From a virus (lineage: Duplodnaviria > Heunggongvirae > Uroviricota > Caudoviricetes), in the IMG/VR virus record IMGVR_UViG_3300018481_000002, positions 23,199 through 87,198 of that record: a stretch of 64,000 nt of DNA; one strand, given 5' to 3'. The notes below the pieces were generated by a model, which was not told the DNA's origin, searched no databases, and worked only from the letters and a program-made list of their open reading frames with translations. The translations under genes and the position numbers were made by a program. Of the stretch, positions 1 through 64,000 are shown one piece after another; position 1 is the stretch's first letter; each line of letters starts with the position of its first letter.

Positions 1-316
1 CGTGCTCGTAGTTGTCCCAGATGTACTTGAAGGCGGACGCGAGCCCATCTTCAAGCGAGTCGCACTCGACGTAGATCGAGTCCCCCTCTTCCAACTCGTG
101 CTTGTCGTTGTTCCAGATCGTCTGCTGAAGCTTCACACCCATCCACATGTCCGTGTAGACGTGGTCGATGTGCCAGGACTGCGTGAGCAACCCCTGCTCC
201 AGGCCGTACAGGATGTTGTCCAACAGGTTGTGGTGAGGTTCGAGTTGAAGAATCCCCCGAACCTCACCACGCACCTGCTCACACGCAGCTTCCCCATCTT
301 TGTGCGAACAAGCCAT
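1..316 (-). CDS. hypothetical protein, 3'-truncated at window edge
   Basis: minus-strand ATG at 316..314, frame open to position 1; translation MACSHKDGEAACEQVRGE... not Arg/Pro-rich; directly follows stop of 334..1359. Confidence 0.5.
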   Translation of the reverse strand, partial: MACSHKDGEAACEQVRGEVRGILQLEPHHNLLDNILYGLEQGLLTQSWHIDHVYTDMWMGVKLQQTIWNNDKHELEEGDSIYVECDSLEDGLASAFKYIWDNYEH

Positions 317-333
317 CGGCAACTTGATGTCGG

Positions 334-1359
334 TCACGTCTGCACCATCACCGTGTGGGACTTCGGGTCCCGGATCCGCGAAACCAGCGACGTCAACTGA
401 GCACTGAACAGGCTGATCTCGTACTCCGCCGTCTCAGCCTTGGACGACAGGTTCGTTGTGTACTCCGACAGCTTTGTCGACAACTTGATCGCCTGGTCCG
501 CGTAAGCGTCGTACGTCTTCTCCTCGATCTTCCGACCGGGGCTGGCCAGGATCTTCCCAACCTCACCCATCAGTCGCTCCACCTCTTGGATGGTCTCCTG
601 TTCGAAGGACTCCATGATCCGCTCCCGCTGTTCCACCAGGTTCAGCAGAGGCAGGACGTGGAACTCCGACCCCACGGACCGCACCCACTCGGCGAGCTTC
701 GCGATCTCGGCGGAGTGGTTCTGCCAGGTGAAGTACAGACCACCCGACTCCTTCACACAGGTCGCCTGCAGGTCGTAGATGTACTCCCGCACGAAGGTAC
801 GCACGGCGTGCGAGTCCATGAAGTTCAGCAGGTGGTCGTAGTGGTCCTCGAACGTTGCCAGTTGCTCGGTGAGCCACTGGTCCTCGTCGGCGGTGAGCGG
901 CTCACCGAGGTTGGAGGTGGTACGTCGGCACTCCACACCGTGACCGGTGTACTCGCCGTCCTTCTTGACGCCACGGGTGAACGTCAACTCGCCCACCTTC
1001 TCGTAGAAGATGCGACGCTTCACCCCAGCCTTGATGACAGCCCGCTCCAAGATGATCTGACGGTGCGCGTACGAACCGTCTTCACCGACAGGGCGGACCA
1101 TCAGCTCCGAGCGGATCCCGTTGACCGGCTTGAACTTCTTCTCGATCCGCTTGCTGGCCTTCTTGAACGCATCCACCGGGCGGAGGTTCTTCCGCAGGTG
1201 GGTGGTGTCCAGCCCGGCAGCACCCAGGTCACGCTGGGCGTTCTTCAGGTTCACGTCCGCCTGGCTGATCGAAAACCACAGCAAGTCTCCGAGGAACGCC
1301 TCAGCGGGCAGGTCCTGGATGGCCTGCGTGTAGTTGTCCATCACAACAGTGGTGGTCAC
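334..1359 (-). CDS. hypothetical protein (341 aa)
   Basis: ORF track; AGGAGG RBS upstream of ATG; balanced composition. Confidence 0.7.
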   Translation of the reverse strand: MTTTVVMDNYTQAIQDLPAEAFLGDLLWFSISQADVNLKNAQRDLGAAGLDTTHLRKNLRPVDAFKKASKRIEKKFKPVNGIRSELMVRPVGEDGSYAHRQIILERAVIKAGVKRRIFYEKVGELTFTRGVKKDGEYTGHGVECRRTTSNLGEPLTADEDQWLTEQLATFEDHYDHLLNFMDSHAVRTFVREYIYDLQATCVKESGGLYFTWQNHSAEIAKLAEWVRSVGSEFHVLPLLNLVEQRERIMESFEQETIQEVERLMGEVGKILASPGRKIEEKTYDAYADQAIKLSTKLSEYTTNLSSKAETAEYEISLFSAQLTSLVSRIRDPKSHTVMVQT

Positions 1360-1386
1360 TTGGCCTCCTATGGCCTCAGGGACAGA

Positions 1387-1629
1387 TCAAACGACTGTCC
1401 GAAACTCTACTTCATCCAGTTCGTCAGGGTAGGCATCGTGGCCTTTCCATGTCTCCATGTTGGTGACGAAGTACCACTCCCTGCGGAGCATCCCATCATC
1501 GTCGTACTCGGTTTCCACGGAGTCAACGACGACAACGCCTGGGATGAGGGCGTCGATGTCGGCGTCGGGTCCTGGCTGGAACAGCAGCTGTTGGTTCACC
1601 TTGTAGAGGGGTTCCTCAACGGTGATCAA
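1387..1629 (-). CDS. hypothetical small protein (80 aa)
   Basis: ORF track; acidic, collinear with block. Confidence 0.5.
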   Translation of the reverse strand: MITVEEPLYKVNQQLLFQPGPDADIDALIPGVVVVDSVETEYDDDGMLRREWYFVTNMETWKGHDAYPDELDEVEFRTVV

Positions 1630-1909
1630 CAGCGCCCTTGATGGACTCGATCGCTGCGTTGACCTCTTCGTCGGTGATGATCGGCTCCAAGTCTTCGATC
1701 GCTACCCACCATCCTTTCCGCTCCTCTCCCCGGTATGGCCGTGGCAAACCTCTCACCAGCGAACCCAAGGGGTAGGCGCAGAACACCCGGTCCTCATCGT
1801 TCTTGCTCTTATGGATCACGGTCACCTCGGTGCCGTCCGAGAAGTGGTGGTTCAAACCACAGGTGTCACCCGTGACCACGACCTGGTCGCCAACCTCGTA
1901 GTCAGCCAT
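1616..1909 (-). CDS. small protein, TDEE-tail family (..DEEVNAAIESIKGAVDHR), N-term GDQVVVTGD barrel motif
   Basis: ORF track; shared C-terminal motif and N-terminal GDxVxVTGD signature. Confidence 0.7.
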   Translation of the reverse strand: MADYEVGDQVVVTGDTCGLNHHFSDGTEVTVIHKSKNDEDRVFCAYPLGSLVRGLPRPYRGEERKGWWVAIEDLEPIITDEEVNAAIESIKGAVDHR

Positions 1910-2249
1910 CCTTTTGCTCTCGGATCTCGGCGACCAGTTGGTCGAACTGGGCCTGGATGTGGGGCGGCATGTTGGCGGACTGCTCCTGGAGGTGCTCCAT
2001 CCCCGTCACCGTCATGCGGCTGATGGCCTTCATGAAAAGCGGGAGGGCGTTGTCCAGGAGGAACAGCCCGTCGTCGTCTGCGCCGTCCTTGTTGAGCTCC
2101 AGGATGAGCTCCAGGGTGGCTGCGTTCAGGTTGATGGAGGCCTTGGTGTAGGCCACACCCTTGTGTTCGAAGATCACTCCTCGCACGACCAGATCGCCGG
2201 GCGGCTTCTCAGCGCTCACCTTCTCCTTCTTCTTCTTCCAGAAGCTCAT
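1902..2249 (-). CDS. hypothetical Lys-rich protein
   Basis: ORF 1902..2264; start moved to internal ATG (MSFWKKKK) forming ATGA overlap with stop of 2246..2662. Confidence 0.55.
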   Translation of the reverse strand: MSFWKKKKEKVSAEKPPGDLVVRGVIFEHKGVAYTKASINLNAATLELILELNKDGADDDGLFLLDNALPLFMKAISRMTVTGMEHLQEQSANMPPHIQAQFDQLVAEIREQKDG

Positions 2250-2662
2250 GTTTCCTCCCTGCATGAGCCACCAGCCAGCCCTGAGGGGATCTGGCCTTCA
2301 CTCCAGACGTGTGTCTGAATCCCAGCCCTCTCCCCACGTCGCACCATGTCGTCGGTGCCGTTGGACTTCCCGGTGGAACGAAACGCCCAGATGACATCTG
2401 GGTCGTGGTCGTCGATCATCTTCTGGTTCCGGATCGGACCCGCTGCCTTCCCGTGTGCATCCCAGTCGGCAGGTACGGCGATCACCCTGGCGTTGAACTG
2501 CGGGGCGATGCTCGCAGCCATCCGGTCCGCACCCTTGGCGTCGCCGTGGATGAGGACCAGTTCCTCGCCCTTGCGGACGCTCTCGCCCATCAGTTGGGCG
2601 AACACCATGTGGATCGGGTCAGGGTCCTTCCACCCACGAGACCCACACATCAGGACCTTCAC
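2246..2662 (-). CDS. SLOG/DUF2493-like (YspA-type Rossmann) protein
   Basis: MKVLMCGSRGW...LIHGDAKGADRMAASIA matches GSR...GADxxA signature of DUF2493/SLOG. Confidence 0.65.
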   Translation of the reverse strand: MKVLMCGSRGWKDPDPIHMVFAQLMGESVRKGEELVLIHGDAKGADRMAASIAPQFNARVIAVPADWDAHGKAAGPIRNQKMIDDHDPDVIWAFRSTGKSNGTDDMVRRGERAGIQTHVWSEGQIPSGLAGGSCREET

Positions 2663-3033
2663 CTGTCGTCGTCTTCGGTCGCTTCCAGACGGGCGTTCAG
2701 TTCGGCCTTCGCCTCCTCGAAGTCAGCCTCCACGTCATCGAAGGACATGACGTTCCCGTTGTGGATGATGTACGTGGTGTCGGTGTCAGTGTCGGTGGCC
2801 TCCAGGTAGAAGGCATCCAACCCGAACCGCATCAGCTGGATCGCGGCCACGTTGATGGCCTCGGTGAGGTTGTGGACACCAGCGACGTTGATGCTGAAGT
2901 TGATCTCGCAGTTCTCGACGAGAGGAACCTCGTGCTCCTCGGCGGGCTCCTCGGCCAGTGCATCCTGCTCGTGCTCGTCCTGCTCGTCGGTGGCAACTGG
3001 GAAGTTGTCAGGCTCGGTGGTCTGCTCGGTCAT
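2659..3033 (-). CDS. hypothetical highly acidic protein
   Basis: ORF track; ATGA overlap with downstream gene; D/E-rich. Confidence 0.6.
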   Translation of the reverse strand: MTEQTTEPDNFPVATDEQDEHEQDALAEEPAEEHEVPLVENCEINFSINVAGVHNLTEAINVAAIQLMRFGLDAFYLEATDTDTDTTYIIHNGNVMSFDDVEADFEEAKAELNARLEATEDDDR

Positions 3034-3236
3034 GGGTTCTCCTTCTCGATCGTGATGCCGTGCTTCTGTAGAAGATGGTCAACTACAGACCTTTCAGCCT
3101 GGTTCGGGTGGCCCCTCTTCCCGGACTGGTAGTCACAGGACTTGCAGCGTGCCTGGTAAAACAGGGGCCGCTTGAACCCGTGAGGGAAACCAGTGGCAGG
3201 AAGCACCTTGTAGTGGGCGTGGTAGATGCCAACCAT
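3030..3236 (-). CDS. hypothetical small protein (68 aa)
   Basis: ORF track; TGATG coupling to 3236..3736. Confidence 0.5.
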   Translation of the reverse strand: MVGIYHAHYKVLPATGFPHGFKRPLFYQARCKSCDYQSGKRGHPNQAERSVVDHLLQKHGITIEKENP

Positions 3237-3736
3237 CAGGCGTGGTGCCTCCTCAGGATGTCCATCACGTCAGCCACATCCCAGTCGTGCCCGTGGTGAA
3301 GTTGCTCTCGGCGTCCCGCACGAAGCTCAGCCTCGATGGCGTCAAGGTTGACCCTGATGACGTGGCTCCCGGACGAACGCTGGACAGCACGCAAGATGCT
3401 CCGCAACGCAGACTCCTCCTCCTGTGCAGTGGGCCCCGAGTTGAAGTCGCGGGGCACCAGGACCCGGTTGAGGGCAACGTCGTACTCCATGCCCTGCCGC
3501 TTGGACCGTGTGCCGTCCTTGTTCAACTTGATCGGCGTGTAGTGCCGCACGTAACGGATGGAAGCAGAGTCGTGGGTGGGTCCCTCCTTGATCGAGACGA
3601 TCGGGTCACCGTCGGCGTCCCGGACGTCCCCCCGAGCCTTCAACGCTGCGACAGCCTCCGCCACGTCCGCGACCTGACGCATCTCGTCGCGATCCATCGG
3701 GGTGGGAGTCCAGGTGACGACCTTGGTTGCGGTCAC
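3236..3736 (-). CDS. hypothetical protein (166 aa)
   Basis: ORF track; coupled to neighbours. Confidence 0.6.
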   Translation of the reverse strand: MTATKVVTWTPTPMDRDEMRQVADVAEAVAALKARGDVRDADGDPIVSIKEGPTHDSASIRYVRHYTPIKLNKDGTRSKRQGMEYDVALNRVLVPRDFNSGPTAQEEESALRSILRAVQRSSGSHVIRVNLDAIEAELRAGRREQLHHGHDWDVADVMDILRRHHA

Positions 3737-4032
3737 GGGGAACCCTGAGGCTCCGCATCACCGACGTAGCGGGCGTAGATGTCCACCATGTACGGCGGTC
3801 CCTCGTTGTCGCCCTCGATACGACGAGACACAACCTCGAAACCCTCCGCGAACGCCTTCACGGTGCCGTTCTTGAAGCGGGTCACCGTCCCATCCCGGAC
3901 GTTCTCCTTCAACCGAGCCCATTCACCGGGCTTCTTCTTGAGCTCCTCAGCGATGGGAGCCCACTTGCTGGGCCGTCCCACACTGCCGTCCCTGCCATCG
4001 GGAGGAGGCTCCCTCCAGTCGATGTCCACCAT
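3733..4032 (-). CDS. hypothetical protein (99 aa)
   Basis: ORF track; ATGA overlap. Confidence 0.6.
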   Translation of the reverse strand: MVDIDWREPPPDGRDGSVGRPSKWAPIAEELKKKPGEWARLKENVRDGTVTRFKNGTVKAFAEGFEVVSRRIEGDNEGPPYMVDIYARYVGDAEPQGSP

Positions 4033-4033
4033 G

Positions 4034-4393
4034 TCATGCTCCTCTCGTTGTGCTCAGGATGCTGCTGATCGCAGCGTCGATGTCCTCTTCAGGGACTACA
4101 CGCGTCAGGTCTACTTTGCTGATCCGCTTTCGGAACAGCTCGTTGTCACTGGGGGCATCACCTTTGTTGCCTCGGTACTGCTCGATGTATCGCTGCTGGT
4201 CAGGATCCCAACGGTAGACCCGCCAGTTATTGTAGAACGTTTTGTTCCACTTGTAGATCCCCTTCTTGGCTTTTTGTAGGGATTCGTGGTGCCGGATCTG
4301 ACCGGCCATCGAACCTCCCTGCCACAGCAGCCACTCAGGCGGCGGAGGGAACTCTCCCTCCAGGGGCGGGTAAGCCTTCTGGCTGTATGTCAT
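4034..4393 (-). CDS. small protein, TDEE-tail family variant (..EEDIDAAISSILSTTRGA)
   Basis: ORF track; C-terminal motif. Confidence 0.6.
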   Translation of the reverse strand: MTYSQKAYPPLEGEFPPPPEWLLWQGGSMAGQIRHHESLQKAKKGIYKWNKTFYNNWRVYRWDPDQQRYIEQYRGNKGDAPSDNELFRKRISKVDLTRVVPEEDIDAAISSILSTTRGA

Positions 4394-4806
4394 GTGACCT
4401 CCTCAGTCCATGCCAACGTGATGGACGCACCACTGCGCGTCCACGTCTCCTCGTAGTTGTTGACCTCGTCAGCCTTCGTGTAGTTGGTGCGGTGGAACCC
4501 CATGTCAAGCAAGCCTCGGCGGATCAGCTTCCTCTCGTACGCCCGGTTCGCAAGCCGACCCTTCTGGATGCTCGCCATCGCATCGGCGACGTCCTGCTCG
4601 GTCACCAGGTTCTCAAGATCCCTGGCGGCTACGTTGCGGAAGAAATCCCCCTCGCTGCAGCACCAGCCGTCGACGAGGTTCGACTTGTCTCTACCCTTAC
4701 CCGGGTATCGAACCTTGTTCACGAGCGTCACCCGCGTGCCAGGGGCGAGGTTGTGGCCCCACTCCTCTTCGTCGCCTGTGATGACTACCAGGTCACCTTC
4801 CTTCAT
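4390..4806 (-). CDS. small protein, TDEE-tail family (GDLVVITGDEEEWGHNL; internal EQDVADAMASIQKG + 45 aa extension)
   Basis: ORF track; ATGA coupling; family motifs. Confidence 0.65.
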   Translation of the reverse strand: MKEGDLVVITGDEEEWGHNLAPGTRVTLVNKVRYPGKGRDKSNLVDGWCCSEGDFFRNVAARDLENLVTEQDVADAMASIQKGRLANRAYERKLIRRGLLDMGFHRTNYTKADEVNNYEETWTRSGASITLAWTEEVT

Positions 4807-5129
4807 GACTTCTCCCTCCCGCAGGTGCAGGTGGGACAGTGGGGACGCGGAGGTGGGCGTGTCTTGATGGCCGCGATGGCCTCAGCCACCTCAGCTTCTA
4901 GGCTGAGGACAACCTCCAAGTCGGCCTCGGATACCCACCAACCGGTGTCGTCCGCTGTCGGGTCCTCTGGGTAGCAGAGCCACCCTGGGGCAGTGTCGTC
5001 CTCGTCTTCCTCGTTCTTGGTGTCGAGAACAACCCGCGTCTCGTTCTTGAAGTTGTGTCCCCAACCGGAGCTGTCGCCTGTGACGACAGCGACGTCACCC
5101 TTCTGGTAGCGGAAGACTCTCGCCCTCAT
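4803..5129 (-). CDS. small protein, TDEE-tail family (GDVAVVTGDSSGWGHNF; EAEVAEAIAAIK)
   Basis: ORF track; ATGA coupling; family motifs. Confidence 0.7.
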   Translation of the reverse strand: MRARVFRYQKGDVAVVTGDSSGWGHNFKNETRVVLDTKNEEDEDDTAPGWLCYPEDPTADDTGWWVSEADLEVVLSLEAEVAEAIAAIKTRPPPRPHCPTCTCGREKS

Positions 5130-5500
5130 GGGGTCACCTGGGTGACGCTGCGGATGCTGGCGAGGGCTTCTTCAACCTCATCATCGGACGGGCCCTCGGC
5201 TACGACGATGCGTCCGTTCACCGTGTGACAGTCTTCGTCCGACCCGTACCGGTCGAAGACATCCCACCTGACGCTGTACCTTTCTGGCCACAGGTCATCC
5301 CCGCGCTGCTCGTTGTTTTCGAATCCCATGTAACCGGAGCGGTCCGTGCCAACTCTGGTTACCGTCCCCACGGAGAACCCTTGGCTCGTCCAGGATCCTT
5401 TCCTTGAACGGGCGCTTTCACTCTCGAAGTCCGGAATCAACTGGATCCGATCCCCGACCTTGAACCGAGGCTCCGGGGGATCGTCGTAGTTCTGGCTCAT
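5126..5500 (-). CDS. small protein, TDEE-tail family (SDDEVEEALASIRSV)
   Basis: ORF track; ATGA coupling; family motif. Confidence 0.7.
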   Translation of the reverse strand: MSQNYDDPPEPRFKVGDRIQLIPDFESESARSRKGSWTSQGFSVGTVTRVGTDRSGYMGFENNEQRGDDLWPERYSVRWDVFDRYGSDEDCHTVNGRIVVAEGPSDDEVEEALASIRSVTQVTP

Positions 5501-5775
5501 GTCTTCCCCTTGATAGACTGGATCGCCTGGTGGATCTCCTTCGGGTCCACAGCTACACCGACCAGGTCAGACTCAGCCACCCACGCAGTCCAGATCCTGG
5601 GCTTCTCCTCGAACCTGTAGATGGGGGCCACGTACCAGGCGGGGAAGTCGTGGTACCCGGGGTCGTACTTCTCCCGGTACTCCAGGAGGACAACCTCTGT
5701 GCCTGCGGGGAAGGCGTGGTCGATGTCCGCTGCGTCATCCTTCACGAGGGCGAAGTCCCCTACCTTGAACAGCAT
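5497..5775 (-). CDS. small protein, TDEE-tail family (DPKEIHQAIQSIKGKT)
   Basis: ORF 5497..5820; start placed at internal ATG (MLFKVGDFALV) to reduce overlap with 5735..6079; start uncertain. Confidence 0.5.
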   Translation of the reverse strand: MLFKVGDFALVKDDAADIDHAFPAGTEVVLLEYREKYDPGYHDFPAWYVAPIYRFEEKPRIWTAWVAESDLVGVAVDPKEIHQAIQSIKGKT

Positions 5776-6079
5776 TGCTTGCCCTTTCGATGCTTCGGAT
5801 GGCTGTCTGAATTTCTTCATCAGTCGGTGCCGCTGACTCCAGGTCCTGGACGGCGACGTACCAGCCTCGGCTTCCGTCTCTGGAGGCGCAATCCCAGCAA
5901 GGGAACATGTTGCCCCCGACGGCTCTGCCTTCCTCCATGTAGTGCACGGCTTCGACGATGGTCCCGACCTCGAAGTGGTGCGCCATTTGGGCCGTATCTC
6001 CGGTCACCCTCAACAGGTCACCCTCGCGGAACTCGCGGGTGTCGATCAGCCCCTCTAGGTGCTTCGCCAGGTCGCTCAT
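5735..6079 (-). CDS. small protein, TDEE-tail family (GDLLRVTGD; PTDEEIQTAIRSIERAS)
   Basis: ORF track; family motifs. Confidence 0.65.
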   Translation of the reverse strand: MSDLAKHLEGLIDTREFREGDLLRVTGDTAQMAHHFEVGTIVEAVHYMEEGRAVGGNMFPCWDCASRDGSRGWYVAVQDLESAAPTDEEIQTAIRSIERASNAVQGRGLRPREG

Positions 6080-6504
6080 AGGTCACACTTGTGGTCGTTG
6101 ATGACTCGGTTGATGGTGTCCACGTGGGCGTGCTGGGTTTGTAGGACAACCAGCCCGCATGTGTCGTGTGTCAGCTCCCAGAACTCCCTGACTGATCGCA
6201 CCGTGAACTCGCCTGGGTCAGCGCCGTGCAGTTCGACCAGGGCGGACACGAGGTCCGTCTTCTCCTGGTCGGTGATCCCCGGCATCTCTGCCTGACTGAG
6301 ACCGAACACCTCAGCGATCTCCTGATCGGTTACCGGGCTGGTCTTCCACGGGCTCTGCCTCACGATGTGGTTAGTTTCCCTGCCGTGGGCCAGGGCCTTG
6401 TCCAGGTTCTTCGAGATGATGCCGTTGCCAGTGGCGTTCATCCTGGGCCAGGCCAGTTCACAGTCGTTGCAGTCGTACCAGATGTTCTGGGGGGTGGTGG
6501 TCAT
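6076..6504 (-). CDS. hypothetical protein with internal PVTDQEIAEVFGL motif
   Basis: ORF 6076..6519; start moved to ATG giving ATGA overlap with 6501..6719. Confidence 0.6.
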   Translation of the reverse strand: MTTTPQNIWYDCNDCELAWPRMNATGNGIISKNLDKALAHGRETNHIVRQSPWKTSPVTDQEIAEVFGLSQAEMPGITDQEKTDLVSALVELHGADPGEFTVRSVREFWELTHDTCGLVVLQTQHAHVDTINRVINDHKCDL

Positions 6505-6719
6505 CGCGTTGTGCTCCACTCCCCGTACCTGACGGACCGGACGAACACCTCCACGGCGTGACCGTTCAACGTGTTTGCCCGCTCATCTCCGGTGTAGTAG
6601 TACGCACCGTCGTCGCCGTGCTTCGGGTTGCATCCCTGGGCTTCACAGTCGACCCGCGACGTGTACTCCAGGTGTGTTCCAGCAGGAGGGAGTTGGGTGT
6701 CTTTGATGACGTCCATCAT
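6501..6719 (-). CDS. hypothetical small protein (72 aa)
   Basis: ORF track; ATGA coupling. Confidence 0.5.
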   Translation of the reverse strand: MMDVIKDTQLPPAGTHLEYTSRVDCEAQGCNPKHGDDGAYYYTGDERANTLNGHAVEVFVRSVRYGEWSTTR

Positions 6720-6961
6720 CGCTTCACCTTCTTGATAGATGCGATGGCTTCTGCGACCTCACCGTCAGACACGTGCTCCAACCGGAGACCGTCACCGATG
6801 ACCATGCTCGGGTGGTAGGCGCAGATGTGGTTCCAAGCATCGTTAACACAGTTGTCCAGTTGGCCGAACTCGTAGTCGCCGTTGGAGCACAACCCGCACT
6901 CCACGTAGCCATCGTTGATCAGCATGTACTGGAGGAACTGCTGCACCTGGTCGAGGTCCAT
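6716..6961 (-). CDS. small Cys-rich protein, TDEE-tail family (SDGEVAEAIASIKKVKR)
   Basis: ORF 6716..7132 trimmed: upstream 57 codons are Arg-rich frame artefact; internal ATG at 6961 abuts stop of 6961..7317. Confidence 0.6.
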   Translation of the reverse strand: MDLDQVQQFLQYMLINDGYVECGLCSNGDYEFGQLDNCVNDAWNHICAYHPSMVIGDGLRLEHVSDGEVAEAIASIKKVKR

Positions 6962-7266
6962 CAGGGCTCTTCGTGGGTGCAGTCCGGGCAGTCGTGCAAC
7001 TTCTTCTTCACCGGCTGGATCCCCATCAACGCCATGAACTCGGCGTCCAAGTCCGCCTCGGAGATGTCGAGGTCGAGGTCTCTCCTCAACCACCACCCCA
7101 TCGACTTGCCGTTCTCGTCCCGGATGAGCCACGTGCTGTCACCCTTGTCGTACTCGTCCGTGAACCCGACGTCGCCCACGTTGACGTCGTTGTTCCAGGT
7201 GTTCTTCTTGGTGATCACGACCCGGTCGCCGGGCCTCAGTCGCCGTGCGACTTTCTTCTTCGTCAC
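6961..7266 (-). CDS. small protein, barrel-like GDRVVITK N-term, variant tail (EADLDAEFMALMGIQP)
   Basis: ORF 6961..7317; GTG start at 7266 gives GTGA overlap with ligase stop. Confidence 0.5.
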   Translation of the reverse strand: MTKKKVARRLRPGDRVVITKKNTWNNDVNVGDVGFTDEYDKGDSTWLIRDENGKSMGWWLRRDLDLDISEADLDAEFMALMGIQPVKKKLHDCPDCTHEEP

Positions 7267-8120
7267 AGCACCTCCAAGACAGCCTTGTTGACGTGCTTCA
7301 TCTGCGAGGTCAAGCACTCGTCGGGACGCTTGTCGTCCCTCTTGCGGAGCAGGGTGGGCTGATACAGACGCCCGTTTGCACCCACGTACAGGTACTTCAC
7401 CTCCACGACATCACCCACGGCGATGGTGTCGTGTTTCTCCTTGCCGATGAGGCTGGTCCGACCAACCTCAACCACCCGGTCTAGGTGACCCGGTATCCCG
7501 GTGGTCTCGGTCCGCTGGGTCATACCCAACTTGATGGACTCCTTGCCGTCGTCGCGGACAGCCAACACCTCACAGTCAGCGGTCGTCACGAACTTCAACT
7601 TCGTCCACTCCATCGTCCGCGCACCAGACCGGTACGGCGACGACGCGTCCTTGAAGATCAGACCCTCGAAGTTGTTCCGCAGCGCGTACTCAGCCAACGA
7701 AACCTTCTCCTCGAACGTCCGAGCCTGAGGCACCAGCTTGATCGCCGGGTTCCCCTTCGCCCACAGGTGGAACGTGTGCTCCAACACGAACCGACGGTCA
7801 GTCAACGGCATCGTCGGGTCCGTCGCCGGGGACTGCGGGATGTCGAACACCCAGAACACCCCGTCCACCAACTCCCCGTCCAGGATGAACGACTGCGGGT
7901 TGGGGTCGTTGGGGAACCGGAACTCCATCAACGCCTTCGGGAGACCCTTCGTGTACGGGGTGCCGTTCCTGGTCAGGGCAGTCGGCGGGTAGTCACCACC
8001 AGGTGAGCACAGCAAGATGCGGTGCCCGTCAAGCTTCTGCTCGGCGACCTTGTTGGGGTCCTCCAGGTACGCCCGGAGCTGGTTCAGGTTGGCCTCTTCA
8101 GCCAGTTGGGGGAAGATCAT
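7263..8120 (-). CDS. lig: ATP-dependent DNA ligase (compact, 285 aa)
   Basis: motif I KLDGHR, motif III EGLIFKD, motif IV DASSPY, motif V WTKLKF; ctaGGAGG RBS. Confidence 0.8.
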   Translation of the reverse strand: MIFPQLAEEANLNQLRAYLEDPNKVAEQKLDGHRILLCSPGGDYPPTALTRNGTPYTKGLPKALMEFRFPNDPNPQSFILDGELVDGVFWVFDIPQSPATDPTMPLTDRRFVLEHTFHLWAKGNPAIKLVPQARTFEEKVSLAEYALRNNFEGLIFKDASSPYRSGARTMEWTKLKFVTTADCEVLAVRDDGKESIKLGMTQRTETTGIPGHLDRVVEVGRTSLIGKEKHDTIAVGDVVEVKYLYVGANGRLYQPTLLRKRDDKRPDECLTSQMKHVNKAVLEVL

Positions 8121-8412
8121 GGGAGCCTCCTAGGGCTTCTCGGATGGAGGCGATTGCCCCCGCTACCTCTTCGTCGGACACCTCAAGTTGGACGCCGTGC
8201 TTGTCGATGTTCAGAGGGTGGTGGTTGTCAGGTGATTCCTCAAGTCGGTAGTTGTACCCGTCCAGTCGCACACTGACTATGTCCTCCTCGTAGTAGTTGT
8301 GTGTGTCCACTACAACCCCACGAAACCCGTTCTCCTGGACGGGGTGCGACCACCCCCTCAGCTCCTTCGTCAGGATGATCCGGTTACCGATCTTGAAGTC
8401 GCTTCTTCTCAT
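8098..8412 (-). CDS. small protein, TDEE-tail family (SDEEVAGAIASIREALGG)
   Basis: ORF track; family motif; 22-nt overlap with ligase start. Confidence 0.65.
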   Translation of the reverse strand: MRRSDFKIGNRIILTKELRGWSHPVQENGFRGVVVDTHNYYEEDIVSVRLDGYNYRLEESPDNHHPLNIDKHGVQLEVSDEEVAGAIASIREALGGSHDLPPTG

Positions 8413-8467
8413 GGCCTCCTCTTCCCAGTGGGGGCCGATTGCTCGACCCCCACCTCGACCTTGGTTG

Positions 8468-9136
8468 TCACACGTCGAACGTGAAGTCCAACGCCGACAA
8501 CGCCTGGTACTCCCGCACCGACTTCATCGGGTCCTCCACCGTCTCCGGGCGAAGGTTGTGCATCAGCAGGTACATGTACGACGGAGCCTGCGAACCCTCA
8601 CGGGCCTCCTCGGCGACCGTCTTGTGCTCGAAGTCGTGGTCGTCCTTGTCCTTCGAGTGGATCAGGCTCACCGTGGTGCCGTCACGCAGCACCGCGTACA
8701 GGTTGCGAACATCCCAACGCAGGAACGGCGGCAACGCAGCCGGGGGGAACGCAGCGATGAACCGCTCGTGGAACGACTCCACCGCCTCACGCACACGGCT
8801 CTCCTCGATGGGCTCACCCTTCTGCTGCTCGTACTGCTTCTTCACGCCCTCCACCAAAGTCGGGCGCGCCTCCAGCAGTTCGTCCACAGACAGCGGACGC
8901 CAACCCTCGACAGCCATCACCATCCCGAAGGAGTCCTCGGGGTAGCGGAAACCGGAGTCGAACCCAGCGAGCATGGACTCGGCGGGGTCGCCTGGGAGCT
9001 GGCCGATGAGCTCAACCAGCGGGTCGTTCGGGTCGCCCTTCAGGGCGTACATCTTGCTGGGCAGGTCCCATCCCTGGTTGGCGAGGTCGTCAGCCAAATC
9101 CTTCAGACGGGTGTCCAAAACCTCATTCGTTGTCAT
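8468..9136 (-). CDS. hypothetical protein (222 aa)
   Basis: ORF 8468..9310 trimmed to ATG (MTTNEVLD) preceded by GAGGAGG; upstream part Arg-rich. Confidence 0.6.
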   Translation of the reverse strand: MTTNEVLDTRLKDLADDLANQGWDLPSKMYALKGDPNDPLVELIGQLPGDPAESMLAGFDSGFRYPEDSFGMVMAVEGWRPLSVDELLEARPTLVEGVKKQYEQQKGEPIEESRVREAVESFHERFIAAFPPAALPPFLRWDVRNLYAVLRDGTTVSLIHSKDKDDHDFEHKTVAEEAREGSQAPSYMYLLMHNLRPETVEDPMKSVREYQALSALDFTFDV

Positions 9137-9335
9137 GTGCAACCTCCTCAGTTGCTTGCGGGGTCGAAACAACGCGCTCAGTGCGCGTCGGCCTGCGGCC
9201 AGAAACTTCATAGGTGCCCTCGGTCTGACGGTCCACCCAGCCCTGACCATCCTTATCGTCTGCAAACTGACCCACGTACTGCTCAGGATCAACATCTGTG
9301 CGATGTACATAGGTGTTGTAGCCCCGGTTGGCCAT
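9123..9335 (-). CDS. hypothetical small protein (70 aa)
   Basis: ORF track; TGATG coupling to WGR gene. Confidence 0.4.
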   Translation of the reverse strand: MANRGYNTYVHRTDVDPEQYVGQFADDKDGQGWVDRQTEGTYEVSGRRPTRTERVVSTPQATEEVAHDNE

Positions 9336-9943
9336 CAGAGACCAGTTGCCACGTGTCCATTGAGGCTGCCAGCCATCAGCTTCTGCATCAGGGTCGCACG
9401 AACCAGACCCATCGAGGTACTCACTTCCTCGTGCTTGCTGGTGATCTCCGCGAACACCGCCTCCAGGGCGTCGAACTCCGACAGGGCCTGGTCGAAGTCC
9501 ATCTCGTCGGCCTGCGCCAGAAGACGTTGCGCTCGGTTGGAGAAGTCTTGGTAGTGCTTGAGGACGACAGCCTTGGAGCCGTCGAACTCGCCGGATGCGA
9601 TGGCCTCGCTGAGTTCACGTCCGATGGGTCCAGCGTCACCCTGCGCGGCGTACGAGATGGCGTTCTCGGTCGCAGCGAACGCGAACTCGGACACCTGGGA
9701 GTCGTATCCCTTGGACCGCTTCGAGTACACCTGGCGGAGAGCCACATCGTTGGCGTCCGAGTAGCTGCCGTACCGGGTAGCGCTGGACTGCCCAGCGGTG
9801 CCGATGCGACCCCACCGGAGGATCACGAAGTTCGACTCCGTCAGGATCACTTCGTAGAACTTGCGGCTGCTGCCCTGGATGTAGTGCATGCGCCATCCCT
9901 GGGCGGGAACAGTCACGTCGATCACCTTCGCCTTCGTTGCCAT
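9335..9943 (-). CDS. WGR-domain protein
   Basis: KFYEVILTE...FVILRWGRIGTAG = WGR signature. Confidence 0.7.
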   Translation of the reverse strand: MATKAKVIDVTVPAQGWRMHYIQGSSRKFYEVILTESNFVILRWGRIGTAGQSSATRYGSYSDANDVALRQVYSKRSKGYDSQVSEFAFAATENAISYAAQGDAGPIGRELSEAIASGEFDGSKAVVLKHYQDFSNRAQRLLAQADEMDFDQALSEFDALEAVFAEITSKHEEVSTSMGLVRATLMQKLMAGSLNGHVATGL

Positions 9944-9944
9944 G

Positions 9945-10382
9945 TCAGCCTTCTTCCTCCGCCTTCACGGCGAGGTAGGTCTGTTCACTGGCGGTGAGTT
10001 GACGCCAGTAGATTCTGGTGTTGGGGATGTTTCCGACGTTCTCGTAGTCGATGGAGAGTTCGTCTTCGGAGTCGTACTCCTTGTCGGGGTCCCAGGTGTA
10101 TTCGCCACGGTCGAGGTACTCGATGCCGACCTGGACGTTGCCTACGACGATGCGGCGTTGCCGTTGGCTCGCCAGAACGTTGCCCTTGCGGCCCCATTCC
10201 TTGAGGCACTCGTCGCAGACGCTGATCTCGATCTCGGTGCCGTCCATCGGGTCGAACACGGTGGACCCGTAGTGCCCACCAGTGGTGAACGCGGTCCCTT
10301 CGGAGGGTTGGTTGATGCTGCCCTCGAAGACGTTGTCGAGCGGCTTGTCACAACGGATGCAGGGGAGAGCGGACTTGCTCAT
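9945..10382 (-). CDS. zinc-ribbon protein (CIRCDKP...CDEC)
   Basis: ORF 9945..10616 trimmed to ATG at 10382 (MSKSALPC), 1 nt after stop of upstream gene. Confidence 0.6.
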   Translation of the reverse strand: MSKSALPCIRCDKPLDNVFEGSINQPSEGTAFTTGGHYGSTVFDPMDGTEIEISVCDECLKEWGRKGNVLASQRQRRIVVGNVQVGIEYLDRGEYTWDPDKEYDSEDELSIDYENVGNIPNTRIYWRQLTASEQTYLAVKAEEEG

Positions 10383-10383
10383 G

Positions 10384-10812
10384 TCAGCCCCTTTCCAGGA
10401 GCGCTTGGATGGATGCGATGGCTTCGTCGACGTCGACCTCAGCGGTCGCCTGCGGTCCAGTGGGAGCCTTCCCGTTCTTCCACAGGGGATGCTTCTTGGT
10501 GACGGTGCCCACTGGGAGGTGGTAGGTCTCGATCCACTCGCCGCCGTGGTTTTCGTACACACGGTGGGAGCGGGTGGTGACACCGCTGTTGCGGTTGGCG
10601 TTGGCGCTGATGTCACGCTTGACCAGGCTCATGCTGTCCAACTTCGTGAACAACCCGGTCACCGTGTACGTGTGGTCCTCGATCGGACCGTCGTAGCGGA
10701 CTCGACGCTTCACGGTCTTGTCGTACGGCTCCGCCCACAGCCCGTACTCGACCTCTCTGGGGAAGTCATCAGGGCTGCTGGCAGACCACTTGTTCGTACC
10801 GCGCCTAGCCAT
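10384..10812 (-). CDS. small protein, TDEE-tail family (VDVDEAIASIQALLERG)
   Basis: ORF trimmed to MARRGTNKW; paralog of 10805..11170 (HLPVGTVTKKHPLW vs HIPKGSKWADHPF). Confidence 0.6.
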   Translation of the reverse strand: MARRGTNKWSASSPDDFPREVEYGLWAEPYDKTVKRRVRYDGPIEDHTYTVTGLFTKLDSMSLVKRDISANANRNSGVTTRSHRVYENHGGEWIETYHLPVGTVTKKHPLWKNGKAPTGPQATAEVDVDEAIASIQALLERG

Positions 10813-11170
10813 CGCTGCGCTCCAGGAGGACTGAGGTGATGGACGCGATGGCCTTGCTGACCTGCGCATCCGATGGGCCCTTGATGGTTGCCTTCGTGGA
10901 ATGCTTCGCCTGCACGAAGGGATGGTCAGCCCACTTGGATCCCTTGGGGATGTGGTGGAGTTCCACCCACTCGTCAAGTTCGTGGTCCCAGGCGTAGACG
11001 TAAGCGTCAGCGACCAGGGTGCCGTTCTGCTCGTGGCCAGGGCTCTGGGAGATGGACGCCTTGGCGTGCCCCAGAGAGGGGTGGGTTTTGAAAGTGGACG
11101 CCCTGGGGTAGAAGTGCGTGGCGTACAGGTACGGCCTAGCGAACTTCAACGGGTCAGGTTTGGCGTGCAT
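10805..11170 (-). CDS. small protein, TDEE-tail family (QVSKAIASITSVLLERSDG)
   Basis: ORF trimmed to MHAKPDPL with AAGGAGG RBS. Confidence 0.6.
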   Translation of the reverse strand: MHAKPDPLKFARPYLYATHFYPRASTFKTHPSLGHAKASISQSPGHEQNGTLVADAYVYAWDHELDEWVELHHIPKGSKWADHPFVQAKHSTKATIKGPSDAQVSKAIASITSVLLERSDG

Positions 11171-11238
11171 GCGTGGCCTCCTTGAGCCTGCGGTCGGAGT
11201 GTACCTCGATGGTGTCACCGAGCACCGACATCCAGAAC

Positions 11239-11280
11239 CAAAAATCGGTGGGGGTGTGGTCCGGCACCGATGTTCGGTTT
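11239..11280 (-). promoter_or_regulatory. conserved 40-bp intergenic element, copy A (minus strand AAACCGAACAtcggtgCCGGaccaCACCCCCACCGATTTTT)
   Basis: near-identical element at 15829, 24404, 30859, 53875; lies 20-70 nt upstream of next minus-strand start. Confidence 0.5.
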
Positions 11281-11281
11281 G

Positions 11282-11725
11282 CTAGTAGGTGGGGTGCTTG
11301 TAGCCTTCGATCAGTTCCGTCATCTCGTACAACTGGTGCTTCAACAACTCGTGGGCACGCTTGGCGCGTGGCGAGTGAAGGTCACCTTCGATGATGTCCA
11401 TCAGCTCGTGGCTGGGAGTGTCCTCGTGCAGCCCATCGGTCAGGCCGAACACGTCCAGGACTTCCTCGTCGGTCACCTCGTCGACGTTGCCGGTGAGGCG
11501 GACCTTGTCCCTGCCTATCCAGTACAGCTGGGTTCCTTGGTCCGGCCTAGGGACGGTCCCAGCCTCCATGTCGTCCCCGACAGCCAGGTTGCCCTCCGAG
11601 TGCCGGTAGGTGCCGGAACTGAACGTGTATCCGTCCACGCCGTGCACCAACAGCCGGTCACCCACCTTCCAACGCTGGGTCTTGACTACCACTTCGACGA
11701 TGTCGCCGACCCGGTACTCAGGCAA
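11282..11725 (-). CDS. small protein with GDIVEVVV barrel motif and internal VTDEEVLDVFGL motif
   Basis: ORF track; family motifs. Confidence 0.65.
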   Translation of the reverse strand: MPEYRVGDIVEVVVKTQRWKVGDRLLVHGVDGYTFSSGTYRHSEGNLAVGDDMEAGTVPRPDQGTQLYWIGRDKVRLTGNVDEVTDEEVLDVFGLTDGLHEDTPSHELMDIIEGDLHSPRAKRAHELLKHQLYEMTELIEGYKHPTY

Positions 11726-12041
11726 GGCCGAACAACTCCTTCACCTCTTCATCGGTGACCTGGTCATACGGGAGCACCATCTGAATGCCCTTGTAGAAGA
11801 CGTCGACGAAGAACCCATGCTCACCCTTCTGGTTGGCCAGCACGACCATGCCGTCATTGGGGGTGTAACGATCCCTGTCGAAGTTGTACCCACATACGTA
11901 CACCGGCTCCGTTGGGTCGAAGTCGCCGCCTCCACCAGGACAACTGCTGTGATGTTCGGGGAGGATGGTGACCTCCTCACCCTCCTCGAATGTGACTCCG
12001 GCGATGGTGACGTACCGAGGCTTCTTGGTCTTCTTAGGCAA
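11718..12041 (-). CDS. small protein, TDEE-tail family (VTDEEVKELFGLA)
   Basis: tandem paralog, 8-nt overlap junction. Confidence 0.7.
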   Translation of the reverse strand: MPKKTKKPRYVTIAGVTFEEGEEVTILPEHHSSCPGGGGDFDPTEPVYVCGYNFDRDRYTPNDGMVVLANQKGEHGFFVDVFYKGIQMVLPYDQVTDEEVKELFGLA

Positions 12042-12351
12042 GGCCGAACAACTCCTTCACCTCGTCGTCGGTGACAGGCTTGATCTTCGGTTCGACAACC
12101 TGCCGGAGACCTCTCCACACCTGCACCCAGTGCCCGTGGAACCCACCCCGGTCGTTCACAACCAGCTGGCCGTCGTTCAGGTGGTTCTGGTTCCCCTCGG
12201 TGACGTTGTACCCGGCGACGTACTTCACCGAACTGACCCCACTCTTGTAGGTGACGATCACCGTCTCGCCAACCTTGAACTTCGCGGTCACGGTGCGGTC
12301 CTCCGAGTGGAACACCGTGAACTCGACTCCATCCTCAACCTCTTCATCCAA
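12034..12351 (-). CDS. small protein, TDEE-tail family (VTDDEVKELFGLA)
   Basis: tandem paralog, 8-nt overlap junction. Confidence 0.7.
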   Translation of the reverse strand: MDEEVEDGVEFTVFHSEDRTVTAKFKVGETVIVTYKSGVSSVKYVAGYNVTEGNQNHLNDGQLVVNDRGGFHGHWVQVWRGLRQVVEPKIKPVTDDEVKELFGLA

Positions 12352-12679
12352 GACCGAACACCTCCCTCACTTCCTCGTCAGTAACGGGCTTCCATCGGGG
12401 CACGATCAGCAGACGACCGGACGGGTCGTGGGTGTCACACCACCAGCCGCCACCGTCCTCACCTGGGACGTCGTGGATGGCGACCTGGTCCGTCCATGCG
12501 GAGTCGTCCTCGAAGGTGTAGTGCCCCACGTAGCCCTCGAAACCGTTATCGTAGGCGTCGATCATGCGCTTGTCTTTGAGCCAGTGCTCTAGCAAGACCA
12601 CCTCTTCGTCTTCGACGAACGTGACACCGTTGATCTCTTTCGACCTCGGGTAGTCCGGGTGCTTCTTCTTCTTAGCCAT
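12344..12679 (-). CDS. small protein, TDEE-tail family (VTDEEVREVFGLG)
   Basis: tandem paralog, 8-nt overlap junction. Confidence 0.7.
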   Translation of the reverse strand: MAKKKKHPDYPRSKEINGVTFVEDEEVVLLEHWLKDKRMIDAYDNGFEGYVGHYTFEDDSAWTDQVAIHDVPGEDGGGWWCDTHDPSGRLLIVPRWKPVTDEEVREVFGLG

Positions 12680-13172
12680 CGACCCAGTCCGTCACCTCGC
12701 GGCGAACCACCCGACAGTCGTCCTTGAACATGTAGTTGTCGATCCAACCCTGCACCTCATCACGGGTCTTCCCGTCCCAGAGCGTCAAGTCCTCCTGAAG
12801 GGAGGCCCGGTTCTGCTCCATGACACCCCATTCGGTGTGGGTCTCGCCCTTCAACTCCTCGTCAACCCGCACAGCTTCCTGGGTGACAACGGACTGGATG
12901 GAGGCGATTGCAGCCTCTACCTCGGATTCGTCAGGAGCCAGTTCGTGGGCGATGCAGTCCTCGTGGACCCACTTGCCTTTCAAGCCAACGTGGTGAGGTT
13001 TGCCGTCGTAGTCGCCGACCTCGACGACCTCGCACACCTCACCGATCTCGAAGATCGGTTTCCCGTTGTCCCTCACGTGGTACTTGAAGTAGGGCTTCTC
13101 TCTGTGAGGCTCCATCAAGAACTTGGCCTCCGAGACCAGGTAGACGGTGTCACCTCGGTTGTACTTGCTCAC
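12672..13172 (-). CDS. protein with GDTVYLV barrel motif and internal ESEVEAAIASIQSV motif plus 65-aa extension
   Basis: ORF track; family motifs. Confidence 0.65.
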   Translation of the reverse strand: MSKYNRGDTVYLVSEAKFLMEPHREKPYFKYHVRDNGKPIFEIGEVCEVVEVGDYDGKPHHVGLKGKWVHEDCIAHELAPDESEVEAAIASIQSVVTQEAVRVDEELKGETHTEWGVMEQNRASLQEDLTLWDGKTRDEVQGWIDNYMFKDDCRVVRREVTDWVDG

Positions 13173-13462
13173 CGCTCACCTCCCTGGATGCTGGTGATCG
13201 CTTCACGAATGTCGTCGTCGGTCACCGGCTCGAAGTTCGAGACCGCATCGACTGGGAACACCCAGGAGCGGTCGGGGAAAATGACCCCGACGGAGTCGAC
13301 TCTGCCGTTCGTTGTGTTGATGGCTCTAACTTCACCGACGGCCCCAACCACTGGGAAGGGGTCGCGGGTTGGTTTGTTTCTGTAGGCGTCGCTTACGTGG
13401 GGGTCTGAGCGGACCACCCACACCTTCTGGCCGTAGTACCAGCCGTCGACGCCGTCAGGCAC
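13169..13462 (-). CDS. small protein, TDEE-tail family (PVTDDDIREAITSIQGGER; bridges FGLA and AIASI variants)
   Basis: ORF track; ATGA coupling. Confidence 0.65.
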   Translation of the reverse strand: MPDGVDGWYYGQKVWVVRSDPHVSDAYRNKPTRDPFPVVGAVGEVRAINTTNGRVDSVGVIFPDRSWVFPVDAVSNFEPVTDDDIREAITSIQGGER

Positions 13463-13769
13463 CCATCACGCTCTGGATGGATGCGATCGCTGCCTCCACC
13501 TCCGCATCGGACACGGAGTCCATGATGAGCAGCGACTCGTCGGCGAGGTGGTAGCCATGGTTTGCCGTCGACTCGGCGTAGCGGTACTCGTCGAACCTGA
13601 TCCCGTACGTCACACCAACAGCAGGCTTGTTCCTGGCGCTCAACACGTCCGGGTCGTCGAGGAGGGCAACCACCTCGCCACGGTAGTGTTCAGGCCAGAC
13701 ACCGGGGGCGAGTTCGTCCTTGTCCAGGAGGAACCGGTCGCCGGGTTGGAACTTGAAGACCTCCATCAC
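13455..13769 (-). CDS. small protein, TDEE-tail family (SDAEVEAAIASIQSVMGA)
   Basis: ORF track. Confidence 0.65.
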   Translation of the reverse strand: MMEVFKFQPGDRFLLDKDELAPGVWPEHYRGEVVALLDDPDVLSARNKPAVGVTYGIRFDEYRYAESTANHGYHLADESLLIMDSVSDAEVEAAIASIQSVMGA

Positions 13770-13999
13770 TCACCAGCGAGCTTGTGGTACATCCACTCGG
13801 TCCCCTTGGAGATTCCGACGAGTGTCCAAAACAAGATCTGCACGGGCCAAGCCAGTGTGTAGAAGGCGATCTCGGCCCAGGGGGTGCCTTCGCGGTGGCG
13901 ACCCGTGTGGATCGTGCCGGTGGCGATGGCGTGCGTGACGTTCAGGATGCCGATGCCGACGAAGAAGTAGGCGAAGACTGGAAACCATGTCCAATCCAT
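13766..13999 (-). CDS. small membrane protein (2 predicted TM helices)
   Basis: hydrophobic segments FPVFAYFFVGIGIL and LAWPVQILFWTLVGI; ATGA coupling. Confidence 0.6.
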   Translation of the reverse strand: MDWTWFPVFAYFFVGIGILNVTHAIATGTIHTGRHREGTPWAEIAFYTLAWPVQILFWTLVGISKGTEWMYHKLAGE

Positions 14000-14065
14000 T
14001 AGTGACTCCTAGTGTGGGGGTACAGGATCAACGATCGCGTCGGGGTTGCGGTATGGGCATGGAAC

Positions 14066-14093
14066 GGGGGGACGGACATGGCGTCCGCCCCCC
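14066..14093 (-). terminator. GC-rich hairpin (GGGGGGACGGAC-atggc-GTCCGCCCCCC) downstream of vWA gene; contains CGGAC-N5-GTCCG
   Basis: 11-bp stem with one mismatch seen directly; no U-tract. Confidence 0.45.
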
Positions 14094-14105
14094 GCCACCC
14101 TTACC

Positions 14106-15809
14106 TCAGACCTTCTCGAAAATCTGCTGCACCGACTCCGGCTTCAACTCGTTCACCGGAATCGTCGCGTCACTGATCTTCTCCAAAAGGCCCAACGGAC
14201 CCTCCGAGTAGCGCATGTCGTAACCGCCACCGATGTACACCGAGTACATCCTGACACCGACACGCTCCCTCTCCTTGTTGAACTTCTCGATCCAGTCCTC
14301 GGCCAAGTTCGCGGCACCATCGGTGATGAACACGATGTCAGCCTTGCCCTTGTTCTCGTCGTCGAACGACTTCGACGCCTTCTCCAACGCCTCGGTCAAC
14401 ACCCCATCGAACTGGGTGCCACCGTTCGCCTGGGTCCCGAGGAAAGCCAGCACCTTGTCGAACGGTCCCTTACCCTCGGGGAAGTCGAAACGCTCTCGGT
14501 CGTTGTTCGACCCGAAGAACATGGCGTAGTAGTCGCGGTCTTCCTCGGCTGCAAACCTTCGCAAAGCCTCCGCGACACCCATCGCCCATCGGAACGGGTC
14601 TCCCTGCATCGACCCGGACTTGTCGATCGCGATCACGATCGGGCCCTTGCCGACGTCTTCGGAGCCACGCATCTTGTACACGAGCAATTCCTTGTCGACG
14701 TATCGACGGAAGAACTCGTACGACGTCTCCTCGGTTGCGAGCAAGGCAAGCTGCGGACGGAGGACTCGCTTGAGGTCGTTGCCGGTTTCGACGTCGTACG
14801 CCTCGTGGGGCACGTCGTTGATACGCTGGGCCTTCACGCCCAGAGCGAATCGCTTCATCCGACCGATGACCTCGGCGAGTTCCTTCATCTCGGCGGTGCG
14901 GAGCTTGTCCGCCATCGCCATCCGCGACTCAGGGTTCATCGAGTACCACTCGCCGTCTTCGAGGCCGATCCCCTTGCGGAGACCCTCGATCTCGGACACC
15001 TCCTTCGTCGCCGCGTCCAGCGCCTCGTGAGCGAGCCGGTCCAGGTCGAGACCATCGAGGGCCTCGTCGAACTGGCGTTCCCACTCAGCCTCCTGCTGGT
15101 TCAGCGCATCCTCGGAGTTCGGGTCGAAGTCCTCGTCACCCTCGGTGGTGAGGTCCTCGTCCTCCAGGTCCTGACCGCCGCCGCCGTCTCCACCCTGGGA
15201 GCCATCGGTGGACGGGCCCTTCTGGCCGGAGTTCTTCTTGCCTCCGCCCTTGCCCTGACCTCCCTGGCCCTGGCCTCCGCCCTGACCCTGACCGCCACCC
15301 GGAGGGGCGTTGGGGTCGGGCTGGTCGACGTTTTGGACACGTGTCAGCATCTCGCGGACGGTCTCGCCCATCGAGTCCAACGCCACGGTCGACATGACCG
15401 GGTCGCTGGCCGTCATCTCCTGGAGGTCCTGGAGCTGCGGGTTGTCCATCATCTCCTGCATGATCCGGCGAACCGGGAACAGGTCTCGTTCGATCTCCCT
15501 CTTGGGGGCCAGCTTGGGTGCGGCCTTGTAGAAGGTGTGGAACAGTGACTCGACGAGCTCGGGCGAGGGGTCGAATCCCTGCCGCTCGCCGCCACGGTGC
15601 TCGTCGCCGACCTCCAGGTCGGAGATCAGGTCGTCCACGGTGCGGGTCTTGCGTGCCTCACCGTAGATCCGCTGGTCCCAGCGGTTCTGCTCGACGACGT
15701 GGCGGTGACGCGGCTTCGGCTGGGACCTCTGGTAGGCAGGGTCGCCAACGATCTCTTGTCCGGTGTTCAGGGCCATTCGTGCCCTGAGCCGGTCCATGAA
15801 GCTGGTCAT
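14106..15809 (-). CDS. vWA (von Willebrand A, MIDAS) protein with Gly/Gln low-complexity linker
   Basis: VIAIDKSGSMQG (DxSxS MIDAS); GGGQGQGGGQGQGGQGKGGGKK linker; GAGGAGG RBS. Confidence 0.8.
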   Translation of the reverse strand: MTSFMDRLRARMALNTGQEIVGDPAYQRSQPKPRHRHVVEQNRWDQRIYGEARKTRTVDDLISDLEVGDEHRGGERQGFDPSPELVESLFHTFYKAAPKLAPKREIERDLFPVRRIMQEMMDNPQLQDLQEMTASDPVMSTVALDSMGETVREMLTRVQNVDQPDPNAPPGGGQGQGGGQGQGGQGKGGGKKNSGQKGPSTDGSQGGDGGGGQDLEDEDLTTEGDEDFDPNSEDALNQQEAEWERQFDEALDGLDLDRLAHEALDAATKEVSEIEGLRKGIGLEDGEWYSMNPESRMAMADKLRTAEMKELAEVIGRMKRFALGVKAQRINDVPHEAYDVETGNDLKRVLRPQLALLATEETSYEFFRRYVDKELLVYKMRGSEDVGKGPIVIAIDKSGSMQGDPFRWAMGVAEALRRFAAEEDRDYYAMFFGSNNDRERFDFPEGKGPFDKVLAFLGTQANGGTQFDGVLTEALEKASKSFDDENKGKADIVFITDGAANLAEDWIEKFNKERERVGVRMYSVYIGGGYDMRYSEGPLGLLEKISDATIPVNELKPESVQQIFEKV

Positions 15810-15828
15810 GTACTCCTCCTCGGAGTTG

Positions 15829-15869
15829 GAAAAAACGGTGGGTTGTTAGTCGGTGCCTTTGTTCGGTTT
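15829..15869 (-). promoter_or_regulatory. conserved 40-bp intergenic element, copy B
   Basis: aaaaacggtgggttgttagtcggtgcctttgttcggttt; T-tract ends 20 nt upstream of vWA ATG. Confidence 0.5.
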
Positions 15870-16085
15870 GATGCCGAGTGAGTCGAGGATGTAGGCCATC
15901 TCTTCCTCGGTGGGTTCGTCGGCCCAGATGGCTGCCCGCATTGTCCCGTCCACACTGCACGAGTGTGTGCTGGCTTTGTGGTGAGGTTCGCCCGCGAGGA
16001 TGGCTTTGGTGTTGTCCCATTCGTGGGCGGTGTAGACAGCTTCGACCTTCTCGCCGCAGCCGCTGCACTCCCAACCCCAGATCAT
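15846..16085 (-). CDS. small zinc-ribbon protein with ..EEEMAYILDSLGI tail
   Basis: WECSGCG...; paralog of next two genes; ATGA coupling. Confidence 0.55.
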   Translation of the reverse strand: MIWGWECSGCGEKVEAVYTAHEWDNTKAILAGEPHHKASTHSCSVDGTMRAAIWADEPTEEEMAYILDSLGIKPNKGTD

Positions 16086-16264
16086 GGTTCGACTCCTAGG
16101 GATTTGTAGAGGTAGGCCATGTCCTCGTCTGAGGGTGGTCCTTGCTCATTCGCCCAGAAGACTCGATCAGGATGGACTTCCCGGTCGTGGAGCTTGGCGT
16201 CTTCCGGGGTTGGACTGGAGGGATCCCACCACTTACCGCACTCCCGGCATTTCCATCCCCCCAT
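16082..16264 (-). CDS. small zinc-ribbon protein with ..DEDMAYLYKSLGVEP tail
   Basis: WKCRECGKWW...HDREVHPDRVFW; TGATG coupling. Confidence 0.6.
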   Translation of the reverse strand: MGGWKCRECGKWWDPSSPTPEDAKLHDREVHPDRVFWANEQGPPSDEDMAYLYKSLGVEP

Positions 16265-16461
16265 CAGGACACTCCCAGCGACTTGTATACGTAGGCCATG
16301 TCTTCAGCGGGGGGTGGGGTGGCCTCGGCAACCGAGGTCTCCCACACCTTGTTGGGGTGCACTTCCCTGTCGTGATGGAGCGCTTGACGGTTCACCTCAC
16401 CGTCCGGGTCGCGCTGGGACCATCGTCTACGGCAGGTTTCGCACTCCCATTCCCTGTCCAT
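16264..16461 (-). CDS. small zinc-ribbon protein with ..AEDMAYVYKSLGVS tail
   Basis: ORF 16264..16572 trimmed to MDREWECETC; HHDREVHPNKVWE shared with neighbour. Confidence 0.6.
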   Translation of the reverse strand: MDREWECETCRRRWSQRDPDGEVNRQALHHDREVHPNKVWETSVAEATPPPAEDMAYVYKSLGVS

Positions 16462-17342
16462 CAGCCCTGGAAGTCGTGCGGACCACCCTTGGGGCAGTCC
16501 ACGCTGCCGTCGGTCGGGTTGACCACGGCACCGTCGTCGTTCTGCTCCACCACAGACCAGCACTTCCCGCACATGCCTTGCTTCTTGGGCTTCGCGCCCT
16601 TGGCCTTGGCGTCAGCGACAGCCTGGTCCACCATCCGACCACCCTGGGTCTTGCCGGGCGTGTAGCCCTCCTTGGTGGTGCCCTTCGGCTCGGAGTAGTG
16701 GAGCATGTACCCGCCGCCGTTCAGGTTCCCGATGATCGAGAACCGTCCGTTGTCGGCGAGCCACTGGAACATGGCGAGCGCCGTTTCGGAGTCGCGGGGG
16801 TCGATGGCGGACAGCACGTCGTCGAACGACGTCGGTGCGCCACCACCACCTCCGCTGAGAGCGGCCAGCTGTGCCTGGATGGCTGCCAGCTGGTCGGCGA
16901 CCGGGTCACCCGAAGGTGCGGCGGTCGGGTGGGGTGCGGGGTCTCCGCCGTGGAGGGCAGGGTTGCCCGGATCCCACGGCTCGGCCTCCGCCTGGACGGT
17001 GGTCACGGTGTGGACCTGCTCGTCGCCGCCACTCAGGGAAGCGATCTGGGCCTCGATCTCGGCCCTCCGCTCCGGTGTCAGTTCGGAGCCGTCGTTGTCC
17101 ATGTTCATCGAAAGCTGGAGTTCCAGCGTGTCGATCTGCTGCATGTCTCCTCCTGTGGGAGTTGGGTTCTCGATCGGGTCGATTCCCAGGTCAGAGCAGA
17201 GCCGCTCGTAGATGTCGCCGTCCTTGTAGTAGGCGTACTCGTGCAGGTACTCGGCTGGGGTTCGATCGTTGCCAGCGTGGGCGTGGAATCGGTCCAGGTA
17301 TTGCTCGATGTGAGCGATCTGTTCCGGTGTTGGCTCAGCCAT
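16461..17342 (-). CDS. hypothetical protein (293 aa) with Gly-rich linker and C-terminal CGKC/CPKGGPHD cluster
   Basis: ORF trimmed to MAEPTPEQ with GGGAGGA RBS; upstream 86 codons Arg-rich artefact. Confidence 0.6.
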   Translation of the reverse strand: MAEPTPEQIAHIEQYLDRFHAHAGNDRTPAEYLHEYAYYKDGDIYERLCSDLGIDPIENPTPTGGDMQQIDTLELQLSMNMDNDGSELTPERRAEIEAQIASLSGGDEQVHTVTTVQAEAEPWDPGNPALHGGDPAPHPTAAPSGDPVADQLAAIQAQLAALSGGGGGAPTSFDDVLSAIDPRDSETALAMFQWLADNGRFSIIGNLNGGGYMLHYSEPKGTTKEGYTPGKTQGGRMVDQAVADAKAKGAKPKKQGMCGKCWSVVEQNDDGAVVNPTDGSVDCPKGGPHDFQG

Positions 17343-17356
17343 GTTTTCCTCCCCGA

Positions 17357-17382
17357 CTGGGCGGCACCCGAGTGCCGCCCAG
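17357..17382 (-). terminator. perfect hairpin CTGGGCGGCAC-ccga-GTGCCGCCCAG between MoxR gene and next RBS
   Basis: 11-bp perfect stem seen directly; flanked by GACGAGTGTCCGGA palindrome abutting MoxR stop. Confidence 0.45.
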
Positions 17383-17400
17383 TTCAGACGAGTGTCCGGA

Positions 17401-18774
17401 TCACTTACCGGCGTTGGACAGGTTCTGCATCGACGCCGGGTCCAGGTTGAAGATCGACATGCCGACCTCCACCTTGAACGCCTCCGCCTTGGCGATGACC
17501 TCGACCAGCTTCGCGGTGGCCGTGCCAGCCGCCGTCGCCTTGTCGAGGTGCCCCTGCGCCTCGTTGAGCAGACGGTCGGTGTTCTTGACCGCGTCGACAC
17601 CGACCCGCTTCTTGCGGTTGATGTCCATGTCGGAGTCGTTGGCCTGCTTGATCTCCTTCTTCAGGTCCTCCAGACCCTTGAGCAGGTCCAGCGCCGCCTT
17701 CTCGCCGGGGTTGGTGGCGGCCAGGATGACGCCGCGAACGGTGGCCATCTGGTCCTGGAGGCTCCACCACATGTTGGCGAGGATGTCCAGGTCGCCCACC
17801 GTCACCGTCTCGTGGCCACGCACCCAGGCGTTCGCCAGGACAGCGGCCATGCCCTCCACGGCACGACGGTCGGAGATCGTGACCTTCGCAGCCCCGTGCT
17901 GGAGCTCGTCGCGCAGGTCGAAGAAGGCGTCGATCACGGGGTCCGGCACGTCGAGTGCCAGCGACTCCTTGTGGGCCTGGTCCAGGTCGGCGAGCGTCAC
18001 CTGGGTGATGCTCTGCCCGGTCAGGCTGGTGGACACGCCACGACCGGACTGGGCGATGCGAGCGATCGCGTCACCCACCATCTGGGCCTGGTTGGCACGG
18101 TCCTTGATGTACCCGACGATGTAGCGCAGGTGGATGCGGTCCCACAGGGCTGCCTGGTCGGCGTCCGTGTTGAGCTTGTTGGTGCCCGCGATCATCTGGC
18201 GCAGCGGGATGGGCGTCACCACGTCGTTGTGGAACACGCGCTCGTTCAGGGCGGGCATGATGCTGTGCAGCAGCGGGCCGTTGGCGTTGAAGAACTCGTC
18301 CAGGAAGACCTCGGAGGCCTCCGGCATCATGTTCTCCGTGACGCGGCGGACCTTGCCGTCCTTGACCATCGCCTTGATGTCGGGCGCGCCGAACACCTGC
18401 GACGGGTCTGTGGTCTCGTCCAGCGCCGTCTCGAAGTACGTGGCGTCGCTGATGTGGGACGCCATTCGCCGCGACAGCAGCGACTTGGCGGTACCACCCG
18501 GGCCGACCATGAGCAGGTGCTCCTGGGCGACTCGTCCGACCCACGCGCCTTCGATGACGTCCCCGCGCTCCAGGAGCAGCGAGTTCATCTCGTTGACGAT
18601 GGCGTTGACCTTGGCGTTGATCGACGGGTCGATCTTGGGGGCCTGGCCGGTGGCCGCCGCCACGGTGGCCGGGACGACGGTGGGCTGGTTCTCGGTGGTG
18701 GTGGTGGTCATACGGTTCCCCTCCTCAGGGTTGATGTTGGTGTCGTTCGTCGTGTCGTTGCTCGGGTTGGTCAC
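17401..18774 (-). CDS. MoxR-family AAA+ ATPase
   Basis: Walker A MVGPGGTAKS; Walker B VFLDEFFNA; 457 aa. Confidence 0.85.
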   Translation of the reverse strand: MTNPSNDTTNDTNINPEEGNRMTTTTTENQPTVVPATVAAATGQAPKIDPSINAKVNAIVNEMNSLLLERGDVIEGAWVGRVAQEHLLMVGPGGTAKSLLSRRMASHISDATYFETALDETTDPSQVFGAPDIKAMVKDGKVRRVTENMMPEASEVFLDEFFNANGPLLHSIMPALNERVFHNDVVTPIPLRQMIAGTNKLNTDADQAALWDRIHLRYIVGYIKDRANQAQMVGDAIARIAQSGRGVSTSLTGQSITQVTLADLDQAHKESLALDVPDPVIDAFFDLRDELQHGAAKVTISDRRAVEGMAAVLANAWVRGHETVTVGDLDILANMWWSLQDQMATVRGVILAATNPGEKAALDLLKGLEDLKKEIKQANDSDMDINRKKRVGVDAVKNTDRLLNEAQGHLDKATAAGTATAKLVEVIAKAEAFKVEVGMSIFNLDPASMQNLSNAGK

Positions 18775-19958
18775 TTGCGCTCCTTGATGATGCGCTTGGT
18801 CCGGCGTCTGGTCTGTTCTCTGACGGCCCGCTCACCGAACAACGCCAGTTCGGCGGTGCTCCCGGTGAGCTTGGCAATGGTCTGCGCTTCCTCCCACTGC
18901 TCGGCGATCTCGTTCATGTCCACGTGGCGACGTCTGCATTCGACGATCACCGTGCCCGAGGGCATGTGGAGGGAGACCTTGTGCTCGTTGTCCTTCTGGA
19001 AGGACTCGTTGTCGGCGTACCCGACGTCGAGGTGCATGGCTCCCTTGTCCCCACTCAGCAGGGCTTGGAGGAAGTCGTTCTCGGCGGGCGCAGTGACAGC
19101 CATGCCGAGTGACTCCATCAGCTTCACCATCTCCTGGTACAGGTCGGTGATCTTGTTGACCGTCGGGGAGTTGTCCAGGTACTCGGTCAGGTCGCTGATG
19201 AACTGGCCGTTGACGTTGGTCTCGAACAGGTCCAGGTGGAGAAGGGCAGGGGTCTCCGGGTCGGACGGGTTGGGGACCACGATGGAGTCCAGGTCTTCGA
19301 TCTTCCGGACGGCGTCCAGAACCTTCCGGACAGCAGGACGAACCCCGTGGACTCGTTCGACTACCAGGTTTTCGTAGGCCTGGTGGGCCGGGTTGTTGCG
19401 GTAGAACTCCCTCCAGATGGTGTCCAGGTTGACGTCCCAGCCGTTCCCCTGGAGCAGGTGGCTGTGGAACTGGTCGTAGCCGCTCTGGTAGGTGACGACG
19501 CTGCCGGGTGTGCCGCTGTCGTAGTTCATCACCGGCTGCAACAGACCCACGTTGACCTCGCTGATGTTCCCTCTCCCGCTGGTCAACTTCACGAACATGG
19601 TGACCGTGTAGGGGGTGTTCGGGTCCCGGAACCTCCACCACGCCAACGTGTTACCGCTCTCGGTGGGGTTGAGCAGGTGCAACTTGGCGACGGGGGGAAG
19701 TTCGCCAAGCATCGAGGACTCCAGGCGTGGGTTCACGGCAGAGAGGATCTTGGTGCCCTTGGCTTCCGCGACAGCCTTCGCCGCACCCATCAACAGGGCG
19801 TCCAAGTCGTTCAGGAACACACTCTTGGTGGTGCCAGCGACTCGCACCTTCCTACCCGAACCGGACTGCTCCAACTCGGGCTCGGAGACGATGTCACCGT
19901 TCGCCAGGAGCCACTGGCGCGGCTCGAAGCGGGTGAACTTCATCCACTGGGTTGTCAT
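18771..19958 (-). CDS. hypothetical protein (395 aa)
   Basis: ORF track; ATGA coupling both sides. Confidence 0.7.
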   Translation of the reverse strand: MTTQWMKFTRFEPRQWLLANGDIVSEPELEQSGSGRKVRVAGTTKSVFLNDLDALLMGAAKAVAEAKGTKILSAVNPRLESSMLGELPPVAKLHLLNPTESGNTLAWWRFRDPNTPYTVTMFVKLTSGRGNISEVNVGLLQPVMNYDSGTPGSVVTYQSGYDQFHSHLLQGNGWDVNLDTIWREFYRNNPAHQAYENLVVERVHGVRPAVRKVLDAVRKIEDLDSIVVPNPSDPETPALLHLDLFETNVNGQFISDLTEYLDNSPTVNKITDLYQEMVKLMESLGMAVTAPAENDFLQALLSGDKGAMHLDVGYADNESFQKDNEHKVSLHMPSGTVIVECRRRHVDMNEIAEQWEEAQTIAKLTGSTAELALFGERAVREQTRRRTKRIIKERK

Positions 19959-20782
19959 GCATCCTCCTTCTGGAGGGCGTGGTTGGGAACTGCGTGCGTG
20001 ATCTTCATGCTCGCCAGCAGTTCTTGTACTTCGGCTTGCAGTCGTGCTTCTGCGGTCGCCTCGTCGGGGATGGTCCTGGCTCGGGGGGTGATGATCCCAC
20101 GTGCGATGGCGTCTGCGCGTACGAGCCTCTTGAGCCTCTTTGCGCGCAGCTCAGCGTACTTGTCCCAGTCCGCTTGGGTGGTGATGACTCGACCGTTTGG
20201 TGGGGTGCCGTTGTGCATGTCGGTGCCTTCGCGGGAGAAGGCGATCTGGAACCCCCACTTGGGGTCACGTTCCAACCTCATCCAGGGCGCGACGTTCCGC
20301 CAGTAGTCGCCCTTCATCAACTTCTCGCTGATGTACACGACCGGGTCGGTGGTGTTGTCGATGCCGCCGCTCTCCCCGTACTTCCAGTAGTGGGTGGAGT
20401 AGGCGTACCCAGGAGTCAACACACCGTAGGTGATCTTCGCGAGTCTCTCCCGGTCACCAGGGCCGCTGATGTACGGGGTCATGAACTCCCCGTCAGCGTT
20501 GATGATGAGCGACTTCCCGACCTCCCCGTAACCCCAGGAGTTGAACCCGGTAGCCAGGATGGGTCGGTCCTTGGTGTCCCATTCGACGACCCCGATCCCG
20601 AAGTTGGGGATGCGACCGTAGAAGAAGCTGGAGCGTGCGGCGTGGTCGTTGTACTTGATCTGGTTCTCAGCGTCGAGTACCGACTTCCACTGCTTGTACA
20701 GCTGGCGCATCGGGTCCACGATCTGCCCTGTACTGGTCACTTGCTTAGTAAAATCCACGTTTTCCTCCCTTCTAAACTCCAA
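19955..20782 (-). CDS. hypothetical protein (275 aa)
   Basis: ORF track. Confidence 0.7.
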   Translation of the reverse strand: MEFRREENVDFTKQVTSTGQIVDPMRQLYKQWKSVLDAENQIKYNDHAARSSFFYGRIPNFGIGVVEWDTKDRPILATGFNSWGYGEVGKSLIINADGEFMTPYISGPGDRERLAKITYGVLTPGYAYSTHYWKYGESGGIDNTTDPVVYISEKLMKGDYWRNVAPWMRLERDPKWGFQIAFSREGTDMHNGTPPNGRVITTQADWDKYAELRAKRLKRLVRADAIARGIITPRARTIPDEATAEARLQAEVQELLASMKITHAVPNHALQKEDA

Positions 20783-20799
20783 AGATCCGTGACGAAAGA

Positions 20800-20843
20800 C
20801 CTCTCACGCTACGCGTACAACGCGTCACGCTTCACGCACACGC
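20800..20843 (-). promoter_or_regulatory. ACGCGT-containing element (CTCTCACGCTACGCGTACAACGCGTCACGC), paralog of element at 34068
   Basis: 24/29 identity to 34070..34098; sits just upstream of 19955..20782 start. Confidence 0.4.
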
Positions 20844-21133
20844 AAAGCCTTGAACAGTCGCTCGGCGTCCTCCTCCCCGAGGGCGCGGACGATCTCCGCG
20901 CGCGCACCAGGAGCCATGAGCCCGCCACCTTGCTTCGCCATCATTCGCAGCATGCCCACGTGTCCACCGATGCAGTTCATGCACTTGGTTTCGACGTCCT
21001 GGTCAGGGTCGGAGACCATCCCGAGCGATGCTGGACTGATCCAGCATTCGTGGCCGCAGGTCGCTGTGTACGGCAGGCACTCAGGCAGGTGGTCTTCCTC
21101 GATGTTGCTGAGGATGATCTGCGCATCGCTCAT
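20825..21133 (-). CDS. Cys-rich small protein (103 aa)
   Basis: ORF 20825..21445 trimmed to MSDAQIILSN; CGHEC...CMNC. Confidence 0.55.
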   Translation of the reverse strand: MSDAQIILSNIEEDHLPECLPYTATCGHECWISPASLGMVSDPDQDVETKCMNCIGGHVGMLRMMAKQGGGLMAPGARAEIVRALGEEDAERLFKALRVREA

Positions 21134-21330
21134 CCCGACGACACTCCGATGCGTGTGGTCTGGCCGGTGGCGGTGTCGTGCTCGAAGTGCAGCGTGACCC
21201 CGATGCCGTTGATCTCGTCGACCAACTGGTCGGCAACCTGCTGCGGCACACCCTGACCAACCAGGTGCTCGATGGTTTCGCCGCGCTCGTAGTCGTCGTA
21301 GATGCTGTAGTGGAACTTGAGGATCGCCAT
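21130..21330 (-). CDS. hypothetical small protein
   Basis: ORF 21130..21366, start at internal ATG giving TGATG coupling. Confidence 0.5.
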   Translation of the reverse strand: MAILKFHYSIYDDYERGETIEHLVGQGVPQQVADQLVDEINGIGVTLHFEHDTATGQTTRIGVSSG

Positions 21331-21944
21331 CAGCCCGGGAACGGTGTGGTCGAACCGTCCGGCCAACGGAGGAGCGGCTCCTGGAGGGTGGTCGAGGTGC
21401 CGTCTGCGACGATCCGCCAGTACAACTGCCGGTCGGTGACCGCACGGAACCCGGCCATCCCAGAGAGGACGCTGGTCTGGGTCTTCACCAGGGCCGCGAG
21501 TTCCTCGATCTCCTTCTTGAAGTTCTTGTACCCGTAGAGGTCGGTGCTCCCCTCGTGCTGGTACTCGACCTTGGTGACGTTCTCGGAGACGACGACGATC
21601 TTGCCGTCGACCACGGTTACGTCTTCCAGCTTGTGGGCCTTGAGCTTGATGAACTCCTTGTTCCTGTTGAACGTGGTGACCGCGCTGGGATCCAGCGGCG
21701 GGTCAACGGTGAACTCGACGTCGTACGCGGTGAAGTACTCGACGTCCTTGTCGACTGTTGTGCTCTTCTTCGGCATGGACTTCTTTCCCTTCTTCTTGGT
21801 AGGTCTGTTTGGTGGCATCTGGCCACCATTGGGTGTGGTCGGTCCCGATCCCAAGAGCTGCTGGAGAGAGGTAGGTCCGTTGGCTCCTGACATCACTTGC
21901 TGGATCAGCGCTTGGAACGGGTCAGGTGGTCCCGCCACCGTCAC
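21330..21944 (-). CDS. hypothetical protein (204 aa), Lys-rich linker
   Basis: ORF track. Confidence 0.6.
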   Translation of the reverse strand: MTVAGPPDPFQALIQQVMSGANGPTSLQQLLGSGPTTPNGGQMPPNRPTKKKGKKSMPKKSTTVDKDVEYFTAYDVEFTVDPPLDPSAVTTFNRNKEFIKLKAHKLEDVTVVDGKIVVVSENVTKVEYQHEGSTDLYGYKNFKKEIEELAALVKTQTSVLSGMAGFRAVTDRQLYWRIVADGTSTTLQEPLLRWPDGSTTPFPG

Positions 21945-22453
21945 TGGTCGGGGTCGCTTCCCCGGAGGAACTTGTAGATCTCCTTCGACAGGTCAACGAT
22001 GTCCGCAGGCGGCTGCTCCTCCTGCTTCTTCAGAGCCTTCTCCCACTTCTCGGACATGTTGATCGGCTCGGAAGCCATGTCACGGATGTGGTCCAGGACC
22101 TTCGTGTACTCGTCCGCGTCCCATCCCTCGATGCCAGCCAGCTGGTGGTACGGCGGCGGCTCCGTCGGGACGTTGAAGTAGTAGGTGCGGTACGTGTTGT
22201 CGTACGTGTCTTCCTGGTCGTAGAGGAACTCTGGGTGTGCGGACAGCATCACGTCGATGTTGGGGTCGGCGTTGTCTCCGCCGTTCCTGGTGTAGAACGC
22301 GAGGCGGAGGGTTCCGTCGTCGAGTTTCTCGATCCAGGCGTCTCGGTACCGGGCGAACGCTTCCCGCTCCAGGCCCAGGAGGTTCAGGCCGAGCAGGGAG
22401 CCACGGAGTTCTTCTTGTCCGTCGCCGAAGATCATGTTGTAGAGGCCGCTCAT
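21941..22453 (-). CDS. hypothetical protein (170 aa)
   Basis: ORF track; ATGA coupling. Confidence 0.6.
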   Translation of the reverse strand: MSGLYNMIFGDGQEELRGSLLGLNLLGLEREAFARYRDAWIEKLDDGTLRLAFYTRNGGDNADPNIDVMLSAHPEFLYDQEDTYDNTYRTYYFNVPTEPPPYHQLAGIEGWDADEYTKVLDHIRDMASEPINMSEKWEKALKKQEEQPPADIVDLSKEIYKFLRGSDPDQ

Positions 22454-22794
22454 GGCGTCTCCTTAAGTTTGAACACCTGTCTGATTTCTTCGTCGGTGAC
22501 TGGTTGGAAGACGTCTTCGAGACCGTAGATGTCAATGCACACGCCTTCCCACGGGTAGCCGTGGATGCTGTGTTTCAGGTCAGGGTCGATCGCGGTGAAG
22601 TCGACTGTGACGTAAGGCTGTTGCTGGTCGAGGTGTACCTCGGTGACGATCGCTCGCTTGCCTTCGTATCTCTCGGGTTCCGCGCCAGTGTCGCCGAACT
22701 CGTCCGCAGGGTTGTTCGGGATGTGTTTCCCCATCCACCAGTTCTCCCTGACGAGCACCTCGTCGCCTACTTCCGGCACCCAGTCACCGCTCAT
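22450..22794 (-). CDS. small protein, TDEE-tail family (GDEVLVREN; PVTDEEIRQVFKLKETP)
   Basis: ORF track; family motifs. Confidence 0.65.
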   Translation of the reverse strand: MSGDWVPEVGDEVLVRENWWMGKHIPNNPADEFGDTGAEPERYEGKRAIVTEVHLDQQQPYVTVDFTAIDPDLKHSIHGYPWEGVCIDIYGLEDVFQPVTDEEIRQVFKLKETP

Positions 22795-22796
22795 GG

Positions 22797-23267
22797 CTAC
22801 TCCTCGGTGGTCTTGAACCTGATGAGACCATCGGCCACCGACACCGAGTACACGTCGATGTCCTCTTCCTCCAACGCGGCCTTGATCTCCGAGGCAGACG
22901 CTGACGGGGTGGTGGTGTTCGCAGTGATCTTGCGGACAGTGGCGCTCACTGTCCCTTGCTTGCCCTTGGCGGCACGGATGACAGCGAACTTGCAGTTCCA
23001 GGGGTCGAGTTCGTAGTCGGCTTCGGTCTCGACGATGGGGACGACGTAGGTGTCGGCACCCTTCGGGTCAGCCTGGAACGTCTCAGCCTGCTCCAGTTCC
23101 GCCTCGATCTTCTCGAACTCGGACAGTTCACGCTCACGGAACTCGTAGGGGGTGGTGAGGGTGTCGTCGATCTCGATGTCGAACCCGGACCCGAAGGCGG
23201 CGACGACGGCTGCTCGTTGGCCTGGCTGGCAGGCGATGTAACGCTTCACTGTGGTGCTGGTGCCCAT
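22797..23267 (-). CDS. hypothetical protein (156 aa)
   Basis: ORF trimmed to MGTSTTVKRY with AGGGAGG RBS. Confidence 0.55.
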   Translation of the reverse strand: MGTSTTVKRYIACQPGQRAAVVAAFGSGFDIEIDDTLTTPYEFRERELSEFEKIEAELEQAETFQADPKGADTYVVPIVETEADYELDPWNCKFAVIRAAKGKQGTVSATVRKITANTTTPSASASEIKAALEEEDIDVYSVSVADGLIRFKTTEE

Positions 23268-23281
23268 GGTGTGCCTCCCTT

Positions 23282-24361
23282 TCAGTAGACGAGGTTGCGC
23301 AGGTCGTAGGACGGCGGAGGGAGTTTCTTGTACAGGACCCTGTAGCCCTCTTCGGTGAGGAACTCGAAGACGCCCTTCTCGGCGTCCAACTTCTGCACAT
23401 CGGTCGACTTGATGAGGATGCCGTTCCCGAGGATGTTGTTCCTCTCGTCGTCCTCGTCGTCGTCGTCCCCTGGGAAGTTCACCCAGTGGTGGTGCGCTCC
23501 GCCACGTTCGGTCAGTGGCGTGTTGGACTGCTTCTCTTCGACCCTGCCCTCGACACCTGTCGGGGACCACACCGTTACCTGGTACTGGGTGCCCGAGTGG
23601 TCCTCACCCATCGGCTTGGCGTTCAGGAGCTTCAGCGCGTCGAACGGGTCCTCCTTGTAGCGGTTCATCTCCTCCACGAGGGCCTTCAACATGTCGAAGT
23701 TGAACTTCTCGAACATGCCGGACACCCTCACCACTGCGTCAGTGTGGTCCTGGTTCTCCAGGTTGTCTTCGCAGTATTCGCGGACGAAGCTGCCCTCCAG
23801 GCCGTCGAAGTCCAGCGAGTAGAACAGGCGACCCGGACGGTTTCGCATGTGCGAGTCGACGGCGTACTTGTTGTTCACGGTCAGGATGAACAACTTCTTG
23901 CTGGTCATGGTCCCGTCGAGGAGCGTCAGCACGCCCTCCTGCTGGTTCGAGTTGTACACCTTCTCGAACTCGTCCATGAGGACGATCGCTGGCTGGGTGA
24001 CGGTGGCGAGGAGGCTGCTGAACTCGTCACCCTCCCATGGTGCGTTCACCAAGATGGTGGGGATGCTGGCCTGGTAGCCGTCGATGGCGATCAGGCGGGC
24101 GAGCAGGCTCTTCCCGGAACCCTTCTCCCCGGCGAGGAGAGCTCCGGTGGCGCGTTCCCGGTCCAGGAACGTCGACATGATCCTGTCGGCGTAGCGTTGC
24201 AACTCGCCGTAGGTCTTGCCTTCGCTGGTGAACTTGGGGACGCGTTGGAAGAACATGCCTGCCATGCTCTTGGCGACGACGTAGTTGCCGACGGGGAGGT
24301 TGTCGAGAAGGGCTTCTCTTCCTGGGGTGGGGAAGTAGCCGTCTCCGTTTTGCATGAACAT
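23282..24361 (-). CDS. P-loop ATPase (AAA-like)
   Basis: Walker A LLAGEKGSGKS; Walker B AIVLMDEFEK. Confidence 0.75.
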   Translation of the reverse strand: MFMQNGDGYFPTPGREALLDNLPVGNYVVAKSMAGMFFQRVPKFTSEGKTYGELQRYADRIMSTFLDRERATGALLAGEKGSGKSLLARLIAIDGYQASIPTILVNAPWEGDEFSSLLATVTQPAIVLMDEFEKVYNSNQQEGVLTLLDGTMTSKKLFILTVNNKYAVDSHMRNRPGRLFYSLDFDGLEGSFVREYCEDNLENQDHTDAVVRVSGMFEKFNFDMLKALVEEMNRYKEDPFDALKLLNAKPMGEDHSGTQYQVTVWSPTGVEGRVEEKQSNTPLTERGGAHHHWVNFPGDDDDEDDERNNILGNGILIKSTDVQKLDAEKGVFEFLTEEGYRVLYKKLPPPSYDLRNLVY

Positions 24362-24400
24362 GTGGTTGCCTCCAGGGGCATTGGGTTGTTTGGACGGATG

Positions 24401-25081
24401 TCAGAAATCAGTGGTGGGGGTGTCCGGACCCTTTGTTCGGTTTCCTTCGAGGCCGAAGATCCGCATGCCGATCTCCACCTTGACGATCACCAGATGGCTC
24501 TTTTCGTCGTCGCTGAAGGTGTAATCGGGGCTGTAGAGCATCCTCGACGCCTGCTGGAGGAGCGCCACTCCCGCTGTCTTGCGTTGGGTGGTGTCCTCCA
24601 GCAGGAGGGTCCACTTGAGCAGGTCTTCCACCTGGTCGACGGTGGTCGCCCCCGGGATCGCGTTGATGATCTCTGCGTAAGTGAGTCGAGTATCGAAGGC
24701 GTTCGGCTCCCCCTCGAAGGGATCCGTGAAGGCCTCGTAGATCACCGGCTCCGGTCCCGGCACTGGAGTTGTGGGCTCGTAGAACCGGCGCGGGCCGTAA
24801 CCAGGGGCCTCGGGGGCCTGGGCCTGGTCGTCGTCGGCGTCCATCTTGGCGAGCCGGACGATCTCCGCAGCAGTGTTCGGGGCTTCCTTGCGGATCAGCC
24901 GAGCGGACTGCTCCACGTTCCTCTCTAGGTCCCTGAAGGCGTGGAGAGGAATCGACTCTTCCTTCTCGGGCACCTCGTCGGTGGCCTTCGACCAGTCGTC
25001 CTTCACGCTGTCGATCTGCTCGAACAACTCATCCACTGCACCTTCAACGAAGGCCTTCACGACCTTGAGTAGGGCATCCAT
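24401..25081 (-). CDS. hypothetical protein (226 aa)
   Basis: ORF track. Confidence 0.6.
   Translation of the reverse strand: MDALLKVVKAFVEGAVDELFEQIDSVKDDWSKATDEVPEKEESIPLHAFRDLERNVEQSARLIRKEAPNTAAEIVRLAKMDADDDQAQAPEAPGYGPRRFYEPTTPVPGPEPVIYEAFTDPFEGEPNAFDTRLTYAEIINAIPGATTVDQVEDLLKWTLLLEDTTQRKTAGVALLQQASRMLYSPDYTFSDDEKSHLVIVKVEIGMRIFGLEGNRTKGPDTPTTDF
24404..24443 (-). promoter_or_regulatory. conserved 40-bp intergenic element, copy C
   Basis: agaaatcagtggtgggggtgtccggaccctttgttcggttt, about 40 nt upstream of ATPase ATG. Confidence 0.5.
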
Positions 25082-25482
25082 CAGGACTCCTCTAGTTGTG
25101 TAGCCATCGAGCCCATGATGCTCGCCAGAGCGGCCTCGATGTCTTCCTCGGGCGGTGGAGTGTTGTCCACCGGCTTCTTGCGTTTGATCTTCTTCTGTTC
25201 TTCGAGCTTCCTCGCCAGCTTGTCCATGTCGAGCGCCAGTTCGTTCGGACCAGGCTTGCGCCCCAAGAGCCGCACCGCCTCGGCGTCGCTGAACTGCGGA
25301 AGTTCGTAGTCCTGCACCGGGTAGGTCTTGAAAGCCTCTGCGTAGAGGTTGCTTCCGTAGCCCCCACCGAGTTTCTCGAACGCCGCGTTCAAGCCGTCAG
25401 CGAACTTGAGAGCCTCCTCCTTGAGGCGGAACGTCGCGCTCCACGTGCTGTCACCGTCGTAACTGACATTTACACACCACAT
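25081..25482 (-). CDS. hypothetical protein with TDEE-tail variant (PEEDIEAALASIMGSMATQLEES)
   Basis: ORF track; TGATG coupling. Confidence 0.6.
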   Translation of the reverse strand: MWCVNVSYDGDSTWSATFRLKEEALKFADGLNAAFEKLGGGYGSNLYAEAFKTYPVQDYELPQFSDAEAVRLLGRKPGPNELALDMDKLARKLEEQKKIKRKKPVDNTPPPEEDIEAALASIMGSMATQLEES

Positions 25483-25493
25483 GGAGCCTCCTA

Positions 25494-25640
25494 GAAGAAG
25501 ATGGCCAGCACGAAACCAGCGACGTGCCAGGCCAGGTACAGCATCGTCAGGGCCAGCAGGACCACGTGGTTGACATGCCAGCCGTCACCCAGGTGCCTGC
25601 GGGTGCGGACAGCCTGCTCACGGACGAGGGTTCTCATGGC
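25494..25640 (-). CDS. possible 48-aa membrane peptide
   Basis: unlisted ORF MRTLVREQAVRTRRHLGDGWHVNHVVLLALTMLYLAWHVAGFVLAIFF read from minus strand. Confidence 0.35.
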
Positions 25641-26047
25641 TGCTCCTTCAGGGACTCGACCTGGTACACGGTCAGATTTTCGGTCTCCTGGAGCACGGCG
25701 GACCAGGTGAGGCGGGAGTTGCCGTTGATACCGGCCCGAAGCCAGCCACCGTTTTCCTTGAAGAAGAATTTGGTGTGCCAGGGGTCGCCGTCTTCGGCGA
25801 TCAGGTACGTCCCGTCCGGCCAGTCGTCCTTTGGCTCGTTCTCGATCTTCTCGATCTTCGCCAAGGTCTCGGCCTTTCGCTCCTCCCAGGACTTGATGTT
25901 GTCGTGGGCCAGCTGGATCTGGGACTCGCAGGAGTGGAGGTTCCTTTTGAGCTCAGTCAGACGTCGGTCGATCTGTACCTGGCAGGAGCCGTAACAGGTG
26001 GCCCCACATCTGGGGCACCATCCCGTGTGACCGTCGTAGACACCCAT
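25634..26047 (-). CDS. zinc-ribbon/coiled-coil protein (137 aa)
   Basis: CPRCGATCYGSC; ORF track. Confidence 0.6.
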   Translation of the reverse strand: MGVYDGHTGWCPRCGATCYGSCQVQIDRRLTELKRNLHSCESQIQLAHDNIKSWEERKAETLAKIEKIENEPKDDWPDGTYLIAEDGDPWHTKFFFKENGGWLRAGINGNSRLTWSAVLQETENLTVYQVESLKEQP

Positions 26048-26925
26048 CAGGAAGCCTCCCTCGCGGCCTTGGCGGCGTCGATCGACGCCTGCATCATCGC
26101 GGCGAAGTCCACCGAAGGCTCCTCCACAGCCGGGGCCACGTACGTGTCCTCCGACTTGTCGAAGTCACCAGCAGCAGCCTTCTCGTCAGCGAACGACTGG
26201 ATCAGCGCCGACCGCTCGTCCGTCAGGTCCGCCACCTCGGTGGTGGTCAGAGCCTGGATGAACGTGCGAGTCATCGCCACCTCACCAGGCACACAGTCGA
26301 ACTCGGGCAGGTCACGCTGCTCTCTCAGGGCGTCGGTGTGCCACACCTGGTACACCTTCCCGTCGGGGGTGAGGATGACCGGCTTCGGCAGACCACGGGT
26401 GGTCAGTTCGCCGATGGCGACGACACCTTCCTCCCGCATAGCCTTGTACAGGGTGTTCAGCAGTTTGATCGCAGCCGGGGACGGGCCCTTCTTCTTCCCG
26501 GAACCGACCTTGGTGGGCTCCAGGAACGACAACTTCTCGGGCACGTAGTTGCCCTGCGTGAACAGGTGCTGCGGCTGGAACTCGGTGATCTTGAGGGTGT
26601 TCGCCTCGACGGTGAACAACTTCTCGACCTCGTCGTCCTCGACGTACACGGGGCCGTACTCGGTCTCGATCTTCCGCTGGACTCGGGCCAGCTGGTCAGA
26701 GTCGAGAAGTTCCCCGGTTTCCTTGTCGATCTTGCCGCGCCCGACCGAGTGGTCGACGGTGACCTTCTCGCCGTTTCCGTTCGTGGTCTCGACGGGGAGG
26801 TACTCGTGGCGGGTGAAACCGTGGTCCGAGACGGTCCCGGTGTACACGGACACCGGGGCTGAGAACATGCCGAACGACAAGGTGATGTGGTTCGACGCTC
26901 TGGTTGATGGTGGTGCCTTGGGCAT
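26047..26925 (-). CDS. ku: Ku-like DNA end-binding protein
   Basis: N-terminal ITLSFGMFSAPVSVY matches Ku SFGLV.IPV.LY core; size 292 aa typical of phage/bacterial Ku. Confidence 0.75.
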   Translation of the reverse strand: MPKAPPSTRASNHITLSFGMFSAPVSVYTGTVSDHGFTRHEYLPVETTNGNGEKVTVDHSVGRGKIDKETGELLDSDQLARVQRKIETEYGPVYVEDDEVEKLFTVEANTLKITEFQPQHLFTQGNYVPEKLSFLEPTKVGSGKKKGPSPAAIKLLNTLYKAMREEGVVAIGELTTRGLPKPVILTPDGKVYQVWHTDALREQRDLPEFDCVPGEVAMTRTFIQALTTTEVADLTDERSALIQSFADEKAAAGDFDKSEDTYVAPAVEEPSVDFAAMMQASIDAAKAAREAS

Positions 26926-27028
26926 TGCAGCCTCCTAGGGCTTCTTGTTGGGGTGTTTCATCCGTTGATGAGCATTTGGATGCCGTAGGCGATCGCCATG
27001 GCCGTGAACCAGCCGATGACGAACGCCA

Positions 27029-27412
27029 TCAGCCTTCCTTGAACAGTTCCGGGTGTTCCTTCTGGAGCCGCGCCAGCTCCGCCGCCGCCTGCTCGGCGCG
27101 CTGCTTCAAAATCTGCGCTTGGTTGGCCTTGGCTTCGTCGATCTCCTTGTAGGCGTCCTTGATTTCCGCGTCAGTGGCGTCACGCCAGCCCTGCAAGTTG
27201 AGGACGGCCCGGTCGCTGTCACCGTAGGAGCCGGACTCGGTTTCGAGCTCGAACGTGATCTCGTCGGTGATCCCGGTCTCCTCGATCTTCTCCCTCAGGT
27301 CGTCCATGGTGAAGGAGTCCCATCCGTCATAGATCCGGACGTTGATCTTGCGTTGGACAACACCTTCTTGCTTGCGCCACTGCCACTTGTTGAGGTCACT
27401 CCACCGGGCCAT
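27029..27412 (-). CDS. hypothetical protein
   Basis: ORF 27029..27451; internal ATG (MARWSD) has GGAGA RBS. Confidence 0.55.
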   Translation of the reverse strand: MARWSDLNKWQWRKQEGVVQRKINVRIYDGWDSFTMDDLREKIEETGITDEITFELETESGSYGDSDRAVLNLQGWRDATDAEIKDAYKEIDEAKANQAQILKQRAEQAAAELARLQKEHPELFKEG

Positions 27413-27752
27413 CAGGGTCTCCTGTCGTGGCCCACCGGTCGTACTGAGCACCAGTCCAGCCCATGTTCGAGGAGACGAACTCCTTCAACGTGGTCGGCAT
27501 CTGCTCCGCGTTCTCGTGCCACTCCTCCACCAGGTCGTCGGCGTTCTCCTCCCAAGCGGCTGGGTTCTGGAGTTCGATCCCCAACGGCCCCCAGTAGAAG
27601 TTCCACAGACAGTGGTCGCCGCACTCGGTGATTCGGGCGGGTGTCCATTCCCAGGACCCAGACCACGGGAAGATGTGCAGAGGCCCCTTGCGGGTGGGGA
27701 TCACGAACCTGAACCGGGACGAGTTGCGCCAACGGCGGATTCGCTCTCTCAT
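27396..27752 (-). CDS. hypothetical Trp-rich protein (118 aa)
   Basis: ORF track. Confidence 0.5.
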   Translation of the reverse strand: MRERIRRWRNSSRFRFVIPTRKGPLHIFPWSGSWEWTPARITECGDHCLWNFYWGPLGIELQNPAAWEENADDLVEEWHENAEQMPTTLKEFVSSNMGWTGAQYDRWATTGDPDGPVE

Positions 27753-28177
27753 CGGGAGAGAATCTCTCGGGGGATGATCTCCGCGTAGTCGGCGGACGTG
27801 GACACGTCGTACAGGCTCATGTCGACGTCGAACCTCTCCAAGGCGGCGGCGAGCGCAGCGCCTCGCGCTATCGCGTCGTGGAGGTGAGGGGACCTGAAGT
27901 ACAGAACCATGTGCGCGGTCTCGTCGTCCGGGTTTTGGCGCTCAGCACCCCACTCCACCCAGGAATCCCCGTACGTGTACTCCCCGGTGATGCCCTCGAA
28001 GGTGGACATGATGTCCAGAACCTTGTCGCGGGTCGCCTCGGAGGGCGGGTCGATGGGGAAGTGAAGAGCCCACACGGTGGCGGTGGCCGGGTCGTGTTGA
28101 CGGTCCTGGTTCTCGTACCAGTGAGGCTTCTTGCGGTCGGCGTGGTTGTAGGTGTACTCGTGCATTTCGACGGTCAT
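27749..28177 (-). CDS. hypothetical protein (142 aa)
   Basis: ORF track; ATGA coupling. Confidence 0.6.
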   Translation of the reverse strand: MTVEMHEYTYNHADRKKPHWYENQDRQHDPATATVWALHFPIDPPSEATRDKVLDIMSTFEGITGEYTYGDSWVEWGAERQNPDDETAHMVLYFRSPHLHDAIARGAALAAALERFDVDMSLYDVSTSADYAEIIPREILSR

Positions 28178-28734
28178 TTGTTTTGCTCCCTTGCCTTCAT
28201 GATTCGTTCGTACAGATGCTCCGGCAGGTCGTTGCAGACCTCACGCATGATGGACCACGACCCTGGGATGTAGCCGTCGTAGCCGACGAACACGTCGTCG
28301 GTCCACTCGATCCTGGACAGCAGTTCCACCAGGCGGTCGTCGCCGATGTCACGTTGCACCTTCCAAGCCCACAGGTAGCTCCATGCCCGGGCTGCGGACT
28401 CGTTGGTGCGACGCTGGTGGTCCTCGTAGTCGAAGGTTCCGAACGTTTCGGCGATCTCCTGGTCGGTGACGGGCGGGACGGCTTCCAGCCTCACGATCGC
28501 CTCGTCCGCTGTGTGGTACTCGCCGGAGTCCGAGTATGCGTAGTTGTCGAAGCGGATCCCGTAGGAAAACATGGGGTCGCTCTTGGGGTTACCTCGCCCG
28601 GAGTAGGCCCACCGCTCTTGGTTGGCGACGACGATCACCCCGGTCTTCATCAGGGGAGGGTCGGAAAGCCAGGGGTCGTCGGCGGGCAGGTCGATCCAGA
28701 TCCGGTCGCCCACCTTGAACTTGTGCCCCGTCAT
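28174..28734 (-). CDS. protein with GDRIWIDLP barrel motif and internal PVTDQEIAETFG motif
   Basis: ORF trimmed to MTGHKFKVGD; ATGA coupling. Confidence 0.6.
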   Translation of the reverse strand: MTGHKFKVGDRIWIDLPADDPWLSDPPLMKTGVIVVANQERWAYSGRGNPKSDPMFSYGIRFDNYAYSDSGEYHTADEAIVRLEAVPPVTDQEIAETFGTFDYEDHQRRTNESAARAWSYLWAWKVQRDIGDDRLVELLSRIEWTDDVFVGYDGYIPGSWSIMREVCNDLPEHLYERIMKAREQNK

Positions 28735-29153
28735 GGCCGCTTGCGGTTCAGGATCTTGTACAGGTCGTCCAAGACTCCCGTCTTCCACGCTTTGATCTTG
28801 GTCTTGAACGCCTTGTCCTGCGCTTTGATCTTGGCCTCGTCGGCGGGGGATGTCGTGAATGGGGTCGCCGGGTTCCAGGGTGTGATCCCGAAGTACGGCG
28901 GTTGTGTGGGTGGTCTCCGCGACGTGATCTTCTTCAACTCACCCGCCACGTTGTCGTCGTAGAAGTCCACGGGCACGAACATCTTGATCTCGTTGGGCTT
29001 CCCACCAGGAGTCAAGTGGTGGTCTCCGAGGCCGTATCCGTCAGCCAAGGCCTGCGCCAGCGTCTCGGGGGTGGTGTAGGTGCGGTACTCGTAGCCGTTG
29101 AAGATCACGAAGATTTCGTTGGGCATGGAGTTCTTCATCCCGCTCGCCATCAC
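28731..29153 (-). CDS. hypothetical protein (140 aa)
   Basis: ORF track. Confidence 0.6.
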   Translation of the reverse strand: MMASGMKNSMPNEIFVIFNGYEYRTYTTPETLAQALADGYGLGDHHLTPGGKPNEIKMFVPVDFYDDNVAGELKKITSRRPPTQPPYFGITPWNPATPFTTSPADEAKIKAQDKAFKTKIKAWKTGVLDDLYKILNRKRP

Positions 29154-29566
29154 ATGTACCCGGGGTTAGGGAGACGCTTGGCAGATGGTCTGGAGCCACC
29201 CAACTTCAGGTACACGTCCTCGCCACCGTCGGGGTCTGGTTCCCAGCCCTTCGCCTTCAGGATCTCCGGGAGGTACTCAGTCCAGAAGACACCCCTCTTG
29301 ACGTCGGCGGGGATGACCTTGGGAACGTCGATGGTGACCTCATCCCCGCAGGTCTTGCAGTACCCCAGGACGGATATGTAGACGTTCTGGACCTTGTCGG
29401 AGCAGGACGACGTGAGGGCCACCAGTTCGTGGGGGCATGGCGGCTCTTGGTAGGTGGGGAGTTTCTGCTTCTTCCCACTGGGGGTGCGGATGTATGCACG
29501 CACCGTGAGGAGCACGATGACGGAGAGAGCGAGGGCGAAGATCATCGTGAGAAGTGTTTCGATCAT
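29150..29566 (-). CDS. membrane-anchored Cys-rich protein
   Basis: ORF trimmed to MIETLLTMIFALALSVIVLLTV with AGGAGGA RBS. Confidence 0.55.
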   Translation of the reverse strand: MIETLLTMIFALALSVIVLLTVRAYIRTPSGKKQKLPTYQEPPCPHELVALTSSCSDKVQNVYISVLGYCKTCGDEVTIDVPKVIPADVKRGVFWTEYLPEILKAKGWEPDPDGGEDVYLKLGGSRPSAKRLPNPGYM

Positions 29567-29574
29567 GGTTCCTC

Positions 29575-29793
29575 CTAGTGCAGAGTGCCCGAGGTGGGCA
29601 TGTACACCGGTCCCGGCTGGCGGGTCTTGTAGTGCTCGTCGTTCTCCACGGCCTTCACGGCGATCCGTTGGTCGCCGTCGATCAGGACACGCTCCGAGTT
29701 GGGGTCGTCTAGCTTGGCCAGGAGGGTCTCCAGGTTGCGGCGGGTCAACTCCAACGTGGGCAGCGTGTTCCACCCGTCGATGAACTTCACCAT
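29575..29793 (-). CDS. hypothetical small protein (72 aa)
   Basis: ORF track. Confidence 0.45.
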   Translation of the reverse strand: MVKFIDGWNTLPTLELTRRNLETLLAKLDDPNSERVLIDGDQRIAVKAVENDEHYKTRQPGPVYMPTSGTLH

Positions 29794-30041
29794 TCGTCCA
29801 GGCTGGCGAGGAAGAAGGCCAGTGCCCCGACGCCGAACACGAAGACCGGGAGAAGCATCAACGCGGCGGTGTTCTCGAAGCGACTGGTGGGGTCGTCGGT
29901 CCAGATGGCCAGGAACCCGAAGAACATGAGCACGGCGAAGAAGAAACCCGTCCAGCGGGTCAACTTCTTGGCCAGGGCCTTCCAGCGAGCCTTGCCTCTC
30001 AGGGGTTCGGTGGAAGTTTTGGTTCTGCGGAACGGAATCAT
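29787..30041 (-). CDS. small membrane protein (84 aa, 2 TM)
   Basis: ORF trimmed to MIPFRRTK; ATGA coupling to 30038..30403. Confidence 0.5.
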   Translation of the reverse strand: MIPFRRTKTSTEPLRGKARWKALAKKLTRWTGFFFAVLMFFGFLAIWTDDPTSRFENTAALMLLPVFVFGVGALAFFLASLDEW

Positions 30042-30403
30042 GGTTGTCCTCCGATGAGCAGGCCGAGGTAGCCGAGGGTGAGCAGGCTGGTGGCGACGTA
30101 CATCTGCTTCTTCGTAGTGGTCCCCTCGGGGGTGAACTTCAAGGGCCTGCGGCTGAACGTGGCCCAGACACCAAACGGCACGAGGACTGCGTACATCAGC
30201 GCCAGGCCCTGGATCTGCCAGGTGACGGCCTTGGTGCCGAACAGCAGCAAGACCAGCATGGCGGTGTCCCACATGTTCACCAGGAGCCACGGCCACGGTT
30301 TGCGGTTGATGTCGCGTCCGGTGCGGATCAACCACAGGCTGATGGCACCGGAGGCGAGCATCTCCCAGAACAGGAACGTGTGTTGCCAGGTCATGCCGAG
30401 CAT
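30038..30403 (-). CDS. membrane protein (121 aa, 3-4 TM)
   Basis: hydrophobic segments; ORF track. Confidence 0.6.
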   Translation of the reverse strand: MLGMTWQHTFLFWEMLASGAISLWLIRTGRDINRKPWPWLLVNMWDTAMLVLLLFGTKAVTWQIQGLALMYAVLVPFGVWATFSRRPLKFTPEGTTTKKQMYVATSLLTLGYLGLLIGGQP

Positions 30404-30405
30404 GG

Positions 30406-30831
30406 TCAGACCTCGGTGTAGGGGACGAGCGCTGGGACCCGCTGCTTGCGGGTGATGGGGGCACCGTCGAGGGCCTCCACGTAGAACCGGTACGCCGCCT
30501 TGTACGTGGTCACCGGGTGCGCCGACAGGAACGTGATCTCGACCTCGGCACCGAACTCGGGGGTGCCGGGCTCGCCGAGCGGGGTGACGGTGTCGATGAC
30601 GCGGACGCCGCCACGGGGTTGGCCGTGGAGCCAGGCGCGGACTTCCTGGCCGGGTTCGGCGTGCTTCGCCTTGATGACGCCGTCGTGGGTGTCGACCACG
30701 TCGACGAGGGCGAGGCCGGGGCGGACCAGCTTGCTGGCCTGGTCGGGGTTGACGTCGGCGATGACGGGCTGGGTGGTGACGTCGGGGGTGCGGAACTGGG
30801 GCATGGTGGTGGGGCTGGGTGCGGTGGTCAT
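30406..30831 (-). CDS. hypothetical protein (141 aa)
   Basis: ORF track; ctaGGAGG RBS. Confidence 0.6.
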   Translation of the reverse strand: MTTAPSPTTMPQFRTPDVTTQPVIADVNPDQASKLVRPGLALVDVVDTHDGVIKAKHAEPGQEVRAWLHGQPRGGVRVIDTVTPLGEPGTPEFGAEVEITFLSAHPVTTYKAAYRFYVEALDGAPITRKQRVPALVPYTEV

Positions 30832-30858
30832 TTTGGTTGCCTCCTAGGGCATCTGATG

Positions 30859-30899
30859 GAAAAACGGCGGTGGGGTGGTGCGGAGCCGATGTTCGGTTT
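30859..30899 (-). promoter_or_regulatory. conserved 40-bp intergenic element, copy D
   Basis: gaaaaacggcggtggggtggtgcggagccgatgttcggttt; overlaps stop of small ORF 30898..31068. Confidence 0.5.
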
Positions 30900-31068
30900 A
30901 CTCGTCTCCGTCGAACTCGATCGCGGCAGCAGATAGGCGACTGCCGAGACAGGGGCGAGGTGGGCGTTCAGGCCCACACCATTCGCCCCAGACTTCACGG
31001 TTGTGCTGTTCCAGACGTCCGTCTGAATCAACCGAGACTTGCTGTTCACAAACTGGGCACTCGATCAT
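30898..31068 (-). CDS. 56-aa zinc-ribbon peptide (MIECPVCEQQV...HNREVWGEW), N-terminal homolog of 16082..16461 paralogs
   Basis: unlisted ORF read from minus strand; ctaGGAGG RBS. Confidence 0.4.
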   Translation of the reverse strand: MIECPVCEQQVSVDSDGRLEQHNREVWGEWCGPERPPRPCLGSRLSAAAIEFDGDE

Positions 31069-31089
31069 GTGTGCCTCCTAGCGAAAAGC

Positions 31090-31123
31090 GGGCGGTCCCC
31101 CACCCCCCAGCGGGGGACCGCCC
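31090..31123 (-). terminator. perfect 12-bp stem hairpin GGGCGGTCCCCC-N10-GGGGGACCGCCC downstream of 31131..31337
   Basis: seen directly; followed on minus strand by GCTTTTCG. Confidence 0.55.
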
Positions 31124-31130
31124 AGGTGGT

Positions 31131-31337
31131 TCACCGGATCCGCGAGCCTCCCCCGAGGCCCTTCTTGCGGTTCTGGGAACCGGGCTTGTGCAGGAGCAGG
31201 CCCTGGCCGGAGAGGTCGTCCTTGCGGGGAACCTCTTCGTAGGCCTTGATGCGCGACTCCAGGGCCGCTGCGGTCTTGCGGTTGCGACCGGTCGACGAGC
31301 GACCCTTGGTGCGGTTCTTGGCTTGTGGTCCGGGCAT
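31131..31337 (-). CDS. small basic protein (68 aa)
   Basis: ORF track; AAGGAG RBS. Confidence 0.45.
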   Translation of the reverse strand: MPGPQAKNRTKGRSSTGRNRKTAAALESRIKAYEEVPRKDDLSGQGLLLHKPGSQNRKKGLGGGSRIR

Positions 31338-31399
31338 TGCTACTCCTTCATTCTGACTGGATGGTACTTGTGTTCGAGGACTGGCGCTAACGAATGGCG

Positions 31400-32314
31400 T
31401 CAGTTGTTGGGGCTGACGCCACCGACGACGTACGTGGGCGGGTACGGGGTGCAGCCGCCCTTGTTGATGCAGAGGGCCTTCAGGTAAGCCTCCACGCCGC
31501 CGTAGCCGTCGATGATGGCCTTGAGCTTCTTGGCCTCGGCTTCCTCGACGGCGATCTGTGCGTTGGCCTTGGCCTCGTCAGCGTTGGCCTGCGCCTCCTC
31601 GGACTGCGCCTTCGCGACGGCGGTCTGCTCCAACGCGACGGCCTCGGCGAGTGCCTGGTTGACGGGCTCGGGCTTGCCGACCAGGACGCTGATGCCGTCG
31701 AAGAAGTCGCCCTTCGCGGTGATGTCCAGGAGCGATCCGTCCTTGGCCAACTCCTCGTTCAGCTTCTGCTCGATCTCGATCTTGGTGGCCGGGTCGTTCC
31801 AGACCTTGCGCCAGGTGTAGCCCTGGATGATGCGGTCGAGTGTGGCGTCACCGGGGTCGGCCACCAGCTTGCGGAGCAGGGTGATCCACTCCGGGTTGTA
31901 GGTGCCGTCGTTGTCGAAGTGGACGCCGTACCTGCGGGCGTACCGCTGGTAGAAGTCCTTGAGCGTGTCGCACTCGGTGATCAGGGTGAAGCGGATGGTG
32001 ACGGGGATGTACATCTCCACGGAGTCGAGGGTGACGGCCTTCATGCGACCGGCGTCAGAGCCATCCTGGCCGGTGGCGTCCCATTCACGCTCGTTGGTGG
32101 GGAAGTACTCGTAGGTGTCGTTGGTGAGCCACCCACGCTCGGACGACTGGATGCAGTCGCCCTTGATCTTCTTGGCCTCGAACGGGCCCTCGCCGACGTG
32201 GACGGCGACCATGTCGGACGGCGTGGAGTAGCCACACGCGGTGGCGACCAGGCTGATGCCGAGCAGGATGCCGACGATGCGGACGGCTCGGTTCTGAAGG
32301 ATGCGGTTCTTCAC
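31400..32314 (-). CDS. putative lipoprotein with C-terminal Ala/Glu/Lys coiled coil
   Basis: ORF trimmed to GTG (VKNRILQNRAVRIVGILLGISLVATAC lipobox-like); GTGA overlap with upstream stop. Confidence 0.55.
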   Translation of the reverse strand: MKNRILQNRAVRIVGILLGISLVATACGYSTPSDMVAVHVGEGPFEAKKIKGDCIQSSERGWLTNDTYEYFPTNEREWDATGQDGSDAGRMKAVTLDSVEMYIPVTIRFTLITECDTLKDFYQRYARRYGVHFDNDGTYNPEWITLLRKLVADPGDATLDRIIQGYTWRKVWNDPATKIEIEQKLNEELAKDGSLLDITAKGDFFDGISVLVGKPEPVNQALAEAVALEQTAVAKAQSEEAQANADEAKANAQIAVEEAEAKKLKAIIDGYGGVEAYLKALCINKGGCTPYPPTYVVGGVSPNN

Positions 32315-32550
32315 GAAGTGATCTCCTTGCGGTTGAGTCGAGCCAGTGCCTGGACGGCGAAGGTCTCGTCGGGTAGTACGGCTGCCTCGGCTGCTCCTGC
32401 GATGAGGTCGAGTCGCATGGTGCGGAGGTCGTCCAGCTCCTTGCGCTCGCGGCGACTGATCGCCTCGGGGTCCTTCTTGGAGGAGCGGCCTACAAGGAAG
32501 CCGATGATGGTGCCTGCTCCGGTGAGCAGGCACATGAGCAGGAACAACAT
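32311..32550 (-). CDS. small membrane protein (79 aa, N-terminal TM)
   Basis: MLFLLMCLLTGAGTIIGFLV; ORF track. Confidence 0.55.
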   Translation of the reverse strand: MLFLLMCLLTGAGTIIGFLVGRSSKKDPEAISRRERKELDDLRTMRLDLIAGAAEAAVLPDETFAVQALARLNRKEITS

Positions 32551-32565
32551 CAGGGTGTCCTCTCG

Positions 32566-32784
32566 TCAAGCGATGGTGACCGCTTTGAAGGCGGTCGGGT
32601 TACCACTGGGGTCGGTCCAGTCGTAGTAGTCGCTCTCGATGTGGTCGACGTCGCTCACCTCGACACGGACAGCGCCGTTCAAGGCGACGTCGTTGTCGTA
32701 GTGGGTTCCCGCCAGTACCGGGAGGTTCTGGGGGAGTTTGAGCAGGTCGGCGACAACGTCAGCGACGGTTCTGAGGTTCTGCAT
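32566..32784 (-). CDS. hypothetical small protein (72 aa)
   Basis: ORF trimmed to MQNLRTVADV with AAGGAGG RBS. Confidence 0.5.
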   Translation of the reverse strand: MQNLRTVADVVADLLKLPQNLPVLAGTHYDNDVALNGAVRVEVSDVDHIESDYYDWTDPSGNPTAFKAVTIA

Positions 32785-32797
32785 GGTGCCTCCTTGG

Positions 32798-33100
32798 TTA
32801 CTCGCCACGGCACTCGTCGATAGCAGCGCGGTAGGCGGGCGTCTTGTCAACGATCTCGGAACTCACTCGGCTGGCGTTCGCATTGGCGCTGTCGACGGTG
32901 AGGGAATCGAACTCCAGAGCCGCCTCCATTGCCATGCGGAGGTATCCGATGCCCTCGGCAGCCAGGCGGAGCAGGTCGTCGGCCATGTCGAGGGCCTCGA
33001 TGCACGCTTCGGGTGCGTCGGACTCAGGAGTGGACTCCACGGGGTCGGCACAGGCGGCGAAGGCCAGCAAGGCAGTGACAAGCAGGACGATCTTCTTCAC
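32798..33100 (-). CDS. secreted/lipoprotein (signal peptide MKKIVLLVTALLAFAAC)
   Basis: N-terminal signal with Cys after AFAA. Confidence 0.6.
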   Translation of the reverse strand: MKKIVLLVTALLAFAACADPVESTPESDAPEACIEALDMADDLLRLAAEGIGYLRMAMEAALEFDSLTVDSANANASRVSSEIVDKTPAYRAAIDECRGE

Positions 33101-33283
33101 GGTGCTCCTTAGATGGTGGTGGTGTGCCTCTCAGCCTGTTCCGTCAGGATGGCCGACTGTGAGGCGGTAGCCGCCTGGGTTACAACGCTCGGTGCCCACG
33201 GACTTGGTCGGCAGGTTCGTCCGGCGAGGATGCAGTTATGTGCTTGAAACCGAGGCCCAATGGCCTGTGTTGTGCGGTGCTGA

Positions 33284-33559
33284 CTAGCGGGTCGGGGACC
33301 AACCACCCGCTGGCGACATGTCGTCGACGCCAGCGGTGATCTTTCGGCCGTCCCACCCCAAGTAGTCCCCATCCACCACTCTCAGGTGGTGGTAGTCCTT
33401 GGAAGCCCTGTGCAGGTACTGGCACAGGAACCCAGGCTGGTCGCCGTACGTGACGTACACGTACGTTCCCTTGGGGTACTTGGGGAAAAGACGGACCCAG
33501 TAGAGCCCGACCAGGAGGCCGATGGCCCCGCCCAGGATCGTTAGCAGGATCGTGGCCAT
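33284..33559 (-). CDS. small membrane protein (91 aa)
   Basis: MATILLTILGGAIGLLVGLYWV; ORF track. Confidence 0.55.
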   Translation of the reverse strand: MATILLTILGGAIGLLVGLYWVRLFPKYPKGTYVYVTYGDQPGFLCQYLHRASKDYHHLRVVDGDYLGWDGRKITAGVDDMSPAGGWSPTR

Positions 33560-33574
33560 AGCGGCCTCCTCAAG

Positions 33575-33931
33575 TCAGCGGGGCTCGCCCAGGTTCTGCA
33601 GGGCGGCGGTGTCCTTGTCGTGGCGGTACACCAGGACACCCTTGGTGCGGTGCGTCCCCGTGTTGCGGACGACCTCGGGCTTGCCCGTCTTGAGCACACG
33701 CGCCTGGGCCTCGATGACGGCCCCGGTGACGTACACGCGCCCACGGACCGGCGTGAGACCGGCCTTGGCGACGAGCACCTCGCCCTTGGCGAGCGAGGGG
33801 TTGGTGGTGGCGGCGCGCGCCGTACCCGTCGAGCGGGTCTTGGCGGGCTCGCTCAGTCCGGCGAGGAACGCCTGGACGGCTGCGGCCTGCTCGGGTGAAA
33901 CGGAGAGCTTGGTGTTCTTGCTCTTGGCCAT
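33575..33931 (-). CDS. hypothetical basic protein (118 aa)
   Basis: ORF trimmed to MAKSKNTKLS with GAGGAGG RBS. Confidence 0.55.
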   Translation of the reverse strand: MAKSKNTKLSVSPEQAAAVQAFLAGLSEPAKTRSTGTARAATTNPSLAKGEVLVAKAGLTPVRGRVYVTGAVIEAQARVLKTGKPEVVRNTGTHRTKGVLVYRHDKDTAALQNLGEPR

Positions 33932-33949
33932 GTCTGCCTCCTCAGCAGC

Positions 33950-34137
33950 GTCACGCACAGTGTGTGCGTGACGGGTTGTTGGTTACCACGTGCACGTGCG
34001 TGTGCATCGCAGTGTGTGTGACAGGTATCTCCCGTCAAAAGAAACTCACTAAAAACGTGACGTAAGGTTTCTCACGCTACGCGTAATACGCGTCACGCGT
34101 ATGTACGCGTCACGCGTCACGCATCACGCGTACTGCG
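33950..34137. promoter_or_regulatory. iteron-like regulatory region: 10-bp perfect IR GTCACGCACA-gtg-TGTGCGTGAC, CACGTGCACGTGCGTGTGCA, then 6 tandem (T)ACGCGTCACGC units
   Basis: repeats read directly; IR abuts RBS of 33575..33931; related copy at 20800..20843. Confidence 0.45.
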
Positions 34138-34323
34138 GAACTTCTTTGCGCGATCCTTGGCTGGAAGGTGGTGGCCGCGTGCATGCACAGCATCTAGAAC
34201 CTGCTTCGCGAGCGCCCGACGCTCCTCTGCGCTGAACTCCGACGGGTTAGGTACGTGCTTGGGGCACGCGCACCGTGCGTTCTCGAAGTGACAGCGCGGA
34301 CATGGGGTGTGGTCGTCATCCAT
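34117..34323 (-). CDS. Cys-rich small protein (68 aa)
   Basis: CPRCHFENARCACPKH; ORF track. Confidence 0.45.
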   Translation of the reverse strand: MDDDHTPCPRCHFENARCACPKHVPNPSEFSAEERRALAKQVLDAVHARGHHLPAKDRAKKFRSTRDA

Positions 34324-34606
34324 CGCTACCTACTTTCTTGATGCTTTCGACGGCCGTCTGAATCTCCTCATCCGATGGTGGCGGAGTGAGTGCTACCTCG
34401 TTGAACCGGGACGGATGATGGGCCTCCATGTGCTCCAACGCTGGCTTCAGAGCCGTCGTCAGGTTCGGCATCTCGTCGTGCTCGAAATCAGCGAAGACGT
34501 AGTCATCCTGGCTGCAGAAGTTGCACTCGATCTGGCCGGGATGGTTCCTTGATCCTTGTCGGATCGCGAACCAGTAGAGGAAGTACTTCGCCTGGTCGTA
34601 GTTCAT
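34316..34606 (-). CDS. small protein, TDEE-tail family (PPPSDEEIQTAVESIKKVGSDG)
   Basis: ORF track. Confidence 0.65.
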   Translation of the reverse strand: MNYDQAKYFLYWFAIRQGSRNHPGQIECNFCSQDDYVFADFEHDEMPNLTTALKPALEHMEAHHPSRFNEVALTPPPSDEEIQTAVESIKKVGSDG

Positions 34607-34902
34607 CAGTCCTCCGTTTCAGGCTTCTCGAACGGGATCACGTTGAAAGCCAGCAACTCCGACTCCGTGATCGACCCAGTCGGCTCACCTTCCGGCTGCC
34701 ACCAACCATCCACGGCCTCGACCTCGTCGTCCGTGGGCCATGCGTCGATCTTCCAGATGTCGTAGATCCGACCAGGCGGGAAGTCGACCTCGTAGGCATC
34801 CTGGGTTTTCTCCTGGATGACGAAACAGAACTTCTCCTCTGCGTCGGTCTCGTACACCCCGGACAGGTAGCCGTCGTAGTAGTTGTACACGTCGATCGTC
34901 AT
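34606..34902 (-). CDS. hypothetical acidic protein (98 aa)
   Basis: ORF track; TGATG coupling. Confidence 0.55.
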   Translation of the reverse strand: MTIDVYNYYDGYLSGVYETDAEEKFCFVIQEKTQDAYEVDFPPGRIYDIWKIDAWPTDDEVEAVDGWWQPEGEPTGSITESELLAFNVIPFEKPETED

Positions 34903-35117
34903 GGGAGTCCGTGTCCTTTCGGCCTGATCTGACGTAGTAGCGCCACCGGCACCACCGTCCGTCGTGCGACCTCATGCTCGTCGCAGAGGGTGGTCAGTTC
35001 GTTGTAGACGCTCAAGGCGTCACGCCGGTCTGCCTTCGCTTGGGCGAGTTCCTGCCGCAGATCGCGGATCGTTGCCTGGTGCTCCTCGATTACACGTTGT
35101 TGGCTAGCGATGCTCAC
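34899..35117 (-). CDS. hypothetical coiled-coil small protein
   Basis: ORF 34899..35252; only GTG start (GTGA overlap) gives non-overlapping gene; uncertain. Confidence 0.35.
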   Translation of the reverse strand: MSIASQQRVIEEHQATIRDLRQELAQAKADRRDALSVYNELTTLCDEHEVARRTVVPVALLRQIRPKGHGLP

Positions 35118-35335
35118 GACCACTCCACTCTGTGCTTGCCACGGTGCGTCCCAGCCGCGACCTTGCGGAACCACGACCGTGTGGCCCACGGCCACACCCA
35201 CTCGTTGCAGTAAGCCATCGGGGTGCCGTTCACCACCAACGGTTTGTTGCACTTGTGTGCCCCACGATCGCTCGCCACAGGGGAGGGTAGGACCCTGTAG
35301 TTAGGACTAGTTGGGTCCCAGGGGTTGTCGGACAT
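35114..35335 (-). CDS. hypothetical small protein (73 aa)
   Basis: ORF track. Confidence 0.4.
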   Translation of the reverse strand: MSDNPWDPTSPNYRVLPSPVASDRGAHKCNKPLVVNGTPMAYCNEWVWPWATRSWFRKVAAGTHRGKHRVEWS

Positions 35336-35528
35336 GCTCCACCTCCTGTAACGCCTTGATCTCCGCCATCGCGGCCTCTGCTTCGGCCTTCCCGCAGTTG
35401 CAAACTCCGGTCGGGTAACCCATCACCCAGGCGGTGCAGTCGTTGAACCCCTCGTACGCCTCAGCGAAGTGTTCTCGCTCGGCGTTGACCGTGATCGCCA
35501 GCCGCATCGTAGGGCTCAGCAGCGCCAT
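35307..35528 (-). CDS. hypothetical small protein (73 aa)
   Basis: ORF track. Confidence 0.45.
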   Translation of the reverse strand: MALLSPTMRLAITVNAEREHFAEAYEGFNDCTAWVMGYPTGVCNCGKAEAEAAMAEIKALQEVEHVRQPLGPN

Positions 35529-35728
35529 CAGGTCCTCCTGACCGTGAAGGTGGCCTCAACCATCTGGTGGTTGGACCACTCCACGCACTCCCCAGGCTCC
35601 GAGTGGGCCAGGGCCTCTTCGAGGGTGAACGAGTCGTGACAGTCGACACAGACCAGCTCGGGCCGGAGCCCACCGTGTTTCTCCAGCAGTTCCCCCAACA
35701 TGCGTTGGAACCTGGTGGGCGCGGCCAT
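35528..35728 (-). CDS. hypothetical small Cys protein
   Basis: ORF trimmed to MAAPTRFQRML; TGATG coupling. Confidence 0.45.
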   Translation of the reverse strand: MAAPTRFQRMLGELLEKHGGLRPELVCVDCHDSFTLEEALAHSEPGECVEWSNHQMVEATFTVRRT

Positions 35729-36048
35729 CAGGACACCTCCCATGTCGCCTTGGGCCACGCCCTCGACGCATCCCGCAGGTCGCGCAGCACCTCCAACAGG
35801 TCCTCGTACGTCCCCCACGTACCACCACCCCTGATCAGGTCACCCATCTCCGGGTGCTCCTCCAGGGTGGTCAGGGTCTTCGCCAGGATGCGAGCAGCCT
35901 TGCGACCCTTCAACCCGTGCAGGTCGTTCAGACTCCGTAGGCCAGCAGCCTCCGTGGCTGGCTGGTAGTTGTAGGTGGCGTTCCTGCTGAACAGCGAGAC
36001 CCGCGTCTCGCCGTCGTAGATGCCGATGAGGGACAGGTCGTAACTCAC
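35728..36048 (-). CDS. hypothetical protein (about 106 aa)
   Basis: GTG start with GAAGGAGAAG RBS and GTGA overlap with MTase stop; upstream ORF part is frame artefact. Confidence 0.45.
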   Translation of the reverse strand: MSYDLSLIGIYDGETRVSLFSRNATYNYQPATEAAGLRSLNDLHGLKGRKAARILAKTLTTLEEHPEMGDLIRGGGTWGTYEDLLEVLRDLRDASRAWPKATWEVS

Positions 36049-36605
36049 TTCTTCTCCTTCGTCCAGATCCCGAACAGGGAGTCCACCATGCCGTTGGAGT
36101 ACTTGCCTCCGTAGAACATTTCCTCCGTCACCTTGTAGCCGAGCTGGCGCATCTTCCATGCCTCGATCTCGATGACATGGGTCTCGTCCATGGCGAACAC
36201 GTCGGTGGTCCTGGGGTTCGGGGTGGAGAACACCACGCCACCATCGGCCATGTTGCCCATCCTGGCCACCGCCTCGTACGGCTGGTGCAGGTGCTCCAGG
36301 ATCTCCAGGCACACGAACCAGTCAGCTCGTCGTGGGGGCACCCAGGTGTCGATGTCGGTGTTGTCGATGCCACCGTCGATGGGGATGTACCGGCCACGCC
36401 ATCCGTACTCGGTGCGCAGGCAGGTGTCGAACTCGGTCCACCCGGCCCCCACATCGAAGATGGTCATGTCGTCGGTCAACCCGTGGACACTGTTGACCAT
36501 GGCGTCGATGGCGTGGCGGTACCGGATGGCACGCCATTCGTAGTGGCCGGTGCGGGCACCGAGGTAGGTGTCGCAGTTGTCCACGGTGGGAATGAAGTTG
36601 GTCAT
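36045..36605 (-). CDS. class I SAM-dependent methyltransferase
   Basis: motif I IFDVGAGWTEF; LEILEHL; AAGGAGG RBS. Confidence 0.7.
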   Translation of the reverse strand: MTNFIPTVDNCDTYLGARTGHYEWRAIRYRHAIDAMVNSVHGLTDDMTIFDVGAGWTEFDTCLRTEYGWRGRYIPIDGGIDNTDIDTWVPPRRADWFVCLEILEHLHQPYEAVARMGNMADGGVVFSTPNPRTTDVFAMDETHVIEIEAWKMRQLGYKVTEEMFYGGKYSNGMVDSLFGIWTKEKK

Positions 36606-36633
36606 GCTTTGCCTCCTTGGGCATCGTGAACGC

Positions 36634-36864
36634 TCATCGGCGTTCGGTTTTCCACTTGGTGAGGTGGCTGACCTCTGCGTATCTCGCTCCCCTGTCGGGG
36701 TTGCCAGCCAGTTGCATATCGAGGTTGCGGAGCAGGTTGTAGCGGACCTGGTTGTAAGTCAGATCCTCGTCGAGGGCGATCCTGATCAGGTACCCGCGCA
36801 TCACCAGGATGTGCTGGACCTTGGTGACCACGTAGGCCTGCCAGGCCAAGAACGCCAAGACCAA
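36634..36864 (-). CDS. hypothetical small protein (76 aa)
   Basis: ORF track; weak RBS. Confidence 0.35.
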   Translation of the reverse strand: MVLAFLAWQAYVVTKVQHILVMRGYLIRIALDEDLTYNQVRYNLLRNLDMQLAGNPDRGARYAEVSHLTKWKTERR

Positions 36865-37026
36865 GGCGTTGACGATGAGGCTAACGATGGCGGAACCTCC
36901 CTATCTTCAGGTCGTGCCCTTTGCGGCTGCCATCCCACATCCACCGCACCACCAGGGCGGCTCCCAACCCGTTGCGAACAACAGGCTGGAAGCCGACCAT
37001 CAGGTAGTGGGTGCCGATGAGTGGGA

Positions 37027-37365
37027 TCACTCGGTAGCCGAGACGCAGCGTGAATCCAGAACGCCACAGGTCTTGCACTCGGTGACGAGCCATGCCCAAC
37101 CTCCTGCCAAGTCAGATCCGGCGAGCATCTTGGCGAACTTGCCGCACTTCAGACACCGTTTCGCCCACACGGTCAGCCCGTACTTCCACAGGCTGGGCAC
37201 ATCGTCTTGCCAACGGTGCTTGCTGGCGATCTCCAAGGTGGGGAACGGGCCCCTGTCCTCGAACCAACCGTGCATCCGCATCTCGTAGCCGACAGGTGGC
37301 TGCCACGGCTCCTCACGGTCAGCGGAACAGATCCACCAACCCTTGAACATCTCCGTGATCCTCAC
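37027..37365 (-). CDS. zinc-ribbon protein (CLKCGK...CKTCG)
   Basis: ORF track. Confidence 0.5.
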   Translation of the reverse strand: MRITEMFKGWWICSADREEPWQPPVGYEMRMHGWFEDRGPFPTLEIASKHRWQDDVPSLWKYGLTVWAKRCLKCGKFAKMLAGSDLAGGWAWLVTECKTCGVLDSRCVSATE

Positions 37366-38780
37366 GAGTTCACGATCGCTTTCACGACATCCGAGCCCGT
37401 CGTCAAGTGAGCCAGGTGCTCCTGCAACGCAGCAGCAGCATCCTCGACGGTCGCGTACATCAGCTTCGGCACCAACGGCTTCCTCGCCGCCGACGACTCA
37501 GGCAGGTAGTACAACTCGAAGTCGGACGCCATCACCGCACGCCCATCGTTGGACGACCAGTACAGGAAGTGCGGGTCGAACGACCTGACCGCCTCCGTGA
37601 TCAGCCCAGGCATCCAGGCGAACAGGTTCCGGACATGAGCACGAGCAGCGTCCGCTCGTGCCTTCCGACGCCTGTCCATTTCCGCAGTGGCCTGGACAAC
37701 CAGGTCCCACATCCACGGTCCATCCCCGCCCGGCGTGAGCAAGAAGATCTCGCGGCTGTACTTGGACCACTGCACCGACCCGTTGGTATTGATGTGCTCC
37801 TCGTCCAGCAAGAACTCCGTCATCGGGTCCAGCCCACGTTCCGTGATGGCCCCGGTGATCGCCACCGCCAACAGGTTCCCGTCGATGCTCCCCGGTGCAG
37901 GGAACCTCGTACCCATGAACGCTGGTGCCCGGTCCGCCTTGAACCGGTCCAGCATCGGGTCGTCACCCTTCCCGCTGATGCTGGCCATGACCGTCGCGAT
38001 GACGTCCAAGTTGTCCCAACGCAGGTTGTGGGTGCTGGTGTACGAGTCCACCAACGCACCACGAACCCTGTTGTTCACCAGGCCCATCAACCACTTCCGA
38101 GCCCGCTTCAGCTGCTTCACCTCATCGGAGTCGGTCTCCCTGAACACCTGGTTACCGGGGATGCCACGCTCCCGTGCAGCCATCTGCTCAGCAGCCCTGT
38201 TCAGCAGGTCCAGGTCCCACTTCTGCTGCTTCGCCAGGACCTTCGCCATCGTCTCCAACGTCATCTGCGGGATGTCGTCGGCGTTCGAGCCGAGCAGACG
38301 GTTGGCCCACCGCTGCTTGCCCTTGGCAATCTTCGTGACGATCGGCACCATGTGGAACACCACTCGCCACGCCTGATCCATACGCTCAGGCTTCACCTTC
38401 ACCTTCGCGTCGGCGATCTGGTCGAACTCGATCTTGCGTGCCGCTCTGGCTCTCGCCACAGCCATACGCCGTCTCGACTTGTCCTCCCTCCCCGATGCCG
38501 CAGCAACGATCCGACCCGACTCCAGGGCGTGACCCGCTGAAGCCATCGTCTGCTCATGGACCTGCTCCATGTGCGGAACGTCGGACTCCTTGTTGATCTT
38601 CACGTCCACCTTCGTGGCCATGTTGATCGCCGGGATGTTGTCACCCGGCACGCCCTGGTTGATCTCCTCCAGGGACCGGTTGTGGTACGGGTTGTCTTCC
38701 TTGTGGCTGACCGTCTTCGCCTTCTCCTGCTCATCGAGCAAGGCGATCAGCCGTGACAGGCTCTGCGTCTTGTCGGTCAT
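37362..38780 (-). CDS. hypothetical protein (472 aa)
   Basis: ORF track; ATGA coupling both ends. Confidence 0.7.
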   Translation of the reverse strand: MTDKTQSLSRLIALLDEQEKAKTVSHKEDNPYHNRSLEEINQGVPGDNIPAINMATKVDVKINKESDVPHMEQVHEQTMASAGHALESGRIVAAASGREDKSRRRMAVARARAARKIEFDQIADAKVKVKPERMDQAWRVVFHMVPIVTKIAKGKQRWANRLLGSNADDIPQMTLETMAKVLAKQQKWDLDLLNRAAEQMAARERGIPGNQVFRETDSDEVKQLKRARKWLMGLVNNRVRGALVDSYTSTHNLRWDNLDVIATVMASISGKGDDPMLDRFKADRAPAFMGTRFPAPGSIDGNLLAVAITGAITERGLDPMTEFLLDEEHINTNGSVQWSKYSREIFLLTPGGDGPWMWDLVVQATAEMDRRRKARADAARAHVRNLFAWMPGLITEAVRSFDPHFLYWSSNDGRAVMASDFELYYLPESSAARKPLVPKLMYATVEDAAAALQEHLAHLTTGSDVVKAIVNS

Positions 38781-39235
38781 TCCTCTCGCTTCTTCCTGAT
38801 CTTCGCGACGGCCTCTTCGATGTCGACCATCTCGTCGTCACTCAGCGAAGCCAGCAGCTTCCCCAGCCGACGTTCCTTCGCGGTCGCCTTGACCTTCTCC
38901 TTGACCAGACCCCCGGTGGCTCGGCTGTCCTTGACGTGCTCGATGAACTGACCCACAGCCGCCCACACAGCCTTGTTGCGGTCGCTCCCACGTGGACCCT
39001 TGTAGAAGTCGAACACGAACTGTGCGGCGTACCTGCGGTCGCTGGTCAGGTCGTAGTTGTTCAAGATCCTGGGGTCGAACTTGATGTCCTTCACCGGCCA
39101 CTCACGAGGGTTGATGCCCTCCGGTGCGATGGTGAACTCCTCGTCGCTGGTGACGACGGGAGAGAGGGTCTCCCCTGTGGTGGGGAGTCCCAGGCTCTTG
39201 AGAAGGTCGGCCTTTTCGGCCTCGGTCTTCGCCAT
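38777..39235 (-). CDS. hypothetical protein (152 aa)
   Basis: ORF track; ctaGGAGG RBS. Confidence 0.6.
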   Translation of the reverse strand: MAKTEAEKADLLKSLGLPTTGETLSPVVTSDEEFTIAPEGINPREWPVKDIKFDPRILNNYDLTSDRRYAAQFVFDFYKGPRGSDRNKAVWAAVGQFIEHVKDSRATGGLVKEKVKATAKERRLGKLLASLSDDEMVDIEEAVAKIRKKREE

Positions 39236-39353
39236 GCTTAGCCTCCTAGGGCTTCGGTGTTACGGGTGTGCGACGTCTGCGAACGCCGCAGCCTCCTCTC
39301 TGCTGTCGAACGGTCCAGCGAACCCGACCCAGAACTTGCCGTCCTCGTCCTGG

Positions 39354-39566
39354 TCAACCACGCTGCTGCACCGCCTCGATCACCTTGGCGAGGGTGTGGT
39401 TCCCGGCAGCGAACATCTCAGCAGGGACGGTGACCCCAGCCCACAGCCACTGGAGCATGTCGACCATCCCGTACAGGTACTCCGGGTCGAGGTCGAGGTC
39501 GCTGGCGTCCAGGTCCTTGACATCGCTGCGCAGTTTCTCGATGAACTCACGCGTCAAGTCCGCCAT
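39354..39566 (-). CDS. hypothetical small protein (70 aa)
   Basis: ORF trimmed to MADLTREFIEK. Confidence 0.5.
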   Translation of the reverse strand: MADLTREFIEKLRSDVKDLDASDLDLDPEYLYGMVDMLQWLWAGVTVPAEMFAAGNHTLAKVIEAVQQRG

Positions 39567-39976
39567 CAGACGGTTTGTCCCTTGTACATGCGCTCCTGGC
39601 GGGCCAGAAACCCACGGTGGTCGATGATCCGGAGTGCGGACGTCGTCAGGACCTCCTCCGGCGAGCGACCCTCGTCGTTCTTCTTGTGGTAGTGGTGGAC
39701 GCAGAACAGGAGCTCCTCCTTGGCGTTCTCCACCGGAGGCGTCTCCCCCTCCGGCCACTCCACGGCCGTCGTGTCCACGGTCAGGGCCTCCTTGGCGATC
39801 TCCACCTGGATGTAAGCCTGAGCACCACAACGGTCGCAGCGGTGGGTGGCAGGCAGCCCCTGGTCGGCCATCTCCAAGATCTCGGCGATGTTGTCCGGGA
39901 CGATGATCTCTTCGATGGACACGTCAACCTCCCCCATAGGCTCGTTCTTGTCGGGGGTATCGGTCATGTTGGTCAC
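39566..39976 (-). CDS. zinc-binding protein (HRCDRCG...CVHHYH)
   Basis: ORF track. Confidence 0.55.
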   Translation of the reverse strand: MTNMTDTPDKNEPMGEVDVSIEEIIVPDNIAEILEMADQGLPATHRCDRCGAQAYIQVEIAKEALTVDTTAVEWPEGETPPVENAKEELLFCVHHYHKKNDEGRSPEEVLTTSALRIIDHRGFLARQERMYKGQTV

Positions 39977-40299
39977 TGGCTTGACTCCTTCAGGATGGTT
40001 GCGCGGATGGACTCGATTGCTTCTTCGAGTTCCTCTTCGGTGGCGGCATCGAACTCACTGGCGAGGACGATGCCGCCGTACGGCCACAGGGCGTAGTTGG
40101 AACGGTTGTCACGGACGCCGTCGCTCCAGTTGATGAGCACGGTCTCCTTCAGGGCAACCCGGCTCATGTCTGCGACGACGCCACGTGTCCCTGGTGGGAT
40201 GTCGGGAACCACTCCGTTGTCCCAGTGGTGCTCCAACACCACCACTTCGTCGCCCACCTTGAACGGGCACGTGTCGTGCACTCTCTCCCCCAGGCTCAT
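39973..40299 (-). CDS. small protein, TDEE-tail family (GDEVVVLEHHW; ATEEELEEAIESIRATILKESSQ)
   Basis: ORF track; ATGA coupling. Confidence 0.65.
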   Translation of the reverse strand: MSLGERVHDTCPFKVGDEVVVLEHHWDNGVVPDIPPGTRGVVADMSRVALKETVLINWSDGVRDNRSNYALWPYGGIVLASEFDAATEEELEEAIESIRATILKESSQ

Positions 40300-40634
40300 G
40301 GCGTTGGCTCCACCGCCCGTCCCAGAACACAGGTGCCGTACTCCCCGGCGCTGCTGTCGTCAGCCACCTTTAGCCAGGTGCCTCCAGCCTCGATGCACTC
40401 CAACCGCACCTCCTTGTTGATCTGGTCCTCGGTGCTTGGCCCCTTGAACGCCAGCCACAGCGCCAAGATGCTCGTGCAGGCCACCGACGCGGCGGCGATG
40501 ATCGCGAAGATCGACACCGACGTCTTCCACCTGGTCACGGACAGCTCGTGCTTGCGCTCCTTCGCTGCCTCGCTGTTGCGGATGTTCGCCAGGTCGATCT
40601 GCTGGAAGTAGTCCTCCGGGTCCAACGTGGCCAT
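40296..40634 (-). CDS. membrane protein (112 aa, 1 TM)
   Basis: VSIFAIIAAASVACTSILALWLAF. Confidence 0.55.
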   Translation of the reverse strand: MATLDPEDYFQQIDLANIRNSEAAKERKHELSVTRWKTSVSIFAIIAAASVACTSILALWLAFKGPSTEDQINKEVRLECIEAGGTWLKVADDSSAGEYGTCVLGRAVEPTP

Positions 40635-40635
40635 G

Positions 40636-41598
40636 TCAGGCCCCCAGCGACTTCAGCAGGACCTTCTTGGACACGCCCAGGTGCTTGGCCAGCGCCTTCA
40701 CCACAGCCGGGTCCGACAGGTCCATCTCTACCGCCACAGGCTCCGCCTTGGCGTTCTTCTTGGCCTTCTTCGGCTTCTCGGCGGCCTTCTCGGCAGCCAA
40801 CTGCTGGAGACGCACGTGCTCCTTCTCCAACACCCGGTACGTGGTCTCGTCCGGGTCCAACGCCACCGCGCCACGCTGCAACGCGTTCCTGGCCTTGTTG
40901 TACGGGCTGCGCTGCACCGAGTTCGCCAACTCGTCCAGTGACGACACCTCCGACAGGTCCAAGGTCGGCACCGTCACCCGGTCGTTGACTTTGAACTCCG
41001 GCAGCACGTGACCCTTGCGGCGCTTCTGCTCCGCCTTCACACCCTTCTTGTCCACCTTCTCCTCCTTCTTCTTGGCCTTCACGGCCTTCGCACGCTTCTT
41101 CTTCACCTTCACAGCCTCACGCTGCTGCATGGTCTCCACGACCAGGTCGCCGACAGCGGCGCGGGGCATCTTGTTCAGGTCGATCTGCGGCATGTTGTTC
41201 TCCTGCTTGTTGCGGTGGATGATGTCGATGCGCTGCTGCGCGATCGCCTCGAAACGCACACGGATGCGGGTGCAGTCCGTGCAGATGGCGACACGAGGCA
41301 GGTCTGGGGTGCCCTCCGGCACCTTGACCTGGACCGCCACCTCGGTGTGACAGTCGACGCACTCGGCCTTCAGGTACTCCTGCGAGTACCCCTTGGGGAT
41401 GTGCAGGGCGTCGGCTGCGGTGAGCCGACGCGGCGGGTTGGGTGCGGTGGACGCCTTCGTCACCACGAAGGGGATGTCGCCCTTCTTGCCCTGGTTGATG
41501 ACTGGCTTGGCCTTGGCCTCCAGGTCCAGGTCGGCGAGGATCTTTTGGTGGAGCTCCTGCGCCTTCTGGGTCCCGAGGATGTCGGCGATGCTGGTCAT
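40636..41598 (-). CDS. Lys-rich zinc-ribbon protein (320 aa) with ..VLLKSLGA C-terminus
   Basis: ORF trimmed to MTSIADILG with GAGGAG RBS; CVDCH...CTDC; KKKRAKAVKAKKK tract. Confidence 0.6.
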   Translation of the reverse strand: MTSIADILGTQKAQELHQKILADLDLEAKAKPVINQGKKGDIPFVVTKASTAPNPPRRLTAADALHIPKGYSQEYLKAECVDCHTEVAVQVKVPEGTPDLPRVAICTDCTRIRVRFEAIAQQRIDIIHRNKQENNMPQIDLNKMPRAAVGDLVVETMQQREAVKVKKKRAKAVKAKKKEEKVDKKGVKAEQKRRKGHVLPEFKVNDRVTVPTLDLSEVSSLDELANSVQRSPYNKARNALQRGAVALDPDETTYRVLEKEHVRLQQLAAEKAAEKPKKAKKNAKAEPVAVEMDLSDPAVVKALAKHLGVSKKVLLKSLGA

Positions 41599-41638
41599 GT
41601 TGTTCTCCTCATCGTTGTGCGGACATGCCAAGGGCAGC

Positions 41639-41673
41639 GCACCCACATGGGATGCGCTGCCCTTTGGTGTTGT
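41639..41673. terminator. perfect 12-bp hairpin AAGGGCAGCGCA-N11-TGCGCTGCCCTT followed by TGGTGTTGTT
   Basis: seen directly in 250-nt intergenic gap. Confidence 0.4.
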
Positions 41674-41851
41674 TAGCGGCGAACCAGCCGGTAAGGGCCG
41701 GACTTGGGGTACTTCCGCCCATGTAGCCACAACATCAGCCGTGCCCTCGGCCAACTCATGGGCGGCAACCGACGCGACTTGCGCCACTCACCTGGGATGT
41801 GACACCCCGAGACGCAGCGGGCACGACACTGGATCTCGTACCCGTTGCTCA

Positions 41852-42217
41852 TCAGTCGTCCTTCTTGCCCAGCTCACCCGGAGGCAACTCGGGCGAGTAG
41901 ATCCCCGGAGGCGGCTCGAACGGCTGAGCAGTCAGACCACCCAACGCCCTCTCGATGGACTCACCGATCTCCCCGGCGTCCACGTTGCCACCACCCGGAC
42001 CGTGACCCTGGTTACCGAGCAGCGCCTGCAACAGCGAAGGCAGGCCACCACCGTCGCCAGCTGGGAACGCTCCGACGCAGAACGACCCTCCGGCTTCCAC
42101 GACCTCGTACAGCGGCTCCATGAAGCGCCGGATCGCGCTGTCGTGGGGCAGACTGTCGATGAACAGGCCCCACGCCTTGATCTCGGCAGCGGGGACAGTT
42201 CCTCTGTTGACACACAT
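41852..42217 (-). CDS. hypothetical Gly/Pro-rich protein
   Basis: ORF track. Confidence 0.45.
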   Translation of the reverse strand: MCVNRGTVPAAEIKAWGLFIDSLPHDSAIRRFMEPLYEVVEAGGSFCVGAFPAGDGGGLPSLLQALLGNQGHGPGGGNVDAGEIGESIERALGGLTAQPFEPPPGIYSPELPPGELGKKDD

Positions 42218-42519
42218 CAGTTGGCCTCCTTGTTGGCCTCGTTGTTGACGAGGATGGCTTCCGCCACCTTCGTCAGGTTTGCGATATCGGTTTGGTGCGG
42301 CCAGTCAAGGTCGCTCCAGGACCCGACGCGCATGATCATGTCCTCCATCATGTCAGCCAGCGCTGACATGGCTTCGGTCGCAATTGCGTGGTGGTAGCGG
42401 CTGTTGAGCCAGACCCCGTAGACGTTGGTGTCGACCTTGGTCTGCTCTGGCCCTTCAGCCAGACGGCGGCGAAGTTCGGCCGCTGCCTTGGTGATCGTCT
42501 CCAGTTGCTCGCTCGCCAT
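42217..42519 (-). CDS. hypothetical protein (100 aa)
   Basis: ORF trimmed to MASEQLETITK; weak RBS. Confidence 0.4.
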   Translation of the reverse strand: MASEQLETITKAAAELRRRLAEGPEQTKVDTNVYGVWLNSRYHHAIATEAMSALADMMEDMIMRVGSWSDLDWPHQTDIANLTKVAEAILVNNEANKEAN

Positions 42520-42631
42520 CAGCCCACCACTGCTCTGACGACGAGCATCAGCAGCACCATGGACGCGCACCCTGCCCCGTACCCCAGCGAGAACCAAGTC
42601 GCTGGGGCAAGGTCCTCTGGTTGGAAGTCCA

Positions 42632-43189
42632 TCAGGCACCCGGCGTGACGGCGTGGTGGACGATGGTCCACAGGGTGTAGGCGTAGTTCCTGCGCCCCAT
42701 CCCAGCAGGCCATGCCATCTCCGGGGGCAACTCACCCACGGTCTCGTCCAGGGCCAGGACGGTGAACCCATAGTCGGTGGGCAGCTTGCCCGAGCGGGCC
42801 TTCACACCGTGGTCGGCAGCCACCGAAGCGGCCTTCGACCAGGACCGCATGTCGTAGCCCACGACCCCGTAGTCGGTGATCCACCACGCCATCCCGTCCT
42901 CGAAGAAGTGCGGCTCGTTCGAGATGGTCAACGGGGTGACGGTGTGCTTGACGGGCTTGGCGGGCTCCAGCAGGTCCATGTCCACCACCAGGCGAGCCTT
43001 GGCCTTCCGGGTGGTGGTGTCCTGACCGAGGATCGCGGCCAACTGCTGGTTCAGACGGTCGTCCAAAACCGACTGGTCGGCGGTGGGCAGGTCGTCCCGC
43101 TGGCTCCACCAGTCGTTGTCACGGTCTCGCAGGTGAGCGAAACCGATACCGAAGTCGGTGGCGGGTTGGCGGGTGACGGTGTCAGTCAT
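42632..43189 (-). CDS. hypothetical protein (185 aa)
   Basis: ORF trimmed to MTDTVTRQPA with AAGGAGG RBS. Confidence 0.55.
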   Translation of the reverse strand: MTDTVTRQPATDFGIGFAHLRDRDNDWWSQRDDLPTADQSVLDDRLNQQLAAILGQDTTTRKAKARLVVDMDLLEPAKPVKHTVTPLTISNEPHFFEDGMAWWITDYGVVGYDMRSWSKAASVAADHGVKARSGKLPTDYGFTVLALDETVGELPPEMAWPAGMGRRNYAYTLWTIVHHAVTPGA

Positions 43190-43448
43190 CTTGGCCTCCT
43201 TGGGCCTCGTGGTACTCGGCGTGCATCTTGTTGTAGGACGCGATGAGGAGCGCTTCCTCCTCGGTGATGGCCTGGTTGAGGACAACGATCTTCCACCAGA
43301 CTGTCTTGTCGATGGTGCAGTTCGGACATGTGCAGTGGGACAGGAACCGTTCGGGTGTGTCCCACCCCTCGTCGAACGCCTCCTCCGGGGTGCCGGTGAA
43401 GGTGGTCTTGCATGCCTCGCAGGTGTAGGTGGCCTGGGTGTCGGTCAT
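43182..43448 (-). CDS. zinc-ribbon small protein (88 aa)
   Basis: ORF trimmed to MTDTQATYTCEACK; ATGA coupling. Confidence 0.5.
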   Translation of the reverse strand: MTDTQATYTCEACKTTFTGTPEEAFDEGWDTPERFLSHCTCPNCTIDKTVWWKIVVLNQAITEEEALLIASYNKMHAEYHEAQGGQDD

Positions 43449-43912
43449 CGTCTGTGCTTCGGCGTGTAGCCACCCATCCACGTCTCCTGGCGGCGGACCA
43501 GCCAAGGTGCGTCGATCGGGTAGTAGCGGACGGCTTGGGTGCCGTCGTGGTAGATGCCAACGAACGCGATCTCGGTCTCGTTCTTTTGGAGCTGGGTGAC
43601 GAAGCACCACCTGTTCTGCCGGTTGAGGTGCTCGATCACCACCGCTCGTGGCGGTGGACCGAACACGTTCATGACCGTCCCTTCCGCGTCGTCGTCGGTG
43701 GCTGTTTCCAGCGCCCGGATGTCGGTGCGGTAGGAGTGGGGCTCAACGAGCACCAGCATCCCTTCCTCCACTAGGCGGCCACTGACCAGGATCTCCTCCA
43801 GGTCAGGGTTCACCTGGTAGTCCCTGGCCACCCACAGCCCTTTCGGGTCGTCCTTCGGTGCTGGTGTCGGGGGCTCCTCGTACACCAGGTCGGTCACTTC
43901 ACGCTCACGCAT
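43445..43912 (-). CDS. hypothetical protein (155 aa)
   Basis: ORF track. Confidence 0.55.
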   Translation of the reverse strand: MREREVTDLVYEEPPTPAPKDDPKGLWVARDYQVNPDLEEILVSGRLVEEGMLVLVEPHSYRTDIRALETATDDDAEGTVMNVFGPPPRAVVIEHLNRQNRWCFVTQLQKNETEIAFVGIYHDGTQAVRYYPIDAPWLVRRQETWMGGYTPKHRR

Positions 43913-44141
43913 TGGGGTAGTTCCTTTCGTCTTGAAGGAAGTTCTCGCCCTTGTCGGTTAGGTCGAGGAACACTCCGGTGGGGTAGGTGGGGTCGACGTA
44001 GTCCTCACGGACAGCCAACCCCTCGGCGATCAGGTGGTCACGTAGTTCGGAACCGCCTCTGACGCACTCGCCGGTCTTGTCGATCTCACGTAGCGCCCAC
44101 CACGTCTCCTGGTTGGTGTACTGCGGTTTGGTGTCAGCCAT
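43905..44141 (-). CDS. hypothetical small protein (78 aa)
   Basis: ORF trimmed to MADTKPQ. Confidence 0.5.
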   Translation of the reverse strand: MADTKPQYTNQETWWALREIDKTGECVRGGSELRDHLIAEGLAVREDYVDPTYPTGVFLDLTDKGENFLQDERNYPNA

Positions 44142-44303
44142 CGCTCTCCTTCTTGGGTGCGAGGGCACCCTTCATCTTCTGGCCGATCCGCGACTTGCGG
44201 ACCTTCTTGCGAACCTTGCGGCGGTCGAACCTGCCGACCTTGCGGAGCGCCTCGTCGTCCACATGGTCAGGCAGGGCAGCGAGCCTGCGTTCCAACTCGT
44301 TCA
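44142..44303 (-). CDS. possible 53-aa basic peptide
   Basis: unlisted ORF MNELERRLAALPDHVDDEALRKVGRFDRRKVRKKVRKSRIGQKMKGALAPKKESDG; ATGA coupling. Confidence 0.35.
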
Positions 44304-44627
44304 TGACTCCTTCCCCAGCGTTCTCAACTCACGTTGGAGCTCCTCGGCTGCGATGCGCCTCTGCTTGGCCAGGTCGGTTTCGTGCTTGGCTGCTTCCAAC
44401 TCCAGCCGCCGCTTCTTGGCAAGGCGCTCTCCAGCGTCGAACCCTTTCGCGATCTTCTTGCCCACCGCGTAAGGCAGAACCAGAAGCCAGAACACCGAGA
44501 TCATGAAGACCGAGAACTCCGTGTCGGCGTAGCGGCCCCTGTATACGTGTCGTCTGGCTGGCCCAACGGCCATGCCGATCCCGGCGAGGTAAGCGGCAAT
44601 GCCAAGTACGATCCACACGGCGATCAT
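44301..44627 (-). CDS. membrane protein (108 aa, 2 TM)
   Basis: ORF track; hydrophobic N-terminus. Confidence 0.55.
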   Translation of the reverse strand: MIAVWIVLGIAAYLAGIGMAVGPARRHVYRGRYADTEFSVFMISVFWLLVLPYAVGKKIAKGFDAGERLAKKRRLELEAAKHETDLAKQRRIAAEELQRELRTLGKES

Positions 44628-44884
44628 CTGCCGATCCTCTTCACGAGCGCGTACGAGACGATGTGCGCCTCTTCGTGGCGACGGCGTTCACCAGGGAGAG
44701 GGAACGGTCCCGATCCGACCACCTTGAGCATGGGTGGGCCGATCAGGTCGATCACTTCCTTCCTGGCGGCAGCCGCTTCCTTCTTCGCCTTGCGTCTGCG
44801 CCACGGGTTGAGTTCCATGCGCCAGTTGTTGTTGGCTACGCCGTAGGACAGGATCTTCAGTTCCACTAGCCGTTGGTCGGGCAT
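44624..44884 (-). CDS. hypothetical small protein (86 aa)
   Basis: ORF trimmed to MPDQRLVELKIL; ATGA coupling. Confidence 0.45.
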   Translation of the reverse strand: MPDQRLVELKILSYGVANNNWRMELNPWRRRKAKKEAAAARKEVIDLIGPPMLKVVGSGPFPLPGERRRHEEAHIVSYALVKRIGR

Positions 44885-45189
44885 CACACCTCCCTCCTGT
44901 CGCCGTCGATCAAGGGCCTCTCGGTCTTGCGGTAGATGGTCAACTTCTCCTCCTTGAACTCCGCCAGGACGTAGGCACCCTTCACGCACTTGGCGTCCTG
45001 CCAGGTCTTGCCCATCAGGATTGCGCCGTCGAGTGCAGAACAGGCACCGTGAAGCGCCCCGACGAGCGCGACGTCGGCTTCCCGTTCCCGCTGCTCCTTG
45101 TCGGCGTTGTCGTGTTCGACCTTGCTGGCGAACGCGTAGAGGACGATGAACGTCACTAGGCCCAGCGTCCATCCGATGTTGCGTTTCAT
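44884..45189 (-). CDS. secreted/membrane-anchored small protein
   Basis: ORF trimmed to MKRNIGWTLGLVTFIVLYAFA with ctAGGAGG RBS. Confidence 0.5.
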   Translation of the reverse strand: MKRNIGWTLGLVTFIVLYAFASKVEHDNADKEQREREADVALVGALHGACSALDGAILMGKTWQDAKCVKGAYVLAEFKEEKLTIYRKTERPLIDGDRREV

Positions 45190-45197
45190 GGTTCCTC

Positions 45198-45401
45198 CTA
45201 GCGCACGATGTTGGCGGCGAGAAGCCCGGCGAAGAGGCCCGGCAACACCACCACTACGAACACGAACTCGGCGCTGCCCTTCACGCTCTTCTCGACGACC
45301 AGGGTGGCGTGGTACTTGGCGATCAGCATCAGCGCGTACATGACGTTCACGACCAGACCGAACACGCTGAAGATGAGCGCGAATGCGTTCAAGTCGCTCA
45401 T
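45198..45401 (-). CDS. small membrane protein (67 aa, 2 TM)
   Basis: ORF track. Confidence 0.5.
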   Translation of the reverse strand: MSDLNAFALIFSVFGLVVNVMYALMLIAKYHATLVVEKSVKGSAEFVFVVVVLPGLFAGLLAANIVR

Positions 45402-45592
45402 CAGAACGCCTCCATGTCGTACGGGTCGTAGTCGGGGTTGGTGAGCACGTCACGTCCCATCATCGGAACCGGCACACCACCCCTACGCCCCTCGATGGAG
45501 CCGCGAGGCTTCAAGATCCTCGACTTCGCGGGCTCCTCCAGGTCCATCTCGGCCACCACACGTTCGGTGGTCTCGGTTGTGTTCTCGGTCAT
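45401..45592 (-). CDS. hypothetical small protein (63 aa)
   Basis: ORF trimmed to MTENTTETTE. Confidence 0.45.
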   Translation of the reverse strand: MTENTTETTERVVAEMDLEEPAKSRILKPRGSIEGRRGGVPVPMMGRDVLTNPDYDPYDMEAF

Positions 45593-45831
45593 CAGTCCTC
45601 TTCTCTCGCCCAGTGTTGTTCCTCGGCACCGCAGATGTGACACGACTTCGGTGGCGGAGGTGGCTTCGGCTTGCGGTCCTCCAGGAACTCGTCGATGAGG
45701 TCGTCGGTGGGCAGGGGCCGGATGTTCTTGCCCTTGCACCACGTCAGGAACTCCTCGAACAGGTTCGGCCACAGCCGCTGGTACTGCGGTGCGTGCTCGT
45801 CGATCTCCTCGTCGGTGATCTCCGCGTGCAT
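45592..45831 (-). CDS. hypothetical small protein (79 aa), Pro-rich linker
   Basis: ORF trimmed to MHAEITDEEIDE. Confidence 0.5.
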   Translation of the reverse strand: MHAEITDEEIDEHAPQYQRLWPNLFEEFLTWCKGKNIRPLPTDDLIDEFLEDRKPKPPPPPKSCHICGAEEQHWAREED

Positions 45832-46256
45832 CACTCCTCCTTCTTGAACTTGCCCTGGAACACCAGGTGCCTGTGCAGGGCAGCGTCGTGGACCTCCTTG
45901 GAGCGGGTGATCCGTGTCCGGTGCCTGCCCTTGGCCTTGATGGGTGGGTGGACCTTCGGCATGCCCTCCACGTACGGGGAACGCCAACCGTGCATCAGGT
46001 CATGGGGGCAGGCAGCGATGCCATACCCGCCTGTGACCTTGTGGCAGATGGTGCACACCTCGGTCACGCACCAGCCCCATGAGCAGACAACGAAGTCCTG
46101 CTGGTCGTGGAAGTCGCGGGAAGCCTCCATGTAGGCCTCCCACTGGCCCTGGTCCATGTCGTTCCACACGATGCCGAACTCCTCGACCGGCTGGCCCCCA
46201 GTGGCGGCGTGTGCGTAGTCGTCGTAGTTGGGCTCGTGTACACAGGGTTTGGTCAT
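45831..46256 (-). CDS. Cys/His-rich putative zinc-binding protein (141 aa)
   Basis: ORF trimmed to MTKPCVHEPNYD with GAGGAGG RBS; CSWGWCVTEVCTICHK...CPH. Confidence 0.55.
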   Translation of the reverse strand: MTKPCVHEPNYDDYAHAATGGQPVEEFGIVWNDMDQGQWEAYMEASRDFHDQQDFVVCSWGWCVTEVCTICHKVTGGYGIAACPHDLMHGWRSPYVEGMPKVHPPIKAKGRHRTRITRSKEVHDAALHRHLVFQGKFKKEE

Positions 46257-46660
46257 GATTCCTCCTCGTTGGGCGTCCAGTAGCCGTGCTTGGACAGGGC
46301 TTCCACCTGCTCCTCGGTGTAGCCCTCGTCTCTGAACTCCTGCTTGCACGTCTCGCACATGCCGGAGCCAGCCTCACGCCACTTGGGTTCCCACCAGATG
46401 TCCAGGTGACCGAGAGGCCACAACATGAACGTGACCGCACGGTTGCAGTCCTCGTCGGCACCCTGACTGACGCCAGGCCACATCCGGCTGGTGTTCTTCG
46501 TGGAGTGCCACCTGGCCCGGTGCTGGCCACGCCAGTACAAGGTCACGTTCCACCCGTAGTCGATGACATCAGGGCCACGCTTGGTCGGCGGTGGCCTGTC
46601 CAGGTCGACCTCCAGCCAGTCATCCCAGGCCAGCGACCGGTGGAACTTGAGTCTGATCAC
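46253..46660 (-). CDS. hypothetical Trp-rich protein (135 aa)
   Basis: ORF track. Confidence 0.55.
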   Translation of the reverse strand: MIRLKFHRSLAWDDWLEVDLDRPPPTKRGPDVIDYGWNVTLYWRGQHRARWHSTKNTSRMWPGVSQGADEDCNRAVTFMLWPLGHLDIWWEPKWREAGSGMCETCKQEFRDEGYTEEQVEALSKHGYWTPNEEES

Positions 46661-47376
46661 TCCTCGTCTCCCTTCTGGTTGCGCAGCGCAGCGAGGCTGC
46701 GGAACACGCCAGCCCAGCCACCAGCGTGCGGGTGCTCGATGATGTTGGCGTGCTCCGTCCGCACACCCAGACCTTCAATCAGACGCTCCGACAGGTCATC
46801 GGTGTGCCCGGTGTCGATGCGCTCGTCACCCTGGAACAGGGCAGCATCGTTCATCCCCGGCGCGTACACCAGGGTCAGGCCCTCGGCACGCTTGGGGATC
46901 ACCCTGCGCATGGTGCAGCGACGGACACGCTCCTCGAACTCGGCCTCGGTGATGGGCTCGTCCCATGAGCGGGTGCCGTCACGCCACCCATCGGGGTCCA
47001 TCACCTCGTACCCGAGCTCCACGCACCACTCGATGGGGAGCCGGTGGTCACCCTGCCCTTGTGCGACAGCGTTGCGGCGTGCCTGGTGGGCGATCTCCTC
47101 GTTCAGAGCAGCGACCTGCTTGGCGAGGTCGTCACTCCGGCTCTGGTGCCAGGCGAGTTCGTTCTCCAGCCACTCGTTGCGTGACTTGAAGTCGTCACGC
47201 TCCTGGAGCACGTCCAAGCCGAAGGTCTCGTCCGGCTTCACCACCGGGTTGTAGTGCGAGAACGCTGCGTCCAGGAGTTGCTGGACAACCCTGACGGCAT
47301 CCTCGGGCTCGTGCATCTGGCCGGGGATGGGGTCGAGGGCAACCCCTACGGTCATGGTGACGATGTTGCGCTTCAT
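46657..47376 (-). CDS. hypothetical protein (239 aa)
   Basis: ORF track. Confidence 0.6.
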   Translation of the reverse strand: MKRNIVTMTVGVALDPIPGQMHEPEDAVRVVQQLLDAAFSHYNPVVKPDETFGLDVLQERDDFKSRNEWLENELAWHQSRSDDLAKQVAALNEEIAHQARRNAVAQGQGDHRLPIEWCVELGYEVMDPDGWRDGTRSWDEPITEAEFEERVRRCTMRRVIPKRAEGLTLVYAPGMNDAALFQGDERIDTGHTDDLSERLIEGLGVRTEHANIIEHPHAGGWAGVFRSLAALRNQKGDEE

Positions 47377-47402
47377 GGTGCTTCTCCTTGCGTTGGTGGT
47401 GG

Positions 47403-47828
47403 TCAGACGTGGGCGGGGGTGAGGATGGACACCCAGGCGGCGTGGAGTTTGGCGTACTCGCCGTCGATGAAGGTGTTGCCCTCATTCGACTCGCACCCTG
47501 GGTTGAACCGCTCCAGGTGGTCATGGTCCAACTCGAAGCCGTGCTCGCTGGTCCAGCGGTCCTGTTCTTCGCGCCACTGGTACTTCCTCTCCAGGAACGC
47601 CTCGATGGCCTCGTCCGGTCCTAGTTCTCCACCGGTCCACGGGACAGCGAGGTCCAGCGCGAAGTTGAACCCGCCGATTACCTGACCCAGCACGCAGTCC
47701 GCGACGCTGTGCAGGTCGAGTCGTTCCAGGCTGACGCGGGCACGCCAGTCGAAGTGCAGGTTGGCGTCCAGCCACTCCACACCCTTGCGGGCCTTGGTGG
47801 TGTACTCGTCGATGGTGGGTGTGGGCAT
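47403..47828 (-). CDS. hypothetical protein (141 aa)
   Basis: ORF trimmed to MPTPTIDEYT with AAGGAGA RBS. Confidence 0.55.
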   Translation of the reverse strand: MPTPTIDEYTTKARKGVEWLDANLHFDWRARVSLERLDLHSVADCVLGQVIGGFNFALDLAVPWTGGELGPDEAIEAFLERKYQWREEQDRWTSEHGFELDHDHLERFNPGCESNEGNTFIDGEYAKLHAAWVSILTPAHV

Positions 47829-47975
47829 CTCAGTTCTCCTTGATGTGCGGGCAGGGATCGAGCGGACAGTTCTGGTCGTGGTGACCATGGCGGTACAGGC
47901 CGTAGCCTTCGAGGCGGCGCAACTCGGCGCAGTCACGCACCGGGTCCTCGCCCCACTTGATTCCGTTGGGCATGT
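47829..47975 (-). CDS. possible 48-aa Cys/His peptide
   Basis: unlisted ORF MPNGIKWGEDPVRDCAELRRLEGYGLYRHGHHDQNCPLDPCPHIKEN with GAAGGAG RBS. Confidence 0.4.
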
Positions 47976-48002
47976 GCATCTCCTTCGTGGGCGTACAAGG
48001 CG

Positions 48003-48030
48003 GGCAGCCAGCGCCCGATCGCTGGCTGCC
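48003..48030 (-). terminator. perfect 11-bp hairpin GGCAGCCAGCG-cccgat-CGCTGGCTGCC after 48052..48744
   Basis: seen directly. Confidence 0.45.
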
Positions 48031-48051
48031 ACCTTGAACACCCGAGTGGGT

Positions 48052-48744
48052 TCAGGCCACCGGCTGACCGGTCACGGCGTCGACCCAGCCCTTGCGGAAC
48101 GCCTTGGCGACGTACTTGTCGATCTGCTTGGGCGTACGGCGGGCCTCGTGACCCTCCGGCAGGGTCGCGTTGGTCTCCGCGAGGTTCTCGCGCAGCCACC
48201 ACTCACGCTTCTTGGTGGCCTGGCCGAACTGGTTGCGCGGGGCACGACGACGACGCTGCTCCGCCTCGCTGGCCTCCTCGAAGGACACCCGCTTGCGGAC
48301 CTTGACCTCGGGCTCGGGGGTCACGACGGCCTTGGCCTTCTTGCCCTTCTTGCCCTTCTTCGCCTTGCCGCCCTGGGACTCGCGGGTCACGGCCTGCGCC
48401 TTGCCCACGATGTCCACACCCTTGGCGCGCTCCACGTTGCGGGAGCCGATGGCCCACGTGCCCACCAGCGGCTGCTTCTGGAGCACCACGGCCTTCGACA
48501 GGTTCAGGACACTGGTGTGGTCCTGCGCCCAGTCGTGGTCGGCGATGAACCGCTCACGGTTCTTGCTGGTCAGGCAGCGGTGACCCTCCACCTGGCCGTT
48601 GACGGCGGGCTTGCGTGCCGCCATCTTGCGGGGCTTGCCCTTGTTGGCCCGCTTGGTCTTCGCGGGCGTGTCCAGGTCCAGCCCGTAGGCCTTGACCAGG
48701 ATCTGCAGACCCTTGCGGGCGAGCGGGGACAGGTTCTTCGACAT
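48052..48744 (-). CDS. hypothetical basic protein (230 aa)
   Basis: ORF track; GAGGAGG RBS. Confidence 0.6.
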   Translation of the reverse strand: MSKNLSPLARKGLQILVKAYGLDLDTPAKTKRANKGKPRKMAARKPAVNGQVEGHRCLTSKNRERFIADHDWAQDHTSVLNLSKAVVLQKQPLVGTWAIGSRNVERAKGVDIVGKAQAVTRESQGGKAKKGKKGKKAKAVVTPEPEVKVRKRVSFEEASEAEQRRRRAPRNQFGQATKKREWWLRENLAETNATLPEGHEARRTPKQIDKYVAKAFRKGWVDAVTGQPVA

Positions 48745-48817
48745 GCTGTTGCCTCCTCAGGCATCGGAGCCACACACCTTGTGTGGTCTCGGTTGGACTC
48801 ACCTTCGAGCCCATGAA

Positions 48818-48841
48818 GGGCCACGGCGCTACCCGTGGCCC
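48818..48841 (-). terminator. hairpin GGGCCACG-N8-CGTGGCCC
   Basis: seen directly. Confidence 0.35.
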
Positions 48842-48850
48842 AACATGGTG

Positions 48851-49026
48851 CTAGCGGGGAGGGGTGACCGTGCGGTGCTTCAGCACGACCCTGGGCACGA
48901 AGCGCTGCTCAGCGAGCCGGATGCGCTCCTCCTCGGCCTGGCGACGCTCCCTGGAGGCGCGGAACTCGGCGGCCTGGCGGTTGACGCGTGCCCGGAACAC
49001 GGTGGCGGGGGTGGCGTTCGTCTGCA
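48851..49026 (-). CDS. possible 58-aa basic peptide
   Basis: unlisted ORF MQTNATPATVFRARVNRQAAEFRASRERRQAEEERIRLAEQRFVPRVVLKHRTVTPPR with AAGGAGA RBS. Confidence 0.4.
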
Positions 49027-49057
49027 TGATGGTTCTCCTTGGTGGTGGTGGTGGAGG

Positions 49058-49074
49058 TTTGGACGGGTGTCCGA
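49058..49074. promoter_or_regulatory. palindromic motif TTGGACGGGTGTCCGAA (GGAC-N4-GTCC)
   Basis: member of recurrent CGGAC-N4/5-GTCCG set (14071, 17388, 50631, 51050, 51371, 53241, 55141). Confidence 0.4.
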
Positions 49075-49077
49075 ACC

Positions 49078-49542
49078 TCAGATCCCGCCGAGGTCGGCGA
49101 TCTCGGCGGGTGTGAAGCCGGTGAGCAGGCCAACGGCAGCCTCGGTGGAGCCGTCAAGGTGGGTGAGTGAGTCCTTGACAGCAGCGTTGATGGTCGCCAT
49201 CTCCCTGGTGGTGGGGTGCTCGCCACCGTGGTCCTGGGGCAGCAGGCAGTAGTCACCCCGACCGAGAGCGAACGAGCACGCAGCCACCGGGGTGGCGGTC
49301 GGCGAGCCGTGCAGGGTGAGGCCCTTGGCGGTCAGGGCCACGTTGCGTCCGTTGACGGTGAGTGTCCCGTCGGACATGTACTCCACGAACCTGGGGTCCA
49401 GGTGGTCCATGTCGGCGTGGGCGAGAGCCAGTCGGGCAGCGGCCTCGATGCCGTGTCCCTCGTCCAGGACACCGTCGAAGTACCGGTAGACGGCGGCCTC
49501 GGCAGCGGTGAACTCCACCGTGCGAGCGTCGAGGCGCTTCAC
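49078..49542 (-). CDS. hypothetical protein (about 154 aa)
   Basis: ORF 49078..49905 trimmed to GTG (VKRLDARTVEF) with GTGA overlap; upstream part Gln/Gly/Arg artefact. Confidence 0.5.
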   Translation of the reverse strand: MKRLDARTVEFTAAEAAVYRYFDGVLDEGHGIEAAARLALAHADMDHLDPRFVEYMSDGTLTVNGRNVALTAKGLTLHGSPTATPVAACSFALGRGDYCLLPQDHGGEHPTTREMATINAAVKDSLTHLDGSTEAAVGLLTGFTPAEIADLGGI

Positions 49543-49826
49543 TTCGAGCCACCCTTCTTGGCCGCCTTGCCCTTGGGGTTGCCCCTGGCCTTCTTGGGGG
49601 TCACAGTGGCCTCGACCTTGGGCTTGCCCTTGTCCTTGGGCTTGGGGTGCCCGTTGGCCTGCCCCAGGAGTCGGTCGCGCTCCTTGACGGCACCGACACC
49701 GGTCCCGAGCCGGGTGTCGAGGACGCCGAGCTGGCCCTTCCAGTCCCGGGTGGCCCTGGCCTCGGTGTTGGCCTCGGCGACACCCTGGCGCTGGTCCTGC
49801 CTGGCCCTGCTGTTGTTCCTTGGCAT
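49539..49826 (-). CDS. Lys-rich basic protein (95 aa)
   Basis: ORF track; AAGGAGG RBS. Confidence 0.5.
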   Translation of the reverse strand: MPRNNSRARQDQRQGVAEANTEARATRDWKGQLGVLDTRLGTGVGAVKERDRLLGQANGHPKPKDKGKPKVEATVTPKKARGNPKGKAAKKGGSK

Positions 49827-49910
49827 GGTTGTGCCTCCTTTGTGCAGAGGTGACCGTCACCTCTCCGCTGCCCACCAGCACGAGGCTGGTGGGCGCGGGC
49901 TTCATGGCGG

Positions 49911-50306
49911 TCAGTTGCAGATGTCGCAGAAGCGGTCGCCGCAGGGGTACGTCTCGGGGCTCATCACCCAGGCGAAGAGGTCGCGCTCCTCGTCGGACTC
50001 GGGCATCTCCAGGATGTCCGCCTCGATGGTGTCCTCCCAGAACTCGAAGGACTCGCAGTCGCGTGCCCAGTCCAGCGCCTCCTGGGCGGCCTCAGCGGCC
50101 TCCTCGGCCAGTTCGGCGAGGCCCTCAGCGATCGCCTTGGCGGCACCGAAGCGGGCGTCGATCACACGGGGGGTGGTGCCCCAGCGGATCTCGGAGCCGC
50201 GTCCCTTCTCCTTGTACCAGCGGTTGGTGGTGGCGGCGCTCTCGCCGCCGTGGCCACCACCCCTGCGGCCAGGGAGTCGAGGGCGGATGGTGCGGGAGTC
50301 GTACAT
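49911..50306 (-). CDS. hypothetical acidic protein (131 aa)
   Basis: ORF trimmed to MYDSRTIRPR with ttAGGAGG RBS. Confidence 0.55.
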   Translation of the reverse strand: MYDSRTIRPRLPGRRGGGHGGESAATTNRWYKEKGRGSEIRWGTTPRVIDARFGAAKAIAEGLAELAEEAAEAAQEALDWARDCESFEFWEDTIEADILEMPESDEERDLFAWVMSPETYPCGDRFCDICN

Positions 50307-50382
50307 GTTGCCTCCTAAGGGCATCGTTGGGCTGACACTTCCAAGGGCCACCCAGCCCGATCTGGGTGGCCGTGTGCAGGTG

Positions 50383-50589
50383 TCAGGCCTGGCGGACGGT
50401 GACGGGGTGACGCTGCCCGTCGGTCAGTCGGGAGAAGGCGTGCTTGGCGACCCTGGGCTTGCGCGCCAACTTGGCGGGCTGGGTCATGTCGACCGTCTCC
50501 ACCACCAGGTGCGGGTTGTTGACCCGGTGGCCGTCGGTGTTCGTCTGGTGCCGCAGCGTGGAGCCGACGAACAGGGCGTGGTTTTGCAT
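50383..50589 (-). CDS. hypothetical small protein (68 aa)
   Basis: ORF trimmed to MQNHALFVGS with cAGGAGG RBS. Confidence 0.5.
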   Translation of the reverse strand: MQNHALFVGSTLRHQTNTDGHRVNNPHLVVETVDMTQPAKLARKPRVAKHAFSRLTDGQRHPVTVRQA

Positions 50590-50630
50590 GGTGGCCTCCT
50601 GGGCCTTGGTGTGCAGATACCGCTGCACTC

Positions 50631-50650
50631 GGTCCGGACGGGTGTCCGTA
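50631..50650. promoter_or_regulatory. palindromic motif GGTCCGGACGGGTGTCCGTA
   Basis: CGGAC-N4-GTCCG; followed (minus strand) by TCTGCACA box, RBS, ATG. Confidence 0.45.
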
Positions 50651-50655
50651 GCGAA

Positions 50656-50680
50656 CCCTCAACCCCCGAGAGGTTGAGGG
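50656..50680 (-). terminator. hairpin CCCTCAAC-N9-GTTGAGGG just after stop of 50698..51012
   Basis: seen directly. Confidence 0.4.
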
Positions 50681-50697
50681 CCGCTAGCCAGTACCCG

Positions 50698-51012
50698 TCA
50701 GACGGTGGCGGTGGCGGCCTTGACGGCCGCCTTGGTGAAGGTGATGCCGTCCTTGGCCTTGAGGGCCACGACCGCCTTCACCCACGCCGCACGGGTGTAG
50801 TTCTTGCCCAGCGACGCGCCCAGGGTGGAACGCTCCACCTTGGTCAGCCCACCGAGGACGGTGGCGCTGCGGCGGTTGACCCGCTTGGCGCGCATGTCCT
50901 TGGCGAACGTGTTCTTCTTGGCCTTGGCCTTCTTGGTCTTCGCGGGGACGAGGTCGAACCCCATCTGTGCCGCGAGGGCCTTCAGGGCCTTGGTGTCCTG
51001 CTTCGCGCTCAT
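50698..51012 (-). CDS. small basic protein (104 aa), paralog of 53321..53611
   Basis: MSAKQDTKALKALAAQMGFDLVPAKTKKAKAKK vs MSKQQNTKALQALAAEMGFDLVPAKAKKAKK. Confidence 0.6.
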   Translation of the reverse strand: MSAKQDTKALKALAAQMGFDLVPAKTKKAKAKKNTFAKDMRAKRVNRRSATVLGGLTKVERSTLGASLGKNYTRAAWVKAVVALKAKDGITFTKAAVKAATATV

Positions 51013-51049
51013 GGGAGCACCTTTCTGTTTGCGCAGTACCGCTGCGCAC

Positions 51050-51070
51050 GGTCCGGACTGAGTGTCCGTA
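51050..51070. promoter_or_regulatory. palindromic motif GGTCCGGACTGAGTGTCCGTA
   Basis: CGGAC-N5-GTCCG; same downstream architecture. Confidence 0.45.
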
Positions 51071-51087
51071 GCGAAGGTCCAGCCGTA

Positions 51088-51107
51088 ACTGGACCCCGCT
51101 AACCGGT
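51088..51107 (-). terminator. hairpin GGTCCAG-ccgtaa-CTGGACC
   Basis: seen directly. Confidence 0.35.
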
Positions 51108-51112
51108 ACTCG

Positions 51113-51324
51113 TCAGGCACCAGACCAGGTGTCGAACTGGTCCTTGGGCTTGGGGGCGACGTGGTTGAGGTAGGCGAAGGTGATGATCTTCTGCATGCAG
51201 CGCAGGGCGCACCAGAAGCACCTGCCCTCGAAGCAACCAGTGGCGCAGCAGGGCGGGGGCGTGATCATCGGGCACCGAACCTTCCCGCGAACACGATCTT
51301 GAGCAGGGAGCGGAAGTTCTTCAT
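51113..51324 (-). CDS. possible 19-aa leader ORF (MKNFRSLLKIVFAGRFGAR) coupled by ATGA to 51-aa Cys-rich ORF (MITPPPCCATGCFEGRCFWCALRC...)
   Basis: strong ccAAGGAGG RBS before first ATG; both ORFs read from minus strand; speculative. Confidence 0.25.
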
Positions 51325-51370
51325 GGCGTGGCCTCCTTGGGCCTTTGTGCAGAAGCCGTCTGCGGCGGTT

Positions 51371-51390
51371 TTGGACGAGTGTCCGGATCA
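51371..51390. promoter_or_regulatory. palindromic motif TTGGACGAGTGTCCGGATCA overlapping stop of 51388..51588
   Basis: identical core GAGTGTCCGGATCA also abuts MoxR stop at 17388..17403. Confidence 0.45.
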
Positions 51391-51588
51391 CACCCAGGGG
51401 AGCCGGTAGATGATCTCCCCCACGAGGTAGTCCCGCTTGGTGGTGGGGTCGGTGTAGCGGTTGCGGTGGGCGAGGCGGCGGGTCCAGCGGATGAAGTCGG
51501 GCCAGGCCTCCACGGCGCAGATGGCCAGGGTGATGAGCAGGGCCACCCACAGGGGCCAAAAGGCGAGGATGAGGGCGTGGTTGTTCAT
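51388..51588 (-). CDS. small membrane protein (66 aa)
   Basis: ORF trimmed to MNNHALILAFWPLWVALLITLAICAV; ATGA coupling. Confidence 0.45.
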   Translation of the reverse strand: MNNHALILAFWPLWVALLITLAICAVEAWPDFIRWTRRLAHRNRYTDPTTKRDYLVGEIIYRLPWV

Positions 51589-51953
51589 CGGGCACCTACC
51601 GACCAGGTGAGGTTTTGGGCGATGTCCTCGGCGCTGTTCCCCAGGACACCCCCTACCCACACCGCTTCGGTGACGTGGTTGTGGGAGAGGTTGCCCATGA
51701 CCACGTTGAACTGGCCTTGCTCCTGGAGCACTCTGCACACGGCCAGGTAGAGGGCCGCCTCAGTAGGGGGCTTCTGAGGGGGGGCCTCCACAGGGGGGCT
51801 TTTGTGGGGCCTCTTGTGGCGGGGCCTGTAGTCGGACCAGGCGGCAGCGAAGATTGCTGCTGCTGCGGCGGGGGGGAACCATGCGGTCACTGCACAGACC
51901 ACACAGTCGGGGGACCACATGAAGTCCCACCAGAAGGCGATGATGTCGAGCAT
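51585..51953 (-). CDS. membrane protein (122 aa)
   Basis: ORF track; hydrophobic segments. Confidence 0.5.
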   Translation of the reverse strand: MLDIIAFWWDFMWSPDCVVCAVTAWFPPAAAAAIFAAAWSDYRPRHKRPHKSPPVEAPPQKPPTEAALYLAVCRVLQEQGQFNVVMGNLSHNHVTEAVWVGGVLGNSAEDIAQNLTWSVGAR

Positions 51954-51968
51954 GGGAATCTTCCTTTC

Positions 51969-52340
51969 CTAGTAGGCGTCGGCCAGGTCGGCGATCGCCA
52001 TGGCGGTGGTTGCGGGGTCGGAGTCGGGCTCGGCCATGAAGGCGGCGATGTGCTTGTTGAGCCACTTGCGGGGGTAGGCCTTGGACACGTAGTCCCACAC
52101 GTCCAACTCCTTGAGCTCGGCCTTGACGGCCTTGCGGTAGTGCTTCTCCACGTCGTAGGGCGCGAAGTAGAGGATCTGGTGCCAGGGGATCCTCAGGTCG
52201 CCCAGGGAGAGGGCGTAGTCGGGGTAGCGGTCATCGACCACGTGGGCGATGTACTTGCCCTGCCAGGTCTTGTCCCGGGCGGACAGGTAGACCACCTCCA
52301 CCACGGTGCCCACAGTGGGGTACTGGGCGGGGGGCCTCAC
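51969..52340 (-). CDS. hypothetical protein (about 123 aa)
   Basis: GTG start with GTGA overlap; upstream ORF portion His/Pro artefact. Confidence 0.5.
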   Translation of the reverse strand: MRPPAQYPTVGTVVEVVYLSARDKTWQGKYIAHVVDDRYPDYALSLGDLRIPWHQILYFAPYDVEKHYRKAVKAELKELDVWDYVSKAYPRKWLNKHIAAFMAEPDSDPATTAMAIADLADAY

Positions 52341-52774
52341 TTGGCACCGTCCTGGGTGTGGAGGTCCATGACCATGCGGCGGATGCGGCCCATGCGGATC
52401 CCCCACCGTGCCAGCGAAGCCCAGGGGTTGCCCTTCGTGGGCTGGTGGGCGAACAGGTTGTCCAGCCGGGAGTCGAACTCACCCTCCACACGGGGCATGT
52501 CCACCAGGGGAGCGGCCTCAGCGAACTCGTAGTGGCCGTGGTTGAACTCGTCCACCAGGGAAGCCACATCCACCGCAGGGGGAACGAACGGGTTAGCACC
52601 GACACGCTTGGTGATGGCGACACCCATGAACGAGAACCCGTTGGCGTCTTGGCAGAACGGGCTGTCGTGGTCGGGCCACAAGATGCAGGCACCGTAGGCA
52701 CCCCGCACCTTCAAGCAGTAGTCGCCCGGGTACGAACGAACCCCCTCAGTGGGGGTGTCGATGATGGTCGTCAT
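52337..52774 (-). CDS. hypothetical protein (145 aa)
   Basis: ORF track. Confidence 0.55.
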   Translation of the reverse strand: MTTIIDTPTEGVRSYPGDYCLKVRGAYGACILWPDHDSPFCQDANGFSFMGVAITKRVGANPFVPPAVDVASLVDEFNHGHYEFAEAAPLVDMPRVEGEFDSRLDNLFAHQPTKGNPWASLARWGIRMGRIRRMVMDLHTQDGAK

Positions 52775-52906
52775 AGCAGAATCCTTCCGAAGTGCAGCCG
52801 TTTGGTTGCTGGGCGCAACAAAATCGGCCGTTTATGTGCAGAAAAACGACCTCCCTCATGAGTCCACGGCGGGACATATGACTGGGTAGGTCATGGATAC
52901 CGAGCC

Positions 52907-53188
52907 TTAGGAGGCCATGAGGGCCTTCACGGCGGCGGGGTTGACGGTCCAGCCGGTCTCGGGGGTCCACTCCGAGACCCTGCCCATGCGGGAGTGGTCG
53001 ATGGTGACCAGGTCCCACTGGTCGGAGCGGCCCATCGGGGGCAGGTTGTTGGCGGCCCTGTAGGCGACCACCTCAGCGGTGGGGCCAGCGGTCACCTGGG
53101 CGGCGAGGTCCTGCATGTCCTTCTCGGACAGCCACATCTTGGTCAGGGAGTGCAGGGCGGACGTGGTGGTGCAGCGGACGGTGAACAT
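52907..53188 (-). CDS. hypothetical protein (93 aa)
   Basis: ORF track; GGCCTCCTGGGCC-type RBS region. Confidence 0.5.
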   Translation of the reverse strand: MFTVRCTTTSALHSLTKMWLSEKDMQDLAAQVTAGPTAEVVAYRAANNLPPMGRSDQWDLVTIDHSRMGRVSEWTPETGWTVNPAAVKALMAS

Positions 53189-53207
53189 GGGGCCTCCTGG
53201 GCCTCGG

Positions 53208-53232
53208 GGTCAGGGCCATAGTGGCCCTGACC
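53208..53232 (-). terminator. perfect 10-bp hairpin GGTCAGGGCC-atagt-GGCCCTGACC after 53321..53611; adjacent GGACCGGGCGGTCC palindrome
   Basis: seen directly. Confidence 0.45.
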
Positions 53233-53320
53233 TGGGATGATGGACCGGGCGGTCCAGGGGCGGCACCCCTCCCCGAGGAGGGATGCCGTCGAGTGCTGCC
53301 CGGGCCGTACTGGGGGTGGA

Positions 53321-53611
53321 TCAGAGGTGGCGACCCTGAGCCTTGAACTTCTTGACCGCCTTGGCCCACTGCTTGGCGGTGTAGTTGCCGCTACCACCCA
53401 ACTCGGCGGACAGGGTCTGACGGTGGGCCTTGGTCAGGCCGCCCAGGGGGTTGGCCTCGGCGCGGTTGATCCTGGCCGTGTAGCAGTGCTTCTTCGCGGC
53501 CTTGAGGCCCTTGGGCATCTTCTTGGCCTTCTTGGCCTTGGCCGGGACCAAGTCGAAGCCCATCTCCGCAGCCAGCGCCTGGAGGGCCTTCGTGTTCTGC
53601 TGCTTGCTCAT
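53321..53611 (-). CDS. small basic protein (96 aa), paralog of 50698..51012
   Basis: ORF trimmed to MSKQQNTKALQ; last gene of leftward block. Confidence 0.6.
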   Translation of the reverse strand: MSKQQNTKALQALAAEMGFDLVPAKAKKAKKMPKGLKAAKKHCYTARINRAEANPLGGLTKAHRQTLSAELGGSGNYTAKQWAKAVKKFKAQGRHL

Positions 53612-53874
53612 GGTGTGCCTTTCGTCGTGACTCGACCCGTTGTCGAATCTCGACCGGGTGTGACCCACCCTGTTCGACGGGAGTCTGCGCGAGCGACTTT
53701 CCGTGCCCCCCCGTTTTTCCATGGCTTTTTCACGAGGGGGATTCCATGGAACGCCACGTTCCCGCATACAGCGGAGCTACCTGGGCGTCCTACGTTCGCT
53801 TTGAACACGTGTTGGTATGTACATGGGCCCTCTATGCCCTCGTATGCATGTTCGATGCCGGTGTTCGATGGGGC

Positions 53875-53908
53875 ATTGGTGGGGGTATCCCCGTGTAATG
53901 TTCGGTTT
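53875..53908 (-). promoter_or_regulatory. conserved intergenic element, copy E (partial: ATTGGTGGGGGTATCCCCGTGTAATGTTCGGTTT)
   Basis: shares AAACCGAACA and CCCCCACC blocks with copies A-D. Confidence 0.4.
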
Positions 53909-53950
53909 GAGGGTTCGTGCGGAGCTCTTCGCTCAGGACGCTCGGTTCAT

Positions 53951-54110
53951 GGCCCGGCAGGTGCTAGGCATGGCTCGGTGTGGCGTGGTACGGCGTGGTG
54001 AGGTTGGGCTGGGCCCGGTAAGGCACGGCGTGTCACGGCAGTGCAAGGCGTGGCGAGGTAAGGCGAGGTCTGGCAGGGCGCGGCTCGGCACAGCAAGGCA
54101 AGGCGAGGAG
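53951..54110. repeat. pentanucleotide array 1: about 32 phased GGCNN/NNNGG units (tgtggcgtgg tacggcgtgg ... caaggcgagg)
   Basis: GG recurs every 5 nt across 160 nt; read directly. Confidence 0.6.
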
Positions 54111-54116
54111 AGAACG

Positions 54117-54275
54117 GTGACTGACTTCCCGGATCGGTGTTGGCGGTGTGGTCCTGGCGCGCAGTGGAAGCACTTCATGTCTGGGGTGTCTGGGGGTGGC
54201 TGGTTGTACGCGTACTGCGGGAAGTGCAGGCAGGTGACTCCTGTGGAGCTTCTTGACGGCCCAACCACCTCGTAG
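54117..54275 (+). CDS. possible 52-aa zinc-ribbon peptide (VTDFPDRCWRCG...CGKCRQVTPVELLDGPTTS)
   Basis: GTG preceded by GAGGAG; unique sequence between repeat arrays 1 and 2. Confidence 0.35.
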   Translation: MTDFPDRCWRCGPGAQWKHFMSGVSGGGWLYAYCGKCRQVTPVELLDGPTTS

Positions 54276-54296
54276 GTACATTCGAGGCTGTTTCGT

Positions 54297-54410
54297 TCAA
54301 GGCTGGGCCTGGTTCGGCTGGGCGCGGCTAGGCTGTGCGAGGCTCGGCAAGGCTCCGCCCGGCAGTGCTAGGCGTGGCTCGGTAGGGCTTGGCTCCGCAA
54401 GGCAAGGGTT
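54297..54410. repeat. pentanucleotide array 2 (ctgggcctgg ttcggctggg cgcggctagg ... caaggcaagg)
   Basis: same GGCNN phasing. Confidence 0.55.
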
Positions 54411-54438
54411 CTACACATACGACGCCTGTGGAGGCGAT

Positions 54439-54720
54439 GTGACGGCGACGATCTTGGAGACCGACGTTGACTGGTCGGTGCTGGAAGAAGTCGAGGAATG
54501 CTCCTCGTGCGAAGCGAACGAAGGTGCCTGTCCACGGGTACCCGCATGGTTGCAGGTCACAGCCTGTTGTGGGTTGGAGTGGCGGATCTGCGCTCCGTGC
54601 AAGGAAGCGAACCAGCGGGTGTGTGAGGACGGCGTCTGGAACAACTGGACGGCGCACTGTCCCGGTTGCGGGTGGCGTGGGGACGCCCATCACGGGATGG
54701 TGTGGTGGTTCCCCCTCTAG
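54439..54720 (+). CDS. possible 93-aa Cys-rich protein (..CSSCEANEGAC..CCGLEWRICAPC..CPGCGWRGDAHHGMVWWFPL)
   Basis: GTG after GGAGG (short spacing); unique sequence between arrays 2 and 3; start uncertain. Confidence 0.3.
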   Translation: MTATILETDVDWSVLEEVEECSSCEANEGACPRVPAWLQVTACCGLEWRICAPCKEANQRVCEDGVWNNWTAHCPGCGWRGDAHHGMVWWFPL

Positions 54721-54726
54721 GTTTTC

Positions 54727-54814
54727 GGGGCCAGGCGAGGTTTGGCGATGCTGGGCGATGCTTGGCGCGGCACCGCTGGGCGTGGTTGGGCAGGGCTTTG
54801 CGGGGCAAGGCACG
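54727..54814. repeat. pentanucleotide array 3
   Basis: ccaggcgagg tttggcgatg ctgggcgatg cttggcgcgg ... Confidence 0.5.
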
Positions 54815-54831
54815 GAAGCTTTATCCAGATC

Positions 54832-54859
54832 TTGTAAAGCGCCCTAAAGTTCATAAAGT
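54832..54859 (+). promoter_or_regulatory. sigma70-like promoter candidate TTGTAA-N16-TAAAGT in local AT-richer patch
   Basis: only low-GC stretch in region; 4/6 + 4/6 hexamer match. Confidence 0.2.
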
Positions 54860-54865
54860 CGTGGT

Positions 54866-54945
54866 CCGGCATGGCTCGGCGGTGCCAGGCATGGCGGAGC
54901 GAGGCTTGGCCAGGCAAGGTGGGGCTTGGTATGGCAAGGCAAGGG
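54866..54945. repeat. pentanucleotide array 4 (16 consecutive GGCNN units)
   Basis: ggcat ggctc ggcgg tgcca ggcat ggcgg agcga ggctt ggcca ggcaa ... Confidence 0.55.
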
Positions 54946-54988
54946 CTCAACTACACATAGGCCGGGCTGGCGGCTAACCCAGACATAC

Positions 54989-55180
54989 ATGAAGAACTGG
55001 TCGTTCCACTCCTGCATCCTCGATTCAGACTGCCGTCGATACGGGGCACCCAAGAGGTTCAACTTCGTCACACCCTGGGGTGGCTGGGATGTGGCCCTCG
55101 CACCCGGGTCCCGGTTCGTTGAACGGTCGGGTCGAGTGCGTTGGGTGTCCCGGATCCCTAAGAAGACGCGCCAGGGCTAG
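54989..55180 (+). CDS. possible 63-aa peptide (MKNWSFHSCILDSDCRRYG...)
   Basis: ATG in unique sequence between arrays 4 and 5; contains GGGTGTCCCGGATCC palindrome; speculative. Confidence 0.3.
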   Translation: MKNWSFHSCILDSDCRRYGAPKRFNFVTPWGGWDVALAPGSRFVERSGRVRWVSRIPKKTRQG

Positions 55181-55241
55181 GCACGGGCATGGCAAGTCTC
55201 GGCATGGTGTGGCCGGGCAGGGCAAAGCTGGGCAAGGCGAG
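55173..55241. repeat. pentanucleotide array 5
   Basis: ggctaggcacgggcatggcaagtctcggcatggtgtggccgggcagggcaaagctgggcaaggcgagg. Confidence 0.5.
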
Positions 55242-55249
55242 GGAGTGAC

Positions 55250-55495
55250 ATGAGGGACCTGGTTCGTTGGCTGTGGGAGTCCACCTCCACGACGGAGCGG
55301 GTTCTCATGCTGGCGTTGGGGTTGTGCCTGTCGGTGATGGCGGTCGCGTTGCTGGTTGGGTTGATTTCGGCGGTTTCAAGTTCACCTGACGGGGTATCCC
55401 CAAAATTGGTACCCCACACACGGGTCGAGCAGGTGTACGATCCAAGTACCGCGCCCCCCACCACGCGGTCACCACTGGATGAGGAGCATCCATGA
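55250..55495 (+). CDS. small membrane protein (81 aa), first gene of rightward block
   Basis: ORF track; GAGGGAG RBS; TM segment VLMLALGLCLSVMAVALLVGLISAV. Confidence 0.6.
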   Translation: MRDLVRWLWESTSTTERVLMLALGLCLSVMAVALLVGLISAVSSSPDGVSPKLVPHTRVEQVYDPSTAPPTTRSPLDEEHP

Positions 55496-55767
55496 ACCAA
55501 GAACCCCCCACCCACATCGAAGCCATCTGGTACTCCACAGTCGACAACGCCACCTACGAAGCCTGGGTCGAACGCACCGGACCCTACGACGGCGAACTCG
55601 TCGTCGCCCGAGTCCGAGGCCACGAGATCCACCGCGAACCAACCAAGCTCGCCTTCGGAGCCATCTACGGCCCAGACGTAGACGACGTCGCCACCTGGCA
55701 ACACCGCGTCTGCAACATCATCGACACCATCGCCAAACTCGAAGACGTCCAAGCACACAACCAGTAG
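55492..55767 (+). CDS. hypothetical protein (91 aa)
   Basis: ORF track; ATGA coupling. Confidence 0.6.
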   Translation: MNQEPPTHIEAIWYSTVDNATYEAWVERTGPYDGELVVARVRGHEIHREPTKLAFGAIYGPDVDDVATWQHRVCNIIDTIAKLEDVQAHNQ

Positions 55768-55777
55768 AGGGGGCCAC

Positions 55778-56119
55778 ATGGCCGTCGCATCCCGCAAGTT
55801 CCAGCAAGACATGGAACGCCTGTACGAACAGATGAAAGCCGGAGAAGCCCTCGACCAAGCACGTGCAGCCAAACAAGCACGCACACTCGCAGGCCACACC
55901 ACCCCCCAAGCCACAGCCGCCAAGTACGCCAAGAGCGTCAAAGGCATGCACCCCCAACACGTCTGGCCCACCGCCCAAGTCCTAGACGAACTCACCGAAC
56001 CACCAACCACCCCCCTCCAAATCATGGCCTCCTGCGAACCAGACGACTTCCAAGACAGCGAATGGGAAACCCTCTTCCCCGCCGCAAACTACCCCTACGT
56101 CCAAAAGTACGCACCATAA
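55778..56119 (+). CDS. hypothetical protein (113 aa)
   Basis: ORF track; GAGGGGG RBS. Confidence 0.6.
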   Translation: MAVASRKFQQDMERLYEQMKAGEALDQARAAKQARTLAGHTTPQATAAKYAKSVKGMHPQHVWPTAQVLDELTEPPTTPLQIMASCEPDDFQDSEWETLFPAANYPYVQKYAP

Positions 56120-56316
56120 TGGCCAACCTCAAAAACATGGAACCCGGCCCCAGCTACGACGACGGCAACGTCTATGTCTACGACGACAACACCACCGGCG
56201 ACATCCTCCACATAAAAGACGGCCACGTCATCGCCAAAATCAGGACGAAGGTCCTGCAAAACCCCGGAAATGTGCAAAACCCGGCCTGGAAAATCGCGTC
56301 GAGCGCTACGCGCTAA
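56119..56316 (+). CDS. hypothetical small protein (65 aa)
   Basis: ATG in TAATG overlap; within ORF 56062..56316. Confidence 0.5.
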   Translation: MANLKNMEPGPSYDDGNVYVYDDNTTGDILHIKDGHVIAKIRTKVLQNPGNVQNPAWKIASSATR

Positions 56317-56343
56317 GTAACAACGAAAAGGGGGCCCCGCCGA

Positions 56344-56547
56344 ATGTTCGAAATCGACGAGCTAGGCGAACACATCGGAAAGTTCGCAGGCATGCTCCGC
56401 TGCAACACCTGCGGAGACACCGAACTACTCCACAACGGCGACCACGGGCGCTACCTCAAATCAGGCTGGCCCACCTGCCACGGCCACACCATGCAATGGT
56501 GGACTCAAGCCCAGATCGACGCCGGAGAGATGCCCAATGTGCCGTGA
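56344..56547 (+). CDS. zinc-binding small protein (67 aa)
   Basis: ORF track; CNTCGD..CHGH. Confidence 0.55.
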   Translation: MFEIDELGEHIGKFAGMLRCNTCGDTELLHNGDHGRYLKSGWPTCHGHTMQWWTQAQIDAGEMPNVP

Positions 56548-56647
56548 CGGCTTCCGCGAAACCTGTGCCGAATGCGGACGCGAGATCACCTGCCGCGACG
56601 ACTACCCCGTCTGCGAAAGCTGCCTAGGACTCGAAGGCCCCTGGTGA
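56537..56647 (+). CDS. possible 36-aa zinc-ribbon peptide (MCRDGFRETCAECGREITCRDDYPVCESCLGLEGPW)
   Basis: unlisted ORF overlapping previous stop. Confidence 0.3.
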   Translation: MCRDGFRETCAECGREITCRDDYPVCESCLGLEGPW

Positions 56648-56820
56648 GACGCATGCTGTGGGTGTCCCTCACCTACGCCACCTACGGCATCGAGTTCCAA
56701 GACGGCACCTGTGTGGCCGCCGCGCCCATCGCCCACTGGATGATCGGCAAACCCGAACACACCATCATGGCCTGGCTCTTCAAAAAGAACGCCCGTCTAG
56801 TTTGGCTGGAGGACGCATGA
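56644..56820 (+). CDS. hypothetical small protein (about 58 aa)
   Basis: GTG at 56644 in GTGA overlap; frame of ORF 56572..56820 minus Arg-rich lead. Confidence 0.4.
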   Translation: MRRMLWVSLTYATYGIEFQDGTCVAAAPIAHWMIGKPEHTIMAWLFKKNARLVWLEDA

Positions 56821-56942
56821 CAGAAGAAACTTACGTAGACCCAGAGACCGGCAAGATCGTCGCCCCGCCCGGCACGAAGCTCATCGCAGAAACCCTCTGG
56901 GGCAAGGCGTTCGTGGAGCAGTACTTCCAGGAGGACGAATGA
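56817..56942 (+). CDS. hypothetical 41-aa peptide
   Basis: ATGA coupling; frame of ORF 56658..56942. Confidence 0.4.
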   Translation: MTEETYVDPETGKIVAPPGTKLIAETLWGKAFVEQYFQEDE

Positions 56943-57028
56943 GGTTGATCAAGAGGTACAAGTGGACCATCACCTTGGCGGTCGTCCTCGCGCTGCTCCT
57001 GGCCTGGGTCGTGTTCCAACCCTCTTGA
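56939..57028 (+). CDS. possible 29-aa membrane peptide
   Basis: ATGA coupling; MRLIKRYKWTITLAVVLALLLAWVVFQPS. Confidence 0.25.
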   Translation: MRLIKRYKWTITLAVVLALLLAWVVFQPS

Positions 57029-57073
57029 CAGAGGGTACAGAATAGAGGTTCGACCCTTGGAAGGAGGGACACC

Positions 57074-57274
57074 ATGAAGATGAAGAACGAGACCTACGAG
57101 ATGCACACCCACCTGGAGTACGGCTACGCCGAGAACTGCCCCGGTTGCGAGACCACGAAGGAAGACTTCAGCCGGTCCCTCATCCAGGACGCGGATCCAG
57201 CTGTGACTCGGAAAATTGCTGGAGAACAGGCAGAGCGTTGGGCGGGAACCCTCGCTATCCTGGCTGCTAGCTAG
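57074..57274 (+). CDS. hypothetical small protein (66 aa)
   Basis: ORF track; GGAAGGAGGG RBS. Confidence 0.6.
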   Translation: MKMKNETYEMHTHLEYGYAENCPGCETTKEDFSRSLIQDADPAVTRKIAGEQAERWAGTLAILAAS

Positions 57275-57373
57275 ACGTCCGTCGTTCACCCGTGACGGTC
57301 GGGTCAACTCAGGGAAACGGGTGTGGTGGAAGCGCAGTCCGCAGGTCCAGCCACGTACCAGCAGACGCGCCCC

Positions 57374-57420
57374 AGGGGCCGAACTTCTCCGCCGAGAGGT
57401 TCGGCCCCATTCCATTTCTG
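57374..57420 (+). terminator. rho-independent terminator: 10-bp stem GGGGCCGAAC-N14-GTTCGGCCCC then ATTCCATTTCTGTGT
   Basis: perfect stem plus T-rich tail. Confidence 0.55.
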
Positions 57421-57449
57421 TGTATAGTTCAAGTTGACGCGACACTGAC

Positions 57450-57523
57450 GCGCTGGTAGCCCAACGGCAGAGGCAAAGTGCTCAAACCACTTCCAGGTGC
57501 GGGTTCGAATCCCGCGCAGCGCA
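57450..57523 (+). tRNA. tRNA, anticodon CAA (Leu by anticodon) but short variable loop
   Basis: T-arm GCGGG-TTCGAAT-CCCGC; anticodon arm AAGTG-CTCAAAC-CACTT; acceptor GCGCTGG/GCAGCGC (one G:G); U8, A14, G18G19 present; no encoded CCA. Confidence 0.6.
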
Positions 57524-57649
57524 CATGACATTCAGGTGCAACTGCGCGTGGCCCATGAAGCCCGTGTGCCGCCTAGACGAATGGTTCCACCACCGAAACC
57601 GCACGGTCCGTTGGCTGTGCGACTGGCACGACCGATACATCCAGGGGGA

Positions 57650-57922
57650 ATGATGAAGACCGTCTACAAGTACGTCCTAGACGAGACAGAGCAGAAGGTG
57701 AAGACCTTCGAAGGTGTGCGTTTCCTGCACGTTGCCAACCAGCATGGCGACATCACCGTCTGGGCGGAAGTCGAAACGGAGCGGCCTGAGTGCATGACCG
57801 TGCTGTACGTCGTCGGCACAGGTGAAGAGGTACCAGACGGGGCGACCACGTACATCGGGTCTGCACTCATGGCCAGCGGCAACTTCGTGTTCCACATCTA
57901 CCAGGGAGACGAAGTTGTTTGA
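57650..57922 (+). CDS. hypothetical protein (90 aa)
   Basis: ATGATG after CAGGGGG RBS; frame of ORF 57497..57922. Confidence 0.6.
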   Translation: MMKTVYKYVLDETEQKVKTFEGVRFLHVANQHGDITVWAEVETERPECMTVLYVVGTGEEVPDGATTYIGSALMASGNFVFHIYQGDEVV

Positions 57923-58037
57923 CGACCACGACTGCCAGGTCCCCGAGGCCACCCGCGAAGGCCGTTGGCAGTGCCCCATCTGTGGAGAGCCCTGGTACAC
58001 CGCGTTCGCTAAGCACCTGAAGGAAGAGGAAGCGTGA
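57915..58037 (+). CDS. possible 40-aa zinc-ribbon peptide (..WQCPICGEPWYTAFAKHLKEEEA)
   Basis: TTG start; frame of ORF 57822..58037. Confidence 0.3.
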   Translation: MFDDHDCQVPEATREGRWQCPICGEPWYTAFAKHLKEEEA

Positions 58038-58249
58038 CCAACGGAAAAGACTGGCCTACCGTCCAGGACAAACTGGACAGGATCCTCCAGTGCGAGACCG
58101 ACCTCAACGAGGCCAAGTACGAGTTCAAGAGAGCAGTCCTCGCCGCCCATGAGGCAGGGGCTTCCTGGGGTGACATTGCCTCCATCCTCGGTGTTTCACG
58201 CCAAGCGGCGTGGCAACGCTTCGGGCTCCCAACTACGGGAGAACATTGA
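58034..58249 (+). CDS. putative helix-turn-helix DNA-binding protein (71 aa)
   Basis: GASWGDIASILGVSRQAAWQRFG resembles HTH; GTGA overlap start. Confidence 0.5.
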   Translation: MTNGKDWPTVQDKLDRILQCETDLNEAKYEFKRAVLAAHEAGASWGDIASILGVSRQAAWQRFGLPTTGEH

Positions 58250-58261
58250 CGCCATGGGGAG

Positions 58262-58486
58262 ATGTCGACGCCCGCCGAGAGGCTGGTACTGCAACAGGAA
58301 ACGCGGACACTACGGGTCCTGCCCGACGCGTCCTCGCTGGTACAAGAAGGTCAGGCACTCGATGACAGGGACGTGGTACTGATGTGGATGCTCGTCGTAG
58401 GAGCGGTCATGGCGGTGGGCGGTCTGGTCGTTTTCGTGACGGTTGGTCTTGACCTCTTGGGTGACCTGACCGATAGACCTGCATGA
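58262..58486 (+). CDS. possible small membrane protein (74 aa)
   Basis: ORF track; ATGA coupling to GH16 gene supports it; competing frame 58254..58382 is Arg-rich. Confidence 0.4.
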   Translation: MSTPAERLVLQQETRTLRVLPDASSLVQEGQALDDRDVVLMWMLVVGAVMAVGGLVVFVTVGLDLLGDLTDRPA

Positions 58487-59409
58487 GACTGGTCATCACG
58501 CCTCCGATTCCCAAGATGCGGGGTGCGTTGATCACCGGGATCCCAGGGCAACCTGTCACTGTCCAGAAGAAGGTCAAGGGCGAGTGGAAGGCCCACGTCA
58601 AGGGGTTGACCGGTGAACCCGGGCCCGAGGGTGGCGTCTTCCACTTCAACGCCTCCTCCAGCAAGTACCGCGCCAAAGTCGATGGTGGAGACTGGGTCTA
58701 CGCCCACGCGACAGCTGCGAACCGGAAGTTCGCCGACCCGTTCGTAACTCTGGATGCGACTAAATGGTCGACGAGGGGAACTGCCTATCTACCAGGGAAC
58801 TCTGACTCAGTCAGGGCAGATCCGTCCGCTGCGGTCGTTCAGGACGGACGTCTGAAACTGCGTGTCCTCCACGACCCTGACGGACAGACCTCCGACTCGT
58901 ACTTGACCGGCCACATCGGAACCAAGGGGAAGTTCGAGTTCACGTACGGCTGGGCTGCTGCCCGCATGAAGTTCCACGAACTCAAGGGTGCCCATGGCTG
59001 CTTCTGGTTGCAGACCACCACGGACTACCTCCCAGGCCAGGCTGAGATCGACGTAGCCGAGTTCTTCGGTGATGACCCGACGTACAAGAACCCGCTACGC
59101 AACGACCGGGTGTGGCACTCCGTCTACTGGCGCGACCACATCGACCAGGTTGAGCTCGGCATGATGAACGCGCAGACCTACGTCGGTGACGCGCAGGACT
59201 GGCACACGTACGCCGTGCAGTGGTACCCGGAGGGCTACGACTTCTGGGTGGACGGCATCTACTCACACACGCTTACTGGTGGGTTGAGCGATCAGCCGAA
59301 GTTCCTCGTACTTTCGATGCTCGTCCGAAACTGGGAGTTGGACGATATCTCGGGGCAGTCGTTGGACTCGTACGAGACTCAGGTGGAGTGGGTTCGGGTC
59401 TGGCAGTGA
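58483..59409 (+). CDS. GH16-family glycoside hydrolase (beta-glucanase/laminarinase-like jelly-roll)
   Basis: catalytic ExDxxE as AEIDVAEF; GWAAARMKF; 308 aa. Confidence 0.7.
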   Translation: MRLVITPPIPKMRGALITGIPGQPVTVQKKVKGEWKAHVKGLTGEPGPEGGVFHFNASSSKYRAKVDGGDWVYAHATAANRKFADPFVTLDATKWSTRGTAYLPGNSDSVRADPSAAVVQDGRLKLRVLHDPDGQTSDSYLTGHIGTKGKFEFTYGWAAARMKFHELKGAHGCFWLQTTTDYLPGQAEIDVAEFFGDDPTYKNPLRNDRVWHSVYWRDHIDQVELGMMNAQTYVGDAQDWHTYAVQWYPEGYDFWVDGIYSHTLTGGLSDQPKFLVLSMLVRNWELDDISGQSLDSYETQVEWVRVWQ

Positions 59410-59440
59410 CAACCTTGACAGGGGTCGTTACTATGTTCGA

Positions 59441-59743
59441 ATGGATTGGATCGACAACCCTCGACTGACCTCCGAGGAGAAGATGGGGCGGTTCAAGGCG
59501 CTAGGTCCAGAGAGGACCACGGCAATGATCAAGAGGTGGAACGAGGGCGTGCTCGCAGACTGGGAGCGAGAGCTTCTCGGTGGCAACGAGTACGACGTTG
59601 ACCAGGAGATCCGGTATGCCGCCATGTACGACCGTTTGAAGCGGTTGAAGGACCCGAAGCACGTGGACTTCTACGGGGTCAAGGTCAACCCTGAGCACCG
59701 CAGTGACCCACTGATGTGGGACTGGCCGGGAGGAGAGCAGTGA
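59441..59743 (+). CDS. hypothetical protein (100 aa)
   Basis: ORF track. Confidence 0.6.
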   Translation: MDWIDNPRLTSEEKMGRFKALGPERTTAMIKRWNEGVLADWERELLGGNEYDVDQEIRYAAMYDRLKRLKDPKHVDFYGVKVNPEHRSDPLMWDWPGGEQ

Positions 59744-59901
59744 AGAGAGAAGACGGGATGGTCTTCGTGACCAGGAGCGACCGTGGGTATGCCTGCGTCG
59801 AGTGGGGCACCGAGGTCGTCTGGCGAACGTTGAAGGACGAGAAGGAAGCACTGTCTTGGGCTGACCAGGCGAACGCGAATGCTTACTTCAGCCGTAAGTG
59901 A
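59740..59901 (+). CDS. hypothetical small protein (about 53 aa)
   Basis: GTG in GTGA overlap; frame of ORF 59716..59901. Confidence 0.45.
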   Translation: MKREDGMVFVTRSDRGYACVEWGTEVVWRTLKDEKEALSWADQANANAYFSRK

Positions 59902-60016
59902 AGCGGTCGTGGTGCCGAAGGTGTGTGACTGCACCTGCGGTTGCCAGTTGGATGCGGTGATCCTCACCCAGACCAACAAGCTTCGGTGCCCCCGCTGTTA
60001 CATGTTAGGGAGTGGA

Positions 60017-60151
60017 CATGACAAGAAATTTGGATGAGCAGATGTTGCGTGCCGATGGGGACGAGAACTGTCCCCACGACGCGAAGATCACTTTGATGTT
60101 CGGTGAGACAGAGTGTTTGGAGTGTGGACGCGTCGATCTGGTGGTTGAGTG
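60017..60151 (+). CDS. 44-aa zinc-ribbon peptide (..CPHDAKITLMFGETECLECG..)
   Basis: GGGAG RBS then ATG. Confidence 0.45.
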
Positions 60152-60288
60152 AATAGCCGTTGCGTGTACTGCGACCGGCTCATCGTGATGATGTGCCGGA
60201 AAAACACCCCGTACTGCTCCGCCCTCTGCGAAGAGGCGCATGACCCTGAGGCCTGGGCGGAGAAGACGAAGAGGGAGCCGTTGTGAGG
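60148..60288 (+). CDS. 46-aa zinc-ribbon peptide (VNSRCVYCDRLIVMMCRKNTPYCSALCEE..)
   Basis: GTGA overlaps at both ends. Confidence 0.4.
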
Positions 60289-60591
60289 AAGCCTGTGTGG
60301 CGTCACGACTGGATGGGCTGGTCGGGAGGCTGGTACGCCCTAGAGAGCGGTGGTTGGGAACTGACCATTCTGGGCATCAGGAACTACTCGTACTCAGCCA
60401 CGGTTACTACTCCGCTGACCGGCGACCTCACTGTGGGGGTGAGGTTGTCGGAGGCGAGGGCCAGCATCTACCGACATCCTCGGGAGAAGGATTCGTGGCT
60501 CGTCTTCCACTGGCGCTCCTGGACGGAGCTTCAGGAGGCTGAGGCTGAGGTCAAGGCTCGGAACGAGGCTCGGGCGGTCGGTTTCGCATAG
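60283..60591 (+). CDS. hypothetical Trp-rich protein (102 aa)
   Basis: ORF track; GTG in GTGA overlap. Confidence 0.5.
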   Translation: MRKPVWRHDWMGWSGGWYALESGGWELTILGIRNYSYSATVTTPLTGDLTVGVRLSEARASIYRHPREKDSWLVFHWRSWTELQEAEAEVKARNEARAVGFA

Positions 60592-60610
60592 TGGCCCAAC
60601 TTCTGGGCCA
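60592..60610 (+). terminator. hairpin TGGCCCA-acttc-TGGGCCA immediately after stop
   Basis: seen directly. Confidence 0.35.
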
Positions 60611-60616
60611 GAACTC

Positions 60617-60645
60617 TTGCCGAGTCACATCATCGTATGTATATT
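60617..60645 (+). promoter_or_regulatory. sigma70-like promoter TTGCCG-N17-TATATT driving leaderless ATG at 60652
   Basis: hexamers 4/6 and 5/6, 17-nt spacer; ATG 7 nt after -10; no SD. Confidence 0.4.
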
Positions 60646-60651
60646 CGAGGC

Positions 60652-60867
60652 ATGGAAACTCCAGATCCGGTCGAGGTGACCACTCGCTACGCGACTTCCG
60701 TAGACGACCTCCCCTCCGCCTGGGCATTCGTCATGGAGAAGATCGACCACGTAGGACCCGCCCCATCCATCGAGATCCAACCGTACTGGGAACTTGAAGA
60801 CGACAGTCGTCGCTTCAGTGTCGTCGTCAGCGGCACCATCGAGGACGGTCACGATGCGCAGAACTAG
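60652..60867 (+). CDS. hypothetical acidic protein (71 aa), probably leaderless
   Basis: ORF 60637..60867; second ATG fits promoter geometry. Confidence 0.5.
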   Translation: METPDPVEVTTRYATSVDDLPSAWAFVMEKIDHVGPAPSIEIQPYWELEDDSRRFSVVVSGTIEDGHDAQN

Positions 60868-61384
60868 CGCCCGCCGCCGCTCCTCCTCGCTCGCGAAGAA
60901 CCGACCCTTCGTCCCCGCACAGGCCAAGAAGAAGATCCCTGACGACGGGCAGATCCGCATCGGCCACGGTCAGCAGGGCATCGCCATCTGCCCCAAGTGC
61001 CGCGCCTGGGTGAGCCTGCGGAAACTGAACCGAGGCACCGACCCCGAGTGGGTCCCCGCTGGCTCCGTTGTCATGTCCAACCACGCTGTCGGCGGAGGCA
61101 AGGTCTCCTGGAAACGTGGAGACGTGCTCTGCCTCGGTGCGGGCACCCCGCCAGAGATGGCTCCCATCACCGAGTTCGAGGAACTCGACGAGACCCCTGC
61201 TAAGGCCAAACCCACCAAGGGTGGCGGTAACCGGGGTTGCCACTGCCAGACCCCCGAGTTCGGACTGCCTGGGCAGGAGTGGATCTGCGGTTGTGGGGCC
61301 AAGTGGTCTGCGTTTCAGCCGTCCGTCCGAAAGTTCGTGCCTATCCAGTGGGAGCGAGTCCACAGAGCCGGAGAGAGGTACTAG
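60854..61384 (+). CDS. zinc-binding protein (176 aa; CPKC..CHC..CGCG)
   Basis: ORF 60794..61384 trimmed to ATG after previous stop. Confidence 0.6.
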   Translation: MRRTSARRRSSSLAKNRPFVPAQAKKKIPDDGQIRIGHGQQGIAICPKCRAWVSLRKLNRGTDPEWVPAGSVVMSNHAVGGGKVSWKRGDVLCLGAGTPPEMAPITEFEELDETPAKAKPTKGGGNRGCHCQTPEFGLPGQEWICGCGAKWSAFQPSVRKFVPIQWERVHRAGERY

Positions 61385-61734
61385 TGGCTAGGAACTACAG
61401 GCCGAAGAAGAAGCGGAAGTTGGACCATTCGCACGAACACGACTGGCGCATCGTCATGATCGGCAAGCAGCCCATCGGTGTCGAATGTGTCTTCTGTGAA
61501 GCGACCTTCCCGGTTGCCGACCCGGACCAGCGGGTGGACGTCTCCCCAGGAGCACGTGTCCCGATCCTCATCAACGGAGGCGGAGGGAACCAGTACAACG
61601 CTGACTTGGTCGTGGACACCGTGGAGATGTCAGCGTCGCAGGGTCAAGCCCAGGTAAACCTCAGCCTCCGCATGGAGGTCGACTTCGAAGAGCTTGGAGT
61701 CGGAGTCAGTGCACCGACAGGAGTTGTGTTGTGA
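61384..61734 (+). CDS. hypothetical protein (116 aa) with KKKRK tract
   Basis: GTG after TAG; frame of ORF 61237..61734. Confidence 0.5.
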   Translation: MARNYRPKKKRKLDHSHEHDWRIVMIGKQPIGVECVFCEATFPVADPDQRVDVSPGARVPILINGGGGNQYNADLVVDTVEMSASQGQAQVNLSLRMEVDFEELGVGVSAPTGVVL

Positions 61735-62000
61735 CGTGTGGAACTAACGGTGGCTACCAACAGCACCGCAAACACGGCGAGGAAGCCTGTCAGCCCTGCA
61801 AGGACGCGAACGCCGCCTACGTGAAGGAATGGCGGTCTCGTAGTGGCCCAGCCCAGGAGTACGCACGCAGGTACGCCCTGGCGAAGAACCGGGCTACCCA
61901 GAGGTTGCTGGTGCAGCACGCCAGTGACTTCGAGATGTTCTTGTACGAGGAGTTGAGGCTGCTGGATCGAGAAGCCACTGCCGAGAGGAGAAAAGCATGA
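61731..62000 (+). CDS. Cys4 small protein (CGTNGGYQQHRKHGEEACQPCKDANAAYVKEWR)
   Basis: ORF track; GTGA overlap. Confidence 0.5.
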   Translation: MTCGTNGGYQQHRKHGEEACQPCKDANAAYVKEWRSRSGPAQEYARRYALAKNRATQRLLVQHASDFEMFLYEELRLLDREATAERRKA

Positions 62001-62173
62001 GTAGGACACCGTATGTGGAGACCGAGTTCCTTCTGGCTGTCATGGAGGAACGCGTCGAAGACGCACTGAAGATCGCCAGAGCCATGCTGCCCGCTGAGCG
62101 CTCCGCTCTGCGTGGACAGTTCCAGCAGGGAACCGACCTGCTGTGGGCTTCCTACGACGAAGAGGCATCCTGA
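61997..62173 (+). CDS. hypothetical small protein (58 aa)
   Basis: ATGA coupling. Confidence 0.5.
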   Translation: MSRTPYVETEFLLAVMEERVEDALKIARAMLPAERSALRGQFQQGTDLLWASYDEEAS

Positions 62174-62484
62174 TGGCTCGACGGAACCGTTTCAAGGTCG
62201 TCAACTCCGACGTCAACGCGTTCAACTTGACCGACCGAGAGCGTGAACTCTGCATGGAGTTCACCGAGTACATGTACCAGCAGGTCCAGAACTTGGCCTG
62301 GTTCTACGGCGGCACTGAGAACATCGCGTTGGCTCTCGAACAGACCCACCACTCCGCCCTGAAGTTGCTTCGAGGTACCAACGCAACCAGCACCATCTTG
62401 GAGGTCGAGAAGTTTCGGCCGGGTGTCGAAATCGACCCTGATGACGAGGAGTACGTCCTCCGGAGCCTGGGTGTCACTGCATGA
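62173..62484 (+). CDS. small protein with ..DDEEYVLRSLGVTA tail (plus-strand member of tail-motif family)
   Basis: ORF 62143..62484 trimmed to MARRNRFKV. Confidence 0.55.
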   Translation: MARRNRFKVVNSDVNAFNLTDRERELCMEFTEYMYQQVQNLAWFYGGTENIALALEQTHHSALKLLRGTNATSTILEVEKFRPGVEIDPDDEEYVLRSLGVTA

Positions 62485-62777
62485 GCACCTACGACACCTT
62501 CGCGAAACAGCTGGATCCCACACCGAAGGTCCGCTCGGTGTCAGGACCCTTCGGGGAAGAGTCTTTGAAGACTGTGGCTGAAGCGTTGGCCTTCTGCGAG
62601 CGTGAAGGACTGGACCCGAACGAGGTTCGACTGGCCCACAACTACTGCCTGTGGGAGCGCGAGGAGACGCCCGAGGAGGTCGAATCGCGGATCGCCCACA
62701 CCAAGAGGATCCAGCAGGACCACGTTGAACGGATCGCTGAGATGCACGCTGATTACGTCGAACGGGGCCTGCTGTGA
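62481..62777 (+). CDS. hypothetical protein (98 aa)
   Basis: ORF track; ATGA coupling. Confidence 0.6.
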   Translation: MSTYDTFAKQLDPTPKVRSVSGPFGEESLKTVAEALAFCEREGLDPNEVRLAHNYCLWEREETPEEVESRIAHTKRIQQDHVERIAEMHADYVERGLL

Positions 62778-62808
62778 AAGAGGCGATCAAAAGTTCCGAT
62801 TGACATGC

Positions 62809-63624
62809 ATGCCCACCAGAGATCTGACGGTCATCCGGGTCGGCACCGACACGTCGGGCCGTGGCCTCTACATGACCAAGTGGATGTTCCTCATCTACAC
62901 CGCCGCCAAGCGGCACCCTCTGATCCAGCCCTTCGCCCACAAGATCGTCGTCGTGCAGGGCGCGTTCATGATCAGGAACGGCGGAGGGGCCTCAGCATCC
63001 GAGGGGTTCCACAACTACGCCGGATGTATCGACATCAGGACCTGGAACCTCACCACCACCGAACTGAACCTCTGGATCCGTGTCACCAGGATGCTCGGGT
63101 TCGCTTTCTGGCGCAGAGACTGGTCCTGGCAGCACGGAGGGATGTCTCCTCACGCGCACGGCACCCTTGGGAGCGACGCCCCGCTCGGCAGCGGTGCAGC
63201 GGTCTCATGGCGCTCCTACTTGACCGGAGGGGATGGCCTCTCCGGTCCTGGGCGGGACTACGAGTGGCGTCCCTCCCCGCTGGTGACCTGGCCACCGACT
63301 AACCTTCTGGAAGAGGACTATCTGATGACTGACGCTGCTGAGCGAAAGCTCGACCGGACGATCGACATCGTCCTGGACATCCGCAAGGACTTGAACGCGT
63401 TCCGGACTGCTGAGTACCAGCGGGACAAGGAAGCCGCCAAGAAGGCGAAGGAGTCGAAGGCGAAGTTGGTTTCCGCCATCGGAGGCGTGATCGACGCGCT
63501 CTCTCAGGTGGAGAACCAGGTCCAGGACACGGCGGGTCGGCAGCAGTTGAACCAGGTGAAGGCTCAGCTTCTGGACGCCCTCAAGAACGACCCGGACGTG
63601 GACGGCGCTGATAACCCCGCTTGA
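62809..63624 (+). CDS. putative M15-like zinc peptidase (VanY / L-Ala-D-Glu peptidase-like) with C-terminal coiled coil
   Basis: EGFHNYAGCIDIR (HxxxxxxD) and WQHGGMSPHAHG resemble peptidase M15 metal ligands; start uncertain. Confidence 0.5.
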   Translation: MPTRDLTVIRVGTDTSGRGLYMTKWMFLIYTAAKRHPLIQPFAHKIVVVQGAFMIRNGGGASASEGFHNYAGCIDIRTWNLTTTELNLWIRVTRMLGFAFWRRDWSWQHGGMSPHAHGTLGSDAPLGSGAAVSWRSYLTGGDGLSGPGRDYEWRPSPLVTWPPTNLLEEDYLMTDAAERKLDRTIDIVLDIRKDLNAFRTAEYQRDKEAAKKAKESKAKLVSAIGGVIDALSQVENQVQDTAGRQQLNQVKAQLLDALKNDPDVDGADNPA

Positions 63625-63686
63625 TTTTTGCTACCCGTGGGTAGATCATATGTACGAGGGCCCCGGAGCCCAGGTAGGAGCACACC

Positions 63687-64000
63687 TTGAAGTACGAGGA
63701 GCGTCGCTGGACGCACGATGAGCCTGACTGGAAGAAGAAGACCCGCCGCCAGCCTGTGGCAGGTCCGTGGGATGCCGAGCCCGACAAGATCCAGTGGGTC
63801 GACCCTGCTACGGATCTTGACTGTTTGATGGTCCGCAACGGCATGGGCTACTGGTGCGGGTATGTGGGGGTCGACAAGAGTCACCTCTTCCACGGTGTCG
63901 ACTACGACAGCTGTCCCTACGGGAACACCTGTTCTGTGCGCGCTGCCTCCACCGACTGGTGGGCAGACTGCGACCACACGCCGAACTCCAAGGTTTCCGT
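63687..64000 (+). CDS. hypothetical protein, 3'-truncated at window edge
   Basis: TTG after AGGAG RBS; LKYEERRWTHDEPDWKKK... open to end of window. Confidence 0.45.
   Translation, partial: MKYEERRWTHDEPDWKKKTRRQPVAGPWDAEPDKIQWVDPATDLDCLMVRNGMGYWCGYVGVDKSHLFHGVDYDSCPYGNTCSVRAASTDWWADCDHTPNSKVS

Follow-up and report, generated by a model that had tools for sequence, protein, structure and literature searches.

Short, usually terminal peptides that take many unrelated proteins to one hub include the C-terminal acidic tip of SSB and the beta-clamp-binding motifs. The targeting peptides of Family 1 encapsulins are also short C-terminal tags on unrelated proteins, with the consensus ...IGSLKRS (PMC8346489). 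Here, we describe a short motif carried by many small proteins in a 64-kb window (the whole stretch of DNA analysed) from an uncultured phage of about 144-145 kb, the host of which probably belongs to the Actinobacteria.

With only 12 regex-defined seeds, a first HMM picked up the non-seed members 12672, 4390, 10384 and 12344. A second HMM with 27 seeds, run on the whole window, found 27 copies scoring at least 11.7 bits (11.7-22.1), all in minus-strand coding frames (Table 1); among 1337 six-frame segments, the next best reached 4.7 bits. Fifty residue shuffles all stayed below 8 bits (maximum 7.7) and the best score in reversed sequences was 6.0 bits, confirming the original prediction that the motif is real and beyond chance. 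Five related high-GC phage loci (37 kb) scored at most 2.3 bits, indicating that base composition fails to explain the motif. Models built with one N-terminal family left out still scored 19 of the 27 members at 8 bits or more, and two non-seed matches (22.3 and 16.9 bits) were found on the same contig, directly outside the window. The copy number had been overestimated: at least 25 copies were predicted within 1616-13769, where the HMM recognised 19 strong copies among about 32 genes. The other 8 are scattered elsewhere, at the predicted sites 15846, 16082, 16264, 22450, 25081, 28174, 34316 and 39973; the predicted plus-strand copy is unproven. Three further candidates were too weak and were excluded; one at 6961 (-3.2 bits), within 1616-13769, is unsupported as a motif copy. 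As predicted, five copies are internal (4390, 6076, 11282, 12672 and 28174), with 49-83 residues after each.

Table 1 Genes carrying the motif and weak candidates. Positions are those of the window.
Gene	Strand	Product	Motif position, score	Remarks
1616..1909	-	97-aa SH3-like barrel, family A, C-terminal motif TDEEVNAAIESI	1640-1675, 18.9 bits	family by BLASTP; same gene called on source contig
4034..4393	-	119-aa basic protein, family B, motif PEEDIDAAISSI	4058-4093, 15.4 bits	
4390..4806	-	138-aa family A barrel, internal motif TEQDVADAMASI, 56-aa extension	4567-4602, 18.0 bits	
4803..5129	-	108-aa family A barrel, motif LEAEVAEAIAAI, Cys-rich PHCPTCTCG tail	4866-4901, 12.4 bits	
5126..5500	-	124-aa protein, motif SDDEVEEALASI	5153-5188, 17.2 bits	singleton N-terminal group
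5497..5775	-	92-aa family A barrel, motif DPKEIHQAIQSI	5512-5547, 15.7 bits	start from contig gene call
5735..6079	-	114-aa family A barrel, motif TDEEIQTAIRSI		AF2-modelled member
6076..6504	-	142-aa CxxC-containing protein, internal motif TDQEIAEVFGLS, 70-aa extension	6295-6330, 17.6 bits	
6716..6961	-	81-aa CxxC...H..H protein, motif SDGEVAEAIASI	6734-6769, 20.6 bits	paralogue: 34316-34606
8098..8412	-	104-aa barrel-like protein, motif SDEEVAGAIASI	8143-8178, 20.0 bits	
10384..10812	-	142-aa family B protein, motif AEVDVDEAIASI	10408-10443, 11.7 bits	
10805..11170	-	121-aa family B protein, motif SDAQVSKAIASI	10838-10873, 13.8 bits	
11282..11725	-	147-aa protein, internal motif TDEEVLDVFGLT, 49-aa extension	11438-11473, 13.7 bits	
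11718..12041	-	107-aa family D protein ending TDEEVKELFGLA	11721-11756, 14.5 bits	next gene's SD inside V-K-E codons
12034..12351	-	105-aa family D protein ending TDDEVKELFGLA	12037-12072, 14.1 bits	
12344..12679	-	111-aa family D protein ending TDEEVREVFGLG	12347-12382, 18.2 bits	
12672..13172	-	166-aa protein, internal motif DESEVEAAIASI, 72-aa extension	12897-12932, 15.3 bits	non-seed match of first HMM
13169..13462	-	97-aa protein, motif TDDDIREAITSI	13187-13222, 22.1 bits	window's best score
13455..13769	-	104-aa family E protein, motif SDAEVEAAIASI	13476-13511, 19.5 bits	paralogue: 28174
15846..16085	-	79-aa CxxC...H zinc-finger-like protein, motif TEEEMAYILDSL	15876-15911, 15.8 bits	detected only with own variant group in model
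16082..16264	-	60-aa CxxC...HxxxH protein, motif SDEDMAYLYKSL	16097-16132, 17.5 bits	SD AGGAG inside L-G-V codons
16264..16455	-	63-aa CxxC...HH protein, motif PAEDMAYVYKSL	16276-16311, 14.0 bits	
22450..22794	-	114-aa family G protein, motif TDEEIRQVFKLK	22462-22497, 16.4 bits	
25081..25482	-	133-aa protein, ~25-aa Lys/Pro-rich linker KKIKRKKPVDNTPPP, then motif PEEDIEAALASI	25117-25152, 17.5 bits	linker read directly from sequence
28174..28734	-	186-aa family E protein, internal motif TDQEIAETFGTF, 83-aa extension	28432-28467, 16.2 bits	
34316..34606	-	96-aa CxxC...HxxxHH protein, TPPPS linker, motif SDEEIQTAVESI	34340-34375, 20.0 bits	second AF2 model
39973..40299	-	108-aa family G protein, motif TEEELEEAIESI	40006-40041, 15.8 bits	
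34606..34902	-	weak candidate, 98-aa protein with TDDEVEAVDGWW, motif N-terminal half only	4.7 bits	noise range; excluded from count
62143..62484	+	weak candidate of the original prediction, 113-aa protein ending DPDDEEYVLRSLGVTA	2.3 bits	SLGV-like by eye, without statistical support

The motif is 12-14 residues long, with the consensus P-[VP]-[TS]-[DE]-E-E-[VIL]-x-x-A-[IYF]-x-S-[IL], and exists as three sequence variants, AIxSI, VFGL and VYKSLG. Across the 89 distinct instances compiled, the C-terminus is no more than 20 residues away in 84%, Pro accounts for 26% of the four residues preceding the N-cap, the mean charge is -3.1, column 12 is Ala in 62% and column 15 Ser in 70%, and Gly comes before Ser in only 12%. 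An N-capped, acidic, amphipathic helix is predicted, with a putative hydrophobic staple and capping box ([VP]-[TS]-D-E-E-[VIL]) and, by the same prediction, a single conserved face made of V/I, A, I/Y/F and I/L plus the small Ser. In 25081, 34316, 16264 and 10384, the motif comes after a long linker rich in Pro or Lys.

When the motif was masked, the carriers fell into 14 N-terminal groups mutually unlinked by BLASTP, including an SH3/KOW-like barrel and a CxxC...H zinc-finger-like alpha/beta domain. Many groups are barrel-like in appearance (GDxV starts), and tandem duplication is evident in families A, B and D, each with 3-6 adjacent paralogues. The AF2 model of 5735-6079 showed a barrel and then a helix at the motif (pLDDT about 80), with a gap of 4 residues after the last strand. 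The model of 34316-34606 (pLDDT 66) showed an alpha/beta, non-barrel N-domain, a linker at residues 72-78 and the motif helix at residues 79-94 (pLDDT 38-57). Barrel-only homologues (69-73 aa) and tandem-barrel proteins are devoid of the motif, and 47 external representatives of the barrel family bear it. The unlinked groups, the non-barrel model and the helix-free barrels bear out the predicted separable helix on diverse small domains: at the sequence level, the motif is a separable module, placed behind at least 14 N-terminal parts and between two domains in five proteins.

The motif has spread along a dense run of small genes with coupled translation. Almost all carriers share 1, 4 or 8 nt with the start of the following gene, and their last 3-5 codons contain an SD-like GGAG or AAGG, which falls within the motif in the FGL and SLGV variants. 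The run flanks a MoxR ATPase and its paired vWA protein, in which the MIDAS site is intact; in all, two divergent phages show this arrangement. The neighbours of the carrier genes serve replication and repair rather than virion structure, and no gene for a capsid or shell was seen in the 84 kb read.

Syntenic metagenomic relatives also contain the motif, with 8-10 copies in 11.7 kb of contig L016, between the vWA end and DUF6744. Orthologues of 4034..4393 (L016, L006 and L009) retain A-[IVL]-x-S-I, the L016 orthologue of 10805..11170 retains AIDSI and those of 8098..8412 (L018 and L019) retain the motif; over these family B and 8098 orthologues, which represent two families other than the barrel family, A-x-x-S-I is kept at 25-45% identity. 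Since related phages carrying DUF6744 lack the motif (five high-GC loci, 37 kb), DUF6744 is not an obligate partner. In agreement with the original prediction that the motif fits no named family, no match was found for 20 members against Pfam or for 10 each against PHROGs and NCBIfam, nor for the motif in 50,697 deposited phage records or 185,579 species genomes. Only three pattern matches, including PATDEEVDTAIESIRKA and PVTDEEIEEALRSIAQKY, were found in 596 Gb of reference genomes; reading them by eye, we take these to be trigger factor and ScpB, which marks the first half of the motif (T-D-E-E-V) as a generic helix-start signature. Overall, the motif is genuine, has no earlier description and persists in related phages.

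We tentatively favour, with somewhat less than even confidence, a shared docking helix that would recruit a variety of small 'head' domains to a single partner or hub. The same helix face on different folds would contact one common surface outside the carrier's own domain; such a contact is most likely because the face is kept both on different folds and in orthologues with identities of just 25-42%. A Pro-rich tether often joins the head domain to the helix. The partner could be encoded by the phage or the host, and the vWA protein, with its intact MIDAS site and MoxR pairing, is the nearest, but only a candidate. The reading in the original prediction is supported in part; early expression of the carriers and a role in host takeover or anti-defence would be conjecture. 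Docking is supported by the protein-level selection, the modularity, the conservation in relatives, the anatomy of the motif and the cross-family signal of the family-left-out models. Against it, the 4-residue gap and pLDDT of about 80 suggest that the family A helix may pack on its own barrel, and the existence of three variants means that a single partner may not hold. The generic helix start of the N-terminal half and the lack of the motif in related DUF6744 phages also count against docking.

Packing on the carrier's own domain could be general, the helix being an integral element and the slowest-evolving remnant of an old duplicated family with no shared partner. The tandem duplications, the short linker and well-modelled helix of family A and the many barrel-like groups are consistent with this explanation, which nonetheless seems unlikely: the same face follows both the zinc-finger-like alpha/beta domain, which is no barrel, and the N-terminal part of the basic family B, several members have a Pro-rich linker or a charged one of 25 aa between domain and helix, the barrel is widespread without the helix, the helix sits between two domains in five proteins and its pLDDT is low in the second AF2 model. 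Self-association through Ala/Ser helix-helix packing, giving homo- or hetero-oligomers and multi-headed assemblies with no distinct partner, would suit the small residues of columns 12 and 15 on the hydrophobic face and the expected co-production of about 30 carriers from one coupled run. We regard it as quite unlikely, as a segment of twelve residues with a net charge of -3 is ill suited to oligomerise by itself, like charges repelling each other. It is improbable that the motif is a targeting peptide loading the mini-proteins into a capsid or another compartment or machine, for delivery with DNA or phage AAA+ processing. The logic would be that of the Family 1 encapsulin tags (PMC8346489), I-[AG]-S-[IL]-[KR] locally resembles their consensus and the run flanks the vWA/MoxR pair in two divergent phages; however, the encapsulin consensus SDGSLGIGSLKRS is Gly-rich whereas Gly seldom precedes Ser here, the upstream half of the motif is an acidic helix, the neighbours are replication and repair genes and the 84 kb read revealed no capsid or shell gene.

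Nucleotide-level conservation, as a signal for ribosome binding or translational coupling, a promoter or a recombination 'linker' at gene boundaries, was suggested by the gene overlaps, the SD-like sequences in the last codons and the variants holding an SD within the motif. However, the conserved Ser is encoded by both AGC (7x) and TCN (12x), every codon of Asp, Glu and Ala occurs, and synonymous-codon identity over motif columns 5-16 was 0.52, against 0.60 expected from codon usage. The Ser codon switch and the low synonymous identity indicate that selection acts on the peptide rather than the DNA. For five copies, the nearest gene end is also 150-250 nt further downstream, and no promoter or terminator signal was found above chance. 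A nucleotide-level origin is thus largely refuted and very improbable for the core. It remains viable solely for the K/R/G-rich residues that follow S-[IL]; for the most part, these overlie the Shine-Dalgarno sequence of the next, overlapping gene and are in part constrained at the level of the nucleotides. The core of the predicted 15-position pattern stands, and its trailing [KQRG] position does not stand as a pure protein signal. An origin by chance or composition, from the Ala/Glu-rich tails that high-GC genes encode, could draw on T-D-E-E-V being a common helix start with isolated look-alikes in unrelated proteins. Its probability is negligible: it was refuted by the shuffled, reversed, off-frame and related-phage (37 kb) controls, none of which gave a match, so that the similarity exceeds what such tails would produce.

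The phage motif resembles the SSB tip and beta-clamp motifs in being one conserved short peptide, usually terminal, on many unrelated proteins; unlike them, it lacks Q-L-x-L-F and D-D-D-I-P-F, and all its carriers come from one phage. SHOCT (PF09851) is similarly a small helical C-terminal module with varied N-terminal domains and a largely unknown function, but differs in length and pattern, and the Pfam scan of 20 phage members matched neither SHOCT nor another family. No sequence similarity was detectable to the small SH3/KOW/Tudor-like barrels of phages, among them B. subtilis SPbeta YorP (PDB 2heq) and numerous uncharacterised BFVD entries, and these lack the motif; the barrel fold says nothing about the role of the motif. 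Encapsulin peptides are likewise C-terminal, preceded by a flexible linker and borne by otherwise unrelated carriers, and they bind one common surface, as the phage motif would. The phage I-x-S-[IL]-[KR] locally resembles ...IGSLKRS (PMC8346489), but the encapsulin peptides are Gly-rich without an acidic N-capped helix, and the phage motif has no nearby shell gene and about 30 carriers as opposed to a few cargo proteins. Finally, the capping-box helices of trigger factor and ScpB (PATDEEVDTAIESIRKA and PVTDEEIEEALRSIAQKY) fit the motif pattern, but these are single internal helices of large conserved proteins, whereas the phage motif is a C-terminal module common to dozens of co-encoded mini-proteins.

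A loose regular expression for the motif matched 17 times on the minus strand of the window versus twice on the plus strand, and a first HMM built from 12 regular-expression seeds picked up additional, unseen members. The final HMM (18 columns) gave 27 matches scoring 11.7-22.1 bits in the window, all 27 in minus-strand coding frames, and the runner-up among 1337 six-frame segments reached 4.7 bits. Residue shuffles (n = 50) and reversed sequences scored at most 7.7 and 6.0 bits, respectively. To avoid circularity, each N-terminal family was omitted from the model in turn; 19 of the 27 members still scored at least 8 bits with their own family left out. On the contig but outside the window, 10 kb yielded a further two members, at 22.3 and 16.9 bits; no score above 2.3 bits occurred in 37 kb from five related high-GC phage loci. 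Since the shuffles, the reversals, the family omission, the extra members and the high-GC loci all argue against it, a compositional origin, which the original prediction had named as the counter-explanation, is excluded, and the probability that the motif reflects chance is negligible. The stretch 1616-13769 contained 19 copies among about 32 genes, fewer than the at least 25 first counted. Eight scattered copies were recovered as described (15846, 16082, 16264, 22450, 25081, 28174, 34316 and 39973), as were the five internal ones. Candidates at 6961 and 34606 and the plus-strand copy proposed at 62143 had no statistical support with the motif HMM.

Analysis of 89 distinct instances, from the window and elsewhere, gave the consensus x-x-P-[VP]-[TS]-[DE]-E-E-[VIL]-A-E-A-[IYF]-x-S-[IL], with a mean charge of -3.1 and an enrichment of Pro directly upstream. 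The motif lies at most 20 residues from the C-terminus in 75 of the 89 instances (84%). Its N-terminal half is a textbook hydrophobic staple and capping box; in the second half one helical face carries V/I, A, I/Y/F and I/L as well as a conserved small Ser. The motif is predicted to form an N-capped amphipathic acidic helix. Three variants were distinguished (AIxSI, VFGL and VYKSLG), bridged by intermediates such as PPPTDEEIADVMTSLGITQ. A helix-turn-helix (XRE/LuxR/excisionase-like), suggested by ...EE[LI]AEV[FY]..LG[VL], was rejected because no recognition helix follows the turn; proteins with the FGL and SLGV variants stop 0-3 residues past G-[LV], and HTH families in Pfam gave no matches. 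Beta-clamp-binding motifs read Q-L-[SD]-L-F and SSB tips end in a D-D-D-I-P-F-type sequence; both were rejected, neither pattern being present in the column frequencies of the 89 instances.

A codon alignment showed that the conserved Ser was encoded by AGC in 7 copies and by TCN in 12, and that all available codons were used for Asp, Glu and Ala. For shared residues in core columns, the same-codon fraction was 0.52 versus 0.60 expected from phage codon usage. The mixture of Ser codons and this low fraction indicate that selection acts on the peptide. The distance from the motif to the stop codon varied from 0 to 83 codons. These codon statistics and the variable stop distance led us to reject a gene-boundary DNA element (Shine-Dalgarno, coupling signal or recombination linker) as an explanation for the core, and a nucleotide-level signal is very improbable. 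The nucleotide constraint is real but confined to the very end, in the residues after S-[IL]. Almost all carriers overlap the start of the next gene by 1, 4 or 8 nt and hold the Shine-Dalgarno of that gene within their last 3-5 codons (for example S-I-K-G, TCC ATC AAG GGC; L-G-V, CTA GGA GTC), which largely accounts for the trailing K/R/G or 'LGV' residues. In the pattern as first written, the K/R/G-rich positions after S-[IL] are largely a Shine-Dalgarno constraint. Across 1616-16572 nearly all genes overlap the next start in this way and have an SD-like sequence among their final 3-5 codons, suggesting one long translationally coupled unit; promoter and terminator matches in 1-17000 were at chance level.

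With the motif masked, BLASTP separated the 27 carriers into 14 unlinked groups. The N-terminal domain of family A, and of this family only, was assigned to the SH3-like / KOW / Tudor barrel fold, as a small barrel of five strands that superimposes on known SH3-like domains. No match to the KOW family PF00467 was found even at E up to 1. When 1.84 billion representatives were searched exhaustively by HMMER using the family A profile, 153 matches were returned at E <=1e-3, and the motif was present in 47 external representatives, in all three variants. Many of the 153 were barrel-only (69-73 aa) or tandem-barrel proteins, indicating that the barrel also occurs without the helix. The protein encoded by 34316-34606 (CxxC...HxxxHH) was modelled by AF2, at low depth, as an alpha/beta non-barrel domain followed by a TPPPS linker and the motif helix (pLDDT 66 overall, 38-57 in the helix). 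A Lys/Pro-rich linker of about 25 residues lies upstream of the motif in 25081-25482. The 14 groups, the two folds and the barrels without helix bear out the proposal that the motif is attached to diverse small domains.

Other features of these proteins were recorded. CxxC...HxxxH-type spacing in the mini-proteins 15846-16455 (three in tandem), 6716-6961, 34316-34606 and 6076-6504 suggests small zinc-finger-like domains; the alpha/beta non-barrel model of 34316-34606 is of modest confidence. A second recurrent tail, P-H-C-x-T-C-x-C, possibly a Cys/Thr tail that binds metal or is modified, follows the motif by 5-10 residues in 10 barrel-family proteins: residues 97-104 of 4803-5129 and the external proteins P0015, P0036, P0046, P0047, P0048, P0072, P0073, P0108 and P0149. 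Extra C-terminal domains after the motif in P0008 (276-740 of the relative L007), P0125 and P0032 indicate that it can also be an inter-domain element; the domain of P0008 is ribbon-helix-helix-like by eye, and P0125 and P0032 have a common F-[AG]-R-G-Y segment. The repeat-rich P0018, P0021 and P0037 were discarded as accumulation artefacts of the HMMER scan. P0021, a giant external repeat protein of 2529 aa with 17 copies of ...STDVQAAIEEIQTELD, matched the helix part of the profile through repetition only, and its repeat is an unrelated look-alike N-capped helix.

The window belongs to a metagenome contig (ENA ERZ27251452 k141_6182525, 144.5 kb; JGI copy 147.7 kb). GC content is 61%, with minus-strand genes from about 54 kb down to 334 of the window. 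The motif neighbourhood consists of non-structural genes (see table), and the Ku, ATP-dependent DNA ligase and WGR-domain proteins co-encoded in this one phage look like an NHEJ-like repair set. Outside the window, the contig encodes a tyrosine integrase, a RuvB-like AAA protein, a sigma-70-family factor and a GH16 glycoside hydrolase (L005, 17567-18571; L008, 18702-19475). No nucleotide match was found among 50,697 deposited phage records (megablast, 20 kb). Bacillus phage 0305phi8-36 and Moorella phage MTATph1 encode proteins similar to the von Willebrand-type (vWA) and DUF6744 proteins, Microbacterium phage Pumpernickel has an AAA ATPase of 44% identity, and a 144.4-kb IMG/VR viral contig carries a DUF6744 of 61% identity. 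These likenesses point to a large phage and suggest an uncultured, approximately 144-kb phage of Actinobacteria; Lsr2, encoded by the syntenic relative L016 (2993-3421), hints at an actinobacterial host. The vWA protein with its intact MIDAS site, MoxR and DUF6744 form a module shared with 0305phi8-36 and MTATph1, which the motif gene run flanks in the window; in L016 the run adjoins the vWA gene.

Features of the motif neighbourhood and relatives carrying the motif
Feature	Position	Strand	Details
DUF6744	334-1359
YAcAr/SLOG protein	2246-2662
ATP-dependent ligase	7263-8120
WGR protein	9335-9943
vWA protein	14106-15809		intact MIDAS site DKSGS...T...D
MoxR ATPase	17401-18774
AAA ATPase	23282-24361
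Ku (PF02735)	26047-26925
tRNA-Leu (CAA)	57450-57524	+	near strand switch at ~54-56 kb where AT skew changes sign
Relative L006			ligase 55% identical; 2-3 motif copies
Relative L007			DUF6744 84% identical; 1 motif copy, 26.2 bits
Relative L009			IMG/VR; 1-3 motif copies
Relative L016			11.7-kb contig, fully syntenic; 8-10 motif copies
Relatives L018, L019			2 motif copies each

L016 has the order vWA end, motif ORFs, Lsr2, WGR, ligase, YAcAr and DUF6744. In orthologues of the basic, non-barrel family B and of the carrier 8098-8412, at 25-45% identity, A-x-x-S-I is kept and is among the few invariant columns. The flanks of five DUF6744-bearing relatives were devoid of the motif, and DUF6744 was rejected as an obligate partner on these grounds. 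Collectively, the data presented describe a real, modular, peptide-level motif whose conservation spans different folds and divergent phages.

Scans of Pfam-A (20 members), PHROGs v4 (10) and NCBIfam 20 (10) gave no match at gathering score and no recurrent family, in line with the initial statement that the motif belongs to no named family; homology to named families, anti-defence proteins included, was not found. PDB sequences gave no match to a sequence profile, and tblastn against deposited phages, with one family member or a 30-aa consensus, returned nothing meaningful. An alignment-driven scan found no match in IMG/VR or in the 185,579 species genomes of GTDB. A degenerate-DNA scan of IMG/VR yielded three chance matches only, apparently portal and capsid protein. 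A 40-bit degenerate pattern retrieved three unrelated GTDB proteins, at chance level; in our reading they are trigger factor, ScpB and a large Planctomycetota protein, and the first two indicate that a generic helix start makes up the first half of the motif. Literature searches on DUF6744 and on phage multigene families with a shared C-terminus retrieved nothing relevant. Neither the motif nor the barrel-plus-motif family has been described before, and both are restricted to uncultured phages.

In large phages, tiny genes without known function form long runs. Here, one conserved peptide is common to more than half of the genes of such a run and to eight scattered genes. As it is shared across folds and divergent phages, some 30 unknowns reduce to one question, the binding target of the helix. 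A 15-residue peptide in one pull-down or complex-prediction screen could give the common partner, and thereby the pathway, for an entire group of phage dark-matter proteins. In addition, the motif HMM serves as a marker for a lineage of uncultured, approximately 144-kb phages, probably of Actinobacteria, missing from isolate collections.

We tentatively propose that the motif is a shared docking helix, one conserved face of which would dock many small domains to a common external surface. An external contact appears most likely because the helix face is conserved whatever domain precedes it and because flexible linkers are frequent, in keeping with the original prediction on its structural side; the early, host-takeover and anti-defence roles that it suggested are conjectural. 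In family A, the short linker and a helix pLDDT of about 80 favour a structural helix packing within its own protein, in a family that is old and duplicated, a reading that we consider unlikely given the same conserved face on other domains. An element for self- or hetero-oligomerisation is rather unlikely.

For a docking helix, the vWA-MoxR pair is the obvious first candidate partner on grounds of synteny, the gene run flanking the pair in two phages, and because MIDAS sites bind acidic ligand residues. It is conceivable, if improbable, that the helix is a delivery tag addressing about 30 mini-proteins of one phage to a single machine, perhaps the neighbouring vWA-MoxR AAA+ pair at its MIDAS site or, by encapsulin-style loading, an HK97-type capsid interior; this would be a novel viral code for addressing cargo or substrates. 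Within the 84 kb of the contig covered, the genes called on L005 and L008 and the scanned window proteins included no capsid or encapsulin Pfam family. A capsid- or machine-targeting tag as such is highly unlikely. Like encapsulin targeting peptides, the motif occupies a C-terminal position (75/89) on diverse proteins, and the two resemble each other in their logic and in a local I-x-S-[IL]-[KR] segment (PMC8346489). However, the Family 1 targeting peptide has the Gly-rich consensus SDGSLGIGSLKRS / TVGSL (PMC8346489), whereas just 12% of the motif instances have Gly before Ser, and the half upstream is helical and rich in D/E. Short peptides common to diverse proteins are already known in kind, as are phage arrays of small paralogues.

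Follow-up and report, generated by a model that had tools for sequence, protein, structure and literature searches.

A recurrent minus-strand element as a candidate promoter family in a large uncultivated actinobacterial phage

What function attaches to a short sequence that recurs at the gene junctions of a large phage, always in the same orientation? The question is raised by a 64,000-nt stretch of phage DNA, referred to here as the window, in which five near-identical minus-strand elements had been predicted. Two candidate functions had been given for them: they might be promoters that a dedicated factor recognises, or the operators of a single regulator. On reading the minus strand all five are found where they had been placed.

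Five minus-strand copies and the genes around them

Four of the copies (A to D) are about 45 nt long, and the fifth (E) is partial. Copy A runs from 11280 to 11239 on the minus strand (AAACCGAACATCGGTGCCGGACCACACCCCCACCGATTTTTGG) and comprises a 10-mer (11280-11271), the hexamer TCGGTG at the -35 position (11270-11265) and a -10-like GATTTT (11246-11241). Copy B (15869-15829, minus strand, AAACCGAACAAAGGCACCGACTAACAACCCACCGTTTTTTCC) has its 10-mer at 15869-15860 and a run of T at 15835-15830, copy C (24443-24404, minus strand, AAACCGAACAAAGGGTCCGGACACCCCCACCACTGATTTCTGA) has its 10-mer at 24443-24434 and GATTTC at 24409-24404, and copy D (30899-30859, minus strand, AAACCGAACATCGGCTCCGCACCACCCCACCGCCGTTTTTCC) has its 10-mer at 30899-30890 and a T-run at 30864-30860. 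Copy E (53908-53875, minus strand, AAACCGAACATTACACGGGGATACCCCCACCAATGCCCC) consists of the 10-mer and ACCCCCACC only; AAACCGAACA and ACCCCCACC are kept, and the GG..CCG block and the T-run are missing.

The exact 10-mer, AAACCGAACA, occurs five times in the window, in every case on the minus (gene-sense) strand, against an expectation of 0.10 ± 0.36 from dinucleotide shuffles, and none of 100 such shuffles attained five exact occurrences. A repeat search recovered copies A to D independently as a four-member family of 46 nt with 61-80% identity, and an nhmmer profile built from the five copies matched only those five in 79 kb of phage sequence (E values 3e-9 to 3.5e-4). The 5' edge of the element is sharp, with no conservation upstream of AAACC. 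A degenerate sixth 10-mer, AAACCGAACG, followed by CCGATGA, lies on the minus strand at 36650-36641, at the end of the gene 36634-36864; it carries no T-run, -10 or other downstream block and is probably not a full member of the family.

The description of the element had included an embedded core, GTGTCCGGA, common to the copies and related to GGAC-N4-GTCC palindromes elsewhere in the window. That core is seen in copy C only, copy A reading GTGGTCCGG, and the kinship with the palindromes is confined to copy C and fails for the others. The palindrome itself (GGACNNNNGTCC) is not enriched in the window, with five observed and 4.2 expected. What the window does hold is a second motif family, CGGACAC[CT]CGTC..., which overlaps copy C alone: this copy is followed by ACATCCGTCCAAAC, a member of that family.

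Each full copy stands shortly before a gene on its own strand. Counted from the T-run, the next start codon follows after 69 nt in copy A, 20 nt in B, 42 nt in C and 28 nt in D, with 263 nt as the corresponding figure for E, in agreement with the predicted spacing of 20-70 nt (260 nt for E). The downstream genes, all on the minus strand, are 10805..11170 for copy A (121 aa, no family match), 14106..15809 for copy B (a VWA-domain protein of 567 aa that is conserved across the phage clade), 23282..24361 for copy C (an AAA+ ATPase of 359 aa) and 30406..30831 for copy D (141 aa, no family match). Copy E stands at the head of a minus-strand gene block; more CGAACA repeats and a GTTC-N5-GAAC dyad come after it, and a leader of about 260 nt leads on to the gene 53321-53611.

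The relation to the preceding gene is less regular. The upstream stop codon lies 1 nt before the element in copy A and overlaps its first bases in copy D; in copy B the stop codon of the upstream ORF (15848-15846) falls within the element, and copy C lies inside the 3' end of the ORF 24401-25081, whose stop codon comes just after the element. Because the position of the upstream stop differs from copy to copy, the element is not tied to one reading frame. A coding explanation was rejected, as the copies enter upstream ORFs in differing frames or not at all. Copy D is also situated about 190 nt downstream of a strong hairpin resembling an intrinsic terminator (31124-31089, minus strand, 16 pairs followed by CTTTT), a layout of terminator and putative promoter that was seen once.

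Judged by third-position G+C and AT skew, nearly all genes at 1-54 kb of the window lie on the minus strand and those at 55-64 kb on the plus strand. The copies are surrounded by genes of a single orientation, so that co-orientation of the element with genes is inseparable from confinement to one DNA strand. Recognisable products of the window are the VWA protein, a MoxR ATPase, an SPFH/Band-7 protein, the AAA ATPase, Ku and an ATP-dependent ligase, and a tRNA-Leu at 57450-57524 is the sole ARAGORN result. The genome has a G+C content of 62%. Flanking sequence came from the ENA contig ERZ27251452:k141_6182525 (144,524 bp), which is 100% identical and in which window position 1 corresponds to record position 80317 in reverse orientation; the left flank contains a tyrosine recombinase gene, a hint that the phage is possibly temperate. 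No close relative was found among GenBank phages, PLSDB, IMG/VR or GTDB genomes, a megablast of GenBank phages and plasmids was empty, and among cultured phages the ATPase is matched best by Microbacterium phage Pumpernickel (44%).

The element in related phages

Related loci were located by two routes, L009 to L011 through homologues of the ATPase (59-61% identical) and L016 to L020 through the better-conserved VWA protein. The latter five contigs contain eight more full copies: L016 at 4035 and 15323; L017 at 10500, upstream of the VWA gene; L018 at 12975 and at 17730, the second upstream of a ligase gene; L019 at 13134, with TATCCGAACA as its 10-mer; and L020 at 9932, upstream of the VWA gene, and at 18227, both with AATCCGAACA as the 10-mer. 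Absence from related genomes had been named as one part of what would count against the original prediction; the element is present in relatives. Together with copies A to D of the window, the eight form a set of 12 copies from six phages, from which copy E was left out. A profile of this set detects no other full copy in 244 kb of sequence, and all 12 members lie on the gene-sense strand.

One position is shared by orthologous loci. Copy B, the copy of L017 at 10500 and that of L020 at 9932 all stand directly before the start of the VWA protein (MTSFMDRL / MSTFLDRV), and the VWA proteins of these three phages are 70-86% identical. A homologue of the clade's VWA protein also lies on a MAG contig labelled Nonomuraea. 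Outside this site the positions of the element vary between phages. L009 to L011 either have no gap before the ATPase or have a different one, and copy C is therefore not positionally conserved. L010 and L011 have no full copy in the 21 kb available of each, and the contigs located through the ATPase hold short forms only: AATCCGAACAAGCACCACCGATG at position 16765 of L009, and AATCCGAACAAC at the head of the L011 main operon (position 2280), an arrangement that mirrors that of copy E. Beyond these loci, a strict pattern for the element has no match in IMG/VR, four single matches at chance level in GTDB genomes, and one match in JGI metagenomes (L012, a 1.2-kb contig) that is probably due to chance; the consensus is also absent from GenBank phages. 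Neither the consensus nor the phage clade has been described before, and the kind of signal is an ordinary and familiar one.

The 12 copies align without gaps, to the consensus (C)AAACCGAACA TTGgcC CCnGAC ...CCCACCGATTTTTGA. The blocks follow each other in the order WWWCCGAACR, an abutting -35-like hexamer, a C-rich spacer of 17-19 nt and a -10-like (CCCA)CCGATTTT, with at least 7 nt from there to the start codon. CCGAAC is invariant and the whole 10-mer nearly so; within the T-run one T is invariant and two more are present in 11 of the 12 copies, and the distance from the 10-mer to the T-run is fixed to ±1 nt. The spacer has diverged between phages and retains a semi-conserved CCG.AC. Some constraint extends over nearly the whole 45 bp, spacer included, which exceeds what a sigma factor alone usually needs.

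The hexamer that abuts the 10-mer reads TTGACC, TCGACC, TTGAGT, TTTACC or TTGGTC in the relatives. The window has degenerate forms of it (TCGGTG, AAGGCA), in which only one to three of the six positions match TTGACA. Over the full set of 12, this hexamer agrees with TTGACA at 3.0 of 6 positions on average, compared with 1.38 of 6 at random positions in the same sequences. The hexamers found 17-19 nt downstream are TAATTT, TACTTT, GATTTT or AATTTT, and an nAnnnT hexamer occurs at 16-19 nt in 8 of the 12, copy A being the only such case within the window. A joint -35 and -10 criterion is passed by 4 of the 12 copies and by 0.39% of random positions. Copies B and D read GTTTTT or TTTTTT at the -10 position, without the A at the second place, and the window copies are the weakest of the set by such host-type criteria; the 10-mer and the T-run are retained in them. 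A sigma-70 promoter scan and a terminator scan of the window regions did not call the elements. The start codon follows the T-run after 7-85 nt, never less than 7, and a Shine-Dalgarno sequence is present after the element in most copies. In L019 no ribosome-binding site precedes the ATG, which comes 7 nt past the T-run, as would suit a leaderless transcript that begins at this point.

Promoter, terminator, transcript element or repeat

We consider it moderately likely that each copy is a minus-strand promoter firing into the next gene, and that the copies make up a family of internal phage promoters. They would serve as such within a long block of DNA-metabolism and accessory genes of this 145-kb phage. 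The invariant 10-mer would lie at about -47 to -38, centred near -42, and would provide the docking site for a dedicated factor, which on reading it would recruit RNA polymerase from the position of a class II activator. The -10 block (consensus CCCACCGATTTT, with its nearly invariant T-run) would be read by a sigma factor. The promoter part of the original prediction is supported by a geometry that is fixed in six phages, by the gene-sense orientation, by the location before start codons and by the VWA site conserved in three phages; a transcription start at the element, the sigma factor acting there and the protein that binds the 10-mer, and hence the identity of the dedicated factor, are what we infer from the sequences.

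An element that begins on or close to stop codons and closes with a T-run invites a different reading, that of a factor-independent terminator at the end of the upstream gene, formed by a hairpin and a U-tract. Copy A does fold strongly (-22.9 kcal/mol, z = -2.9), and L016a, L020a and L020b can pair a CGAACAUUGG arm with CCGAUUUUCG. Copies B, C, D and E and most of the relatives, however, fold no better than shuffled sequences (z-scores of -1.4 to +1.9 for the eight copies of the relatives), and RNAalifold on the 12 copies returns no consensus pairs. The candidate stem would join ATCGG.. to ..CCGAT; pairing is seen in 53.6% of its cells, as against 53.5% in shuffles, and there is no covariation. 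The terminator scan skips the elements on the sense strand, yet it calls the real hairpin at 31124-31089. In copy B and in L017a, moreover, the following gene starts only 20 nt past the T-run, and a new promoter would find no space there. Since no hairpin is conserved, the element is neither a terminator nor a structured RNA; the terminator reading is largely refuted by the folding and covariation results, and we regard it as extremely improbable.

The same sequence might instead act within the transcript, as a C-rich unstructured RNA with a U-run at which Rho or an antiterminator is loaded, an RNase cleaves or translation is enhanced. The sense strand is C-rich, G-poor and predicted to be unstructured, the copies occupy gene junctions within operons and run in the sense direction throughout, and B and C reach into the 3' end of the preceding ORF, whose transcription would certainly include them. 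Sites of the Rut type, however, require no fixed sequence, and a role in RNA would leave unexplained the -35-like and -10-like hexamers that stand at canonical spacing in the relatives. Rfam at its gathering threshold and ARAGORN give no match at the elements, and the start codon of L019, as described above, fits the beginning of a transcript. We hold an action in RNA to be quite unlikely, and return to the promoter reading after considering whether the element needs a regulatory role at all.

It might have none: the element could be a selfish or recombinational repeat, in the form of a mobile mini-cassette, a boundary that favours the shuffling of genes, or a site akin to an integron attC on which the phage recombinase acts. 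Its positions vary between related phages except at the VWA site, the copies within the genome are 61-80% alike, they are located between accessory genes and paralogue arrays, and the phage carries a tyrosine recombinase. Terminal inverted repeats, target-site duplications and a conserved hairpin are nevertheless lacking. As for features of integron attC sites, there is no conserved dyad or hairpin, and the 3' ends of the copies share no core of the GTTRRRY type. Conservation by blocks around a diverged spacer argues for selection on specific contacts and not for recent copying, and three phages with VWA proteins of 70-86% identity have kept the element ahead of the VWA gene. We judge a purely selfish or recombinational origin to be very unlikely. 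A plus-strand G-quadruplex was also considered and rejected, as only two-tetrad runs are present and these are not conserved.

For the promoter reading, the closest parallels are found in the promoter classes of other phages. The middle promoters of the Bacillus phage SPO1, which depend on gp28, read AGGAGA-N17-18-TTTNTTT; MotA-dependent middle promoters of T4 have a 9-bp MotA box in place of the -35, and T4 late promoters read TATAAATA. As in these classes, a highly conserved, genome-specific consensus precedes some of the genes and points in their direction, and its two or three parts stand at fixed distances from each other. An asymmetric box of 9-10 bp that does not vary occupies the position of an activator or appropriator, and the phage has a sigma gene of its own; the T-rich -10 recalls the SPO1 middle promoters in particular. 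The present element differs in that its invariant box precedes the -35 position (about -47 to -38) instead of standing at -30/-35. The sigma factor differs too, being of the FliA/WhiG family and not of the gp28, gp34 or gp55 type, and the tie between factor and site is here a putative one.

Two further comparisons concern the way in which the element is distributed and the place of its 10-mer. In T4-type phages, mobile regulatory cassettes of the PeSL type consist of an early promoter and a stem-loop. They share with the element that promoter-bearing intergenic cassettes are repeated in plastic regions of small accessory genes, at positions that vary between relatives. Unlike them, the element has no conserved stem-loop, and there is no sign of its copies mediating shuffling. 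The proximal subsite of UP elements, A-rich and at about -46 to -38, belongs to degenerate A/T tracts that are read by the alpha C-terminal domain of RNA polymerase. The 10-mer has the same place directly upstream of the -35 and is rich in A (6 of its 10 bases, where the genome has 62% G+C), but its CCGAAC is invariant in six phages, and this invariance points to base-specific recognition.

The phage sigma factor and the 10-mer as a module

Some 3.2 kb past the right edge of the window, at L014:18702-19475, lies a phage gene for a sigma factor of the FliA/WhiG family (257 aa), which scores 226 bits against TIGR02479 FliA_WhiG (cut-off 190) and 212 bits against NF005413 (cut-off 201). Homologues that are 50-63% identical occur on many contigs of 90-146 kb from the clade, including those of L009/L018, L010 and L011; none of the GenBank actinophages has a homologue. 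To our knowledge, phage-borne homologues of developmental or flagellar sigma factors in Actinobacteria have been little studied. The promoter reading has two versions: the cognate sigma may be the FliA/WhiG-family sigma of the phage, or the housekeeping sigma of the host may act together with a phage activator bound at the 10-mer.

The general consensus of the sigma-28 class (FliA, SigD, WhiG) is TAAA-N15-GCCGATAA. The -10 of the element, (A/G)CCGATTT, shares with it the CCGAT core and an A/T-rich tail, so that CCGATTTT resembles GCCGATAA, and a sigma of the family is encoded by the phage and its clade. The WhiG promoter of Actinomycetota has been described as a -35 of xT(C/A)Ax, 16 nt and a -10 of GCCGA, in which CGA is critical (PMC13595943). 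With a spacer of 16 nt, the -35 pentamer of the element lands exactly on the hexamer that abuts the 10-mer. The likeness does not extend to the pentamer itself, which is TTG(A/G)N and not T(C/A)A: those found at the 16-nt position are TTGAG, TTGAC, TTGGT, TCGGT and AAGGG, none of them with T(C/A)A, and no TAAA-N13-17-CGA(T/A)A occurs at the elements over 79 kb of phage sequence and 63 kb from its relatives. The tail also differs, being T-rich and not ATAA, as does the extra invariant 10-mer upstream. CCGAT is present in window copy A and in L016a, L016b, L019a, L020a and L020b, and L017a reads GCGAA; the critical CGA is found in one of the four window copies and in 6-7 of the 12 overall, window copies B and D having CCGTT and copy C CTGAT. 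The canonical WhiG/FliA consensus was accordingly set aside for its -35. With a -35 that does not match, and with no CGA in copies B, C and D of the window, the element is not established as a sigma-28 promoter. The version with the phage sigma still seems to us the more attractive of the two. A plus-strand reading that resembles a sigma-54 site (CGGCAC-N5-TTCG) was rejected: judged by eye, it fits one copy only and would fire antisense to the genes. As far as we know, sigma-54 is absent from Actinobacteria.

The 10-mer is a module that also occurs by itself. In 244 kb, WWWCCGAACR has 25 sites where 4.3 ± 2.2 would be expected; 23 of them lie on the gene-sense strand, 12 are coupled to promoter-like blocks, and 5-6 fall in the 79 kb of this phage. 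It stands without a -10 block in copy E, at positions 2280 and 2348 of L011, and upstream of the MoxR gene at 7227 in L018 and 7592 in L020. Near the sigma gene, an inverted pair TGTTCG-N-CGAACA adjoins a host-type TAGAGT -10, so placed that the 10-mer lies in the spacer of that promoter; this site fits a binding site for a regulator that is not necessarily activating. The distribution suggests a DNA-binding protein that reads CCGAACA and that might activate where the site is at about -42, as in the full elements, and repress where it covers a promoter spacer. Among the small basic proteins of the phage, the paralogues that start at 53611 and 51012 are candidates for this role.

We would go further only tentatively, in a proposal that we think possible but somewhat less than probable. 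WWWCCGAACR together with CCCACCGATTTT may be the promoter code of an unrecognised transcription programme in a large clade of uncultivated actinobacterial phages of about 100-147 kb, worked by a retargeted sigma or by a new activator. In the first form, a captured sigma of the WhiG/FliA type would keep the -10 core of sigma-28 and use a new recognition element that is extended upstream. In the second, a monomeric phage activator would dock at about -42, and the same protein would repress where its site overlaps the host-type promoter near the sigma gene. If the promoter reading is correct, the element would provide a promoter model, ready for use, for an entire clade of large actinophages from soil that is known only from metagenomes, allow the genes of the clade to be sorted into temporal classes by sequence alone, and offer a testable pairing of a phage sigma of the WhiG/FliA type, or of an activator, with a defined DNA site. 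The cognate set of promoters would show whether the sigma runs a programme of the phage or rewires the host.

The operator sites of a single regulator that had been suggested as an alternative gain in part from the separability of the 10-mer, which turns up in further regulatory regions where the -10 block is missing. In its full form this alternative holds that the 10-mer alone is functional, as an asymmetric operator for a phage regulator such as an immunity repressor, which would occupy many sites between genes in a single orientation and shut off or adjust transcription in the manner of a stoperator, the other blocks being incidental or belonging to the promoter under control. It is the sole invariant block, its enrichment and strand bias are as given above, it is found as an inverted pair as well as without a -10 block (copy E, L011 and the sites upstream of MoxR), and the tyrosine recombinase in the left flank would suit a temperate phage with a repressor. 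An isolated site, however, does not explain the fixed distance from the 10-mer to the T-run and to the -35-like hexamer across diverged spacers, a location near -42 and upstream of the -35 is the classic one for activation and not for repression, and 4-5 sites in 79 kb are few. We consider it unlikely, although less so than the readings as RNA element, repeat or terminator, that the 10-mer acts alone in this manner.

The stoperators of Cluster A mycobacteriophages (L5, Bxb1) are asymmetric 13-bp repressor sites that stand alone, at 20-30 per 50 kb. Like them, the 10-mer is a short, asymmetric and invariant site that keeps one orientation relative to transcription, is dispersed over tens of kb, and sits in short intergenic gaps, often touching stop codons. 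It differs from them in its number, only 4-5 per 79 kb, and in being coupled at a fixed distance to -35-like and -10-like blocks.

Other intergenic sequence families

A repeat element built on ACGCGT and TGACGCG occurs in two copies on the minus strand of the window, at approximately 20790-20870 and 33990-34110, and again in the related phage contig L009 at positions 4938-4996 and 19468-19526. Its repeats are followed by TACGCGTAGCGTGAGA...CGTCACG, a host-type -10 sequence (TAGCGT) lies within it, and a 59-nt version is kept at 80% in L009, where it forms repeat family D8 of that comparison. Judged by its sequence, the element resembles a class of early promoters under repressor control, separate from the promoter-like intergenic repeat under study here.

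A second intergenic family, (T/A)(C/A)CGGACAC[CT]C(G/A)TC..., is found at 17398, 49073, 50648, 51068 and 51385, and also within copy C of the promoter-like repeat, at 24426. In the window the members of this family are positioned directly 3' of stop codons and lie on the minus strand throughout, with some of them forming palindromes of the GGAC-N4-GTCC type. The L009 counterpart is a perfect 20-bp palindrome, GTTTGGACG-GA-CGTCCAAAC, and in the window the 51068 and 50648 copies each precede a hairpin, the two stems differing by compensatory changes (GCGCAG/CTGCGC vs GTGCAG/CTGCAC). A similar sequence, GACATCCGTCGAAAC, stands immediately upstream of the sigma factor gene of this phage.

Several ribosome-binding sites have GCCC(T/C)(A/T)GGAGGC(A/T) as a common extended context, seen on the minus strand at 30832-30850, 24362-24380, 26926-26945 and 39236-39255. 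On the plus strand, GCCTCCTAGGGC is found four times.

The strict search pattern of the promoter-like repeat has a sole metagenome match, at positions 1093-1128 of L012, a short contig of 1243 bp (JGI contig Ga0247786_1020867). The match has on its 3' side the hairpin CCCCACCGGTCGGTGGGG and then GCCGGTTCGATCCCGGC, which by its sequence looks like a tRNA T-arm; no tRNA gene was called by ARAGORN on this contig. The match is probably due to chance.

The region around copy E

Copy E, the partial copy of the promoter-like repeat, is adjoined by four or five blocks of 5-bp periodicity at 53950-55240 (repeat family D1), with a unit that reads GCCNN on the minus and NNGGC on the plus strand. Each block consists of approximately 15-30 units, and together they are placed between divergent gene blocks. 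These sequences may serve as an origin, as a centromere-like array or as an array of protein-binding sites.

On its other side, copy E is separated from the first minus-strand gene by a leader of approximately 260 nt (53612-53875). The equivalent leader in the related contig L011, at positions 2290-2556, has patches in common with it, for example ACGGGGGGG(C/T)..CGGAAA, and these shared patches suggest that a long 5' leader or a control region is conserved here. The 92-nt stretches at 50923-51014 and 53522-53613 are 80% identical (repeat family D12). Each forms the 5' end of a gene, and the two genes are paralogues that encode small proteins rich in lysine and alanine (MSKQQNTKALQALAAEMGFDLVPAKAKKAKK...), candidates for DNA binding. 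One of the pair is the gene that copy E meets first on its downstream side.

Gene content of the window and its flanks

The sigma factor gene, of the FliA/WhiG family, lies outside the window at 18702-19475 of L014, the phage DNA beyond the right end (window-equivalent 67184-67957). Homologues at 50-63% identity are found on many metagenomic contigs of 90-146 kb, and a 90% identical copy of the gene is present on a 2.8-kb contig; among GenBank actinophages the protein has no counterpart. Approximately 6.2-7.2 kb past the left end, at L013:17567-18571, is a tyrosine recombinase gene (Phage_integrase), which hints at a temperate lifestyle or a dimer-resolution function. Within the plus-strand block, ARAGORN called a plus-strand tRNA-Leu (CAA) gene at 57450-57524, where an Rfam scan at the gathering threshold gave no tRNA match.

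The minus strand encodes a large family of paralogous small proteins, several of them arranged in tandem, at 1600-13800, 22450-22800, 25080-25480, 34316-34606 and 39973-40299 (repeat families D3, D4 and D7). These have in common a C-terminal motif, roughly (V/I)(T/S)DEE(V/I)xxA(I/L)ASI(Q/K), with PVTDEEVKELFGL as a variant. On the same strand are genes for Ku and an ATP-dependent DNA ligase (7263-8120 and 26047-26925), by sequence a predicted end-joining pair, together with a MoxR ATPase (17401-18774) and its VWA partner (14106-15809). This set of four is present again in all related contigs.
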